This document shows positions 1 to 46,014 of a stretch of DNA of 46,014 bases, in pieces. Within the stretch, counting starts at the first letter, position 1, and each line of letters opens with the position of its first letter. The notes under the pieces are model-generated. The model did not search any database and had not been told where the DNA came from. It was given only the letters and a program-made list of their open reading frames with translations. The stretch is from positions 1 to 46,014 of the forward strand of contig NZBQ01000006.1 of NCBI GenBank assembly GCA_002688105.1, in the 5' to 3' direction. A program made the position numbers and the translations under genes. The DNA is from Dehalococcoidales bacterium (GTDB lineage Bacteria > Chloroflexota > Dehalococcoidia > Dehalococcoidales > GCA-2688105).

Positions 1-148
1 ATGAAGTAATCTCACACAGATGATATATTGAGGAACGAGATTGCTTCGCCTTCGGCTCGCAATGACAGCACCAACTAAAACCGAACAGTACCGTGGAAAG
101 GTGATTCTTTACTGCGATGAAAAGGGATAATATAATAGTGAGATTAGC

Positions 149-1510
149 ATGAATAATAAAAATGTGGTACTGCTTATTGCCACCTTAAGCGCCTTCCTGG
201 CCCCATTTATAGGCTCTTCCATCAACATTGCCCTCCCCTCAATTGGCAGAGAATTTGCCATGGATGCAATTTTACTAAGCTGGGTGCCTACCGCATATCT
301 TCTAGCCATAGCTGTATTTCTTATCCCCTTCGGAAGAATAGCCGACATACACGGCAGGAAGAAGATTTTCACCTACGGGATATTGATTTATACTATTGCC
401 ACTATTCTTTCCGCAATTTCAACTTCCGCCACTATGCTCATTGCCTTCCGAATTCTACACGGAATAGGCGGTGCCATGATTTTTGGTACCGGGGTAGCCA
501 TCCTAACCTCAGTATTTCCGGTTGGTGAGAGGGGCAAAGCCTTAGGCATAACTGTGGCGGCGGTTTACATAGGGCTGTCACTTGGACCAGTTTTGGGGGG
601 ACTTTTGACACAGCATTTTGGCTGGAGGAGTATTTTCTGGGCCAGCGTACCTCTCAGCTTGATAATTATCGCGGCTATTTTCTGGAAGCTAAAAGGGGAG
701 TGGGCGGAGGCCAAAGGTGAGAAATTCGACCTTATCGGTTCCATAATCTACAGCCTTGCTCTTATAGCCCTAATATACGGCCTTTCTCTTCTGCCGGAGA
801 TAGCAGGCATATGGACAATTCTAATCGGCATACTGGGGATTTTGGCATTCATTTGGTGGGAGAAGAAGACGAAGAGTCCCGTCTTGAATATAAAGCTCTT
901 TGAGGATAATGCCGTCTTCACTTTTTCTAATCTGGCCGCCTTGATTAGTTACAGCGCTACATTTGCCGTCGCTTTCCTCTTAAGCCTTTACTTGCAGTAT
1001 ACCAAAGGGCTCAGCCCACAAAACGCTGGCTTAATTTTATTATCCATGCCCGTGGTGCAGGCTATTTTTTCACCGCTTGCCGGCAGGCTTTCCGACAGAA
1101 TTGAACCACGAATACTGGCCTCAGTGGGAATGGGACTGACGACTATAGGGCTTGTCCTTTTCACTTTTCTAGACCAGAATACAGCTATCGTGTTCATCTT
1201 AGTCAGTTTGGTTATCATCGGTTTCGGTTTTGCCCTTTTCTCATCCCCCAATATGAATGCAATTATGAGTTCTGTTGAAAAGAGGTTTTACGGGGTAGCC
1301 TCAGCCACACTGGCCACAATGCGGTCAATCGGGATGATGCTCAGCATGGGAATCGCTATGGTGATATTTGCCGTATTCATCGGGAGGGTAGAAATTACAC
1401 CTGAATACTATCCCGTTTTTGTGAGGAGTCTGAAGGTAGCCTTTGTTATTTTTGCCGCCCTCTGTTTCGGAGGCATATTTGCCTCGCTGGCCAGAGGTAA
1501 GACACGCTGA
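149..1510 (+). CDS. MFS-family transporter (drug/H+ antiporter-like)
   Basis: 453-aa ORF made almost entirely of hydrophobic helices. It has an MFS motif-A-like loop 'FGRIADIHGRKKIF' after the second helix. Confidence 0.8.
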   Translation: MNNKNVVLLIATLSAFLAPFIGSSINIALPSIGREFAMDAILLSWVPTAYLLAIAVFLIPFGRIADIHGRKKIFTYGILIYTIATILSAISTSATMLIAFRILHGIGGAMIFGTGVAILTSVFPVGERGKALGITVAAVYIGLSLGPVLGGLLTQHFGWRSIFWASVPLSLIIIAAIFWKLKGEWAEAKGEKFDLIGSIIYSLALIALIYGLSLLPEIAGIWTILIGILGILAFIWWEKKTKSPVLNIKLFEDNAVFTFSNLAALISYSATFAVAFLLSLYLQYTKGLSPQNAGLILLSMPVVQAIFSPLAGRLSDRIEPRILASVGMGLTTIGLVLFTFLDQNTAIVFILVSLVIIGFGFALFSSPNMNAIMSSVEKRFYGVASATLATMRSIGMMLSMGIAMVIFAVFIGRVEITPEYYPVFVRSLKVAFVIFAALCFGGIFASLARGKTR

Positions 1511-1563
1511 AATTGTTTGGTGGACTGATAAAACAATGGCTCATCTAAAATGGGCTCATTTAA

Positions 1564-1869
1564 CTACCACTCCCCTAACTCCTCCAACGTCTTGACCACA
1601 CTACACATCCAGGCATTGGCCGGAGCACCACCCATAACAAAACCTACTGAAGTAGCTTCCAGGATTTCGGCTTTAGTGGCTCCAGCCTCCACTGCCGACT
1701 TAATTTGATATGTCATACAGCTGGTGCACCATGCCCGGAGCGCAACCGCCAGAGCTATTAACCGTTTGACCTTGCCACTGAGTGCCCCGTCTTTATATAC
1801 CTCATTAGTGAAAGCAGCATGGGCAGCCCCCACCTCCGGTAGCTCCTTCCAAAACTTACCTGTACCCAT
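1564..1869 (-). CDS. Carboxymuconolactone decarboxylase (AhpD-like) family protein
   Basis: 101 aa with the CMD-family helical core and redox-type motif 'WCTSCMTYQ'. The best SD (AAGGAG, 1915-1920) serves an upstream in-frame GTG that runs into a TGA (see finding). Confidence 0.7.
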   Translation of the reverse strand: MGTGKFWKELPEVGAAHAAFTNEVYKDGALSGKVKRLIALAVALRAWCTSCMTYQIKSAVEAGATKAEILEATSVGFVMGGAPANAWMCSVVKTLEELGEW

Positions 1870-2219
1870 TTTGAGCTCATTTCAAAGTTCCATCTGGCTT
1901 CCCACAATCAGTAACTCCTTTCATTTTATTTGTCGGGAATACCCAAGCCAAAATAATAACGCTGTGGGACATCTTAAGACAGACCTGCTTCACGAACAGT
2001 TCAATAGATATAATTTATGACCGATGGTAAAAGGCTGTGGGCGAAGGTGGAGAGATGCACTTAAACGGAAATATCTGCCTTATGTCTATTGCGCATCATT
2101 CTTCAGGATTGGTCACCACAGCTCCAAACATCAACAGCTACAACCCCTATCCCCAGGGGTACGATAGTTTATAATGCTTAGCCAGCCTCTGCCGATAAGA
2201 AAACTTTTATTCGACCCGA

Positions 2220-2411
2220 CTATTCATAGCTGCCGCCGATACGACCAACGGCGAAAGCGATGCATATTAAAAGTAAAAGTGCACTAATCCCAAACCAGAA
2301 TGGCCAAGTAAGTTCGACGCCGAATGAGGGGACTATGGCTAGTGCCGTAACAACACCCATTGCCGCACACAGCCCCCCAATGAGACCAAAAATCAAAGCT
2401 GTTATTCCCAT
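2220..2411 (-). CDS. Small membrane protein (two hydrophobic helices), unknown function
   Basis: 63-aa ORF. A strong SD (GAGGAGG) lies 7 nt upstream of the ATG, and the sequence is Gly/Ala/Ile-rich and hydrophobic. Confidence 0.5.
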   Translation of the reverse strand: MGITALIFGLIGGLCAAMGVVTALAIVPSFGVELTWPFWFGISALLLLICIAFAVGRIGGSYE

Positions 2412-2604
2412 AACCGGACCTCCTCATTAATATTTAGGTAGAAACGCCAGACACGCTTCAGCTTTATTTTGTCCCGTAGTTCTTATATAATCCACTAGTA
2501 GGTGATAATATCACGAAGTTGACAAAATATCCATACCCCCTAACCTGAAATTTAGAGTGTCAACCAAGTAAAAGACAATATGCCCTAATGAAAGGACTTA
2601 TATT

Positions 2605-3084
2605 ATGACCAGCCTAGAGCAAGAAGTAGGTGATTTGCTTCGTCAGAAAGAGCTAACCCTGGGGATAGTTGAATCAGCCACCGGTGGACTAATATCCCAC
2701 CTGATAACCAATATACCCGGTAGCTCGGACTACTATAAGGGGGCGGTTACTGCTTACAGCAATGAGGTCAAGATTAAGGTAATCGGGGTGAAAAAGGACA
2801 CCATCAACAAATATGGCGCGGTAAGCTACCAGGTGGCTGAAGAGATGGCACGGGGCGGTAAAAAAATACTAGCCGTAGACATATGCTTGGCTGATACCGG
2901 TATCGCCGGACCTGGCGGCGCTACCCGGGAAAAACCAGTAGGGCTACTCTACATCGGATTCTCAAGTCCAATTGGAACCTACACCCAGAAGCACGTCTTT
3001 CGGGGAAACCGAGAGCAAAATAAGCAAGAGGCGGCTGAGTCCGCCCTGGGCTGGCTGAAAGAATCCCTGACAAGACTAAAATAG
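2605..3084 (+). CDS. CinA C-terminal domain / nicotinamide-nucleotide amidohydrolase (PncC) family protein
   Basis: 159 aa with 'LGIVESATGGLISHLITNIPGSSDYYKGAVTAYSNEVK' and 'DTGIAGPGG', both typical of the CinA-C/PncC domain. Confidence 0.85.
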   Translation: MTSLEQEVGDLLRQKELTLGIVESATGGLISHLITNIPGSSDYYKGAVTAYSNEVKIKVIGVKKDTINKYGAVSYQVAEEMARGGKKILAVDICLADTGIAGPGGATREKPVGLLYIGFSSPIGTYTQKHVFRGNREQNKQEAAESALGWLKESLTRLK

Positions 3085-3093
3085 AGATTACTT

Positions 3094-3280
3094 ATTAAGG
3101 GAGTGTTAGAAAGGGCGATGCCCCTCCTTTTTAGTATCCTTCCCCCTCTCCTTTAGAGGAATGCGCAGTCGGCAATAAGGTTGGTAATCAATAGAGGGTG
3201 TTTAAGAGGGGCTAACGCCCCTCTTTATAAAATCTTCCCCCTCTCATTTGGAGGAGAGGAGGATTAAGGGAGTGAGGTAT
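3094..3280 (+). repeat. Two and a half diverged copies of a hairpin-containing intergenic repeat, each hairpin followed by a T-run
   Basis: Copy A starts at about 3094 ('ttaagggagtgttagaaagggcgatgcccctcctttttag...cttccccctctcctttagagga'). Copy B starts at about 3190 ('agagggtgtttaagaggggctaacgcccctctttataaaatcttccccctctcatttggagga'). A third partial start 'ttaagggagtgagg' is at about 3263. The stem 'agaggggc/gcccctct' is followed by T-rich sequence. Confidence 0.7.
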
Positions 3281-3366
3281 ATTAAAATCCCAAAACCCGT
3301 TTGTTATCATCACCTATCAATGCTATACTCTGGCATACATCAAAGGCTAGAAGGGAAAACTTTAGT

Positions 3367-4092
3367 ATGAAAAGAGCTGATGGGCGTGCCTGGGACGAGA
3401 TGCGACCGATAAAAATAACACCCGGTGCTCAGAGCTTTGCTGAAGGCTCAGCGCTGATAGAACTGGGGCTGACCCGGGTGCTATGCTCGGTGAGCGTCGA
3501 GGAAAGGGTACCCCGCTTCCTCAAGGGAGGAGGCACTGGCTGGGTTACCGCTGAATATGCCATGCTGCCCCGGGCTACGGTCAGCCGAACCCCCCGTGAT
3601 TCATCACTGGGCAGGATTGCCGGCAGAAGCCAGGAAATTCAGCGTCTCATCGGGCGCTCGCTGCGGGCAGTAACCGACCTCACGGCACTTGGGGAAAGGA
3701 CCTTAGTCGTAGATTGTGATGTACTGCAGGCAGACGGCGGCACCAGAACGGCGGCTATTACCGGCTCTTATACAGCCCTATACCAGGCAATACAGACCCT
3801 AAACAATATGGGAGTACTATCGTCCATACCTCTGGATAGCGCGGTAGCTGCCACCAGTATCGGCATTGTACATAGTCACATGATGCTAGACCTGTGCTAC
3901 GACGAAGACTGTGTCGCCGATGTCGACTTTAACGTGGTGATGACTGGTCAGGGTAAGTTTGTTGAAGTTCAGGGCACGGCTGAAGCCAATCCCTTCACCA
4001 AGGAGACCATTGACTCCTTACTCTCCCTGGCGGAAAAGGGCATCCAGCAATTATTCAAAGTCCAGCAGGCTGCCATAGAAACGTTAAAGTAG
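3367..4092 (+). CDS. rph: Ribonuclease PH
   Basis: '[20 protein letters not shown]', '[16 protein letters not shown]' and '[18 protein letters not shown]' are typical RNase PH. The track ORF starts at TTG 3301, but ATG 3367 matches the family N-terminus. Confidence 0.9.
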
Positions 4093-4095
4093 TAG

Positions 4096-5370
4096 CTAAG
4101 GGCGCACTTGCCCGCTACCGAAGATAATCCACTTATAGGTAGTCAGCTCCTTTACCCCAAGCGGACCACGGGCATGCAGTTTCTGGGTGCTAATGCCAAC
4201 CTCATCCCCCAGGCCAAACTGACCCCCATCGGTAAACCGGGTGCTGGCATTAGCATAGACACAGGCAGCATCCACCTCGTTAAGAAAGCGCATCACCGCC
4301 TGGTATTCCTCAGTAATAATAGCCTCGGAATGTCCGGAGCCATAGCGCTCAATATGCTCCAAAGCTTCATCCAGAGAAGCTACCACTTTAACCGCTGCCA
4401 CCAGCGATAGAAATTCCTTACCCCAATCCTCATCGGTAGCCGGAACCAGCTTCAAAGAAGGCTGTGATTTAAGGATAGCTAAAGCCCGCTTATCGCAGTG
4501 CATCTCCACCCCCGCCTTCGCCCACTCCGCCGCTACCAGGGGCAGGTAGCGCTCAGCAATATCAGCATGAATCAGCAGGCTGTCCAAGGCATTGCAAACC
4601 GTGGGGCGCTGCACCTTAGCATTAAAGGCTATAGCCACCGCTTTAGCCACATCAGCGCTCTGGTCAATATAGGTATGGCAAACTCCAATCCCACCGCTAA
4701 CCACCGGCATCGTTGCCCTTTCCGAGACAAACCTTATTAGCCCAGCTCCACCCCGGGGAATAACCAGGTTAATGATGTCATTCATCTCAAGCAGGCGGTC
4801 AACCAGAGCTCGGTCAGTATTATCAATAAACTGTACAGCACCATCAGGAACCCCAGCCCCTATTACCGCCTCCTGAACTAACTTGGCTAAGGCGCTATTA
4901 GAGTGAATCGCCTCCTTACCCCCCCTGAGGATAACGGCATTACCCGACTTCAGACAGAGGGCAGCGATGCCTATGGTAACATTAGGTCGGCTCTCGTAGA
5001 TAGCCCCGATTACCCCCAGCGGCACCAGTTTCTTGCCCACCTGCAAGCCATTGGGCAGAGTGCGCATATCAAATATATCGCCTACCGGGTCAGGAAGGGC
5101 AGCTACTGCCAGCACATCCTGAGCTATCGCCCCAAGGCGACTCTCCGATAGCATCAATCGGTCAAGCATGGCAGCACTCATCCCTGAGGCCTCACCTTCC
5201 AGATAATCAATCTGATTAGCCGCTAGTATCTCACCCTTTTTGGCTAACAGGTCATCAGAAATATTATGTAAAGCTTTATTCTTAACCTCAGCTGAAAGGT
5301 AAGCCAGGCGGCGAGACGCCGCCTTAGCCGCCTTACCCTTGGCTTCAAGCTCTTCGACAGGTGATTTCAT
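4096..5370 (-). CDS. proA: Gamma-glutamyl phosphate reductase
   Basis: 424 aa with the typical ProA N-terminus ('KAAKAASRRLAYLSAEVKNKAL') and the aldehyde-dehydrogenase-fold catalytic region 'VIPRGGAGLIRFV...GVCHTYID...CNALDSLLIH'. Confidence 0.95.
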   Translation of the reverse strand: MKSPVEELEAKGKAAKAASRRLAYLSAEVKNKALHNISDDLLAKKGEILAANQIDYLEGEASGMSAAMLDRLMLSESRLGAIAQDVLAVAALPDPVGDIFDMRTLPNGLQVGKKLVPLGVIGAIYESRPNVTIGIAALCLKSGNAVILRGGKEAIHSNSALAKLVQEAVIGAGVPDGAVQFIDNTDRALVDRLLEMNDIINLVIPRGGAGLIRFVSERATMPVVSGGIGVCHTYIDQSADVAKAVAIAFNAKVQRPTVCNALDSLLIHADIAERYLPLVAAEWAKAGVEMHCDKRALAILKSQPSLKLVPATDEDWGKEFLSLVAAVKVVASLDEALEHIERYGSGHSEAIITEEYQAVMRFLNEVDAACVYANASTRFTDGGQFGLGDEVGISTQKLHARGPLGVKELTTYKWIIFGSGQVRP

Positions 5371-5410
5371 GTCTTAGTCGCAGTCTCCTTCTTCTCATGA
5401 CTAAGATAAG

Positions 5411-6691
5411 TCAGGGAAACATTCCCCTGGTCATCATCGCCTCTTCTATTCGCTTTATCGCCAGCATATAGGCAGCGTTTCTCATGTCCACTTTCTCGCG
5501 CTGACTTATTTCTAGTACTTCGTGGAAGGTATTGTCCATCACCATTTGTAGCTGGCGGTTTACCTCATCTTCACTCCAGAAGAAAGATTGCAGGCCCTGT
5601 ACCCACTCAAAGTACGATACTACTACCCCACCGGCGTTAGCCAAGACATCAGGAACAACAAACTTCCCGTTGTCACCGAGGATATCGTCTGCTTCAGGAG
5701 TAATTGGCCCGTTGGCACCTTCTACAATCATCCTTGCTTTTACAGAGGCAGCATTGGGGGCACATATTGCATCTTCAAGGGCAGAGGGTAGTAATATGTC
5801 ACATGGTAGTTCCAGGAGTTCAGTGTTGGTTATGGCTTCAGCATCTTTGTAATTGACTACTGAACCCGTTGCCTTTTTGTGACTGCGCACCTCTTCTACA
5901 TCCAAGCCTTGCGGGTTATAAATGCCACCTTTGGAATCACTTACCGCTATAATTTTGCAGCCTTCTTTAGCCAGCAGTATAGCTGACACCGAGCCGACAT
6001 TACCAAAGCCCTGAACGGCTACCGTAGCTCCATCAAAGCTTATACCCAGATGCTGGGCGCTCAGCTTGGCAGTAATCGTGCAGCCACGGCCGGTTGCCTC
6101 AAACCTACCCTTACTACCACCAAGCGCTATAGGCTTACCGGTGACCACACCTAAAACCGAATAACCTTTATTCACACTATAGGTATCCATAATCCAGGCC
6201 ATGATTTGGGGGTTGGTGCCAACATCAGGAGCCGGGATATCTCTTTCTGGTCCTATCACCAGTGAGATATCACTGGCATAGCGCCGGGTTAATCTCTCGA
6301 GTTCGTCTTGAGACAGGACCTTGGGATCGCAAGTAACCGCTCCCTTGGCCCCGCCATAGGGTATATTGACGACAGCCGTCTTTAGCGTCATCCAAGCGGC
6401 TAGAGCCTTGGTTTCATCCAGGGTAACATCTGGATGGAAACGAATCCCTCCCTTAGCTGGGCCTCGGATGTCACTATGCTGAACCCGATAGCCGGTAAAA
6501 ACTTCTATCCTCCCGTCATCCATTTTTACCGGGAAATGAACGATGAGCTCCCGCTCACATTCCCTGAGTCTTAAATGGCAAGTTTCGCAGGTCTTCAATC
6601 TCTCACAAATAGCATCAATTCGCTGTTGCACCATTTCAAAGGGACTAGTTATTTCACAGGTTGCACCCCTTGGCTGCGTCTTTTCTGACAT
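5411..6691 (-). CDS. gdhA: NAD(P)-dependent glutamate dehydrogenase (Glu/Leu/Phe/Val dehydrogenase family)
   Basis: 426 aa with the catalytic Lys motif 'GPAKGGIRFHP', 'GGAKGAV' and the Rossmann motif 'GFGNVG'. Confidence 0.9.
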   Translation of the reverse strand: MSEKTQPRGATCEITSPFEMVQQRIDAICERLKTCETCHLRLRECERELIVHFPVKMDDGRIEVFTGYRVQHSDIRGPAKGGIRFHPDVTLDETKALAAWMTLKTAVVNIPYGGAKGAVTCDPKVLSQDELERLTRRYASDISLVIGPERDIPAPDVGTNPQIMAWIMDTYSVNKGYSVLGVVTGKPIALGGSKGRFEATGRGCTITAKLSAQHLGISFDGATVAVQGFGNVGSVSAILLAKEGCKIIAVSDSKGGIYNPQGLDVEEVRSHKKATGSVVNYKDAEAITNTELLELPCDILLPSALEDAICAPNAASVKARMIVEGANGPITPEADDILGDNGKFVVPDVLANAGGVVVSYFEWVQGLQSFFWSEDEVNRQLQMVMDNTFHEVLEISQREKVDMRNAAYMLAIKRIEEAMMTRGMFP

Positions 6692-6825
6692 TGCTAAAAC
6701 TCACTATACTTTCTATTTATTTTGCTTCTATTATAATATAATAAAGTTATTCCTGCTATAACAAAATATAGTAACCCCTATTCCATAATCTATAATACCT
6801 AATACCACCAAACCTATTTCGGGCT

Positions 6826-7098
6826 CTATTCAAGCGGGCCGCGTCCTTTAAAACGATAGTGATATAGCGGAGGAACTCCGCTCACCGCCCGATTAACTCT
6901 TCTCTTGAGAGAACACCTGCCTTTGCGATTGTCTTCCAGTACAATCATATACCCATCACCATCACTAACACGCATATATTCGGTGAGGGTAAATTCCCCC
7001 CACCAATTGATTGGTGATTCGTCCAGGAGCTTGTAATGAACTGTCGCCACAAACTCCTCCCCCTTAGACCTGTAGAGCTTACCGGTACTCAACTTCAA
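6826..7098 (-). CDS. Hypothetical 90-aa protein between proB and gdh
   Basis: The ORF starts (TTG) 10 nt after the proB stop and is preceded by 'AAAGGAAGG'. I recognised no family. Confidence 0.4.
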   Translation of the reverse strand: MKLSTGKLYRSKGEEFVATVHYKLLDESPINWWGEFTLTEYMRVSDGDGYMIVLEDNRKGRCSLKRRVNRAVSGVPPLYHYRFKGRGPLE

Positions 7099-7108
7099 AC
7101 CTTCCTTT

Positions 7109-8260
7109 CTAGAACACTACTAAATTATTTCGGTGCACTACTTCCGAGCCATAATCATAGCCAAGCAAGCTGGTAATCTTTCGAGAGTGTGCCCCCTTAA
7201 TAATATCAAGGTCACTGGAGCTATAGTTGGTTATACCACAACCAAGCCTGGTCCCCTGAGGGTCATAGATATTGACTATAGCACCGCGCTGGAATTTACC
7301 CTCAACATGACTGATACCGGCCGCCAGCAGACTTCGGTTCTGCTTTTTCAGTGCCAGAACCGCCCCTGAATCTACTACCAGCTTACCCTTAGTGGAGAGT
7401 CCACTGAGCATCCAGCGCTTCCGACTCTCAAGCCTACTGGTAGACGGCAAAAAACGGGTACCTACCGTCTCACCAGCAACCAGCCGCAAAATAACATTCG
7501 GCTCCCTGCCGTCAGCGACAATTACCGTCACCCCCGAGGCCGTAGCCAGCTTGGCTGCCTCTATCTTGGTAACCATACCTCCGGTGCCCAAATCACTGGG
7601 GGTATGAGCTGCCAGGCGTTCAATCCCCGAATCTATCCGGTCCACCTGCGGAATAAGCCGGGCAGAAGCGTCACGATGCGGGTCAGCCGTATATAGCCCG
7701 GCAGCATCGGTAAGCATTAACAGCAGGTCAGCATAAACCAGATTAGCTACCATAGCTGAAAGGTTATCATTATCACCGAACTTAGCTTCCTGAATCTCAT
7801 CCACCGCTACCACATCATTTTCATTGACGATACATATCACCTGCAGCTCCAGCAAAGCCAGAAGGGTATTGCGAGCATTTAGATAACCAGACCGGTCGGA
7901 AAGGTCAGCCTTGGTAAGTAAAGCTTGAGCTACAGTAATATCATGCTGGCTAAACAATTGCTCATAGACAGACATCAGGCGATTTTGTCCCACTGAAGCC
8001 AGCACCTGCCGCAAAGGAATATCCTTAACCTCCATGGTCAACCCCAGTTTATGCCTGCCCGAGGCTATAGCTCCAGAAGAAACTATAAGCAGTTCCATGT
8101 CCTGCTTTTGGAGCTGTGCCACCTGGGCAACCAAGTGAGACATTATGTCCTGATTCAAGCGGTCGCCACCGCCGGTGAGTAAGCTGGTGCCAAACTTAGC
8201 CACTACGCGGTGATAGGGCGCAACTGAGGGTTTCAGATTAGATTTTCCAATTTTAGCCAT
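7109..8260 (-). CDS. proB: Glutamate 5-kinase with C-terminal PUA domain
   Basis: 383 aa with '[13 protein letters not shown]', 'VSSGAIASG' and '[12 protein letters not shown]', plus a PUA-like C-terminus. Confidence 0.95.
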
Positions 8261-8406
8261 CTAGAACCATCTTAAATAAATTTACTCTATTATAGCAAGC
8301 AAGGGAAGGCGGGACAAGGAGGCTTGTTGAGCCACCACTACTGTGCTAGAATTTTGCTGAAGGGTTAGTCGATTTCGGCTAGCCCTAGGGGTATTTGGAG
8401 AAGAAA

Positions 8407-11400
8407 ATGTTAAATCTGACTCAACTGCTACCTCTCATTGAGAAAGTGCCCGTCTATCGCCAGCTTATAGACGAGCTTAAACAACCTAATGCCAGCCGCA
8501 GGGTAGCTGTGCTCGAGGCGGCCAAGCCCTATCTCATAGCGGCTATCTACCACTGCCAGCGATTACCTATACTGGTAGTTACCACACAGCCCGAAAACAG
8601 CAAAAAACTCTACGAGCAACTCTTAACCTGGTACGCCTCGACCCAGGTAAAACTCTTCCCTGAACCCGATGCCCTGCCCTACCAGCGTATTGCCTCGGAT
8701 ATCTCCACCGAACTGGAAAGGATTCAGGTGCTCTCGGCGCTGGTTAAAACGGAGCCGACTTCAGACGCCCCGTTAGTGGTCACCTCCGCCCCCGCCTTTA
8801 TGCAGAAAATAACGCCTTGCCGTGATTTTATCGCCACCAGCCACACCATAAGACCGAGAATGGAAGCCGAGCCATTTAAGCTGCTGAGCCGGTGGGAGGC
8901 GATGGGCTACCGAAGGGAAAATATAGTGGAGGTGCCGGGCACTGTAAGTCATCGCGGCGGCATCATTGACATCTACCCCCCCACCAGTGACCAGCCCGCC
9001 CGGCTTGAGTTCTTCGGCAACACCATAGACAGCCTCCGTCTCTTTGACCCGACCAGCCAGCGTTCGCTAACCGCAGCCTCATCAGTAGCTATCTGTCCCG
9101 CCACCGAACTAATAACACCCTGGCTAAACAGCCAGCGGGAGCTGGAGCCAATCCTGAATAGCATTGACCTGAAAGGCTGTAGCCCCGGGGTGAGCCAGCA
9201 GTTCCAGCAGGAACTGAACATGCTGCTCCATAAACAGAGACCTGATAATATTCAGTTTTACGCCCCGCTGTTTAACCAGGACAGCATCCTGAATTACCTG
9301 TCCGAGGATACCCTGCTCATCCTTGATGAACCACAGAACCTTGAGAACACCATAGCTGACCTGCATGCCGAAGCCAGCGAGCTGCGCCTGGAGAAGCTGG
9401 AAGAAGGCGAGCTACCGGCTAATTTCCCCAGACCATACTTCACCTGGCCAGAACTAGAGTCAGGAATGAAAAACCGACGGTGCCTGAAACTCACTGCCTG
9501 GGATATTACTGATGATGAACAACCATACCGGTTAAACTTTGCCCCCACACCCAACTACGCCGGACAGCTCCCACTCTTCATCAAAAAGACCAAACAACTC
9601 CTAAATCAAAAACACCGAATTATACTGGTCAGCCATCAGGCAAGCCGATTGTCAGAGCTACTTGACGAGGCAGATATTATCGCCCCACCCCTTACTGAAA
9701 TCAAGCAAACGCCCCCATCCGGCTCACTGACTCTGGTTCAGGGTTCGCTGGCTGAGGGCTGGGTGATGAATAACACCCACCTGTTCACCGATGCTGAAAT
9801 CTTCGGTTTTATCAAGCAGCGCCGGATGATGAAGAAACGTCCGGTGCCCCGTCACAAGCTCCTAGTTGACATGACCCCGGGCGACTATGTGGTGCATATT
9901 GAGCATGGCATTGCCCGGTTTGCCGGCGTTATCACCATGAACACCGACCACACCGAAAAGGAATACCTTGTCCTCAACTATGCGGCGGGAGATAAACTCT
10001 ATGTCCCTACCGACCAGATAGACCGTGTCAACCGCTACATAGGCGCCGGCGAGCGGCCACCGGTGCTCAGTCGGCTGGGCACTCAGGAATGGACACGAAC
10101 CAAGCAGAGAACCAGGGAATCGGTAGAAAACATTGCCCGGGAGTTGTTAACGCTTTACGCTGCCCGGGAGGTAGTGCCCGGCTTCGCCTTCTCCTCCGAT
10201 ACGGTCTGGCAGCAGGAGCTTGAGGCTGCCTTCCCCTATGTGGAGACCCCTGACCAGACAGATGTTCAGAAACAGGTAAAGGAGGATATGGAAAAAACCA
10301 AACCGATGGACAGGCTGGTCTGTGGCGATGTCGGCTACGGTAAGACCGAGGTAGCCATCCGTGCCGCCTTCAAGGCGATAATGGACAATAAGCAGGTAGC
10401 AGTACTGGTGCCGACTACCGTGCTCGCCGAGCAGCACTTCTCCACCTTCAGCCAGCGACTGAGTGCCTTCCCGGTAAGAATTGAGGTGCTAAGTCGGTTC
10501 CGCACCCCCAAAGAGCGTCAGGCTATCCTTGACGGGCTGGCTAACGGGAGTGTGGATATCTGCATCGGCACCCATCGACTGCTGCAAAAGGATGTCGTCT
10601 TCAAGGATTTGGGGCTGTTAACCATTGATGAAGAGCAGCGCTTCGGCGTAAACCACAAGGAATACCTCAAGCAGATGAGACGGGAGGTAGATGTGCTTAC
10701 CCTCAGTGCCACCCCTATCCCCCGCACCCTGCACCTGTCGCTGGTGGGGATAAGGGATATGAGCACGATGGAAACGCCTCCCGAAGAGCGGCTGCCGATA
10801 AAGACCTATGTTACCGGGTATAACGAGCGGCTCATCAGGGAAGCCATACTCAGAGAGCTGGAAAGAAACGGACAGGTCTTCTTCATCCACAATCGGGTTC
10901 AATCTATAGCCTTCGTGGCCAGTAAGCTTAAGTCGCTGGTACCGGAGGCTAAAATAGTCATCGCTCACGGTCAGATGCCCGAAGCCGAGCTGGAGGCGGT
11001 GATGGCTGACTTTACCCAGGGTAAAAGCGATGTGCTGGTCTGCACCACCATTATTGAGTCAGGACTGGATATGCCCAGCGTCAACACCCTGATAGTCAAC
11101 CAGGCGGATAAATTCGGGCTGACCCAACTGTATCAACTACGGGGTAGAGTGGGACGGGGGGCTGACCTTGCCCATGCCTACTTCATCTATGAGAGGGGAA
11201 AGCGCCTGACCCCAACCGCAGAGAAGCGCCTGAGGACTATCTTCGAAGCCACCGAGCTTGGGGCTGGCTTCGGCATCGCCATGAAAGACCTGGAAATCAG
11301 GGGGGCCGGCACCCTGCTGGGCGTAAAGCAGAGTGGGTATATCAGCGCCGTTGGCTTCAGCCTCTACTGCCGGTTGCTGGCGGAGGCGGTTGAGGAGCAA

Positions 11401-11865
11401 AAGGCAAAGCCGACGGGCACTGCCGTAACCAGGCCATCATCCCTGCCACCCCCCACCATCGACCTCCCCCTATCCGCCTATATTCCCGAGGCATATATCG
11501 CCGACCTTGAAACCCGTCTGTCCCTCTACCAGAGCCTGTCCAAGCTGGATAAGGTGGAGCTGGTAGAGGCTCTAGATGACGAATTCAGCGACCGCTTTGG
11601 CACCCTGCCTATGGAGGTAAAGAACCTGCTTTACGCTGTCAAACTTAAGGCTCAGGCCGCCAGAGCGGGCATTGAGTCCATCGCCACCGAGGACGGGCAA
11701 ATTGTGTTAAGGCTGTTTCCCGGTATGCGGTTTGATAAGCAAAAACTAGAGCCTTTACTAAGGGAGGGCATCAAGCTAGGCACCACCCAGCTCCGCCTCC
11801 ACCCCAAACGGCTGGGCAAGGAGTGGCAAAAGGTGCTGGAGGGGGTGGTGAGGAGGATAGGGTGA
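8407..11865 (+). CDS. mfd: Transcription-repair coupling factor
   Basis: About 1150 aa with Walker A 'GDVGYGKTEVA', 'DEEQRFG', 'SATPIPRT', 'QLRGRVGR' and a TRCF C-terminal domain. ATG 8407 follows 'GGAGAAG'; the track ORF begins at TTG 8395. Confidence 0.95.
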   Translation: MLNLTQLLPLIEKVPVYRQLIDELKQPNASRRVAVLEAAKPYLIAAIYHCQRLPILVVTTQPENSKKLYEQLLTWYASTQVKLFPEPDALPYQRIASDISTELERIQVLSALVKTEPTSDAPLVVTSAPAFMQKITPCRDFIATSHTIRPRMEAEPFKLLSRWEAMGYRRENIVEVPGTVSHRGGIIDIYPPTSDQPARLEFFGNTIDSLRLFDPTSQRSLTAASSVAICPATELITPWLNSQRELEPILNSIDLKGCSPGVSQQFQQELNMLLHKQRPDNIQFYAPLFNQDSILNYLSEDTLLILDEPQNLENTIADLHAEASELRLEKLEEGELPANFPRPYFTWPELESGMKNRRCLKLTAWDITDDEQPYRLNFAPTPNYAGQLPLFIKKTKQLLNQKHRIILVSHQASRLSELLDEADIIAPPLTEIKQTPPSGSLTLVQGSLAEGWVMNNTHLFTDAEIFGFIKQRRMMKKRPVPRHKLLVDMTPGDYVVHIEHGIARFAGVITMNTDHTEKEYLVLNYAAGDKLYVPTDQIDRVNRYIGAGERPPVLSRLGTQEWTRTKQRTRESVENIARELLTLYAAREVVPGFAFSSDTVWQQELEAAFPYVETPDQTDVQKQVKEDMEKTKPMDRLVCGDVGYGKTEVAIRAAFKAIMDNKQVAVLVPTTVLAEQHFSTFSQRLSAFPVRIEVLSRFRTPKERQAILDGLANGSVDICIGTHRLLQKDVVFKDLGLLTIDEEQRFGVNHKEYLKQMRREVDVLTLSATPIPRTLHLSLVGIRDMSTMETPPEERLPIKTYVTGYNERLIREAILRELERNGQVFFIHNRVQSIAFVASKLKSLVPEAKIVIAHGQMPEAELEAVMADFTQGKSDVLVCTTIIESGLDMPSVNTLIVNQADKFGLTQLYQLRGRVGRGADLAHAYFIYERGKRLTPTAEKRLRTIFEATELGAGFGIAMKDLEIRGAGTLLGVKQSGYISAVGFSLYCRLLAEAVEEQKAKPTGTAVTRPSSLPPPTIDLPLSAYIPEAYIADLETRLSLYQSLSKLDKVELVEALDDEFSDRFGTLPMEVKNLLYAVKLKAQAARAGIESIATEDGQIVLRLFPGMRFDKQKLEPLLREGIKLGTTQLRLHPKRLGKEWQKVLEGVVRRIG

Positions 11866-11908
11866 TATAATTAGAAGCAAAGGAACCATAAAAGACGGAA
11901 GCAGGCAC

Positions 11909-12370
11909 ATGCCAAACAAAGTTACATATTTTGCGTATGGGTCTAATATGGTCACCAAACGGCTGCAAGAACCAAATCGTGCTCCATCTGCAAAACCTCT
12001 GGGGCGTGCCAAACTCCCTGATAAACGTTTTGTTTGCAACAAGAAGGGTAGAGATTACTCAGGCAAGGCCAATCTTGTAGTTGATACTGGACACATAGTT
12101 TGGGGTGTTTTATATGAAATTGATTCGGCGGACTTAAATAATTTGAATAGATATGAAGGCGACTACAAGATAAAAGAAATGATAGTCATAGATGACCAAG
12201 CTACCCAAGTTAAGGCATATACTTACATCTCTGAAAAATTGACTGAGGATCCAAGGGCATATGAATGTTATAAAAAAATTGTGATTAAAGGCGCACGCGA
12301 ACACAATTTACCAGACGATTACATTAAGAATGATCTAGAAACGATAAAGACAAAACTTGGTCCAAATTAA
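11909..12370 (+). CDS. Gamma-glutamylcyclotransferase-like (AIG2/GGCT fold) protein
   Basis: 153 aa with 'YFAYGSNM', 'WGVLYEI' and 'LNRYEG' signature elements. Its codon usage is visibly more AT-rich than in the flanking genes. Confidence 0.8.
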   Translation: MPNKVTYFAYGSNMVTKRLQEPNRAPSAKPLGRAKLPDKRFVCNKKGRDYSGKANLVVDTGHIVWGVLYEIDSADLNNLNRYEGDYKIKEMIVIDDQATQVKAYTYISEKLTEDPRAYECYKKIVIKGAREHNLPDDYIKNDLETIKTKLGPN

Positions 12371-12404
12371 GGGCAGTTTGAGAGGGGCTAAGCCACCATC
12401 TCAG
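12371..12404 (+). repeat. Single copy of the same repeat family as 3094-3280, immediately after a stop codon
   Basis: 'gggcagtttgagaggggctaagccaccatctc' resembles 'gggtgtttaagaggggctaacgcccctctt' at about 3195. Confidence 0.45.
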
Positions 12405-12428
12405 TAAGGGATATTTCGCTTGGCCACG

Positions 12429-12881
12429 TTAACCAGCAATATTGGCACCGGGTATCACACTAAAATCAGAGGGAAATAGAGACAACAAAGTCGCCACCGC
12501 GGCAAGCCCGAACAGGTTCAACACTATCAGAGCAATTTGTCGCAGTACATACCGGTCAAAGATAATCATAATAATATGACCCACTATAGAGGCAATTAAT
12601 GCCGTGTTGAGAACTGGCAACCAGGCATAAAAACCTGCCGTCAGGATTGGGTCTCTGGTGCCGTCATGATAATAGGCGATATATCCACTAAAAAAATTAA
12701 AGAATATCAATAAAACAATGCTCCAGGCAATGGCAAAACTGGACGATACCATTCTGCCACCTCTCGCATTTCTAAAATAAGCCTCCACTTTCTCACCAAT
12801 CCGCTTACCTAAATCGGCAGCCGGCGGTGAAGGTGGCTCTGGTGGGGGTAGGGGCTCAGGTGATTCATCTTTTTTCCCCAC
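12429..12881 (-). CDS. Membrane protein with Pro-rich N-terminus, unknown function
   Basis: 150-aa ORF with a GTG start, 'PEPLPPPEPPSPP' followed by about 4 hydrophobic helices. Confidence 0.55.
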   Translation of the reverse strand: MGKKDESPEPLPPPEPPSPPAADLGKRIGEKVEAYFRNARGGRMVSSSFAIAWSIVLLIFFNFFSGYIAYYHDGTRDPILTAGFYAWLPVLNTALIASIVGHIIMIIFDRYVLRQIALIVLNLFGLAAVATLLSLFPSDFSVIPGANIAG

Positions 12882-12893
12882 GCCTTCAATGTC

Positions 12894-13337
12894 TCATTTG
12901 CCTAGTTCGCCTAATGAAGCTAACACTTCCTCAGCGAAATCACCCGCCCAGAGGACTTTGTATAGCTGACCACCAGAAGCCTTAACTATCAATACTACCC
13001 AAAGTATAAACCCAACAATTGAGATAACCGAGGAGAAGCCACCCCCAACCACAGGTAGCGAACCGAGGATGATTCCGGCAAGCGTAAGGATACCAAACAC
13101 GATAATTGACTGCATGGCGTTAAAACGAACAAACCTGTTTTTTTACTCGATAAGGAGAAAGATGATGCCGGCTACCCAGATGCCAACATAACATAGTATC
13201 GCCGCCGTAGTTGGTTTCAGCCCCGTACTGGTACTTCCTGCCGCCGCCTGTCCCTCCATCTATACCTTTTACTCGGCCTCAATCCGCGTCTTTTCCTCCT
13301 CATATATTTTTCTCTTTTCCTCCGGTGATAACTTCAT
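12894..13337 (-). pseudogene. DUF4870-like small membrane protein gene interrupted by three in-frame stop codons
   Basis: One continuous frame follows a strong SD (AAGGAGG, 7 nt spacer) and ATG 13337: 'MKLSPEEKRKIYEEEKTRIEAE*KV*MEGQAAAGSTSTGLKPTTAAILCYVGIWVAGIIFLLIE*KNRFVRFNAMQSIIVF...'. The stops are at 13269-13271 (TAA), 13260-13262 (TAG) and 13143-13145 (TAA). The track shows only the last 73 aa. Confidence 0.55.
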
Positions 13338-13373
13338 TTTAAAGCCTCCTTATTGTTTAAAAATAACTCCGGG

Positions 13374-13838
13374 CTACTCCTTACCAGAAGAACCGGACTC
13401 AATCTCCAGCAGTACCAGCCCGCTCTCCTTATCCCGGATACGTGCTGCGTCCACGCCGAGGACTTCATATAAAATGGCTTCCCCCACCAGCCAGGTCGTC
13501 ACGCCGGGTCGCAGGCATCCGGTCATCGTCTGCCCTGACCTGCCCAGAGCACCGTGTATATGCAGGACTGGTTTCCCATCTTCATCAGGAGCGATTATAC
13601 CCGCTCCAACGACCTCGTGGGCACCGTCAACAGGCAGGAACATTGGCTGAGGTTGCCTTTCCTCTGAACTCCGGGGACCGACAACAACCTCACCATCCCC
13701 GATTCCCCCCACCAGGATAACATACCCCACCGACACCCCTTTCTCCTCGGCAAAACGCTCAATACACGAGGGAATCACATCACCATCCTCAAGTCGCATC
13801 ACAAAAACTCTACCCGTTCGTCCTTCACTTGCCTTCAT
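13374..13838 (-). CDS. PPC-domain (DUF296) protein
   Basis: 'GRVFVMRLEDGDVIPSCIERFAEEKGVSVGYVILVGGIG...HIHGALG' is typical of the PPC/DUF296 fold. ATG 13838 has SD GAGGAGG 6 nt upstream; the track ORF extends to 13916 without an SD. Confidence 0.8.
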   Translation of the reverse strand: MKASEGRTGRVFVMRLEDGDVIPSCIERFAEEKGVSVGYVILVGGIGDGEVVVGPRSSEERQPQPMFLPVDGAHEVVGAGIIAPDEDGKPVLHIHGALGRSGQTMTGCLRPGVTTWLVGEAILYEVLGVDAARIRDKESGLVLLEIESGSSGKE

Positions 13839-14113
13839 TAGAAGCCTCCTCTTATTTTCAGTGTGGGGCATGAACTGCGAGCCATCAAGAAAATTAGCCC
13901 AACTCATTATGGACACTTTAATCAGCTAACCAAGCCTTGTCAAGAGCCAGCATAAATCCCCCAAACTGCGCCACTTTAACCACGATTTACCGTTTTGATT
14001 TAAAGAGGTTTTGGTTAGTTAAAAGACAATGACATTGAGGTAGAGGCAGTGGCTAAAATCAGTTGCTCTTGCTCCAACAATGGCCTATGCCTAGATGCTG
14101 ATGGAGCTAGTGA

Positions 14114-14142
14114 TTGACAACTATCAAGAGATGTAGTTGAAT
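14114..14142 (+). promoter_or_regulatory. Candidate sigma-70-type promoter for the orphan RNA
   Basis: TTGACA (14114-14119), a 17-nt spacer, then TTGAAT (14137-14142). An alternative -10 TAGAAT lies at 14142-14147. Confidence 0.3.
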
Positions 14143-14149
14143 AGAATTA

Positions 14150-14403
14150 GAGGCTGAGTGATACCTCAAATACTTAAAGGGAGGTGCATGGTGAAGCTTC
14201 ACGTTCTATACGGGGTGTGGCAAGTAGACAAGTGATGCCCTGCCGGAAGGCGGGGCGAATGGAACTCAAACTCAACTCGGTAAAGTGAGTTAGGGACCGT
14301 TCTAAAGAAGAGAGGTCCAATGCGGTGTTGTTCACCGCCAGTGAGTTGGGGTTGAGGAGGCAACTCAGTGGAGGGTACTTAACTAAGTGCTCTCCACTTT
14401 TTA
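14150..14403 (+). ncRNA. Unclassified structured RNA candidate (about 250 nt) ending in an intrinsic terminator
   Basis: No ORF of 60 aa or more occurs on either strand across 13917-14540. There are at least six stem-loops by eye. These include 8 bp with a GGAA tetraloop (14237-14256), 6 bp (14322-14338) and 10 bp with one mismatch (14339-14348 / 14361-14370). Confidence 0.35.
14368..14403 (+). terminator. Rho-independent terminator
   Basis: An 11-bp stem 'gtggagggtac'/'gtgctctccac' (two G-U pairs) with the 8-nt loop 'ttaactaa', followed by TTTTT. Confidence 0.65.
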
Positions 14404-14540
14404 TAGAGTGCGTGCCATTTCTCCATCGGTATTATTAATATGTACTAATCAAGATAGCCCTCCCGCTTCCCCATGCTATTATCCCCCCAGTAATAGATTC
14501 ATCCGGGCAACACTCTTGCCAATCTAACCGTTATTAAAGT

Positions 14541-15242
14541 CTAAAGATACTTAACCACCTCGGGGAGGAGGCGGATGCGAGGGCAGTCAGTAATATCAGG
14601 GTATAAATTATCACGGTCAATAAGTATCGGCTTGATACCCACCCCCCGGGCACCGACCACATCAATTTTGTACTGGTCACCAACATGAAATGCTTCGGAG
14701 GCGGCTACGCCCGCTCGTTCCAGGGCTGCCAGAAAAATAGGTGGCTGAGGTTTGTCACTACCCGCCTCCTCAGAGGTAACCACAAAGTCAAGATATGGCT
14801 CCAGACCTAGCTGACGACAAATAGGAACCATATCCTTATTCAGATTGGTCAGCAAACCCAAAACAAGCTGCTGCTTCTTCAGTTCCTTTAAGGTGGGTAG
14901 CACATCTTCAAAGAGGACAAAGGTCATGCCCTTATATAATTCCTGCACCTTTTTCACAATTTTCAAAAGTAGCTCTTTATTAACCTTAATCCCAGCCTCA
15001 GTTAACAATATATGCTGATAGCGAAGCCCAATCTCAGCCTGTTCTTCAGAACTCCTCGCTCTCACCTTGGATTTGATGTTCTCATCAAACCAATACTCAT
15101 CAGCCAATAAAAGACCAGGTTTTACCTTCTGTGGTGATACCTTAATACCAAACTCCTGTAAAACCTGGCAATGAAGTTCTTCACGGGGAGGTTCAAAACG
15201 GGCCAGAGTATGAAACCAATCAAGAAATACAGCTTTAGTCAC
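14541..15242 (-). CDS. HAD-superfamily hydrolase, subfamily IA-like
   Basis: Motif I variant 'VFLDWFHTL' (the second Asp is replaced), 'LLTNLN', 'SDKPQPPIF' and 'HVGDQYKIDVVGA'. GTG 15242 lies 10 nt after the acpP stop; the longer track ORF would overlap acpP. Confidence 0.7.
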   Translation of the reverse strand: MTKAVFLDWFHTLARFEPPREELHCQVLQEFGIKVSPQKVKPGLLLADEYWFDENIKSKVRARSSEEQAEIGLRYQHILLTEAGIKVNKELLLKIVKKVQELYKGMTFVLFEDVLPTLKELKKQQLVLGLLTNLNKDMVPICRQLGLEPYLDFVVTSEEAGSDKPQPPIFLAALERAGVAASEAFHVGDQYKIDVVGARGVGIKPILIDRDNLYPDITDCPRIRLLPEVVKYL

Positions 15243-15252
15243 ACTGACCGAC

Positions 15253-15513
15253 CTACTTATCCTCAACGCCCAGGTCTTTAAGATAATCAATAACACCCTG
15301 GACGGTTGTCAACTTTCCAGCATCTTCATCCAGTACCGCAATTTTTCGGGATGGGCTACTAAACTCCTCTTCCACAGTCATTATCAGTTCTACCAAGTCC
15401 AGAGAGTCGGCACCTAAATCATCAGTAAAGTTAGCTGAGGGCACTACCTCTTTCTCTTCTACCCCCAGCTGTTCAACCAGTATCGTTTGCAGCCGCTCAA
15501 AAATCGTTGCCAA
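15253..15513 (-). CDS. acpP: Acyl carrier protein
   Basis: Phosphopantetheine attachment motif '[15 protein letters not shown]'. A TTG start is preceded by 'AAGGGGG'. Confidence 0.85.
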
Positions 15514-15537
15514 TATTTACCCCCTTTATGATAACTT

Positions 15538-15948
15538 TCATCTACTAGCCCCAGCGCTAACTGAGCCTAAAACGCCATTAATAAATTTCGGTGAATTATC
15601 GCTACCAAAGGTCTTAGCCATCTCAACTGCCTCATTTATGGCTACTTTAACCGGCGCTTTATTATCAAGCAAAATTTCAAATATTGCAAGCCTCAGGATA
15701 TTCCTATCAACCACCGGTATTTGCTCTATCGGCCAGGCAGGAGCAAAGCTCTGAATATTCCGGTCAATCTTCTCCTTATTCTGGATAACACCACTCACCA
15801 GCTCACGAGTGAAGGCAGCATTTTCCTCAGATAATCCCCCCCCGGCCAGCAGACGGGTTACCACCCCCTCTACCTCATGCCCCACCGTGTCAATCTCATA
15901 TAATACCTGGAGAGCGAGTGTCCTTGCTTTTCGTCGCGCCCCTGCCAT
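15538..15948 (-). CDS. nusB: Transcription antitermination factor NusB
   Basis: '[17 protein letters not shown]', '[14 protein letters not shown]' and '[12 protein letters not shown]'. ATG 15948 matches the family N-terminus. Confidence 0.9.
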
Positions 15949-16000
15949 AGATTCACCACAAACCAAAACAATATTATAGCATACTAGCCAATTGATGACC

Positions 16001-16921
16001 TTAAACTATATTTTTGACCGCCTCCGCATCCCCTATATTCAGGATTTCGGCATCCTCGTTTATTCGCTTAATGAGGCCACTGAGCACTTGCCCCGGACCT
16101 ATCTCGATAAAGGTGGTAACCCCATCATTTACCATATATTCTACCGAGCGCTGCCACTGGATGCTACTACACAACTGATTGAGCAGTTCTGCCTTCACTT
16201 CTTCAACGGTAGTCAATGGCTGAGCAGTGGTGTTAGCCACGATAGGAACCACTGGCTGGTGAAAGGAAAGGGTAGCTATAATCTGAGACATACCATCAAC
16301 GGCTGGTTGCATCAGTGGTGTATGAAAGGCACCGCTTACCGATAGGGGAATGGCACGACTAGCCCCCCTGGCTTTAGCTAAATCGACAGCCCTGGCTAAG
16401 TTCTTCTGTAAGCCACTAATTACCATCTGTCCCGGGCAGTTAATATTAGCCAGCCGAGTGTCAGTTTCAGCACATACCTCAACTACTGAAGTCTCATCAA
16501 GTCCAATCACAGCTACCATGCCTCCGGATTTCTTCACCCCGGCTTCATACATCAACCGACCCCTCTCTCGAGACAAATAAACAGCCGTAGCAAAATCAAT
16601 CACCCCGGCGGCGGGCAGTGCGGTATACTCACCAAGGCTATGGCCAGCCATAAAAGCCGGAGGCGGTAACCCTCGGTCACCATCTACATCAGAGGCAGCC
16701 TTCAAACAGGCAAAGCTGACGGTCACCAGCGCCGGTTGAGCATTGATAGTCTGACGAAGCTCATCCTCTGGACCCTCAAAGCACAATCTGGACAGGGGAA
16801 ACCCCAAAACCTCATCAGCCTGCTCAAAGACAGCCTTAGCTGAGTCAAAACTCTCATAAAGGTCACGACCCATACCTACCTTCTGAGAACCCTGTCCCGG
16901 GAAGATATAAGCTGCTTTCAT
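16001..16921 (-). CDS. fabD: Malonyl-CoA:ACP transacylase
   Basis: 'YIFPGQGSQ' and the active-site motif 'GHSLGEY'. ATG 16921 is preferred over the GTG 16936 given in the track. Confidence 0.9.
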
Positions 16922-16935
16922 CGACTCAATCACCA

Positions 16936-17886
16936 CTAACCATCGGTATAGGAATTTTTGAGACCAGCAATTATCGCCTCAGCCTCAGACATCATCTCAT
17001 CTATAATAACCCGGACCGGCTTAATATCCTTTACCAATCCAGCAATCTGTCCAGCTATTATTGTGCCATCCTCAAGGTTACCATCAATCGCCGCCTGATA
17101 ATATCTATTCCGGCCAAACGATTCCAGATCCTCTTTGGATGCGCCAGCCTTCTCCATTTTCTGGAATTGACGTGTCAACCGGTTTTGCAAACAACGCAGC
17201 GGATGCCCCGTACTTTGCCCACTAGCCACGGTAGACCGTTCGTGTGCCTGTAGAATCTTCTCCTTATATCTCGGGTGAGCAATACATTCCTGGCTACAAA
17301 CAAAACGCGTTCCTATCTGAACTCCCTGAGCCCCAAGAGCCAAGCCAGCCACTAAGCCCCGTCCGTCAGCAATACCACCAGCCGCTACTACTGGTATCTG
17401 AATACCATCCACTACCTGAGGCACTAAAGCCATAGTGGTTACTTCCCCAATATGTCCCCCTGATTCCATACCCTCAACCACCACGGCATCAACACCGAAC
17501 CGCTCCAATCGTTGAGCTAAGGCAACGCTAGCCAATACCGGCATCACCTTCACACCCGCTTCCTTAAGTTTAGGAACATAAGGCCCGGGATTACCCGCGC
17601 CGGTGGTAACCACCGCCACTCTCTCTTCCAAGACTACCTCCACCACCTGTTCGGCAAAGGGTGACAATAGCAAAATGTTCACTCCAAAGGGCTTATCGGT
17701 TAACTGCCTGGTATTGTGTATCTGTTGCCTCACCCAAGCTGGCTCAGAATTACCGGCACCAATTATACCCAATCCACCAGCATTTGACACCGCCGAGACA
17801 AGCTCAGACGTGCCCAGATGAGCCATCCCCCCCTGAATAATCGGATATTTAATACTAAATAAGTCACAGATAGCAGTTTTAAACAA
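16936..17886 (-). CDS. fabK: Enoyl-ACP reductase II (FMN-dependent, nitronate monooxygenase fold)
   Basis: 'IKYPIIQGGMAHLG' and 'AAGGIADGRG'. A TTG 17886 start gives about 316 aa and begins just after the rpmF stop; the track extension to 18048 overlaps rpmF and looks non-coding. Confidence 0.8.
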   Translation of the reverse strand: MFKTAICDLFSIKYPIIQGGMAHLGTSELVSAVSNAGGLGIIGAGNSEPAWVRQQIHNTRQLTDKPFGVNILLLSPFAEQVVEVVLEERVAVVTTGAGNPGPYVPKLKEAGVKVMPVLASVALAQRLERFGVDAVVVEGMESGGHIGEVTTMALVPQVVDGIQIPVVAAGGIADGRGLVAGLALGAQGVQIGTRFVCSQECIAHPRYKEKILQAHERSTVASGQSTGHPLRCLQNRLTRQFQKMEKAGASKEDLESFGRNRYYQAAIDGNLEDGTIIAGQIAGLVKDIKPVRVIIDEMMSEAEAIIAGLKNSYTDG

Positions 17887-17899
17887 GAGGCAACTTCCC

Positions 17900-18100
17900 T
17901 TATCCAGCCTTCTTCTTAGGGCTTTTAATCTCGGTGACTTCCCTGCCCGCATAGCTCCCGCAGGTAGGACAGACATGATGAGGCAATTTAGGGCTGTTGC
18001 ATTGAGGACAATTCTCCGTAACGGGAGGGATAACCCCCAAATGACCACGCCTCTTACCCTGACGTGCCTTGGCGTATTTTCGTTTTGGTAAAGCTCCCAT
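17900..18100 (-). CDS. rpmF: 50S ribosomal protein L32
   Basis: 'ALPKRKYAKARQGKRRGH' plus a CxxC...CxxC zinc ribbon ('CPQCNS...CPTCG'). Confidence 0.9.
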   Translation of the reverse strand: MGALPKRKYAKARQGKRRGHLGVIPPVTENCPQCNSPKLPHHVCPTCGSYAGREVTEIKSPKKKAG

Positions 18101-18140
18101 AATCTACTCGTCCCTTTCTCCGGTATTTTACATCACTGGC

Positions 18141-18644
18141 TTAAGTCAATTTATGCAACTCAGACCAGCAAGGGTCTATCTGCTGAGGCAAGCAGTCACA
18201 GGGTCCCTGGTTAAAGTCATGACCGCAAATAGGACATAACCCGGTACAGTCCTCACGGCAAAGCGGTTTCATAGGGATAGCCAGCAACGCATATTGACGT
18301 ATTGCCTCAGTTAAATCAAGAATATGCTGTTCATCAATAATAAAATATCCCGACTCATCAGGCAAGGGTAGCGAGGCGCCACTGACTACATCTGCGGTAG
18401 GAAAATACTCCTCCTCAATATCTAAAGTCAGAGGACAATGAAACAAACTCAAGCAACGGCTGCAGGTAACTTCAACCTCAGTGTGTAGTTTACCCCTAGC
18501 CAGAATGCCCCGGTTAGTATGTATCAGTCTAACCTTACCTTGAACCAGACGGCTACCCTCAGCAATATCAACCATCTCATTCACTTCATAATCCCGTACC
18601 GACCCTATAGGTGCCTTAAGCAGTTGAGATACATTTATCCGCAT
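18141..18644 (-). CDS. DUF177 (YceD-family) protein
   Basis: Conserved position upstream of rpmF and a C-terminal Cys cluster 'CREDCTGLCPICG'. ATG 18644 follows 'GAGGGAA'. Confidence 0.85.
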   Translation of the reverse strand: MRINVSQLLKAPIGSVRDYEVNEMVDIAEGSRLVQGKVRLIHTNRGILARGKLHTEVEVTCSRCLSLFHCPLTLDIEEEYFPTADVVSGASLPLPDESGYFIIDEQHILDLTEAIRQYALLAIPMKPLCREDCTGLCPICGHDFNQGPCDCLPQQIDPCWSELHKLT

Positions 18645-18844
18645 TACATTTCCCTCTACTCTAACTGGGGTCAACTTAATATATAAGCAGAGCCACATAC
18701 CCACTGTCAAGCCAGCAACAAATGCTGACAGTTAAAACAGAGGCAAACTATAATTAAGTTGGTTTTATTATCAATCCTCTGTATATGAATAAACTAGGAC
18801 AAGGGCAATTATAATATCAGCTCGATAGAAGGGAGGTAAATTCG

Positions 18845-19096
18845 GTGGCAGCCAGAGCTTTTATTCTAATTGAAACATAGGTGGGGAAAAACAAGGAGGT
18901 TATGAGTGCTCTCAGCAAGCTGCAAGGGAAACAAGAAGGGGTGGAATCAGTTGATGCTGTAACCGGACCCTACGATATCATTGCTATCATAGAAAGAGAA
19001 GCCCTTAATGATGTCGGTGATCTGGTTACCGGGAAAATCCACCCTATCGCCGGTATTTCTCGAACTGTAACCTTCCTAGCCATATGGGCTGACTAA
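18845..19096 (+). pseudogene. Stand-alone Lrp/AsnC-type RAM-domain protein gene interrupted by an in-frame TAG
   Basis: SD GGGAGG (18831-18836), an 8-nt spacer, then GTG 18845. The frame reads 'VAARAFILIET*VGKNKEVMSALSKLQGKQEGVESVDAVTGPYDIIAIIE...'. The TAG is at 18878-18880. The track ORF (18881) lacks the first beta-strand 'AFILI'. Confidence 0.55.
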
Positions 19097-19114
19097 ACCA
19101 GTTACCTCTAATCT

Positions 19115-19969
19115 TCAACAATCCAGAGCTTTAAGCCTCGTAATTACTTCATTTATGGTCTCCTCGGCCGTAGAAGCTCCAGCAGTTACTCCTATATGAA
19201 ACTTACCTCGAAACCAGGACGGTTGAATTTCCTCGGCAGTTTCCACTGAATATGTCTCAGCCACCGTAGAACATAACTCGGTAAGATGTTTAGTATTGGC
19301 ACTGTTATGACCCCCGATAACAAGCATCAAATCCACCCGATTAGCCAGCCTAAGGGCAGCTTCCTGCCGTTCTCTAATATCATGACATATGGTATCAATA
19401 ATGCGTAACTCAGCATCTTTAACCAAGGTAAAATCAATGAACCTCTTCACAAATTCGGTAAAGCAGGCCGGTATCTGGGTCGTCTGGGATAGAATACCTA
19501 GACGGCGAGGTAAATGGTCAAGTGCCGCTATAAATTTCTCATCAAGCGACGCCACTCCCTTACCACCAGCCCAGTCCAGAACACCCCTAACCTCGGTGTG
19601 ATTAGCCTCACCATATATGATAACAAAGAAGCCTGACTTAGCTAACCTACGAGCTGCGATCTGGGCTCGATGAACAAAGGGACAGGTAGTATTAATTATA
19701 TTAATATACCGAGACCGCAGCTCATCCTCCTGTTGAGGACCCACTCCATGAGTACCAATTGCCACCGTATCCCCCTGTATATCATCCACACCCTGAGCCA
19801 GCCTGACCCCCTTCTCAGCTAATCTTTGTAGTACCTGCCGGTTATGCACTACGGCACCTAATGTTTCCACACTGCCACGCTCACGGGCAACTTTTTCCAG
19901 GACATCAATAGCTCGCTTCACCCCAAAGCAAAATCCTATTCCAGCCGCTTTTTCAATCCTTAATGTCAT
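19115..19969 (-). CDS. ispH: 4-hydroxy-3-methylbut-2-enyl diphosphate reductase
   Basis: 284 aa with 'GFCFGVKRAI', 'VHNRQV', 'TCPFV' and 'GGHNSANTKHL'. Confidence 0.95.
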   Translation of the reverse strand: MTLRIEKAAGIGFCFGVKRAIDVLEKVARERGSVETLGAVVHNRQVLQRLAEKGVRLAQGVDDIQGDTVAIGTHGVGPQQEDELRSRYINIINTTCPFVHRAQIAARRLAKSGFFVIIYGEANHTEVRGVLDWAGGKGVASLDEKFIAALDHLPRRLGILSQTTQIPACFTEFVKRFIDFTLVKDAELRIIDTICHDIRERQEAALRLANRVDLMLVIGGHNSANTKHLTELCSTVAETYSVETAEEIQPSWFRGKFHIGVTAGASTAEETINEVITRLKALDC

Positions 19970-20659
19970 CTAGTTTCCTCGCTCCGCGTAATCTCCATGA
20001 TATTCTGGGGAGAGGAGATCAGCTATACGACTCATTATAGAACGGGTAAGTTCAGCCCGTTTTTCCTTAGTCAACCTACCATCAACGGGTGGCAGAGAGA
20101 AGGGACAACCGATATTAACCGTTATTCGAGGACGATGCAATAACCAGGCTACCCCCTTAATGTTTTCTGTCCCACTGATACCTATGGGAAGAATTAAAGC
20201 GCCGCTACGCGAGGCTATTAGCGCTGAGCCCAGGAGAGCCGACTGAAGTTGAGAGTTCCGACTCCGACTCCCCTCAGGGAACATGACCAAGGCTTTACCT
20301 TCAGCCATAACCTGGAGCGCCTGGCGCAATGCCTCCACATCCATCCGCCCTCGATGCACCGGGAAGGCACCAAGATTACGCATGAAGAACCTGGAGAATT
20401 TGAAACGGAATAGCCCTTCCTTAGCCATAAACGCCACTTTTTGGTCAATAACAGCACCGATTATAATCGGGTCGGTTAGATTAATATGATTAGATACTAT
20501 GAGCAAAGGTCCTCGGGCTGGGACATTTTCCTTGCCCTTAAGCTGACAACGAGTCAGGAGGAGGAGAAGTATCCTGACTCCTATTTGGCAAGAACGATAG
20601 AACCCGGGTAACACTTCACCTCCAAACCAGGAAAATGAGTAATTGTCATTATACCCCAC
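19970..20659 (-). CDS. plsC: 1-acyl-sn-glycerol-3-phosphate acyltransferase
   Basis: HX4D motif 'SNHINLTD' and 'MFPEGSRS'. Its stop TAG abuts the ispH ATG. Confidence 0.85.
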   Translation of the reverse strand: MGYNDNYSFSWFGGEVLPGFYRSCQIGVRILLLLLTRCQLKGKENVPARGPLLIVSNHINLTDPIIIGAVIDQKVAFMAKEGLFRFKFSRFFMRNLGAFPVHRGRMDVEALRQALQVMAEGKALVMFPEGSRSRNSQLQSALLGSALIASRSGALILPIGISGTENIKGVAWLLHRPRITVNIGCPFSLPPVDGRLTKEKRAELTRSIMSRIADLLSPEYHGDYAERGN

Positions 20660-20724
20660 GGCTAAGGCAAAAACAAAGCTTGATTAAACTGAATTTTTGT
20701 CTCATAATACCAACAGGCTAAAGT

Positions 20725-21720
20725 ATGAAAAGTTTAAGCATCGGTAAGATAAGAGGTCTGCAACAGATTGCTAATTCAGGCGGCATATTCACTATATGCG
20801 CTATGGACCACCGTGGGTCGCTCTGCAAGATGATTGATAAAGAGAACCCAGCCAAAGTCAGCTATAAAGAAATAGTTAAACGCAAGCTAGAACTGTGCTC
20901 CAGTCTGGCTGAACACGCCAGTGCTGTGCTCCTCGACCCCACATTTGGGGCAGCCCAATGCATCAGCCACAATGTCTTACCTAAAAGTACCGGACTCCTG
21001 GTCAGTATAGAAGCTTCCGGTGACTATGGAGACAAAGAACGCCGCCTAACCAAGTTAATGGACAACTGGAATGTGGAGAAGATTAAGCGAATGGGCGCCT
21101 CAGCCGTAAAAATCCTGCTCTACTATCGCCCCGATTTGACGGAGATAGCCAGTAAACAACAGAACACAGTTAATATACTGGCCAGTGAATGTAAAAAATA
21201 TGACCTGCCCCTCCTGGTAGAACCGGTGAGCTATCCCATAGGTGATGAAATCGATAATCCCCAGGAGTTGGCTGCCCTAAAAGGACAGTTAGTGATTAAA
21301 ACCGCCCGGGAGATTTCTGCCCTACCCATAGATGTGCTAAAGGCTGAGTTTCCTGCTGACTTACACTATAAACAGGATAAGCCTGAACTCCTAAACCTCT
21401 GCCGTCAGTTAGATACGGCATCCCAGGTTCCGTGGGTTGTCCTCAGCGCCGGTGTTGACTTTGAACTTTTTTACCAGCAAGTAGAGATTGCCTGCCGGGC
21501 AGGAGCCTCAGGCTTTCTGGGCGGTCGTGCTATCTGGCAGGAGGCAATGCACATCGATGATGCCCGACAAAGGATTCACTATCTATCAACGGTAGCCGCC
21601 GATAGGTTAAAAAGATTGGCTGAGATAACTAATAAATACGCTGTGCCCTGGTATAAGAGATTTGGGGTAACGGCCCAGGAGCTGGCGCCTACTTCAGAAA
21701 GGTGGTATCAGGAATATTAA
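20725..21720 (+). CDS. Class I aldolase of the tagatose-1,6-bisphosphate aldolase (LacD/YihT-like) family
   Basis: 331 aa with 'GGIFTICAMDHRGSL' and 'SAVKILLYYRPD', typical of the LacD-like TIM-barrel family. Confidence 0.7.
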   Translation: MKSLSIGKIRGLQQIANSGGIFTICAMDHRGSLCKMIDKENPAKVSYKEIVKRKLELCSSLAEHASAVLLDPTFGAAQCISHNVLPKSTGLLVSIEASGDYGDKERRLTKLMDNWNVEKIKRMGASAVKILLYYRPDLTEIASKQQNTVNILASECKKYDLPLLVEPVSYPIGDEIDNPQELAALKGQLVIKTAREISALPIDVLKAEFPADLHYKQDKPELLNLCRQLDTASQVPWVVLSAGVDFELFYQQVEIACRAGASGFLGGRAIWQEAMHIDDARQRIHYLSTVAADRLKRLAEITNKYAVPWYKRFGVTAQELAPTSERWYQEY

Positions 21721-21738
21721 AGTCGGAGGAAGGGGACT

Positions 21739-22707
21739 ATGATTGCTACCATTACCCTCAATCCCACCCTGGATAGAGCTATTACGGTTCAGGGGCTGAT
21801 ACTGGATGAAGCCAACCGATGGACAAGGTTACGTCTCTATGCCGGAGGCAAGGGCATAGACGTATCACGCGCCATAAATGAAATGGGTGGTAAAACTACT
21901 GCCTACGGATTCATCGGTGGTGACACCGGCCGGACCGCAGAAATACTGCTTGACGAGGAGGGAGTGCCCTTCAGCTTCACCCCTATTAAGCAGGAAACAC
22001 GTACTAATTTTATTATCACTGATGCTAAAGCTCACAAACAAACCCTGATTTACGCCCCAGGCCCACCTGTCTCAAAAAAGGAACTGGATAGATTCGCACA
22101 GAAACTGAGGCGAATTGACCCCAAACCAGAGTTGCTGGTAATCGGCGGCAGTGCGCCACCTGGAATCCCGGTTAATATCTATTACGAAATAATCATGGAA
22201 GCTAAAGGGCTCGGGATAAGAAGTATCCTGGATTCTTCAGGACAATTGTTAAAGGAGGGTATAAAAGCTAAACCGTACCTCATTAAACCTAATGTCCACG
22301 AGGCTGAAGAGCTACTTGATACCGAACTACCTACCGAAGAAGCCATCATCAAGGCAGCCCTTGACCTGGTTGAGATGGGTATCGAGATAGCCGCCATCTC
22401 ACAAGGAAAGGGCGGCATTATCGCTACCACCAAGAAGAGTATTGTTAAGGCAGTCCCACCGCCGGTCAAGGTAGTAAGTGCCGTAGGCGCCGGTGATTGC
22501 ACTGTAGCTGGACTTGCCCTAAAGATAGCCTATGGAGAGCCACTAATTGAATCCTGCCGATTGGCCGTAGCTATGGGTGCCGCCGCCGTGTTAACCCCCG
22601 GCACCGAACTGTGCCATAGAGCCGATGTAGAAAAACTGCTACCTCGAATTGAGGTCTCGGAGATAACAATCAAACAGTGGACTAAAACGCTCTCTACTGC
22701 CCACTGA
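21739..22707 (+). CDS. PfkB-family hexose-phosphate kinase (1-phosphofructokinase / tagatose-6-phosphate kinase-like)
   Basis: 'ITLNPTLDR', 'GGKGIDVSRA' and 'GAGDCTVAG'. Confidence 0.85.
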   Translation: MIATITLNPTLDRAITVQGLILDEANRWTRLRLYAGGKGIDVSRAINEMGGKTTAYGFIGGDTGRTAEILLDEEGVPFSFTPIKQETRTNFIITDAKAHKQTLIYAPGPPVSKKELDRFAQKLRRIDPKPELLVIGGSAPPGIPVNIYYEIIMEAKGLGIRSILDSSGQLLKEGIKAKPYLIKPNVHEAEELLDTELPTEEAIIKAALDLVEMGIEIAAISQGKGGIIATTKKSIVKAVPPPVKVVSAVGAGDCTVAGLALKIAYGEPLIESCRLAVAMGAAAVLTPGTELCHRADVEKLLPRIEVSEITIKQWTKTLSTAH

Positions 22708-23251
22708 GAGCTGATAAGTAGGCGCTAAAGGTTTGAGCATCAAACAGCACGAACACCACCTCTTTTACCGAGGTAATACCCCGCCGAAGAAAAGCGGTAA
22801 CGGCACCGATAGCCACTTCTGAAGCCTTATCCACCGGATAGCCATAGACACCAGTGCTAATTGAGGGGAAAGAAACGCTCTTGATGTTGTTCGCGGTGGC
22901 TAATTTCAGGCTCTCCTGATAGGCGCTGGTCAGCAATTCTGGCTCGCCTTTCTTGCCGCCATGCCAGACAGGACCAACAGTATGAATGACATATTTTGCT
23001 TTCAGATTGCCACCAGTGGTAATAACCGCCTTACCGGCAGGTAAGCGCCCCTGTCTTGATACAACCTGCTTACATTCCTCCAGAATAGCCGGACCTCCTG
23101 CCCGGTGAATGGCTCCATCCACCCCACCACCTCCCATAAGGCTGGAATTAGCCGCATTAACTATAGCCTCGGTATCCTGCCGGGTAATATCTCCCTGAAT
23201 TAGGTACAGTCTGACCTGGTTAACCATAACTTCAGTGGTTTGCTTCTCCAC
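22694..23251 (-). CDS. Macro-domain protein (O-acetyl-ADP-ribose deacetylase-like)
   Basis: 'EAIVNAANSSLMGGGGVDGAIHRAGG' and 'SFPSISTGVYGYP'. The GTG start is preceded by GGGAGGTGAGGG. Confidence 0.85.
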   Translation of the reverse strand: MEKQTTEVMVNQVRLYLIQGDITRQDTEAIVNAANSSLMGGGGVDGAIHRAGGPAILEECKQVVSRQGRLPAGKAVITTGGNLKAKYVIHTVGPVWHGGKKGEPELLTSAYQESLKLATANNIKSVSFPSISTGVYGYPVDKASEVAIGAVTAFLRRGITSVKEVVFVLFDAQTFSAYLSALSGQ

Positions 23252-23421
23252 ATGCCCTCACCTCCCACTTTTTGGCTACTATATTATGCCAACGACCGTC
23301 TCCCCATATAAGTATGGCAAGGAATCCGTCAACAGTATAGCAACACTGACCGACAGTGAACAAGCTCTTAATGGGTGTCCACAAACAAACTTATTGTCCA
23401 GCCAATATATTCAGGTAGGAC

Positions 23422-23449
23422 TTGACAAAAACAGAGAGTATGTTATAAT
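23422..23449 (+). promoter_or_regulatory. Near-consensus sigma-70 promoter of the DtxR-family gene
   Basis: TTGACA (23422-23427), a 16-nt spacer, then TATAAT (23444-23449). Confidence 0.55.
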
Positions 23450-23454
23450 AAGTT

Positions 23455-23470
23455 GTTAGGCTGGTCTAAC
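23455..23470 (+). promoter_or_regulatory. Palindromic DtxR/MntR-type operator candidate (site 1)
   Basis: 'GTTAGGCTGGTCTAAC' has inverted arms GTTAG/CTAAC. The 19-mer 23456-23474 matches the DtxR box TWAGGTWAGSCTWACCTWA at 15 of 19 positions by my count. It sits right after the -10 element. Confidence 0.5.
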
Positions 23471-23497
23471 ATTATACCGATGGCAGTGGAGTGGGCA

Positions 23498-23989
23498 ATG
23501 GAAAAAGAACAAAGTGCCAGTATGGAAGATTATCTTGAAGCCATAGCTTTGCTCAGCGAGAGGAATAATGAGGTGAGAGTAACCGAAATCAGCAGGACGC
23601 TGGGAGTGAAGAAGCCCAGTGTTACTTCTGCCCTGACGAAGCTGGCACAAGGAGGACTTCTCAAGCATGAAAGGTATGGACAGGCCAAGCTTACTACCAA
23701 GGGGCAAAGGATAGCTCAGGATGTATTCCACCGCCATGAGACGTTACGCCACTTCCTGACTGAAATATTGAAGGTTGACCCGAAGGTAGCGACCAATGAT
23801 GCCTGCAAGATGGAGCACACTGTCAGCCCGGCTACTCTGGAGAAGCTGGCGAAGTTCGTAGAATTTGTGTTGAACCGACCACAAGGAGAGCCAGATTGGC
23901 TGAAAAACTTTAGTTATTACTTTGAGAACGATGAATTTCCCAGTGAATGTGTAACCAGGTGCCAGAGAGAAACTAGCCAAAAAGAATAA
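23498..23989 (+). CDS. DtxR/MntR-family metal-dependent transcriptional repressor
   Basis: 'SMEDYLEAIALLSERNNEVRVTEISRTLGVKKPSVTSALTKLAQGGLL' (wHTH) followed by a dimerisation domain. The start (23480 or 23498) lies downstream of the predicted promoter, and the TTG at 23453 is unlikely. Confidence 0.85.
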   Translation: MEKEQSASMEDYLEAIALLSERNNEVRVTEISRTLGVKKPSVTSALTKLAQGGLLKHERYGQAKLTTKGQRIAQDVFHRHETLRHFLTEILKVDPKVATNDACKMEHTVSPATLEKLAKFVEFVLNRPQGEPDWLKNFSYYFENDEFPSECVTRCQRETSQKE

Positions 23990-24007
23990 TAATTTTTGGC
24001 CGGAAGA

Positions 24008-24023
24008 GTTAGACTAGACTAAC
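24008..24023 (+). promoter_or_regulatory. Palindromic DtxR/MntR-type operator candidate (site 2), upstream of feoA
   Basis: 'GTTAGACTAGACTAAC' shares the GTTAGnCTnGnCTAAC frame with site 1. Confidence 0.45.
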
Positions 24024-24050
24024 TAATCGGGAGTTAATGAACCGATAAAG

Positions 24051-24290
24051 ATGAGTACGCAAGTTAAATTACTAAGTGAGTTAAAGCGCGGTGAGAGAGG
24101 CAGAATCTTAAAGATTGGCAGCGGAGGAGGTCTCCACCGACGGCTTCTAGATATGGGATTGGTGTCCGGAAGTGAAATTGAGATGGAGAGGGTAGCCCCA
24201 ATGGGAGACCCCATTGAGATTAAGGTAAAGGGATACAATCTGTCGCTACGCAAGGAAGAAGCAGCCAGCATTCAGGTGGAGGTGACCTAG
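24051..24290 (+). CDS. feoA: FeoA-domain protein
   Basis: 79 aa with an SH3-like FeoA pattern 'LSELKRGERGRILKI...RRLLDMGLVSGSEIEMERVAPMGDPIEIKVKGYNLSLRKEEA'. Confidence 0.85.
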   Translation: MSTQVKLLSELKRGERGRILKIGSGGGLHRRLLDMGLVSGSEIEMERVAPMGDPIEIKVKGYNLSLRKEEAASIQVEVT

Positions 24291-24527
24291 ATGAACAATC
24301 ACTGCCTGCCACTGGCCATGACCGCCCCCGGTGAGTTGGTAACGATAAGCGAAATTAGCGCTGGTCCTGGACTACAAAAAAAACTGGCTGATATGGGGTT
24401 TACTCCCGGCGTCCAGATGAGAGTAATAAACGTTCAGGCGCCCGGACCGGTGCTCATCGACCTGAGAGGGTCGAGGGTAGCGCTGGGTCAAGGTATAGCT
24501 CAGAAAATCGCCGTAAAGAAAGTGTGA
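24291..24527 (+). CDS. feoA: FeoA-domain protein (second copy)
   Basis: 78 aa: 'LAMTAPGELVTISEI...KKLADMGFTPGVQMRVINVQAPGPVLIDLRGSRVALGQGIA'. Confidence 0.85.
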   Translation: MNNHCLPLAMTAPGELVTISEISAGPGLQKKLADMGFTPGVQMRVINVQAPGPVLIDLRGSRVALGQGIAQKIAVKKV

Positions 24528-26548
24528 CCATGTCCCCCAAAAAAATAACTATTGCCCTCGTCGGCAATCCCAATTCGGGTAAGACCACCGTGTTCAACAA
24601 TCTGACCGGAGCCCGCCAGCATGTAGGGAATTGGCCCGGGGTCACTGTGGAGAGGAAGGAGGGAAACTGTAGTTATCAAGACTATAACATCAATGCAGTT
24701 GACTTACCGGGTGTCTATAGTCTTACTGCTTATTCCCCCGATGAGGTTATCGCCCGAAATTTCATCGTCAACGAGAAGCCAGAAGTGGTGGTGGACATTG
24801 TTGATGCTTCCAATCTGGAGCGAAATCTTTACCTTACCGTGCAACTAATCGAGTTAGGAGTCAACCTGGTGGTTGCCTTAAACATGACTGACATAGCCAA
24901 ATCACGGGACTACACGATTAATGTTGACAAGCTCTCCGAACTTCTGGGTGCGCCGGTAGTGCCCATGATAGCTTCTCGTAAGAAAGGCACTGAGGAACTG
25001 CTCAAGCAAATAGTAGCTGAGTTTGAAGGTAAAACTAATACCAGCAAGATTAAACTCTACTACGGAAGTGAACTGGAAGAACACATAAACGAGCTAGAGA
25101 CGATTATTTCTGGTGATGAAAAGCTTTCACACCAGTTTCCCCCCAGGTGGCTGGCAATAAAGCTCCTTGAAGAGGATAAGGAGGTGCTCCAGAAGATAAG
25201 GGGGGGGACTATAAGACACGAAGAGATTCTACAAGCTAAGGACAAGAGTATTGCCCACCTCCGGAGTGTTCTGGGTGATGATGCCGAAACGATAATTGCT
25301 GAGGAAAGATATGGTTTCATCAGTGGACTGCTTAAGGATGTTCTGAAAAAGCCGCCTATTGAGCCGCTTACCCCTTCCGATAAGATTGATAAGGTATTGG
25401 TTCACCGCTGGCTGAGTATTCCTATATTCCTGGCACTAATGTATGGGATGTTTCAGTTCGTCTTTACCCTGTCGGTGCCATTTATGGACTGGATTGACGG
25501 ATTCTTTGGCTGGCTGGGAGGATATGTTTCGGGCGTTTCTCCGGGCTGGCTGGGGTCATTACTGGCTGACGGCATCATCGGTGGCGTAGGCTCGGTGCTC
25601 ATCTTTATCCCGCCAATATTCCTGCTATTCATTGCCACTGCCTTCTTAGAGGACTGCGGCTATATGGCTCGGGCTGCCTTCATTATGGACCGGCTGATGC
25701 ACCGAATCGGTCTTCACGGTCGCTCTTTCATTCCCATGATTCTGGGCTTTGGCTGCAATGTCGCAGCGATTATGGCCTGCCGCACCATAGAGGATCCCAA
25801 GGACAGGTTAACCACCATGCTAATAAACCCCTTCATGTCCTGCGGGGCCAGGCTTCCCATCTATGTTCTCCTGGCGAGTGCTTTCTTCACCGCCCACCGG
25901 GGTCTGGTGGTCTTCTCTATGTATCTCATTGGGATTACCGTTGCCATCATTATGGCACTGATACTCCGCAGAAGCATCCTTAAGGGTCCCAGTGGTCACT
26001 TTGTTATGGAACTGCCGCCTTACCGCCTGCCTACTATAACCGGGGTGCTGGTGCATATGTGGGAACGTGGAAGAACGTTCTTAATCAGGGCCGGAACCCG
26101 CATCTTTGGGGTGGTGGTACTGGTCTGGCTGCTGAGTAGCCTGCCCTGGGGCGTGGAGTATGCCAGCGCTGGGAGTGTGATTGGTCGGATTGGTAGCTTT
26201 ATTGCCCCGGTGCTTGCTCCCGCCGGCTTCGACCAGTGGCAGGCAGCAGTCAGCCTTGCTTTCGGTTTCCTAGCCAAGGAGGTGGTAGTCGGCACTATGG
26301 GCGCTATATTTGCCGTTGAAGAAGGCGTTTTAGGTGGTGCTATTGCTACTCAGCTTGGCTGGACGCCACTCATTGCCTTCGCTTTTATGGTCTTCTGCTT
26401 ACTCTATGTCCCGTGTGTTGCCAGCATCGCGACCATCCGGAGTGAAACCAACTCGTGGCGGTGGGCTGGCTTTGCCGCTCTTTACACCATAGTAGTTGCC
26501 TGGATAGCGGCTACCATCGTCTTCCAAATCGGCGGGTTGTTTATATAG
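24524..26548 (+). CDS. feoB: Ferrous iron transporter FeoB
   Basis: G-domain motifs 'GNPNSGKTT', 'DLPG' and 'NMTD', followed by a polytopic membrane domain. The start is GTG 24524 (GTGA overlap with feoA) or ATG 24530. Confidence 0.95.
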   Translation: MTMSPKKITIALVGNPNSGKTTVFNNLTGARQHVGNWPGVTVERKEGNCSYQDYNINAVDLPGVYSLTAYSPDEVIARNFIVNEKPEVVVDIVDASNLERNLYLTVQLIELGVNLVVALNMTDIAKSRDYTINVDKLSELLGAPVVPMIASRKKGTEELLKQIVAEFEGKTNTSKIKLYYGSELEEHINELETIISGDEKLSHQFPPRWLAIKLLEEDKEVLQKIRGGTIRHEEILQAKDKSIAHLRSVLGDDAETIIAEERYGFISGLLKDVLKKPPIEPLTPSDKIDKVLVHRWLSIPIFLALMYGMFQFVFTLSVPFMDWIDGFFGWLGGYVSGVSPGWLGSLLADGIIGGVGSVLIFIPPIFLLFIATAFLEDCGYMARAAFIMDRLMHRIGLHGRSFIPMILGFGCNVAAIMACRTIEDPKDRLTTMLINPFMSCGARLPIYVLLASAFFTAHRGLVVFSMYLIGITVAIIMALILRRSILKGPSGHFVMELPPYRLPTITGVLVHMWERGRTFLIRAGTRIFGVVVLVWLLSSLPWGVEYASAGSVIGRIGSFIAPVLAPAGFDQWQAAVSLAFGFLAKEVVVGTMGAIFAVEEGVLGGAIATQLGWTPLIAFAFMVFCLLYVPCVASIATIRSETNSWRWAGFAALYTIVVAWIAATIVFQIGGLFI

Positions 26549-26588
26549 CGTAATAAATATGGGACAACCAACTTGCCGGCTTCTGGTA

Positions 26589-27512
26589 TCAAGCTCTCCC
26601 TATCTCCAGCATCTTATCCACCGCCGTCTTTGCCTTAAGGCGAATCTCTTCAGGGACTTTAACCTCGTGAGTCATATCCTGCAAAGACCATAAGACTTTC
26701 TCCAAGGTGATTAGCTTCATATTGGGGCAGATTGCCTTTCCCGAGGTATGGATAAATTTCTTGTCCGGGTTTTCCTTACTAAGCCGATGCAGTAACCCAA
26801 TCTCCGTGACCACAATTATCTCTTGGGCTTCTGCCTGCTGGGCAAATCGGCACATCCCACTAGTGCTCAGGACTTCGTCAGCGAGGGCAATCACCTCCGG
26901 TGTACATTCTGGATGAACTATCACCTTGGCTTGTGGGTATCCCAGTTTCAGCTTAGTGATATCCTGCGGCTGAATCTTGACATGAGTCGGGCAATATCCA
27001 GGCCAGAGTATCAACTTCTTATCGGTCTTAGTGGAGATATAGTGCCCCAGGTATTGGTCAGGAACGAACAGTATCTCCTTGGCATCCAGGCTTTCTATAA
27101 CTTTAACCGCATTAGCTGAGGTGCAACAAACATCAGATTCCGCTTTTACATCTGCTGAAGAGTTAATGTAGCAGACTACGGGAATACCGGGGAACTCCCT
27201 CTTTCTCTTTATTAGCCCTTCAGCGGTTATCATATTCGCCATAAGGCAGCCAGCATTGAGGTCAGGAAGTAGGACGGTTCTATCTGGGCAGAGAATAGAG
27301 GCGGTCTCTGCCATGAAGTGGACTCCGCAGAACACTATAACATCAGCATCGGTTTTGGTTGCCTGTTGGCTTAGCCCCAAGGAATCACCAACAAAGTCAG
27401 CTATATCCTGAATCTCACCCAGTTGATAGTTATGCGACAGAATAACAGCATTTTTTCTTTCTTTAAGGCTTATGATATTTTCTATTAGTTCGGCATCCTT
27501 ATTTTCCATCAC
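26589..27512 (-). CDS. nadA: Quinolinate synthase
   Basis: 307 aa with 'AVILSHNYQLGEIQDIADFVGDSL', 'VHFMAETA' and 'HPEC'. The start overlaps the fdhD stop by 14 nt. Confidence 0.95.
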   Translation of the reverse strand: MMENKDAELIENIISLKERKNAVILSHNYQLGEIQDIADFVGDSLGLSQQATKTDADVIVFCGVHFMAETASILCPDRTVLLPDLNAGCLMANMITAEGLIKRKREFPGIPVVCYINSSADVKAESDVCCTSANAVKVIESLDAKEILFVPDQYLGHYISTKTDKKLILWPGYCPTHVKIQPQDITKLKLGYPQAKVIVHPECTPEVIALADEVLSTSGMCRFAQQAEAQEIIVVTEIGLLHRLSKENPDKKFIHTSGKAICPNMKLITLEKVLWSLQDMTHEVKVPEEIRLKAKTAVDKMLEIGRA

Positions 27513-28302
27513 GTACTATCCTCCAGTCATTGGAGTAGGCATTCATCCTCTTTCCCCTGACGAAACCAAGGAGAGTTATCCCCAAATCATCGGCTAACCT
27601 CACTCCCAGGTCAGTAGGAGCAGATTTTGAAATAATAATAGTAATATTTCTTCTGGCCACCTTGAGCAATATCTCTGAGGAGATTCTGCCGCTGGTGATT
27701 ATTATACGATCGTCAGTCGGGATATTCCTTAAAAGGCACTCCCCAAAGATTCTATCAATGGCGTTGTGCCTGCCTATATCCTCACTGAAGAGCAGAATAC
27801 TTTTGGTGTCACACAGGGCAGCGCTATGAACACCACCGGTGGTTCGGAAAACATGGGAGCGATGTTGAAACTTGCCTACCAGAGTGAAGACATCTTGAGC
27901 TGGCACTTCCATTTGGGATTCTATTTTTTGACCTGTGGCATCAGTGGCGCTATAAAAAGAAGCCCCTCGGCCACATCCCGAGGTTATGAACCGCTTGAAT
28001 ATATCAACGAACTCTTTATCTTCCCCGGTTTCTACTCTCACCACACCCCTCTGGTCATCAACGGTTATCTTCTTGATTGCATCCTTACTTTTGATTAACC
28101 CCTCGGAGGAGAGGAAACCAACCGCCAAATAGTTTAGACCAGTAGGAGAGCAAAGCAGAGTTACCAGTTCCTGATTGTTCAGGATAATAGTGAGAGGTAG
28201 CTCCCTGGTTACTGTGTCCTCAGCCTCTTTCTTACCTTCCTCAGTAACACGCTTAATGGAAAGTGCCTTTACGCTGTCCATAATGTTGCCCTTTCCCGGC
28301 AT
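27499..28302 (-). CDS. fdhD: FdhD-family sulfurtransferase (formate dehydrogenase accessory protein)
   Basis: 267 aa with 'LTIILNNQELVTLLCSPTGLNYLAVGFLSSEGLI', 'TSGCG' and 'GGVHSAAL...DIGRHNAIDR'. Confidence 0.85.
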   Translation of the reverse strand: MPGKGNIMDSVKALSIKRVTEEGKKEAEDTVTRELPLTIILNNQELVTLLCSPTGLNYLAVGFLSSEGLIKSKDAIKKITVDDQRGVVRVETGEDKEFVDIFKRFITSGCGRGASFYSATDATGQKIESQMEVPAQDVFTLVGKFQHRSHVFRTTGGVHSAALCDTKSILLFSEDIGRHNAIDRIFGECLLRNIPTDDRIIITSGRISSEILLKVARRNITIIISKSAPTDLGVRLADDLGITLLGFVRGKRMNAYSNDWRIVRDGK

Positions 28303-28567
28303 TTAAGCTTGGAGATACGCTAAAGCTAGGATAACGACAGCTTTAATCCCCTTTTTATATACCCTAACTCTACCATATAGTCCAGTATACATTGAATTAC
28401 TGCTGGGTCGATATTAGTGGCTATCCGACTCTACCCATCGAGCGGGATATAAGCTCGGACTAAAGCGTAGCCACAGCCGTCCCTTCTAGTGCCCTGCCTC
28501 TGGCTCCTACAGACCGCAACTACCTTAGCCAGTATCTTTCAAACTCCTCTATTCAAGGGTAAGCAAG

Positions 28568-28765
28568 CTATCCGCCATCTACAGCTGCCTTAAACAAGAG
28601 GAGATTAAGCATCTTTTTGTCTTTACGCTCGTCCCGGATAGCCAGTTGAACGAGTTCTTCACAGGAGCGAACTATCTCGCCTTCGGCGACAATAAAGCCC
28701 AACGACGCACTGCCGAAAACAATTCTCTGCGCTTGCTCAAAGCCATCTGTAGTCAGCACAATCAC
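28568..28765 (-). CDS. Hypothetical 65-aa protein
   Basis: ORF only, with a GTG start next to 'GGAAAGG'. I recognised no family. Confidence 0.3.
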   Translation of the reverse strand: MIVLTTDGFEQAQRIVFGSASLGFIVAEGEIVRSCEELVQLAIRDERKDKKMLNLLLFKAAVDGG

Positions 28766-28848
28766 CTTTCCATAGTCTCATCAAACTAGGTTCTCCCCAG
28801 CAACTAGGAGCCGACGGATCCTAGTTTCGGCTGTCCTGGGTTCTTGTT

Positions 28849-29004
28849 TTAGACCTCTTTACTTAAAATCTTCCTTTTCAGGATTTCCCATTCACTCTTG
28901 GTCAAAACGCAGACGTTGCCCTTCTCGCCTATCTCGACATGCTCGTCAGTGATTTTGACTACGGGACAGCACGAACCCTCTCCACACAATGTGACGATTT
29001 TCAT
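28849..29004 (-). CDS. Small Cys-rich protein (51 aa), below the ORF-track size cutoff
   Basis: Hand translation gives 'MKIVTLCGEGSCCPVVKITDEHVEIGEKGNVCVLTKSEWEILKRKILSKEV'. SD GGAGGTG (complement of 29012-29018) lies 7 nt upstream of the ATG at 29004. The stop is TAA (28849-28851). Confidence 0.55.
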   Translation of the reverse strand: MKIVTLCGEGSCCPVVKITDEHVEIGEKGNVCVLTKSEWEILKRKILSKEV

Positions 29005-29137
29005 CTCTTTCACCTCCTTCCCTTACTATATATTATGCACTATTATGGAATTTTTGAAAAGCCGTAGCCTAAAGCCAAGGCTAATAGACTAACAACCGCC
29101 AGGTAAACAAGCAAAATCTTACCGCCAAATTCCTTCC

Positions 29138-29376
29138 TTAAACCAGGATAGTCCCCCAGCTAGTAATTGGCCCCACTATCAACAGAACCATGCCGGCCCC
29201 GATGTTCATTCCCTGTGATATGAAGCATGAACCAAGGGAACACTGGCTGTGGAGCAAATATACATGACGAGACCAAAGACAAGGCTGAATAGATAGCCCA
29301 AGCCTCTTTCAGATGAGATTAGAATCCTCGGAGAAAAGCTGACAGATTCTTTGCAGGAAATCCTGTTGAGGCGTAA
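29138..29376 (-). pseudogene. C-terminal remnant of a DUF318/ArsP-like permease, frameshifted
   Basis: The minus strand reads '...GLGYLFSLVFGLVMYICSTASVPLVHAS' and then hits TGA (29206-29208). The family motif continues in another frame as 'ISQGMNIGAGMVLLIVGPITSWGTILV*' (stop 29138-29140). No N-terminal part is present. Confidence 0.4.
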
Positions 29377-29635
29377 CTATATCGTCTACACTTGTAAGCT
29401 CTGCCCAGGGCAGCTAAGACCATTTAGATAATGGTGTCGCTGAAGAAACATTAGCTGTGGACAAGAGAACGCTTATTAGTATCAGTATTGTAACAAAACG
29501 ATGAATTATTTAAATTATAATAACAACTTTAAAAGCATGTTTTTGGACCTCGAATCGTCTATTACTCCATCAGCTGGAATTTCCTATTTTTACAGACGAC
29601 ATATAGGGAGTTTCTCGTGAACAATCAATCCATCA

Positions 29636-30784
29636 TTAGAACTTAAAACCTGTAGCGATATGTATCGTGCCAGTTGGAGGTGGAAGATATCCTCCCACCA
29701 GCGCCACAACTGTGGCCAAGAGCACCGCTAAAACGAGCCCTCTACTAACCCTCCCCACCCACCTTTTCTCATTTTCTCCAAGTAGCGAATAAAACTTGGC
29801 AATAGCCCACATGACCACGAGGAGAAGAACATAGGAAAGAAGATACCAGCCTAGGTTCATCTTCCACCAGCCTCCAGATAACCAAGTGATGATGTGTGAA
29901 ATTGTAAATAGGTGCGCAACGTAAATAGCTAAGGAAGCCTGGCCCATAGTACTCAAGGGACGGAATGGAAGGCTTAGCCTGCGGTTTTCCAGCCCTATGA
30001 AAAAGCGGAAAATAAGCATACTTGCACCGATAACAAGTGCTAAATACTGAATCGTGGGTGGGTAAAACAGGTCACTCCAGGTGTTCCGGATAAAGGTTGG
30101 GGGATAGGCGAATACAAAGGATAAGCCGCCGAGAACCATTAGAGCAGAGCCAACATACAGTAGTGCTGAAGCGAAAGCTTTGGGTTTTACGCGCTTGAAA
30201 CTTTCGCAAAGCTCTACTCCAATGATTGAGAAAGCAAGCCACGGACAAATAGGGAACCAACCATCGACAAACCAGTGGTTAATTATACCTGTTTGGGGCT
30301 CGACTTCTAGAATAGGCGCGCCAGATAGCAGGTAGAACCCAGTTGGAAAGTAAGTGTAACCGAGTACTTTCTGAAGAATAGGCGTTAGTATCAGAATACA
30401 TAAGGCTGTTGCTACTCGCTGATAGGATTTGAGTTTACAGGTAAGATACGCCAGCGGGATAGAAATTCCTATCAGGTATAAAACTTGTATGGACATCAGG
30501 GGATATATCTGCCAGATTACGATGTCTACGAGTATCCCCACAGAAAAAATCCACGCTCCTTTATTGAACACAAAATAACTGAAACTATGTCTGTCTGCAG
30601 TAAGTGAAACCATGAATCCACTCAGTATGATAAAGAGCGGAGCTGCTAATGAGCCAATCAGTCTGAGGACAAAGGGAGCAGGCTCTGCCAGGACGATAGC
30701 CAATAGGTTCAAAACCATCATCGTAACAATGGCGAATCCCCTTATCATATCTATGTTTCTGTTCCTTTCCAAGCAATTCATCAC
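29636..30784 (-). CDS. Polytopic membrane acyltransferase-like protein (DUF1624 / heparan-alpha-glucosaminide N-acetyltransferase-like)
   Basis: 382 aa with about 10 hydrophobic helices and the N-terminal motif 'RNRNIDMIRGFAIVTMMV'. It is divergent from the 30980 operon. Confidence 0.6.
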   Translation of the reverse strand: MMNCLERNRNIDMIRGFAIVTMMVLNLLAIVLAEPAPFVLRLIGSLAAPLFIILSGFMVSLTADRHSFSYFVFNKGAWIFSVGILVDIVIWQIYPLMSIQVLYLIGISIPLAYLTCKLKSYQRVATALCILILTPILQKVLGYTYFPTGFYLLSGAPILEVEPQTGIINHWFVDGWFPICPWLAFSIIGVELCESFKRVKPKAFASALLYVGSALMVLGGLSFVFAYPPTFIRNTWSDLFYPPTIQYLALVIGASMLIFRFFIGLENRRLSLPFRPLSTMGQASLAIYVAHLFTISHIITWLSGGWWKMNLGWYLLSYVLLLVVMWAIAKFYSLLGENEKRWVGRVSRGLVLAVLLATVVALVGGYLPPPTGTIHIATGFKF

Positions 30785-30915
30785 AGCATAGTTTACCCTC
30801 TAGCGTGAACCTTGTAAAGATCTCAGTGGTCAATACTTTTAAGACAATTTGGGGCAGGAATTAATGTACACTGGCGCTAGAACTTTGGATTTACCTCCAT
30901 TTCTCTTGGTGATAC

Positions 30916-30945
30916 TTGACTTCGCTTTACAAGAACGGCTACAAT
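30916..30945 (+). promoter_or_regulatory. Candidate promoter of the six-gene operon
   Basis: TTGACT (30916-30921), an 18-nt spacer, then TACAAT (30940-30945), about 35 nt upstream of the ATG at 30980. Confidence 0.4.
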
Positions 30946-30979
30946 TCCTTACACGCTTATAAAAGGAGGAAACGGGAAA

Positions 30980-31891
30980 ATGAAAAAATGGCTTTTAGTT
31001 CCTATAGTGGCGGTAATGCTCGGGGTAACACTACTAAGTGGATGCGCAGGCGGTTTAGCTCCCGCAGAGCTTGCTACGGCTCAAAATCGAATTACAGAGC
31101 TAGAAACAAAGGTGGCAGGGCTTGCTACGGATCAAAATCGAATTGCAGAGCTTAATGATCGAATTGCAGAGCTTAATGATCGAATTGCAGAGCTTAAGCC
31201 ACAAGTAGAGAAGCTTTCAGCAATTTCAGCCTACAGTATCTGGTATGACCAGTATTACGCAGTCGGCAACTTTATATTTGAGGATACGGAGGCCTTTAAT
31301 GGAGGGGTTGGTGCCCTTATTGCCGCCGCCGGTGACGCTGCTTCGCAAGCGGCCTGGGAGAACTATCTTGCGACTGATAGTGCTTTCAATGCTGTTGTGG
31401 CCGGATTACCCGAAGACTATGAGGCCTGGACGGAAGACCAAACTAATCAATGGACTGAGGCTTACAACACCCGCTACGCTACTTTTGGTGAGGTAGGTGT
31501 TACCCTGTACGAGGCTACTGACTATTCGGCGTCTCAAATTAGAATTTTGGAACTCGAGACGCAGGTGGCAGACCTTTCGGTGATTTCAGCCTACAATATC
31601 TGGTACGACCAGTACTACGGAATCTACAATTATACATTTGAAGATACTACCACTTTTAATTGGAAGCTGGGAACACTTATCTATGCCACTAATAACGATA
31701 CCGTAATAGGGTACTGGAATTACTATTATGCGGCTGATAGTGCCCTGAACGAGGTTCTGGCCGAATTACCCGAAGATTATGGAACCTGGACTGAAGACCA
31801 AATTAATCAGTGGTCTGAGGCTAACACTGCTCGCTCCGAGGCTCTTGGCTATGTAGGTACCTACCTATTTTATGCTATAGTTGGTTATTAG
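30980..31891 (+). CDS. Lipoprotein with coiled-coil heptads and a duplicated Trp/Tyr/Asp/Glu-rich domain
   Basis: Signal peptide plus lipobox 'VTLLSGC'. Heptads 'NRIAELNDRIAELNDRIAEL'. Two homologous domains of about 100 aa ('ISAYSIWYDQYY...LPEDYEAWTEDQTNQWTEAY' and 'ISAYNIWYDQYY...LPEDYGTWTEDQINQWSEAN'). SD AGGAGG lies upstream. Confidence 0.75.
   Translation: MKKWLLVPIVAVMLGVTLLSGCAGGLAPAELATAQNRITELETKVAGLATDQNRIAELNDRIAELNDRIAELKPQVEKLSAISAYSIWYDQYYAVGNFIFEDTEAFNGGVGALIAAAGDAASQAAWENYLATDSAFNAVVAGLPEDYEAWTEDQTNQWTEAYNTRYATFGEVGVTLYEATDYSASQIRILELETQVADLSVISAYNIWYDQYYGIYNYTFEDTTTFNWKLGTLIYATNNDTVIGYWNYYYAADSALNEVLAELPEDYGTWTEDQINQWSEANTARSEALGYVGTYLFYAIVGY
31139..31197 (+). repeat. 21-bp in-frame tandem repeat (2.8 copies) inside the lipoprotein gene
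   Basis: 'cgaattgcagagcttaatgat' occurs at 31139-31159 and 31160-31180, with a partial copy at 31181-31197. It encodes RIAELND heptads. Confidence 0.9.
31223..31876 (+). repeat. Intragenic direct duplication (two units of about 290 nt, offset 360 nt)
   Basis: 'atttcagcctacagtatctggtatgaccagtattac' (31223) pairs with 'atttcagcctacaatatctggtacgaccagtactac' (31583). 'ttacccgaagactatgaggcctggacggaagaccaaact' pairs with 'ttacccgaagattatggaacctggactgaagaccaaatt'. Confidence 0.85.
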
Positions 31892-31902
31892 GATGGGTAT
31901 GT

Positions 31903-32169
31903 ATGGCTCATACTTCCGATAATTTATATGTAGATGAAAATGGGTTTATTTTTGATTACAAGACCGGACTTACCTATAGTGTAAACTCAACAGGGGTGTT
32001 TATAGTCAGGGAATTACTGGCGGGAACTCCACCATCTGAGCTTACTCACCTCATTAAAAAGAAATATAGTATCAATCACAAAACAGCCGCCAGTGACCTC
32101 AAGGCATTTCTCCAGCAACTTTCTGATGACAACCTGTCTGTGCCTAGCGAGGTTCGAACTGATGATTGA
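31903..32169 (+). CDS. PqqD-family protein (RiPP-recognition-element-like peptide chaperone)
   Basis: 88 aa. 'FDYKTGLTYSVNSTGVFIVRELLAGTPPSELTHLIKKKYSINHKTAASDLKAFLQQLSDDNL' fits the PqqD pattern: a beta-strand, 'LN.T...IW.LLDG', then 'V..D...FL..L...GL'. Confidence 0.7.
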   Translation: MAHTSDNLYVDENGFIFDYKTGLTYSVNSTGVFIVRELLAGTPPSELTHLIKKKYSINHKTAASDLKAFLQQLSDDNLSVPSEVRTDD

Positions 32170-33250
32170 TTGTAATGTAGCCGTTAGTGGACTCAATTCA
32201 ACTGATGACCCAGGAACCGGCATTGCTGTTATTAGAAGTATCAAGGATTCAGGGCAGTGGACTGGAAAAATCATTGGGTTAGCCTATGATGCACTTGATA
32301 CTGGTTTATACGACAAGAACTTACTGGATGAAGTCTATCTCTTGCCCTATCTATTCAACAGTGAGGCACTTTGGCAGAGGCTAAAAGATATAACTCAAAA
32401 AACCAGGATTGATGTCTTAATACCACTCCTGGATTTGGAGCTGCTAAACCTGCCTATTATAGAACCCTCACTGAAAGAACTTGGTATCAACCTATTGCTT
32501 CCTCCGATACATAAAATCAAAACGCATCTTAAGCTGAACCTGGCAGATTTCTGCCAAGAAAACGGCGTTAAATACCCAAGGCAAGATGTCGTTACCCACC
32601 CTGCCTGGATAGCCTCAAGCATTCGGCAGTTAGGCACTCCGGTAGTAGTGAAGGGCGTTGTTCATGGGTCACACATAGCTTATTCCGCCGAGGAAGCCAC
32701 GATTTACTTCAACAGAATCAAACGGCGCAAAGTCTTTGCGGAAATGAGCTGGGGAATACCAGTAATAATACAAGAGTATATATGGGGTGAAGAATATAAT
32801 ATCGACTGTTTGACCGACAGAGAGGGAAAACTAATCGGCGCTGTTGCCATGCGAAAGCTGAGCGTTACTGAGAAGGGTAAGGCATGGTCCGGGGTGACAG
32901 TAAACGATGAGAAATTACTAAGTCTTAGCCAGGAAATCATACGCAAGCTCAGCTGGGTTGGCCCGATAGAACTCGAATTTGTAAAGCAGCAGGGCTCTGG
33001 CGATTATTACCTGCTGGAGATTAACCCCAGATTTGGTACCTGGATATATCTGGCGGCAAATGCCGGTCAGAATTTACCCCTAGCCGCGATTCAAATAGCC
33101 ATGGGGCAGAAGGTTGAACCCTTCCCATCTTACCAGGCAGGACTTATGTTTATTCGCTATAATCTGGATATGATATGTCCGATAGAATATATGGCAAGTC
33201 TGACGGCAACTGGTGAACTAAAGTTAAACGAAGAAAAATCAAGGAGCTAG
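32162..33250 (+). CDS. ATP-grasp ligase (carboxylate-amine ligase type)
   Basis: 'TPVVVKGVVHGSH', 'VIIQEYIWGEEYNIDCL' and 'IELEFVKQQGSGDYYLLEINPRFGTWIYL'. ATG 32162 overlaps the PqqD stop by 8 nt (ATGATTGA); the track N-terminal extension from 32093 is unlikely. Confidence 0.8.
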   Translation: MIDCNVAVSGLNSTDDPGTGIAVIRSIKDSGQWTGKIIGLAYDALDTGLYDKNLLDEVYLLPYLFNSEALWQRLKDITQKTRIDVLIPLLDLELLNLPIIEPSLKELGINLLLPPIHKIKTHLKLNLADFCQENGVKYPRQDVVTHPAWIASSIRQLGTPVVVKGVVHGSHIAYSAEEATIYFNRIKRRKVFAEMSWGIPVIIQEYIWGEEYNIDCLTDREGKLIGAVAMRKLSVTEKGKAWSGVTVNDEKLLSLSQEIIRKLSWVGPIELEFVKQQGSGDYYLLEINPRFGTWIYLAANAGQNLPLAAIQIAMGQKVEPFPSYQAGLMFIRYNLDMICPIEYMASLTATGELKLNEEKSRS

Positions 33251-33254
33251 CTAA

Positions 33255-34649
33255 ATGCACGGCAAACAGAATGAAAAGTATGAGAAGCCGACCCTAACCA
33301 AACATTACCGAGGGTTTATGAACAAGTTTGCTAGGGCTGGCTCTAGCATTCCACATGATACTATTTCTGGAGTCCCGGTAAGGGGACTCGTTGAGCAGTT
33401 TGGTTCTCCCTTGTGGGTAGTTTCCGAAGCCGACCTGCGGGAGAAATATAAAGACCTATATCGAGCCTTTAGTGCGAGATATCCTAAGGTTGCTGTTGCC
33501 TACTCATATAAAACTAATTACTTATCAGGAATTTGCGCCCTACTTCACCAGGAGGGAGCTTGGGCAGAAGTTGTCTCCGGGTTTGAGTATGATATTGCCG
33601 TAAAGCTTGGTGTTCCCGGAGACCAGATAGTCTTCAACGGACCTTACAAGACAAGGGCTGAGCTAGAGAGAGCTATCAAGCAGAAAAGTAAAATAAACAT
33701 TGACTCCTTCCAGGAGATAGATGACCTTGAGAGACTGGCTAAGGAGCTGGGCGAGGTGGTTAAGGTTGGCATCCGTGTTAATATGCAACTTCGCAAAGTT
33801 GACTGGAGCAGGTTCGGTTTCAACTTAGAGTCAGGGCAGGCGATTGATGCCTGTAAGCGGGTTGCTTCTTCAGATAATCTGAGATTATCCGGTCTCCATG
33901 TCCACATGGGTACTTTTATTCTGAATACCAAAACATACCGTGCCCTTGCCGAAAAGCTTTTAGGCTTATATATGGCAATAAAAGATACCCTGAAGGTAGA
34001 AATTGAATATCTGGATGTTGGTGGTGGGTATGCCTCAACCAATACCTTACATTACCACTGGATACCTGGTGAGTACGCTTGCCCCGCCATTGATGAATAT
34101 GCTGAAGCAATATGCTCACCATTAGTTACCGAGCTGAGAAAAATAGCTGACATGCCACTACTTATCATTGAACCCGGGCGTGCCTTAGTTGATGAAGGAA
34201 TGTATCTTATTACTACCGTCGTTTCGTTAAAAGCTCTACTAAACAATTACAAAGGTGTAGTAATTGACGCTGGAGTTAACCTATTACCTACATGTTTTTG
34301 GTACCGTTTTAATATCCGTGCTGCTGAAAGGCCAGCTAGCTTATCTGATGGCGATATGACTAATTTTGTTAATATTTATGGACCACTTTGCATGAACATA
34401 GATTGTATTCAACTCGGCACACACCTGCCATCGGTTACCGCCGGTGATATTCTGGTGATAAGTAATGTGGGGGCATACAATTTTTCACAGTCTATGCAAT
34501 TCATCAGGCCCAGACCAGCAGTCGTTATGATAACCGAGGATGGTGTGGAGTACCTGAGGCTGCCCGAAACTACCGAATATATCTGTCAATTAGAAAGGGT
34601 ACCCGGTCACCTCCTGAAAAAATTTAACTCCGTCCAAAAAGGAAGGTAG
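33255..34649 (+). CDS. PLP-dependent decarboxylase, Orn/DAP/Arg decarboxylase (alanine-racemase fold) family
   Basis: PLP-Lys motif 'VAYSYKTNY', phosphate-binding 'LDVGGGY' and 'IIEPGRALV'. SD AAGGAG lies 8 nt upstream. The gap after the ATP-grasp stop is 4 nt. Confidence 0.85.
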   Translation: MHGKQNEKYEKPTLTKHYRGFMNKFARAGSSIPHDTISGVPVRGLVEQFGSPLWVVSEADLREKYKDLYRAFSARYPKVAVAYSYKTNYLSGICALLHQEGAWAEVVSGFEYDIAVKLGVPGDQIVFNGPYKTRAELERAIKQKSKINIDSFQEIDDLERLAKELGEVVKVGIRVNMQLRKVDWSRFGFNLESGQAIDACKRVASSDNLRLSGLHVHMGTFILNTKTYRALAEKLLGLYMAIKDTLKVEIEYLDVGGGYASTNTLHYHWIPGEYACPAIDEYAEAICSPLVTELRKIADMPLLIIEPGRALVDEGMYLITTVVSLKALLNNYKGVVIDAGVNLLPTCFWYRFNIRAAERPASLSDGDMTNFVNIYGPLCMNIDCIQLGTHLPSVTAGDILVISNVGAYNFSQSMQFIRPRPAVVMITEDGVEYLRLPETTEYICQLERVPGHLLKKFNSVQKGR

Positions 34650-34651
34650 CT

Positions 34652-35707
34652 ATGGAAGAATGGAGAAAGTTTGTAACCCCCCGGGAGCGGGACAACAACT
34701 GGAACGCATTGCTCTCTGGTGGGGCTAAGATACGCTTGCTTGAATCATTTATCGATTTTGAACTCGCTGCCCTTCTTGCCGCCGAGGGTCCTCTGTCCGC
34801 AGAGGCTATCGCCAAAAAACTGGCACTACATCCCCACCGTGCCCGGAAGTGGTTTCACCTTCTCAGTCTAGTTGGACTGGTGCAGGAGATAGTTCCCCCA
34901 GATAAACTTCCTGGTCATGGTGATGAGGTCTATGCCATCACGCCAATGGCACAGTCACTTTTTGGTGATGATGGCAAAAGTGGAGCATTCTATCGTGACC
35001 GGATGCGTTTTTGGCGTAATATAAGTGGGCTTGATTTCAACGCTGTCTTAAGGGGACTACCCCTACCGCTCGCCGTAGAGTGGCCACCACAAACGTTCGA
35101 GGCGGCAACCCATCTGGAATGGTGGATGAGAATAACCGCGCCGGGTGCTATCCAGGCTATAGAGAAGGCCGTAGATTTAAACACCGTAACCAAGATGCTT
35201 GACGCTGGGGGTGGTGATGGAACCATGGCTTGCGCTTTTGCTCAATCTCATCAAAATCTTGATATCACCGTGTTTAATCTGCCTAACTCCGCCTACCTAG
35301 CTCGTAATAAGGTTGCGCAGGAAAAGCTAAGCGATAAAATTACTATAGCTGAAGGGGATTTCTTGAGTGAAGAACCTTTTCCTGGTGGCTTTGAACTGGT
35401 TCTCTGGTCCCGTGTGTTTACTGACTGGGCGGCAGACGTTGTCCAAAGGCTAATAAGAAAGACATATGAAGCGCTTATTCCTGGTGGTCGGATAGCCATT
35501 TGTGAACCACTGCTCGAGAGTAATAAGGATCTGATTACTGAATGGGAGTTCCGCTATATTTTTTACGATGATTTTGGCGTAGCCGTTTTCAAAACAAGAG
35601 CAGTGTATGAACGACTTCTTACCGGAGCTGGCTTTGAATTAACCAGCTTTTCTGACAGGGACGATGAGAGCTGTTACAGCGCAATAATAGCTACCCGACC
35701 CCAATAG
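34652..35707 (+). CDS. SAM-dependent O-methyltransferase, COMT/Methyltransf_2 type with N-terminal winged-helix dimerisation domain
   Basis: SAM motif I 'MLDAGGGDGTMA' and 'ITIAEGDFL', with an N-terminal 'LAALLAAEGPLSAEAIAKKLALHPHRARKWFHLLSLVGLV' wHTH. The gap after the decarboxylase stop is 2 nt. Confidence 0.85.
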   Translation: MEEWRKFVTPRERDNNWNALLSGGAKIRLLESFIDFELAALLAAEGPLSAEAIAKKLALHPHRARKWFHLLSLVGLVQEIVPPDKLPGHGDEVYAITPMAQSLFGDDGKSGAFYRDRMRFWRNISGLDFNAVLRGLPLPLAVEWPPQTFEAATHLEWWMRITAPGAIQAIEKAVDLNTVTKMLDAGGGDGTMACAFAQSHQNLDITVFNLPNSAYLARNKVAQEKLSDKITIAEGDFLSEEPFPGGFELVLWSRVFTDWAADVVQRLIRKTYEALIPGGRIAICEPLLESNKDLITEWEFRYIFYDDFGVAVFKTRAVYERLLTGAGFELTSFSDRDDESCYSAIIATRPQ

Positions 35708-35723
35708 GGATTAACATCTATTC

Positions 35724-37367
35724 ATGTTGAAAGATAAATGGTCCAGGCTTGTTCGAAGTAGTGCACTGGGTAGTTTTATTGACGCCTTACTTCGTGGCTT
35801 CGGTCAAATTGTTTTCTGCAACAATCCTCTTATTGGCTTAATCATACTTATCGGCTTTATAGATAGCCCTATTAGTGGCCTACTAGCCCTTTTGAGCAGC
35901 ACAATAGCCATACTAACCGCCATATTGACCAAGACCGAGCGTTATCTCATCAAATCGGGGTTATTCGGCTGTAGTGGTGCTTTAATTGGTTTTGTTTTTG
36001 CTTTTTACCTGCCGCTGAACTGGCAGCTAATACCCGCATTGGTATTGTCCGGTATCTTGTCCGCTTTGCTGATCAAGCTTCTCATTAGAAATCTATCTAT
36101 CAAGGTCAACCTGCCCGTCCTGAGTATACCTTTCGTCCTTGTTACTTGGTTGGGTCTACTGTCCCTGCGCCACATACCAACTTCTCCCACTATGCTCGAC
36201 AATCTACCTGGGTTTCTTATTAGTGGTCAAATTGAGCAATTGCTAGCCCCTCTTTTGCCAGAATCAATCAGTACCATATTCCACACTATTAGCGCCATCT
36301 TCTTTCAATATAGCGTCTTTATCGGCATGTTATGCCTTTTAGGTCTTATCTTACATTCTAGAATATCTACCGTCTTCGGGATTGCAGGTGGTGTCATAGG
36401 AATAACGTTATTTAGCCTATTCACACCGGGGGGAGAATACGCTAGCAAACTAACGGTCGGTTTTAACTGTGCTCTAATAAGCATAGCTCTCGGAGGCTTC
36501 TTCATCACTCTCACCTGGCAGTCCACACTTTATGCTCTTTTCGCGGTATTTACGGGGGGAGTAGTTGGCATGGCCTTGGTAAATCTTCTAGGCCTGGTTA
36601 ATATCCCAGCCCTAGCCGCTTCATTTAACCTAGTTACTTTACTTTTTTTATTTATACTCGGGAAAGCACCTTCCAAAATCAGCAGCGTTGGACTTAAACT
36701 TGTCCCACTTGCCTGGGTAGATAAACCCGAAACGTATTCTAATTGGAACTTATTAGTGAATATGAAAAGGATAAACCAACAGGTTAGGCTTTCACTCCCG
36801 TTTTACGGTATCTGGTATGTATCACGCGGAAACAATAGAAAGCCTACCCACTCAGGGGCTTCTGCTTATGCCTGGGATTTTATAGTTCTTAATGAGCGTA
36901 AGAAATTATTTAGAGGTACGGGTACTGATAATAAGGATTATTATTCCTTTGGTCTGCCGGTATTGGCACCGGCTCCAGGTAAAGTAGCTAAAGTCACCGA
37001 TTCAGCCCCCGATAATACTCCCCCTATCGCAAATTGGGAACAGAGCTGGGGCAACTATGTAATAATCGACCACGGTAACGACGAATTTAGCGAGATTAGC
37101 CACTTAAAGCAGCATTCTATTGTGGTGAGAGAAGGCGATGAGGTGGACAGGGGGCAGTTGATAGGTAATTGCGGGAATTCAGGACTATCTATGGCATCAC
37201 ATATCCACTATCAACTACAAAAAGCAAGTAGCTTAGGAGCAGATTCGATGCCCGCCAAGTTTCACAATTACAAAATACATAAAAGCTTCACCAAAATCAC
37301 AGTAATGGAGGAAGGAAGACCCAAGGAAAAGGAGCTCGTCTCAAATTCGCTATCTGATGGGTCTTAA
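35724..37367 (+). CDS. Fusion protein: urea-transporter (UT) family channel domain plus C-terminal M23 (LytM-type) metallopeptidase domain
   Basis: The N-terminal roughly 320 aa are polytopic, with the UT-like motif 'LRGFGQIVFCNNPLIGLIILIG'. The C-terminus carries 'THSGASAYAWDF', 'NYVIIDHGNDEFSEISHLK' and 'GNCGNSGLSMASHIHYQL' (M23 H...D, H and HxH elements). Confidence 0.75.
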   Translation: MLKDKWSRLVRSSALGSFIDALLRGFGQIVFCNNPLIGLIILIGFIDSPISGLLALLSSTIAILTAILTKTERYLIKSGLFGCSGALIGFVFAFYLPLNWQLIPALVLSGILSALLIKLLIRNLSIKVNLPVLSIPFVLVTWLGLLSLRHIPTSPTMLDNLPGFLISGQIEQLLAPLLPESISTIFHTISAIFFQYSVFIGMLCLLGLILHSRISTVFGIAGGVIGITLFSLFTPGGEYASKLTVGFNCALISIALGGFFITLTWQSTLYALFAVFTGGVVGMALVNLLGLVNIPALAASFNLVTLLFLFILGKAPSKISSVGLKLVPLAWVDKPETYSNWNLLVNMKRINQQVRLSLPFYGIWYVSRGNNRKPTHSGASAYAWDFIVLNERKKLFRGTGTDNKDYYSFGLPVLAPAPGKVAKVTDSAPDNTPPIANWEQSWGNYVIIDHGNDEFSEISHLKQHSIVVREGDEVDRGQLIGNCGNSGLSMASHIHYQLQKASSLGADSMPAKFHNYKIHKSFTKITVMEEGRPKEKELVSNSLSDGS

Positions 37368-37497
37368 CCCCGGTATTTGTAATTTAGAGCATGGAGCTAT
37401 AGATACTAGACACGACATACCACTTATTTCCATGATGTGTTTCAAGTAACAAAATGACGTTTCGTGCAATCCATATCTAAGCACAATGTGCCTCCAA

Positions 37498-37526
37498 TTG
37501 ACACTTTATGTTGACAGTTCTATAGT
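37498..37526 (+). promoter_or_regulatory. Near-consensus sigma-70 promoter in front of the hsdM stub
   Basis: TTGACA (37498-37503), a 17-nt spacer, then TATAGT (37521-37526). SD AAGGAGG (37544-37550) precedes ATG 37557. Confidence 0.55.
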
Positions 37527-37556
37527 AGTGCCAGAAAGCATCCAAGGAGGCAATCC

Positions 37557-37745
37557 ATGCCAAACCATAACTCTAGGCTTGAACTCGGCACTCTGGAGAA
37601 CTGGCTGTGGGATGCAGCTTGCGTGATTCGGGGGCCGATAGACGCCCCCAAGTTTAAAGATTACATTCTTCCTCTTGTCTTTCTGAAACGCCTCTCTGAT
37701 GTTTTTGAGGATGAGTTACAGCAGCTTGCCATTCAAGCCCGATGA
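37557..37745 (+). pseudogene. hsdM: N-terminal fragment of a type I restriction-modification methyltransferase (HsdM_N domain only)
   Basis: '[41 protein letters not shown]' is the canonical HsdM N-terminus. The ORF stops after 62 aa, and no methylase core, hsdS or hsdR follows. Confidence 0.7.
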
Positions 37746-37927
37746 AATTGGGCGCTAATATTCAATTCAAAGGAGGAAACCATAACGGAATTGAGGGCTT
37801 TCTTGCTGGTAGTTCATCTGTTATCGACTTTGCTGATGGCCGCCCCGTTCTACATGCTGGTTGTCGTTACTGAGCAGGGGCACGCTCCACAGCAATTTCA
37901 CGAAAACATTAAGATAAGGAGGGAGAC

Positions 37928-39088
37928 ATGACAGGCAAAACTATCGTAATCCTGGGGGGTGGTTTCGGTGGCCTGGCCACAGTGCAGCAATTGCGTAGAG
38001 CGCTACCGACCGAGCACCGCGTAGTAGTGGTGGAAAGGCAAAACACCTTCTCTTTGAGCTCCTTCAATATGAGGTTTATGGTTGGAGAGATAAAAGACAG
38101 ACGGGAAGTAGAACGGCCACTTTCTGAATTGGCGAGTAAGGGCATTGAATGGGTGCACGACGAAATCCTGGAATTAGATCCAGCAGCGCGAAGGGTGCGC
38201 ACTTCCTCTGGAACGCTGGAGGGAGACTATCTGATTATCGCTCTGGGCGCTGAAAAAGACGGGAGTGGCATACCTGGCTTTGCCGAATCAGCCTATAACC
38301 TGTATGATGCTAACCAAGCTCTTCTGGTTCACAAGCCCTTGCAGGAATTGGATACTGGGAGAGCTATCGTGCTGGTCTGCCGTAGCCCCTTTTCCTGTCC
38401 GGCGGCTCCTTATGAGGCTGCCTTTCTGATGGACTCGACCTTCCGGAGTAAAGGAAACCGACAGCAGGTGGAGGTAGCCGTTTACACCCCAGAACTGAAG
38501 CCCATGGCCGGCGCTGGCCCAGCGATGGGCGATGCCGTCATTGGTATGCTAAAGGAGCATGATATAAAGTACAACCCACAACAGAAAGTTCAGAGGATAG
38601 AGAGTGGGGACCGCAAGATTGTTTTTGAAGACGGCGAGACTTCTTTCGACTTGCTGGTGGGTATACCGCCCCATACCGTACCAAAGGTAGTACGGGAAGC
38701 TGGCCTAACAGACGAAACGGGCTGGATCCCTGTTGAGATCGATACTCTGGAGACACGTTACCCCAGCGTCTTTGCCATTGGCGATGTGACATCCATTAAG
38801 CAGCCCAACCCCACAGGTCTCTCCCTGCCCAAGGCGGGGGTATTTGCTGATGAGCAGGGCCGTGTGGTAGCGACGAACATAGCGGCTAAACTCAGAGGAG
38901 AAGACAAGTCCAAAAAGTTCGACGGAAAGGGTTTCTGTTACATTGAAGCCGGCGATGGCCAAGCCGCTTACGGTTCCGGTAACTTCTACGGCTATCCTGG
39001 CCCCATTGTATACCTGGAGCCTCCCTCCCAAAAGCTCCACGAAGAGCGGAAAAGGCTCGAACTGGACCAGTTAGAAGAGCTAGTGTGA
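37928..39088 (+). CDS. FAD-dependent pyridine-nucleotide-disulfide oxidoreductase (sulfide:quinone oxidoreductase / NDH-2-like)
   Basis: 'KTIVILGGGFGGLATV' dinucleotide-binding motif, 'VFAIGDV', 386 aa, and a strong SD AAGGAGGGAG. Confidence 0.8.
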   Translation: MTGKTIVILGGGFGGLATVQQLRRALPTEHRVVVVERQNTFSLSSFNMRFMVGEIKDRREVERPLSELASKGIEWVHDEILELDPAARRVRTSSGTLEGDYLIIALGAEKDGSGIPGFAESAYNLYDANQALLVHKPLQELDTGRAIVLVCRSPFSCPAAPYEAAFLMDSTFRSKGNRQQVEVAVYTPELKPMAGAGPAMGDAVIGMLKEHDIKYNPQQKVQRIESGDRKIVFEDGETSFDLLVGIPPHTVPKVVREAGLTDETGWIPVEIDTLETRYPSVFAIGDVTSIKQPNPTGLSLPKAGVFADEQGRVVATNIAAKLRGEDKSKKFDGKGFCYIEAGDGQAAYGSGNFYGYPGPIVYLEPPSQKLHEERKRLELDQLEELV

Positions 39089-39190
39089 TCACGAGGGGGA
39101 TGTTCGCAGACGCTTCAGAGGAATTATGACAGACTGGGCGTTTATCATCAAACTGGGTAGCCTTTGCGGCACTCGCCTCGCTGCTTAGTT

Positions 39191-39397
39191 ATGTCCACTT
39201 TCCTAACCTTCCTTGCTTGGCGCGGTCAGCGAAAGCGCCTTGCCAGCATTTGCCTTTTCCTGGTGCTGACAGCGCTCATCATGGGCTTGAGGGCGACCTT
39301 CTCCTATAATTATATTCTTGCCATAGGACTGATAATAGTAGCTACGCTCTACGCCTGGATGGTATATCGCAAGCCGGTGCCGCTGGGCTGGATATAG
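39191..39397 (+). CDS. Small membrane protein (two helices), unknown function
   Basis: A hydrophobic 68-aa ORF from ATG 39191. The start is uncertain because the track ORF begins at TTG 39164. Confidence 0.35.
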   Translation: MSTFLTFLAWRGQRKRLASICLFLVLTALIMGLRATFSYNYILAIGLIIVATLYAWMVYRKPVPLGWI

Positions 39398-39526
39398 GGT
39401 CATATCGCCGATGCCGACAAATATGACGCTTGGTACGATACTGAGGCGGGCAAATCAATATTTGCCCTAGAAGTAGACTGTCTTAAGCCCCTTACCCATC
39501 TCCATCGAAACATTTGGAGGCACTAG
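39398..39526 (+). pseudogene. N-terminal stub of a class I SAM-dependent methyltransferase
   Basis: The frame reads 'GHIADADKYDAWYDTEAGKSIFALEVDCLKPL...*', resembling the common 'YD.WY.T..G' N-terminus of Methyltransf_11/25-type enzymes. There is no start codon and no SAM-binding core. Confidence 0.35.
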
Positions 39527-39563
39527 CTTTGCATATCTGGGCGAGGTTTGGTAAATTGGTAAG

Positions 39564-40412
39564 ATGGATGGTTTTGTCATGCCAGTTATCCGGATTTCCA
39601 TCATTATCGCCAGCGTCGGCGTGGTAATTATCGCCCTCATCTACATCTTGCAGCCTCATTACGTCTACTATCCTGAACGCAATCTTACCGCGGACCCTGG
39701 CAGGCTCGGGCTTCGGTTCGATAGCATCTACTTTGAAACTGCGGACGGACTAACACTATCCGCCTGGTTCATCCCGGGCGACAACGCTAGAGGTGTGATT
39801 CTATTTTGTCATGGTAATGCGGGCAATATATCCCACCGCTTGGAGTCCATTCAAATATTTCATCGACTTGGACTGGACGTTTTCATCTTCGACTACCGAG
39901 GTTATGGTCAGAGCGAGGGAAAGCCCAACGAGCCGGGCACGTACCAAGATGCCGAAGCAGCGTGGCGGTACCTAATTGAGGAACGCCAGTTGGCCCCAGC
40001 CGACATCATCGTCTTCGGCCGGTCGCTTGGAGGAGCGGTTGCCTCATGGCTTACCCGGAGCCACACCCCGAGGGCGCTTATCCTCGAGTCAACATTCACC
40101 TCCCTTCGCGAGATTGCTGGCACACTGTATCCGTATCTTCCGGTTAAGCTATTATTGCGTTTCCAATACAATACAGCCGCGTATCTTCGTGGAGTGAACT
40201 GTCCGGTTCTGATTGTCCATAGCCGGGACGATGAAATAATGCCCTTCAGCCAGGGGCGTCACCTATTTGATATAGCCAAGGAGCCAAAACATTTTCTCGA
40301 AATCACCGGTACCCATAATGAGGGGTTCATCGCCTCCGGCAAACATTACGAAGCCGGCCTGAATGGTTTCATCTCAAAGTACGCTGAACCCGAGAGGAGT
40401 GCCCCCCTATGA
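39564..40412 (+). CDS. Alpha/beta-fold hydrolase with N-terminal membrane anchor
   Basis: 'ILFCHGNAGNISHR', the nucleophile elbow 'FGRSLGGAVA' and 'HSRDDEIMPF...GTHNEGF' (a Ser-Asp-His arrangement). Confidence 0.8.
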   Translation: MDGFVMPVIRISIIIASVGVVIIALIYILQPHYVYYPERNLTADPGRLGLRFDSIYFETADGLTLSAWFIPGDNARGVILFCHGNAGNISHRLESIQIFHRLGLDVFIFDYRGYGQSEGKPNEPGTYQDAEAAWRYLIEERQLAPADIIVFGRSLGGAVASWLTRSHTPRALILESTFTSLREIAGTLYPYLPVKLLLRFQYNTAAYLRGVNCPVLIVHSRDDEIMPFSQGRHLFDIAKEPKHFLEITGTHNEGFIASGKHYEAGLNGFISKYAEPERSAPL

Positions 40413-40699
40413 TTGGACAGAAAGGGTTAGGAGAGTCTGACGAGGTGCCCCATTATTCTGGTGAATAAGCAGTCAGTCTTCAAAGTCATTGGGTGGGAGC
40501 CGGGGGCATCGCTATACCAGAGTTTATTCTATATTAGTGGGCCATCCGGGACAGTTCCCGAACTTTTGTTTAATAAGAAGCAGCTTATTCTGGCTTTAGA
40601 ACAGCTTCTAGGCTCACATTACATTTAAAGATGCAAAGTTTGGAAGATGGAACGATGAGCATTTCTTTCATAGCGCTGGTTACTCTAGCCTCTGCCTAA

Positions 40700-42550
40700 T
40701 TAGATCTCCTGCCTCTTACCGTGTTCCATGCGGTATAGTCCTATATAACTTGCTTGAATGAAGGTCTGCGAAAAGTAAGGTACGCAGGCTAGTTCAATGT
40801 AGTGGACCCGGGACGCTATAGCTTGTGCCTCAGCCCGCTTACTGAGGGAAATTAGAGCCATCTTAGCTCCCATACCGGCTGCATTCCCTACCTGCTGAAA
40901 ACAGCCTAGAGGCAGAGAGGGTAGCATACCAATATTTACTGCGCTGGCCACATTAATGTAACTGCCAAAGGCTCCCGCGATAATTACCCGCTCGATTTCC
41001 GCCTCGGAACAGCCATTCGTTTCCATAGCAATCTGGATGCCAGTGCGAATGGCTGCCTTAGCCAGTTGTAGTTCCCGCACGTCCTGCTGAGTGATAACAA
41101 TAGCCGGTTGGCCATTTCGTTTTTCCTCACTAATAAATACAAACTCACGCCGTTTCTGGCGGGTGCGAAGGTGAGGATGGTTGCCCTGCATCCTGCCACC
41201 TCCATCGAGTACCCCAGCCAGGTACAATTGAGCCATGGCATCAATGGTGCCAGAGCCACAGATGCCAACCGGGGGAGCTTTATCGATGGCCTGGTACTGG
41301 ATGTCATCTTTTGCTATTCGCAGTCGTTCGATGGCTCCCTTGGCCGCCCGCATACCATCCTTAATGTGATAACCTTCGAATGCGGGACCGGAGGCACACG
41401 AAACAGTAGTTATCTTTCCATTATTCACTAGGGAAACTTCAGTATTAGTCCCTATGTCTATAGCCACCTGTATCCCCTCGGCCTTCCCGACCCCCGTGCT
41501 TAGCAACATCGCTACATGGTCGGCACCGACAAAACCAGCAATATTAGGTAGCACATGCACATATGCCCCTGGAGCCATATTTAAGCCTAAATCACGAGCC
41601 TTAATGTCCAGATCCCGGCTAACTGCCGGCATAAAGGGGGAAAAAGCCAATTGCTTTACCGGCAGACCGAGAAATAGGTGGTGCATGGCGGTATTACCCA
41701 CCACTACTGCTTCAACAATTTCTTCTGTGTTGGCACCGACCTCGGCACACAGTTCAACAGCTAGCCGGTTTAATGCTTCCACAGCTAACTTCTGTAGATG
41801 GAAACCATCATTTGGCGAGTTTATGGCGCAGGTAATGCGACTGACTATATCCTCTCCATAGCTAATCTGGGGATTCATCATCCCTTTGGCGGCTAAAGTT
41901 CGACCATTGCTCAGATCAACCAGATAGCCGGCAATCTTGGTGGTGCCTAGATCTACGGCTATCCCCAGTTGTTGGCTTGGCCAGGGGCCGAGAGCTACTA
42001 CTTCGTCATTGCGAACTGTAGCCTGGCACTGCCAATTCCAGGACCTCAATTGAGGGGAGAGAATACGCAGGACATCAATATCAACCTGGCTACAATGTAA
42101 CTGGTGCTGCCGGTTCAATCCTTCTAGCAGACATTCGGCATCAGCTTGCAGATTGGACAAAGATGGAGCTTCTAGTTTTGATAGGTAGTAGGCTCTAACG
42201 GGTGGTTCTGGGTGAACCGTCAACTCTAGTCCCTCCACCTGGGTACGCTGTGGGGTGGTCATCGACTCGGCCGGTACACTTACTTTGCCATTGCTGATAG
42301 GATAGGCTTGGCAGGCCAGGCGCCAGCCATCTTCGAGTTCTTCGGATGAAAAAACCTCCAGCTCACTGAGTGTTGGTTCTGAGATGACTCCGCTTAAAAT
42401 CTGTACCTTGCAGGCTTGACATACTCCTTTGCCGGCGCACAGACTGATAATGTCTGCACCGAGCCGACGGGCACAAGTCAAAAGAGACTCATTGCTCTGG
42501 CATTGTCCTCTTCGACCTACCGGTTCAAAGTAAATTTTGTAAACTGTCAT
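40700..42550 (-). CDS. ASKHA-fold corrinoid reductive activase (RACo-like) with N-terminal [2Fe-2S] ferredoxin domain
   Basis: N-terminal plant-type ferredoxin Cys pattern 'CAGKGVCQACKV...' followed by 'IAVDLGTTKIAGYLVD' and 'VAIDIGTNTEVSL' ASKHA phosphate motifs. ATG 42550 is preferred over the track start at 42592. Confidence 0.8.
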   Translation of the reverse strand: MTVYKIYFEPVGRRGQCQSNESLLTCARRLGADIISLCAGKGVCQACKVQILSGVISEPTLSELEVFSSEELEDGWRLACQAYPISNGKVSVPAESMTTPQRTQVEGLELTVHPEPPVRAYYLSKLEAPSLSNLQADAECLLEGLNRQHQLHCSQVDIDVLRILSPQLRSWNWQCQATVRNDEVVALGPWPSQQLGIAVDLGTTKIAGYLVDLSNGRTLAAKGMMNPQISYGEDIVSRITCAINSPNDGFHLQKLAVEALNRLAVELCAEVGANTEEIVEAVVVGNTAMHHLFLGLPVKQLAFSPFMPAVSRDLDIKARDLGLNMAPGAYVHVLPNIAGFVGADHVAMLLSTGVGKAEGIQVAIDIGTNTEVSLVNNGKITTVSCASGPAFEGYHIKDGMRAAKGAIERLRIAKDDIQYQAIDKAPPVGICGSGTIDAMAQLYLAGVLDGGGRMQGNHPHLRTRQKRREFVFISEEKRNGQPAIVITQQDVRELQLAKAAIRTGIQIAMETNGCSEAEIERVIIAGAFGSYINVASAVNIGMLPSLPLGCFQQVGNAAGMGAKMALISLSKRAEAQAIASRVHYIELACVPYFSQTFIQASYIGLYRMEHGKRQEI

Positions 42551-42661
42551 TTTACTTCTATTCAGCTTTGACTCGTTTCTCACCCATCCCATTCAGTAGC
42601 GGTAGGTTTTTCTCAGGTTACAGCGGGCATAGACTTCAATCTGTATCAGGTCTGACCTATT

Positions 42662-42679
42662 GGCATTTACCCCTCTCAA
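42662..42679 (-). repeat. Possible further copy of the stop-codon-proximal repeat core
   Basis: The minus strand reads 'TTGAGAGGGGTAAATGCC', compared with 'TTGAGAGGGGCTAAGCC' (12378) and 'TTAAGAGGGGCTAACGCC' (3201). It lies just 3' of the UroD-family stop. Confidence 0.3.
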
Positions 42680-42705
42680 TCATATTTCTTCTGGTCTAGG
42701 CTCAC

Positions 42706-43983
42706 TTATTTTCGGTATACACCATATTCTTTAGTGAATTCCGTCATTGCCTTCACATTTTCGGGATTTTCGTCAATCATTGGAGCTTCGGGGTCCATAA
42801 TAAAACCTCCGCCTTCGCCCACCACATCGATGAGTTTATGGCAGTAGTCCTTGACTTGCTCGGATGTGCCGGTGCATAGCAGTGAGTTTGGTGGACCACC
42901 GGTGAGACAGGCTATATCGCCTAAAACTTCCTTTGCCTTAAATATGTCCTTCTCAATGTGGTACACTACCTTCCCTTTGGGTACATCCTTAAGGAATTCC
43001 AGACGTGATGTATAGTCTCCTTCAGTGTACACATAAGGTGTTAATCCCTCATCAATTAGCCCCATTATTACTTTCCTTAAAGTTGGCCAGTAGAAGGTCC
43101 TGTATTGCTCGACAGACATTAGACTATCAAAGCCTTTATTAAGAAAGAGAGTCACTATAGGAACACCGGTCACCTTGGCACCACCTACCCCGGCTTCTAT
43201 CATCCAGGGGGTTATTTTCTCACAGGCTTGCCTAAGCTTATCGGGATTTCTATACATATCCATCATCGCCCCGCGCGTCCCCCTCAAAAAATTGGCAATA
43301 AAGTCGTAGGGTGCCTGTGATAATGATAGCGTGAATGTTGGGAATCCCATATCTTTCATCTCATCAATAAACAAGATGAAAGAATCGAGCCATTCGAGAG
43401 CCTCAGTACCGGCTTTGACCAGAGACCGTAAAGCACCACGAACGTCTGGCTCGCCAATAACGGGAAGGGCGTCAAACATCCCTTGATACCAACAAATTAT
43501 GCTGTGGATTGGAGGAAGCTTGGCTAAGGGGGCTAATTTCCCGAATATCTTCGGGAAATAGGCTCTAATCATGTAGTCCGACGGGTCATCAAGGAACCAA
43601 TCGTAGTCCTCCGCCGGCATGGGGGCATATACCTCTTGCCCGTCAAGCACCTGACCAGGTTCAACAAACTGGTATGGGGAGGTGGGGCTAACGCCATGCC
43701 CGGGCCACCTGAGTTGCTTATAGTCAAGGTGTTCATACACTTTCCCTGAATAAAGGTCTGGGACAACATACTCATCCCACTCAAAGTCGATGAGCGTTTT
43801 TTTCCAAGCTGTGTATGTTTTATCATAGTCGTACATAGCTTCTTCCATGGTTATGCCGGTATATTTAAGAGGAAAGAACTCAGGGAAAGGTACAATTGGA
43901 ACTCTATCGGGTACTATGAGATGGATAGCATCATCCACTCTCTTGGCTCTTTCCTGGTACAATTCTTCCGGTGTTTTCGCCAT
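42706..43983 (-). CDS. Uroporphyrinogen-decarboxylase (URO-D) family protein, likely a corrinoid-dependent methyltransferase rather than HemE
   Basis: About 425 aa with a URO-D/MtaA-like TIM-barrel length and context next to RACo. ATG 43983 has SD GGAGGAGG 8 nt upstream; the track GTG 43992 lies inside that SD. Confidence 0.7.
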   Translation of the reverse strand: MAKTPEELYQERAKRVDDAIHLIVPDRVPIVPFPEFFPLKYTGITMEEAMYDYDKTYTAWKKTLIDFEWDEYVVPDLYSGKVYEHLDYKQLRWPGHGVSPTSPYQFVEPGQVLDGQEVYAPMPAEDYDWFLDDPSDYMIRAYFPKIFGKLAPLAKLPPIHSIICWYQGMFDALPVIGEPDVRGALRSLVKAGTEALEWLDSFILFIDEMKDMGFPTFTLSLSQAPYDFIANFLRGTRGAMMDMYRNPDKLRQACEKITPWMIEAGVGGAKVTGVPIVTLFLNKGFDSLMSVEQYRTFYWPTLRKVIMGLIDEGLTPYVYTEGDYTSRLEFLKDVPKGKVVYHIEKDIFKAKEVLGDIACLTGGPPNSLLCTGTSEQVKDYCHKLIDVVGEGGGFIMDPEAPMIDENPENVKAMTEFTKEYGVYRK

Positions 43984-44025
43984 TTTACTCACCTCCTCCC
44001 TTATTATTTTTTGGAATTACCGGTA

Positions 44026-46014
44026 TCAGTGTTCTGCTGCTTTTTCTTTTAACGCTTGTAGAACCTTGGTCGGTGTTATGGGCAGCTCCTTAATCCTTAC
44101 CCCTATGGCATTGTAGATGGCGTTGGCGATAGCCGGGGCGGCGCAGCCCATTGCCACTTCACCGGCACCTTTGGTGCCTAGGGGGATACCAGGGTCGATT
44201 TTCTCGACAATAATAGCCTCCAAGGTGGGCATGTCTGGTGCTGTTGGCACCTTGTAATCGATTAAAAACGGATTAAGCGGACGCCCTGTTTTCTTATCGT
44301 AGATGGTATCCTCAAACAGGGCATAACCGATTCCCTGGGCACCCCCTCCCTGAAGCTGACCCTCCACGCTACCGAAGTTTATTACCCTGCCGGCGTCGGC
44401 AGCGGTTATGAATCTGGTGAGTTTAACCTGACCGGTTTCCGGGTCTACCTCAACCTCTGCCGCATTGGCTAAAAAGGTGTAAGCGGGTACAAAATTACCA
44501 CAACCGTTATCGTCAAACTGTTCTGCCGGACTAAAGTAAGTGCCGGTAGCTAATATCGGCCCAGCATGCCCGTCTATATCGGTAAAGTAGGCGGCATCAG
44601 CCACTTCGGCTATTGATACCGCCTTACTCGGGTCTTCTTTGACATAGATTTTTCCCTGCTTAGCCGTAAGGATGTCTTGTGGAGCCTCAAGCATTTTGCC
44701 GGCAACTCTAAAAAGCTTCTCTTTCACTATATCAGTGGCTATTTTCAGGGCTGAGCCATCTAGAAGTGTTGCCCTACTACCATAGGTACCCATTCCAGGT
44801 GGCGTGACCCCGGTATCGGCACCGATTACGGTAACATCTTCCAAGAGAATACCTAATTCTTCGGCGGCTATTTGAGCCAAAGCGGTGTATAAACCCTGCC
44901 CGAGTTCTGGATTCCCGGTACGGACTATGGCCGACCCATCGGCGACTAACTCCACTTGAACTGAGCCAAAGTCAGGCGGGTCTTCTTTAATTCCTTGAGC
45001 ACTAGACCAGTGCATCGTGGTAGCTAGTCCAACGCCGGTATAGGGTTTCTTTTTCTCCTTCCAGCCCACAGCCTCAGCCACCTTATTAATGCACTCTTCA
45101 ATACCGCAACTCCGCACGATGAGTCCCGTTGAGTTCGTGTAGGGCAAATCTTCAGTTTTGATAATATTCCTCAGTCTTAGCTCCACACGGTCTATTCCCA
45201 TTTCCTTAGCCGCGATATCTAATAGCGATTCCCTGACAAAGCTAACCTGAGGATTTCCGAATCCACGGAACGCTCCTGAAACTGAGGTATTGGTATAAAC
45301 AATATGGTTATCAAGCCAGATATTTGGTATCTTATATGGACCGGCAGCAACAGCTCCGGAAAGTAACGCAACCAACGGTCCCCAGGATATATAAGCACCG
45401 GCGTCCAAGATGTTTTTCTCTTTGTAGGCGACAATAGTGCCATCCTTTTTTAACCCTATCTTGGATTCTCTTATCAGAGGATGTCGGGTACTGGTTGCCA
45501 TAAACTCTTCTTCTCTACTGAGGACCATCTTCACCGGTTTTCCCAGTTTTATGGACATTATGGCTGAACAAAAATCATAGGTAAATTCGCAAGCTTTACC
45601 ACCGAAAGCCCCTCCACAACCAGCTTCGGCGGTGATGACTCTAACCTTACTCGCCGGCATATTTAGAGCTTTACTTAAACCAAGACTAAGAAAATAATCT
45701 ATTTGTGTGGTTGACCAGTGGGTTAGCTTTCCCGTAAGTGTGTCGTAGCTGGAAAGAGAGCCATGCGTTTCAAGACAGACATGGGCTGGCTTGGATAGCT
45801 GGAACCTATCTTCAAATACATAATCAGCCTCTTTAAAACCAGCCTCTATATTCCCGGCACGAAGTTTATTTTGCTCTCGGATGTTATTCTTTGCTTCTTC
45901 GTGTAACTGTGGTGCCCCCGGCTTCATGGCTTCTTCGACGTCAAGTACGGCGGGTAGCTCCTCGTATTGAACCTCTATCAAATCAATAGCCTTTTCCGCA
46001 GTCTCCTCATCAAC
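44026..46014 (-). CDS. Molybdopterin-binding large subunit of a xanthine dehydrogenase / aldehyde oxidase family hydroxylase (N-terminus beyond the window)
   Basis: 'GGAFGGK', 'GFGNPQVSF', 'ELGQGLYTALAQIAAEELG' and 'GAGEVAMGCAAPAIANAIYNA'. The reading frame stays open to the window end. Confidence 0.85.
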   Translation of the reverse strand, partial: VDEETAEKAIDLIEVQYEELPAVLDVEEAMKPGAPQLHEEAKNNIREQNKLRAGNIEAGFKEADYVFEDRFQLSKPAHVCLETHGSLSSYDTLTGKLTHWSTTQIDYFLSLGLSKALNMPASKVRVITAEAGCGGAFGGKACEFTYDFCSAIMSIKLGKPVKMVLSREEEFMATSTRHPLIRESKIGLKKDGTIVAYKEKNILDAGAYISWGPLVALLSGAVAAGPYKIPNIWLDNHIVYTNTSVSGAFRGFGNPQVSFVRESLLDIAAKEMGIDRVELRLRNIIKTEDLPYTNSTGLIVRSCGIEECINKVAEAVGWKEKKKPYTGVGLATTMHWSSAQGIKEDPPDFGSVQVELVADGSAIVRTGNPELGQGLYTALAQIAAEELGILLEDVTVIGADTGVTPPGMGTYGSRATLLDGSALKIATDIVKEKLFRVAGKMLEAPQDILTAKQGKIYVKEDPSKAVSIAEVADAAYFTDIDGHAGPILATGTYFSPAEQFDDNGCGNFVPAYTFLANAAEVEVDPETGQVKLTRFITAADAGRVINFGSVEGQLQGGGAQGIGYALFEDTIYDKKTGRPLNPFLIDYKVPTAPDMPTLEAIIVEKIDPGIPLGTKGAGEVAMGCAAPAIANAIYNAIGVRIKELPITPTKVLQALKEKAAEH

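Follow-up and report, generated by a model that had tools for sequence, protein, structure and literature searches.

A six-gene operon in the DNA analysed here (46,014 nucleotides from a Dehalococcoidales bacterium; hereafter, the window) contains its copy of a widespread four-gene cassette, which encodes a PqqD-family protein, an ATP-grasp ligase, a PLP-dependent decarboxylase and a fusion of a UT-fold channel with an M23 metallopeptidase (UT::M23). The cassette probably marks an unknown pathway that makes and releases an amine-bearing compound. It was found to be undescribed in a literature search, which yielded no characterised pathway with the same combination of genes, in line with an earlier note on this DNA.

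Operon layout and the conserved core

The ORF list and translations gave six plus-strand ORFs with near-zero spacing at positions 30980–37367, forming one operon. The features of the region are as follows.

29636–30784, minus strand: membrane acyltransferase, Acyl_transf_3/HGSNAT_cat by Pfam, 382 aa, divergent
30916–30945, plus strand: promoter-like TTGACT-18 nt-TACAAT, 10/12 matches in a consensus scan
30963–30969, plus strand: Shine-Dalgarno sequence AAGGAGG, read directly from the sequence
30980–31891, plus strand: lipoprotein, 303 aa
31903–32169, plus strand: PqqD-family protein, 88 aa, core gene 1
32162–33250, plus strand: ATP-grasp ligase, 362 aa, core gene 2
33255–34649, plus strand: PLP decarboxylase, 464 aa, core gene 3
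34652–35707, plus strand: Methyltransf_2 methyltransferase, 351 aa, accessory
35724–37367, plus strand: UT::M23 fusion protein, 547 aa, core gene 4
35778–36656: N-terminal UT-fold channel domain of the fusion, aa 19–311 (Pfam UT)
36801–37238: C-terminal M23 metallopeptidase domain of the fusion, about aa 360–505 (Peptidase_M23)
37557–37745: hsdM stub, 62 aa (HsdM_N, E = 3.7e-13)

The lipoprotein and PqqD genes are separated by 11 nt, the PqqD and ATP-grasp ORFs share 8 nt (ATGATTGA, 32162–32169), and the remaining gaps are 4 nt (ATP-grasp/decarboxylase), 2 nt (decarboxylase/methyltransferase) and 16 nt (methyltransferase/UT::M23). The PqqD gene is translationally coupled to the ligase gene. 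In the mechanical ORF list the ATP-grasp gene begins at GTG 32093, but a start at ATG 32162 is supported by an identical public gene call of 362 aa (P0001) and by the homologues, which align from there. The genes, coordinates and junctions described in the earlier note were all borne out, as was the acyltransferase-like nature of the divergent gene. Its candidate promoter is present, though such sites are frequent (25 in the scan versus 15.9 ± 4.0 in shuffles), and because similar sites are common in the region it is weak on its own. The lower G+C that it reported is real and modest (0.450 in the operon versus 0.491 in the rest of the window), with GC3 of 0.37–0.47 for the operon genes versus 0.40–0.66 elsewhere. 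Of the two decayed genes said to bracket the operon, the hsdM stub was recovered, and the supposed permease tail at 29138–29376 matched no family. The proposal of an acquired island, which has a 4-point G+C dip and a single gene stub as its basis, could not be upheld.

Relatives of the ligase are encoded in at least 597 GTDB species genomes, and HMMER returned 189 ligase cluster representatives at E ≤ 1e-30. Gene order was counted over non-redundant loci from at least seven phyla. PqqD precedes the ATP-grasp gene in 77 of 78 loci, and the decarboxylase and UT::M23 genes come after it in 72 of 73 and 57 of 60, respectively. The loci belong to Bacteroidota, Ignavibacteriota, Chlorobiota, Myxococcota, Planctomycetota, Neomarinimicrobiota, Firestonebacteria and Chloroflexi. 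Natural fusions of PqqD with ATP-grasp (P0323) and of ATP-grasp with the decarboxylase (P0295) exist. Near-invariant synteny and two fusions show that the genes are functionally linked, but the conserved core comprises four genes, not six: the methyltransferase is an accessory found in one lineage, and the lipoprotein is clade-restricted. PqqD is the sole small ORF shared across the cassette loci, and no conserved precursor ORF turned up among them. This agrees with the note's remark that no conventional short precursor is evident, and it counts against the RiPP reading, whose defining element is a precursor gene.

The surroundings of the core vary among lineages. In about 25 Ignavibacteriota/Chlorobiota loci the gene immediately upstream of PqqD codes for an FG-GAP protein that bears a T9SS sorting domain. 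In Planctomycetota, Neomarinimicrobiota and an unclassified MAG the gene in this place codes for a repeat protein containing Cys; regulators or housekeeping genes occupy this position in Bacteroidota and Myxococcota. These upstream proteins of different lineages are mutually unrelated. In 11 Bacteroidota loci an AraC-family regulator lies upstream, with a putatively heavy-metal-associated N-terminal part (MxCxxC-like motif, by eye). Diderm lineages carry an extra secreted TPR protein and a beta-barrel-like protein. A c-di-GMP-II riboswitch lies ahead of the operon in one relative.

Families of the encoded proteins

The families proposed earlier for five of the six products were confirmed, every Pfam score exceeding its curated cut-off. 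The 88-aa protein matched PqqD (PF05402) with 39.0 bits (E = 1.1e-9, cut-off 23.4), as the earlier note had asked of it, and the lasso_PqqD_Strm model with 40.6 bits, under its cut-off of 70. By these matches it is a PqqD-family member with a predicted RRE-type peptide-binding fold. To our knowledge, peptide binding is common to all PqqD/RRE proteins characterised so far.

The ligase matched ATPgrasp_Ter (62.0 bits, cut-off 29.1) and belongs to the carbamoyl-phosphate-synthase (CPS)-like branch of ATP-grasp. It retains the ATP-grasp catalytic residues; K124, K164, E270, E272, E286, N288 and R290 are invariant, and E-I-N-P-R-F spans 286–291. Structure comparison of its AF2 model (pLDDT 90) gave 2pn1, CPS, biotin carboxylases, RizA and PurD as the closest folds, so that the ligase is nearer to small-molecule enzymes than to the peptide-modifying MdnC, RimK and LysX.

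The decarboxylase matched Orn_Arg_deC_N (123.8 bits) and Orn_DAP_Arg_deC (41.3 bits), and an NCBIfam model as well. The DAP decarboxylase family model gave 254 bits, and among PDB sequences FigC (7kh2) scored 203 bits, LysA 160 and BtrK 87–88. We assign it, from these comparisons, to the PLP-dependent enzymes of the alanine-racemase fold, nearest to the FigC/SbnH/BtrK/MccE clade. The catalytic Lys and Cys are conserved (K86 and C379), whereas Pro345 stands where DAP decarboxylase has its DAP-binding Arg, and I382 and Q412 take the places of FigC's citrate-binding H357 and R387.

The methyltransferase (PF00891, 72.9 bits; DAGGGDG at residues 184–190) is predicted to be a class I SAM enzyme of the COMT type, and its closest solved relatives are DsyB, SibL and DnrK (about 65–71 bits). 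In-line orthologues are present in L086, L087, L089, L146 and the P0029 contig, and the Chloroflexi locus L095 has a divergently placed one with 40% identity, so the gene co-occurs with the cassette in two different orders. L001 retains a truncated remnant, and L088 is without the gene. The gene is an accessory that recurs in the short-form lineage, which takes in a Chloroflexi MAG.

The lipoprotein has a lipobox (LLSGC, Cys22), a coiled-coil stalk and two aromatic/acidic repeat domains of about 105 aa with 53% mutual identity. It has no real match in Pfam, and its family amounts to only 16 clusters among 5.8 billion proteins. It is syntenic with the cassette in L086, L087, L088, L089, L093 and L146 and missing from L095; single-domain paralogues outside the cassette (L090, L092) adjoin FecCD-type ABC transporter genes. 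It is a clade-specific accessory outside the conserved core. The divergent acyltransferase is a probable accessory gene: L086 and L088 have a homologue in the same divergent position, five loci have a distant relative downstream of the cassette, a sixth copy is found upstream on the opposite strand, and none adjoins the cassette in L146 or L095.

The UT::M23 protein and a sister cassette

The fusion protein matched UT (192.6 bits) and Peptidase_M23 (57.9 bits). Its AF2 model (pLDDT 91.5) superimposed on dvUT and UT-B with target-normalised TM-scores of 0.81–0.86; the pore residue F80 of dvUT corresponds to Cys83. In the M23 domain H376, D385, H450, H460, H493 and H495 are invariant, and the first motif is non-canonical, H-x8-D instead of the usual HxxxD. 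No hydrophobic segment was found beyond residue 316, and Lys and Arg total 13 on the side of both termini versus 1 on the opposite side.

A sister cassette has the order TPR, PqqD, two ATP-grasp copies, decarboxylase and UT::SIR2, with SIR2 taking the place of M23 on the same UT domain. UT::SIR2 was present in all 13 loci reaching far enough, with intact sirtuin motifs. Because SIR2 needs NAD+, the domain fused to UT should face the cytoplasm, in agreement with the lack of an additional transmembrane segment and the 13:1 charge bias. The M23 domain is likewise predicted to be cytoplasmic, and would for this reason act not on the cell wall but as an amidase for release or erasure. The bonds cut by SIR2 and M23 alike are peptide or protein amides, and both domains fit a release step. 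The canonical SIR2 reaction is N-epsilon-lysine deacylation, which yields O-acyl-ADP-ribose and not a free acid.

Proposed pathway and alternatives

From the observed gene order, domains, conservation, fusions and M23/SIR2 exchange, we infer a substrate, bond type, step order and pore export as follows. The PqqD protein would present a peptide or protein segment to the ligase, which with ATP would attach an amino acid by an amide bond at the side chain, so that its alpha-amino and alpha-carboxyl groups stay free. The decarboxylase would remove the alpha-carboxylate to give a terminal primary amine, and in the lineage of this operon the methyltransferase would methylate the product. The membrane-anchored M23 domain would then cleave the amide tether at the cytoplasmic entrance of the UT pore, through which a small product or by-product may leave. 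The lipoprotein and acyltransferase may be lineage-specific extracytoplasmic additions that trap or alter the product once it is outside the cell. We favour this route tentatively, as a possibility short of an even chance. It is in accord with the compact operon, the near-invariant core synteny, the two fusions, the tandem-ligase sister cassette and the methyltransferase accompanying the cassette in two gene orders, with a FigC-like decarboxylase and a ligase that keep their catalytic residues, and with the amide-cleaving M23 and SIR2 domains. Against it are the lack of a peptide substrate among the small ORFs conserved across loci, the small-molecule neighbours of the ligase fold, the narrowness of UT pores together with Cys83, the unusual M23 motif and the sirtuin product. 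The secreted TPR and beta-barrel-like partners in diderms also suggest a product too large for such a pore.

A pathway that makes a free small molecule, in the manner of NIS siderophores or of tabtoxin and dipeptides, is rather unlikely. Here the ligase would couple a free amino acid, via its side chain, to a small carboxylic acid, perhaps acting twice, the decarboxylase would trim the conjugate as in FigA/FigC, PqqD would be only a structural or activating subunit, and M23 would be a maturation or self-protection peptidase. The closeness of the ligase fold to small-molecule ligases and carboxylases, among them the L-amino-acid ligase RizA, the action of FigC on a free conjugate, the tandem ligases, which suit two ligations, the missing precursor gene, the AraC regulators and the FecCD-type neighbours of lipoprotein paralogues are all compatible with it. 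However, PqqD is nearly always present, translationally coupled and even fused to the ligase, M23 and SIR2 both target peptide or protein amides, and the FigC citrate-binding residues are not kept. Moreover, no TonB-dependent receptor occurs in the cassette loci, and the window yielded no DtxR box.

We consider a reversible protein modification system unlikely. The ligase and decarboxylase would write an aminoacyl-derived mark (e.g., gamma-aminobutyryl-like) on a lysine of a PqqD-held protein, and the membrane-anchored M23 or SIR2 would erase it, the UT-like domain possibly acting as a gate. Such a system requires no dedicated precursor gene, and the M23/SIR2 exchange, the canonical lysine deacylation by SIR2 and the regulatory context given by the riboswitch are consistent with it; yet the neighbourhoods contain no conserved candidate target, the secreted TPR, beta-barrel, lipoprotein and Acyl_transf_3 proteins point to something leaving the cell, and a methyltransferase of the small-molecule type sits oddly with a protein mark.

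The earlier note had named the co-transcribed lipoprotein as the candidate substrate, and this version, extended to other secreted proteins elsewhere, is improbable. PqqD would recognise a signal peptide or terminus and tailoring would precede export, as with signal-peptide-bearing RiPP precursors. Several lineages do encode a secreted protein directly upstream of PqqD, but these are unrelated and are replaced by other genes in Bacteroidota and Myxococcota. The lipoprotein is a poor substrate in view of its tiny family, its off-cassette paralogues, its absence from L095 and its variable C-terminus in cassette-linked members (GY, ISG or IVK).

Envelope or peptidoglycan remodelling, with M23 as a periplasmic wall endopeptidase and the ligase and decarboxylase altering stem-peptide precursors (for example, at the free D-centre of bound diaminopimelate), is very improbable: all characterised M23 proteins matching the model are wall-active or wall-associated, and DAP decarboxylase likeness without the Arg for the distal free carboxylate is expected if that end is peptide-linked, but the predicted cytoplasmic termini and the NAD+-dependent SIR2 at the equivalent position argue against it, and it gives neither the peptide-binding PqqD nor the UT pore a role. 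Chance juxtaposition in an acquired island, to which the lower G+C and adjoining hsdM fragment might point, is ruled out by the cross-phylum synteny and natural fusions.

For the favoured route of ligation, decarboxylation and release at the channel, the ligate-then-decarboxylate logic put forward earlier fits known systems: the closest relative of the decarboxylase, FigC, is grouped with the decarboxylases SbnH, AcsE, MccE and BtrK, whose substrates are all side-chain-conjugated amino acids (PMC7857480).

Gene order and surroundings of the operon

The six plus-strand ORFs of the operon (lipoprotein, PqqD protein, ATP-grasp ligase, decarboxylase, methyltransferase and UT::M23 fusion) had been delimited in an earlier note from the sequence alone, and the ORF list of the window contained all of them with the same boundaries. 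The junctions were also as described there, i.e., an 11-nt gap, an 8-nt overlap (ATGATTGA, 32162-32169) and gaps of 4, 2 and 16 nt. For the ATP-grasp gene, the mechanical ORF list placed the start at GTG 32093; ATG 32162 is the supported start, because public data contain an identical 362-aa gene product (P0001) and 40 homologues align from that residue. The sequence AAGGAGG is found ten bases 5' of the first ATG of the operon. The features around the operon are as follows.

23453-23989 (+): DtxR/IdeR-type iron-dependent repressor gene
24524-26548 (+): feoB, adjacent to the repressor gene
28849-29013 (-): 54-aa ORF with a CGEGSCC motif, no family match
29138-29376: stretch read earlier as a permease tail
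29636-30784, divergent from the operon: membrane acyltransferase gene
30916-30945: promoter-like sequence, TTGACT-18-TACAAT
37498-37526: strong promoter-like site (11/12 positions)
37557-37745 (+): hsdM stub
37928-39088 (+): pyridine-nucleotide-disulfide oxidoreductase gene

The promoter-like sequence at 30916-30945 is present as noticed before, and is weak evidence, since 25 such sites occur in 9.5 kb versus 15.9 ± 4.0 expected. The divergent acyltransferase gene and the hsdM stub are real, the latter being a 62-aa fragment that matches the N-terminal domain of HsdM only; as short ORFs come after it, the stub resembles a decayed restriction-modification gene. The supposed permease tail, on the other hand, matched no family. 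The G+C content of the operon is indeed lower than that of the rest of the window (0.450 vs 0.491), but the dip is modest and does not prove a recent acquisition. The surroundings are chromosomal housekeeping genes, including mfd, proAB, gdhA, fabK, ispH, nadA, fdhD, feoB and an AcsV-like gene. The 54-aa ORF sits between fdhD and the acyltransferase gene, in a 1.3-kb region without ORFs longer than 65 aa. The best NCBIfam match of the oxidoreductase gene was a selenoprotein subtype of type III sulfide:quinone reductase, at 205 bits, well under the cut-off of 525.

Regulatory and defence-related signals were searched for in the same region. The whole window was free of sites resembling a DtxR box, and iron regulation of the operon was rejected on this ground, despite the DtxR-type repressor gene and feoB located 5-7 kb upstream. 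Rfam gave no match in the window or in 28 other loci, except for two c-di-GMP-II aptamers (RF01786) in L001, the locus of a relative with a ligase 68% identical to that of the window. One of them (7114-7198 (+), 65 bits) is located in the 5' region of the cassette operon of L001, and the other (5820-5737 (-), 60 bits) precedes two DUF2269-like membrane genes. An nhmmer search detected no further copies beyond L001, in the window or in any other locus. A riboswitch was rejected as a clue to the ligand, the only aptamer ahead of a cassette operon being that of L001. PADLOC matched only the methyltransferase, generically, and the hsdM fragment. It gave no match for the PqqD protein, the ligase, the decarboxylase, the UT::M23 fusion, the lipoprotein or the acyltransferase, and membership in an anti-phage defence system was rejected, as the core proteins are without matches. 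Mobile or conflict-type neighbours were seen in relatives: a phage-type integrase borders the cassette in L001 (12960-13988 (-)), and a Planctomycetota locus (L004, 13370-17080 (-)) encodes an Mrr_cat-NACHT-FGE-sulfatase protein and a Schlafen/AlbA_2 protein.

A four-gene core and its accessories

A GTDB scan with one genome per species found a relative of the ligase in at least 597 genomes; the loci examined here were the best 80 of these genome loci and about 65 others. At this number of species-level genomes, in at least seven phyla and including common aquatic and soil Bacteroidota, the gene set has no assigned function. Synteny was counted in non-redundant loci reaching far enough, which were searched with the proteins of the window. 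The neighbourhood was found to be conserved: the PqqD gene is located directly upstream of the ligase gene in 77 of 78 loci, the decarboxylase gene directly downstream in 72 of 73, and the UT::M23 fusion comes next in 57 of 60. A HMMER search of 1.84 billion cluster representatives detected 189 ligase relatives at E <= 1e-30, among which were natural fusions of PqqD with ATP-grasp (P0323, 477 aa) and of ATP-grasp with the Orn/DAP-type decarboxylase (P0295, 871 aa). Because the synteny is kept across phyla and natural fusion proteins exist, a chance juxtaposition of the cassette genes is excluded. The idea of a six-gene unit held in that the genes are linked, but the core consists of four genes only (PqqD, ligase, decarboxylase and UT::M23), with the methyltransferase and lipoprotein genes as accessories.

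The record titles of the cassettes covered Bacteroidota (Flavobacteriaceae, Chitinophagales and Cyclobacteriaceae), Ignavibacteriota/Melioribacteraceae, Chlorobiota, Myxococcota, Planctomycetota, Ca. Neomarinimicrobiota and Ca. Firestonebacteria. A Chloroflexi MAG contains the nearest named relative of the short-form cassette, and the named, validly described species Algoriphagus marinus also has a cassette. In this A. marinus locus (L094), and in this one only, a gene for an SNF (sodium:neurotransmitter-symporter-family) transporter lies just upstream (4029-5687 (+)); it could serve to take up a substrate of the amino-acid or amine type. Upstream of the cassette in 11 Bacteroidota loci (L058 3038-3628, L062, L064, L069, L072, L080 and others), a regulator of the AraC family of ~197 aa is encoded. 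Its N-terminal part resembles a heavy-metal-associated domain by eye (NMVCDSC, NMVSSRC), and the Pfam match covers the AraC helix-turn-helix only.

The methyltransferase gene was present in 2 of 60 GTDB-derived loci, and recurs in the short-form lineage, in which the UT::M23 protein has about 540-565 aa. It is in line with the cassette in L086, L087, L089, L146 and the P0029 contig. In the Chloroflexi locus L095 it is transcribed divergently beside PqqD, with 40% identity along its whole length; L001 has a truncated remnant of it, and L088 lacks the gene. These two gene orders argue that the link with the cassette is functional but lineage-specific. The protein matches Methyltransf_2 (72.9 bits vs cut-off 22.3) and has the SAM motif DAGGGDG at residues 184-190, with a weak match to the dimerisation domain. 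As its nearest solved relatives are S-, C- and O-methyltransferases, the methylated atom cannot be told from the family match. L086 and L088 retain the divergent Acyl_transf_3 gene, which is absent beside the cassette in L095 and L146; a distant relative was found near the cassette in six other loci, on the same strand and downstream in five of them.

The lipoprotein consists of a lipobox (LLSGC), a coiled-coil stalk and two ~105-aa aromatic/acidic domains, which are 53% identical to each other, and no real Pfam family match was obtained for it. It had been proposed as the candidate substrate and proved a poor one: its family comprises 16 clusters among 5.8 billion proteins, the C-terminus varies among the cassette-linked members, paralogues occur outside the cassette, and it is absent from the Chloroflexi cassette. 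The paralogues outside any cassette have a single domain (L090 2579-3733 and L092 2313-3392). Each is paired with a proline-rich secreted protein, between ABC-transporter genes that include a FecCD-type permease, and these neighbours hint at a possible ligand-binding role of the domain on the cell surface.

The long-form lineages (Bacteroidota, Ignavibacteriota, Myxococcota and Planctomycetota) have an extra C-terminal ~200 aa in UT::M23. Also present in them are a ~205-aa TPR protein (49 loci), which begins with a signal-peptide-like segment, and a 270-450-aa protein with a similar N-terminus and a beta-strand-rich, hydrophobic-ended C-terminus, which from its sequence looks like an outer-membrane barrel. 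No homologues of the TPR, beta-barrel-like or FG-GAP accessory proteins were found in the window.

Assignment of the core proteins

The 88-aa protein belongs to the PqqD family, as had been suggested, with a PF05402 score of 39.0 bits against a cut-off of 23.4 (E = 1.1e-9, 63 of 67 profile positions). Its score with the lasso-specific model was 40.6 bits, under the cut-off of 70. By analogy with the family, a PqqD-type protein would imply a peptide partner. Clustering of the 12-95-aa intergenic ORFs of 90 loci, a search that leaves outside precursors of less than 12 aa and non-ATG, hypervariable or trans-encoded ones, showed only PqqD itself and out-of-frame shadows of coding genes to recur. 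The earlier remark that no conventional precursor gene lies near the operon was thus borne out, and within this search a RiPP biosynthetic gene cluster, for which a ribosomal precursor gene is the criterion, was rejected. Tiny ATG-start ORFs up to 160 nt upstream of PqqD yielded no recurrent peptide and only in-frame C-terminal ends of T9SS sorting domains. The lipoprotein-PqqD gap, 11 nt in the window, is non-coding and reaches 210-255 nt in three close relatives (L086 4828-5082, L088 5546-5789 and L089 1478-1687), and neither a shared ORF nor an Rfam match was detected in it; many Ignavibacteriota loci have no intergenic room at all. The PqqD protein was rejected as a LysW-like carrier, because the C-terminal tails of ~65 PqqD-like proteins vary in length and sequence (TDD, DDSM, LIEE, GLV, GLA and others) and the protein has no conserved lysine.

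The ligase matches ATPgrasp_Ter above the curated Pfam threshold, and NCBIfam gives only 'carbamoyl phosphate synthase-like' placeholder models for it. The ATP-grasp catalytic set is kept (K124, K164, E270, E272, E286, N288 and R290). The nearest folds to the structural model (pLDDT 90) were 2pn1, a protein of unknown function, carbamoyl-phosphate synthetase, biotin carboxylases, the L-amino-acid ligase RizA and PurD. RimK/LysX were not the closest, and this, together with the variable PqqD tails, speaks against an amino-group carrier system (LysW/LysX). A graspetide system was also rejected, as no graspetide ligase (MdnB/MdnC type) appeared in the top 50 fold matches, the GRASP_w_spasm score was 16.6 bits against a cut-off of 230, and the ORF clustering gave no precursor.

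The assignment of the next protein to the Orn/DAP/Arg decarboxylases was upheld by PF02784 (123.8 bits) and PF00278 (41.3 bits). The PLP lysine K86 in YSYKTN and the catalytic C379 in GPLCMN align with K63 and C354 of FigC. FigC/FslC was the best solved relative in a PDB sequence search (203 bits), followed by DAP decarboxylases (at most 160) and BtrK (87-88). In pairwise alignment, T327, Y331, C354, M355 and Y383 of FigC are conserved, and the citrate-binding H357 and R387 are replaced with I382 and Q412. In the alignment to 1tuf, in which we placed the DAP-binding Arg partly by assumed residue numbering, the R-x3-Y element corresponds to P345...W349, with the Arg changed to Pro. In DAP decarboxylases, this Arg binds the distal carboxylate of DAP (PMC7857480). 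Since both the citrate- and the DAP-binding residues are replaced, the distal group of the substrate is predicted to be neither citrate nor a free DAP end. The LysA equivalog (TIGR01048; 254.3 bits vs cut-off 297.9, distal-carboxylate Arg replaced) and the FslC/FigC N-citrylornithine decarboxylase (NF041039; 242.2 bits vs cut-off 500, H357/R387 replaced) were both rejected. FigC belongs to a polyamine-unrelated clade with SbnH, AcsE, MccE, BtrK, DAP decarboxylases and D-ornithine decarboxylase, in which FigC, SbnH, AcsE, MccE and BtrK all act on a side-chain-conjugated amino acid (PMC7857480).

The last gene encodes the UT/M23 fusion read before, a protein of 547 aa in which both domains score over the Pfam thresholds. 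The UT domain (192.6 bits; AF2 model pLDDT 91.5) gave target-normalised TM-scores of 0.81-0.86 to dvUT and UT-B, and scored 145.6 bits with the urea-transporter equivalog TIGR03441, of which the cut-off is 274.6. At the position of the pore phenylalanine F80 of dvUT, which is variable in the family, the window protein has Cys83. The M23 domain (57.9 bits vs cut-off 28.7) keeps the IDHG, SHL and HxH elements; H450, H460, H493 and H495 are invariant, and the first motif is H376-x8-D385 instead of HxxxD.

About 25 of the 189 HMMER matches were 710-735-aa proteins with two tandem ligase copies. A metagenome scan with one of them revealed a related gene set, the sister cassette, in which TPR and PqqD genes are followed by the two ATP-grasp copies, the decarboxylase and, last, a ~550-aa UT::SIR2 protein.

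L096 11541-13217; also L097-L111 and L122: sister cassette

UT::SIR2 was present in 13 of the 13 loci reaching that far, and its SIR2 domain is intact (GAGVS...GLPD, QNVDGLH, catalytic EIHGS, CxxC...CxxC). No mention of this architecture was found in the literature searched. SIR2 enzymes need NAD+, and a domain at the C-terminal end of UT must therefore face the cytoplasm. The UT::M23 protein of the window has no hydrophobic segment after residue 316, and its UT segments carry 13 Lys+Arg on the side of both termini versus 1 on the other side. Solved UT channels have both of their termini in the cytoplasm. From the sequence, the M23 domain of the window fusion is likewise predicted to be cytoplasmic. 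This is unusual, because every M23 protein that matched the model acts on the wall or is associated with it. Peptide and cross-bridge amides are the bonds that M23 enzymes hydrolyse, and sirtuins strip acyl groups from lysine epsilon-amines. The exchange of M23 and SIR2 suggests, by analogy, that the UT-fused domain would cleave an amide on a peptide or protein, as a release or eraser step of the pathway.

NCBIfam contains no equivalog for any of the six window proteins, and the present names ('carbamoyl-phosphate synthase large subunit', 'diaminopimelate decarboxylase' and 'urea transporter') are misleading.

Candidate route and comparison with known systems

The reading we favour, as a tentative one that is quite possible rather than probable, is a tethered route of ligation, decarboxylation, optional methylation and cleavage. 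The PqqD protein would hold a peptide or protein segment, to which the ligase would amide-link an amino acid via its side chain. The decarboxylase would then convert the free alpha-amino acid end to a primary amine. The methyltransferase, in the lineage of the window, would methylate the product, and the M23 domain would sever the tether where the UT pore opens to the cytoplasm. With its tandem ligases, the sister cassette would fit a scheme in which decarboxylation is followed by another ligation, as happens in butirosin and rhizoferrin. The main points against this route are that no substrate was found and that the fold of the ligase is like that of small-molecule enzymes. A further one is that the TPR and barrel partners suggest a product too large for a UT pore.

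A pathway acting on a free small molecule, to which that ligase fold could point, and in which the peptide partner implied by PqqD would have no place, is unlikely in our estimate. We consider it distinctly unlikely that the cassette is a writer/eraser system for protein-lysine modification, in which the M23 or SIR2 domain would be the eraser. Tailoring of a secreted protein encoded upstream of PqqD is improbable; such a protein lies directly upstream in several unrelated lineages, as an FG-GAP/T9SS protein in about 25 loci and as a Cys-containing repeat protein in Planctomycetota and Neomarinimicrobiota, and the window encodes the lipoprotein at this position. A wall-remodelling module, with the M23 domain predicted on the cytoplasmic side, is very improbable. 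Least to be expected is an iterative polyamide, in which Glu or Asp would be added via the side-chain carboxyl to a terminal amine and the alpha-carboxylate removed to regenerate the amine, in repeated cycles. A side-chain-free polymer (poly-gamma-aminobutyrate- or poly-beta-alanine-like, a 'natural nylon'), and this too we doubt strongly, would grow on a PqqD-held peptide primer. It is just as hard to credit that a glycyl-glycine-type M23 (or SIR2) would trim or release the chain and the amide-selective UT pore thread it through the inner membrane, or that the TPR and beta-barrel partners would deliver it through the outer membrane, as a polymer of the matrix. The support for a polyamide is circumstantial: the tandem ligases of the sister cassette, the resemblance of the TPR and beta-barrel genes to synthase-dependent exopolymer secretion partners, the known modification of extracytoplasmic polymers by the family of the Acyl_transf_3 neighbour, and the c-di-GMP-II riboswitch ahead of the operon in one relative.

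In the favoured tethered route, the cassette would join RiPP-type peptide recognition with the ligate-then-decarboxylate chemistry of butirosin, NIS siderophores and microcin C, the last enzyme being fused to a urea-channel fold. If this is true, the UT fold would have a role beyond urea transport, with cleavage coupled to exit via a passive pore, and the cassette would represent a new way of making amine-bearing metabolites or protein marks.

Among the known systems, butirosin biosynthesis (BtrI/BtrJ/BtrK, with BtrG) is similar in that an ATP-grasp ligase loads glutamate on a carrier, a DAP-decarboxylase-like PLP enzyme removes the tethered alpha-carboxylate, the ligase acts a second time and a protecting group is cleaved later. 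However, the carrier in butirosin is a phosphopantetheinyl acyl carrier protein with a thioester, whereas the cassette has a PqqD-type protein and no ACP; its release step would be carried out by M23 or SIR2 fused to a membrane channel, and its decarboxylase is nearer to FigC than to BtrK. The tabtoxin cluster (TabA, TabS and TabP) contains a DAP-decarboxylase homologue, an ATP-grasp amino-acid ligase and a zinc peptidase, without PqqD or UT, and the peptidase is periplasmic and of another family; the cassette is likened to it by family description, not by sequence. In the PCATs of double-glycine RiPPs and bacteriocins, a cytoplasmic peptidase is fused to a membrane exporter, which couples cleavage and export. 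These consist of a C39 cysteine peptidase and an ABC transporter, unlike the M23 or SIR2 and the UT-fold passive channel of the cassette, and the resemblance is one of logic only. In microcin C, a tethered 3-amino-3-carboxypropyl group is converted to aminopropyl on a ribosomal peptide conjugate (MccD and the MccE N-terminal domain), so that it is a precedent for this enzyme class acting on a peptide-borne substrate. There, a SAM-dependent transferase makes the tether, for which the cassette uses an ATP-grasp ligase; the MccA precursor is encoded in the cluster and an MFS pump exports the product. The MccE N-terminal domain falls in the clade of our decarboxylase (PMC7857480).

FigC/FslC of rhizoferrin, SbnH and AcsE share with the cassette an amino acid that is conjugated via its side chain and then decarboxylated to an amine (PMC7857480). 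Their pathways differ in using an IucA/IucC NIS synthetase as the ligase and in lacking PqqD, a peptidase and a UT domain. The scaffold-peptide ('pearlin') pathways of 3-thiaglutamate and ammosamide, and fosfazinomycin FzmZ, are similar in that a small molecule derived from an amino acid is assembled at the end of a ribosomal scaffold peptide, which is recognised by RiPP machinery, and the product is cut off by a protease (PMC13622209). In these, attachment is by tRNA-dependent PEARLs or asparagine-synthetase-like enzymes and the scaffold gene is in the cluster, whereas no scaffold gene was found near the cassette by the ORF clustering in 90 loci. The fusion shares the UT fold with dvUT, UT-B and UT-A (22-28% identity, GQxxF and NPL-type motifs kept), but differs from the urea channels in its score under the urea-transporter cut-off, the replacement of F80 with Cys83, the enzyme fusion and the biosynthetic operon. 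The cassette itself was not found described in the literature searched, where only the UT+M23 architecture is listed, without being studied (PMC12998343). Without an ACP, NIS synthetase, PEARL, precursor gene, C39 domain or ABC transporter, the cassette is not a member of any of the systems compared. Its chemistry, the tailoring of a tethered amino acid, has precedents, whereas the combination and the channel-fused amidase are without precedent.
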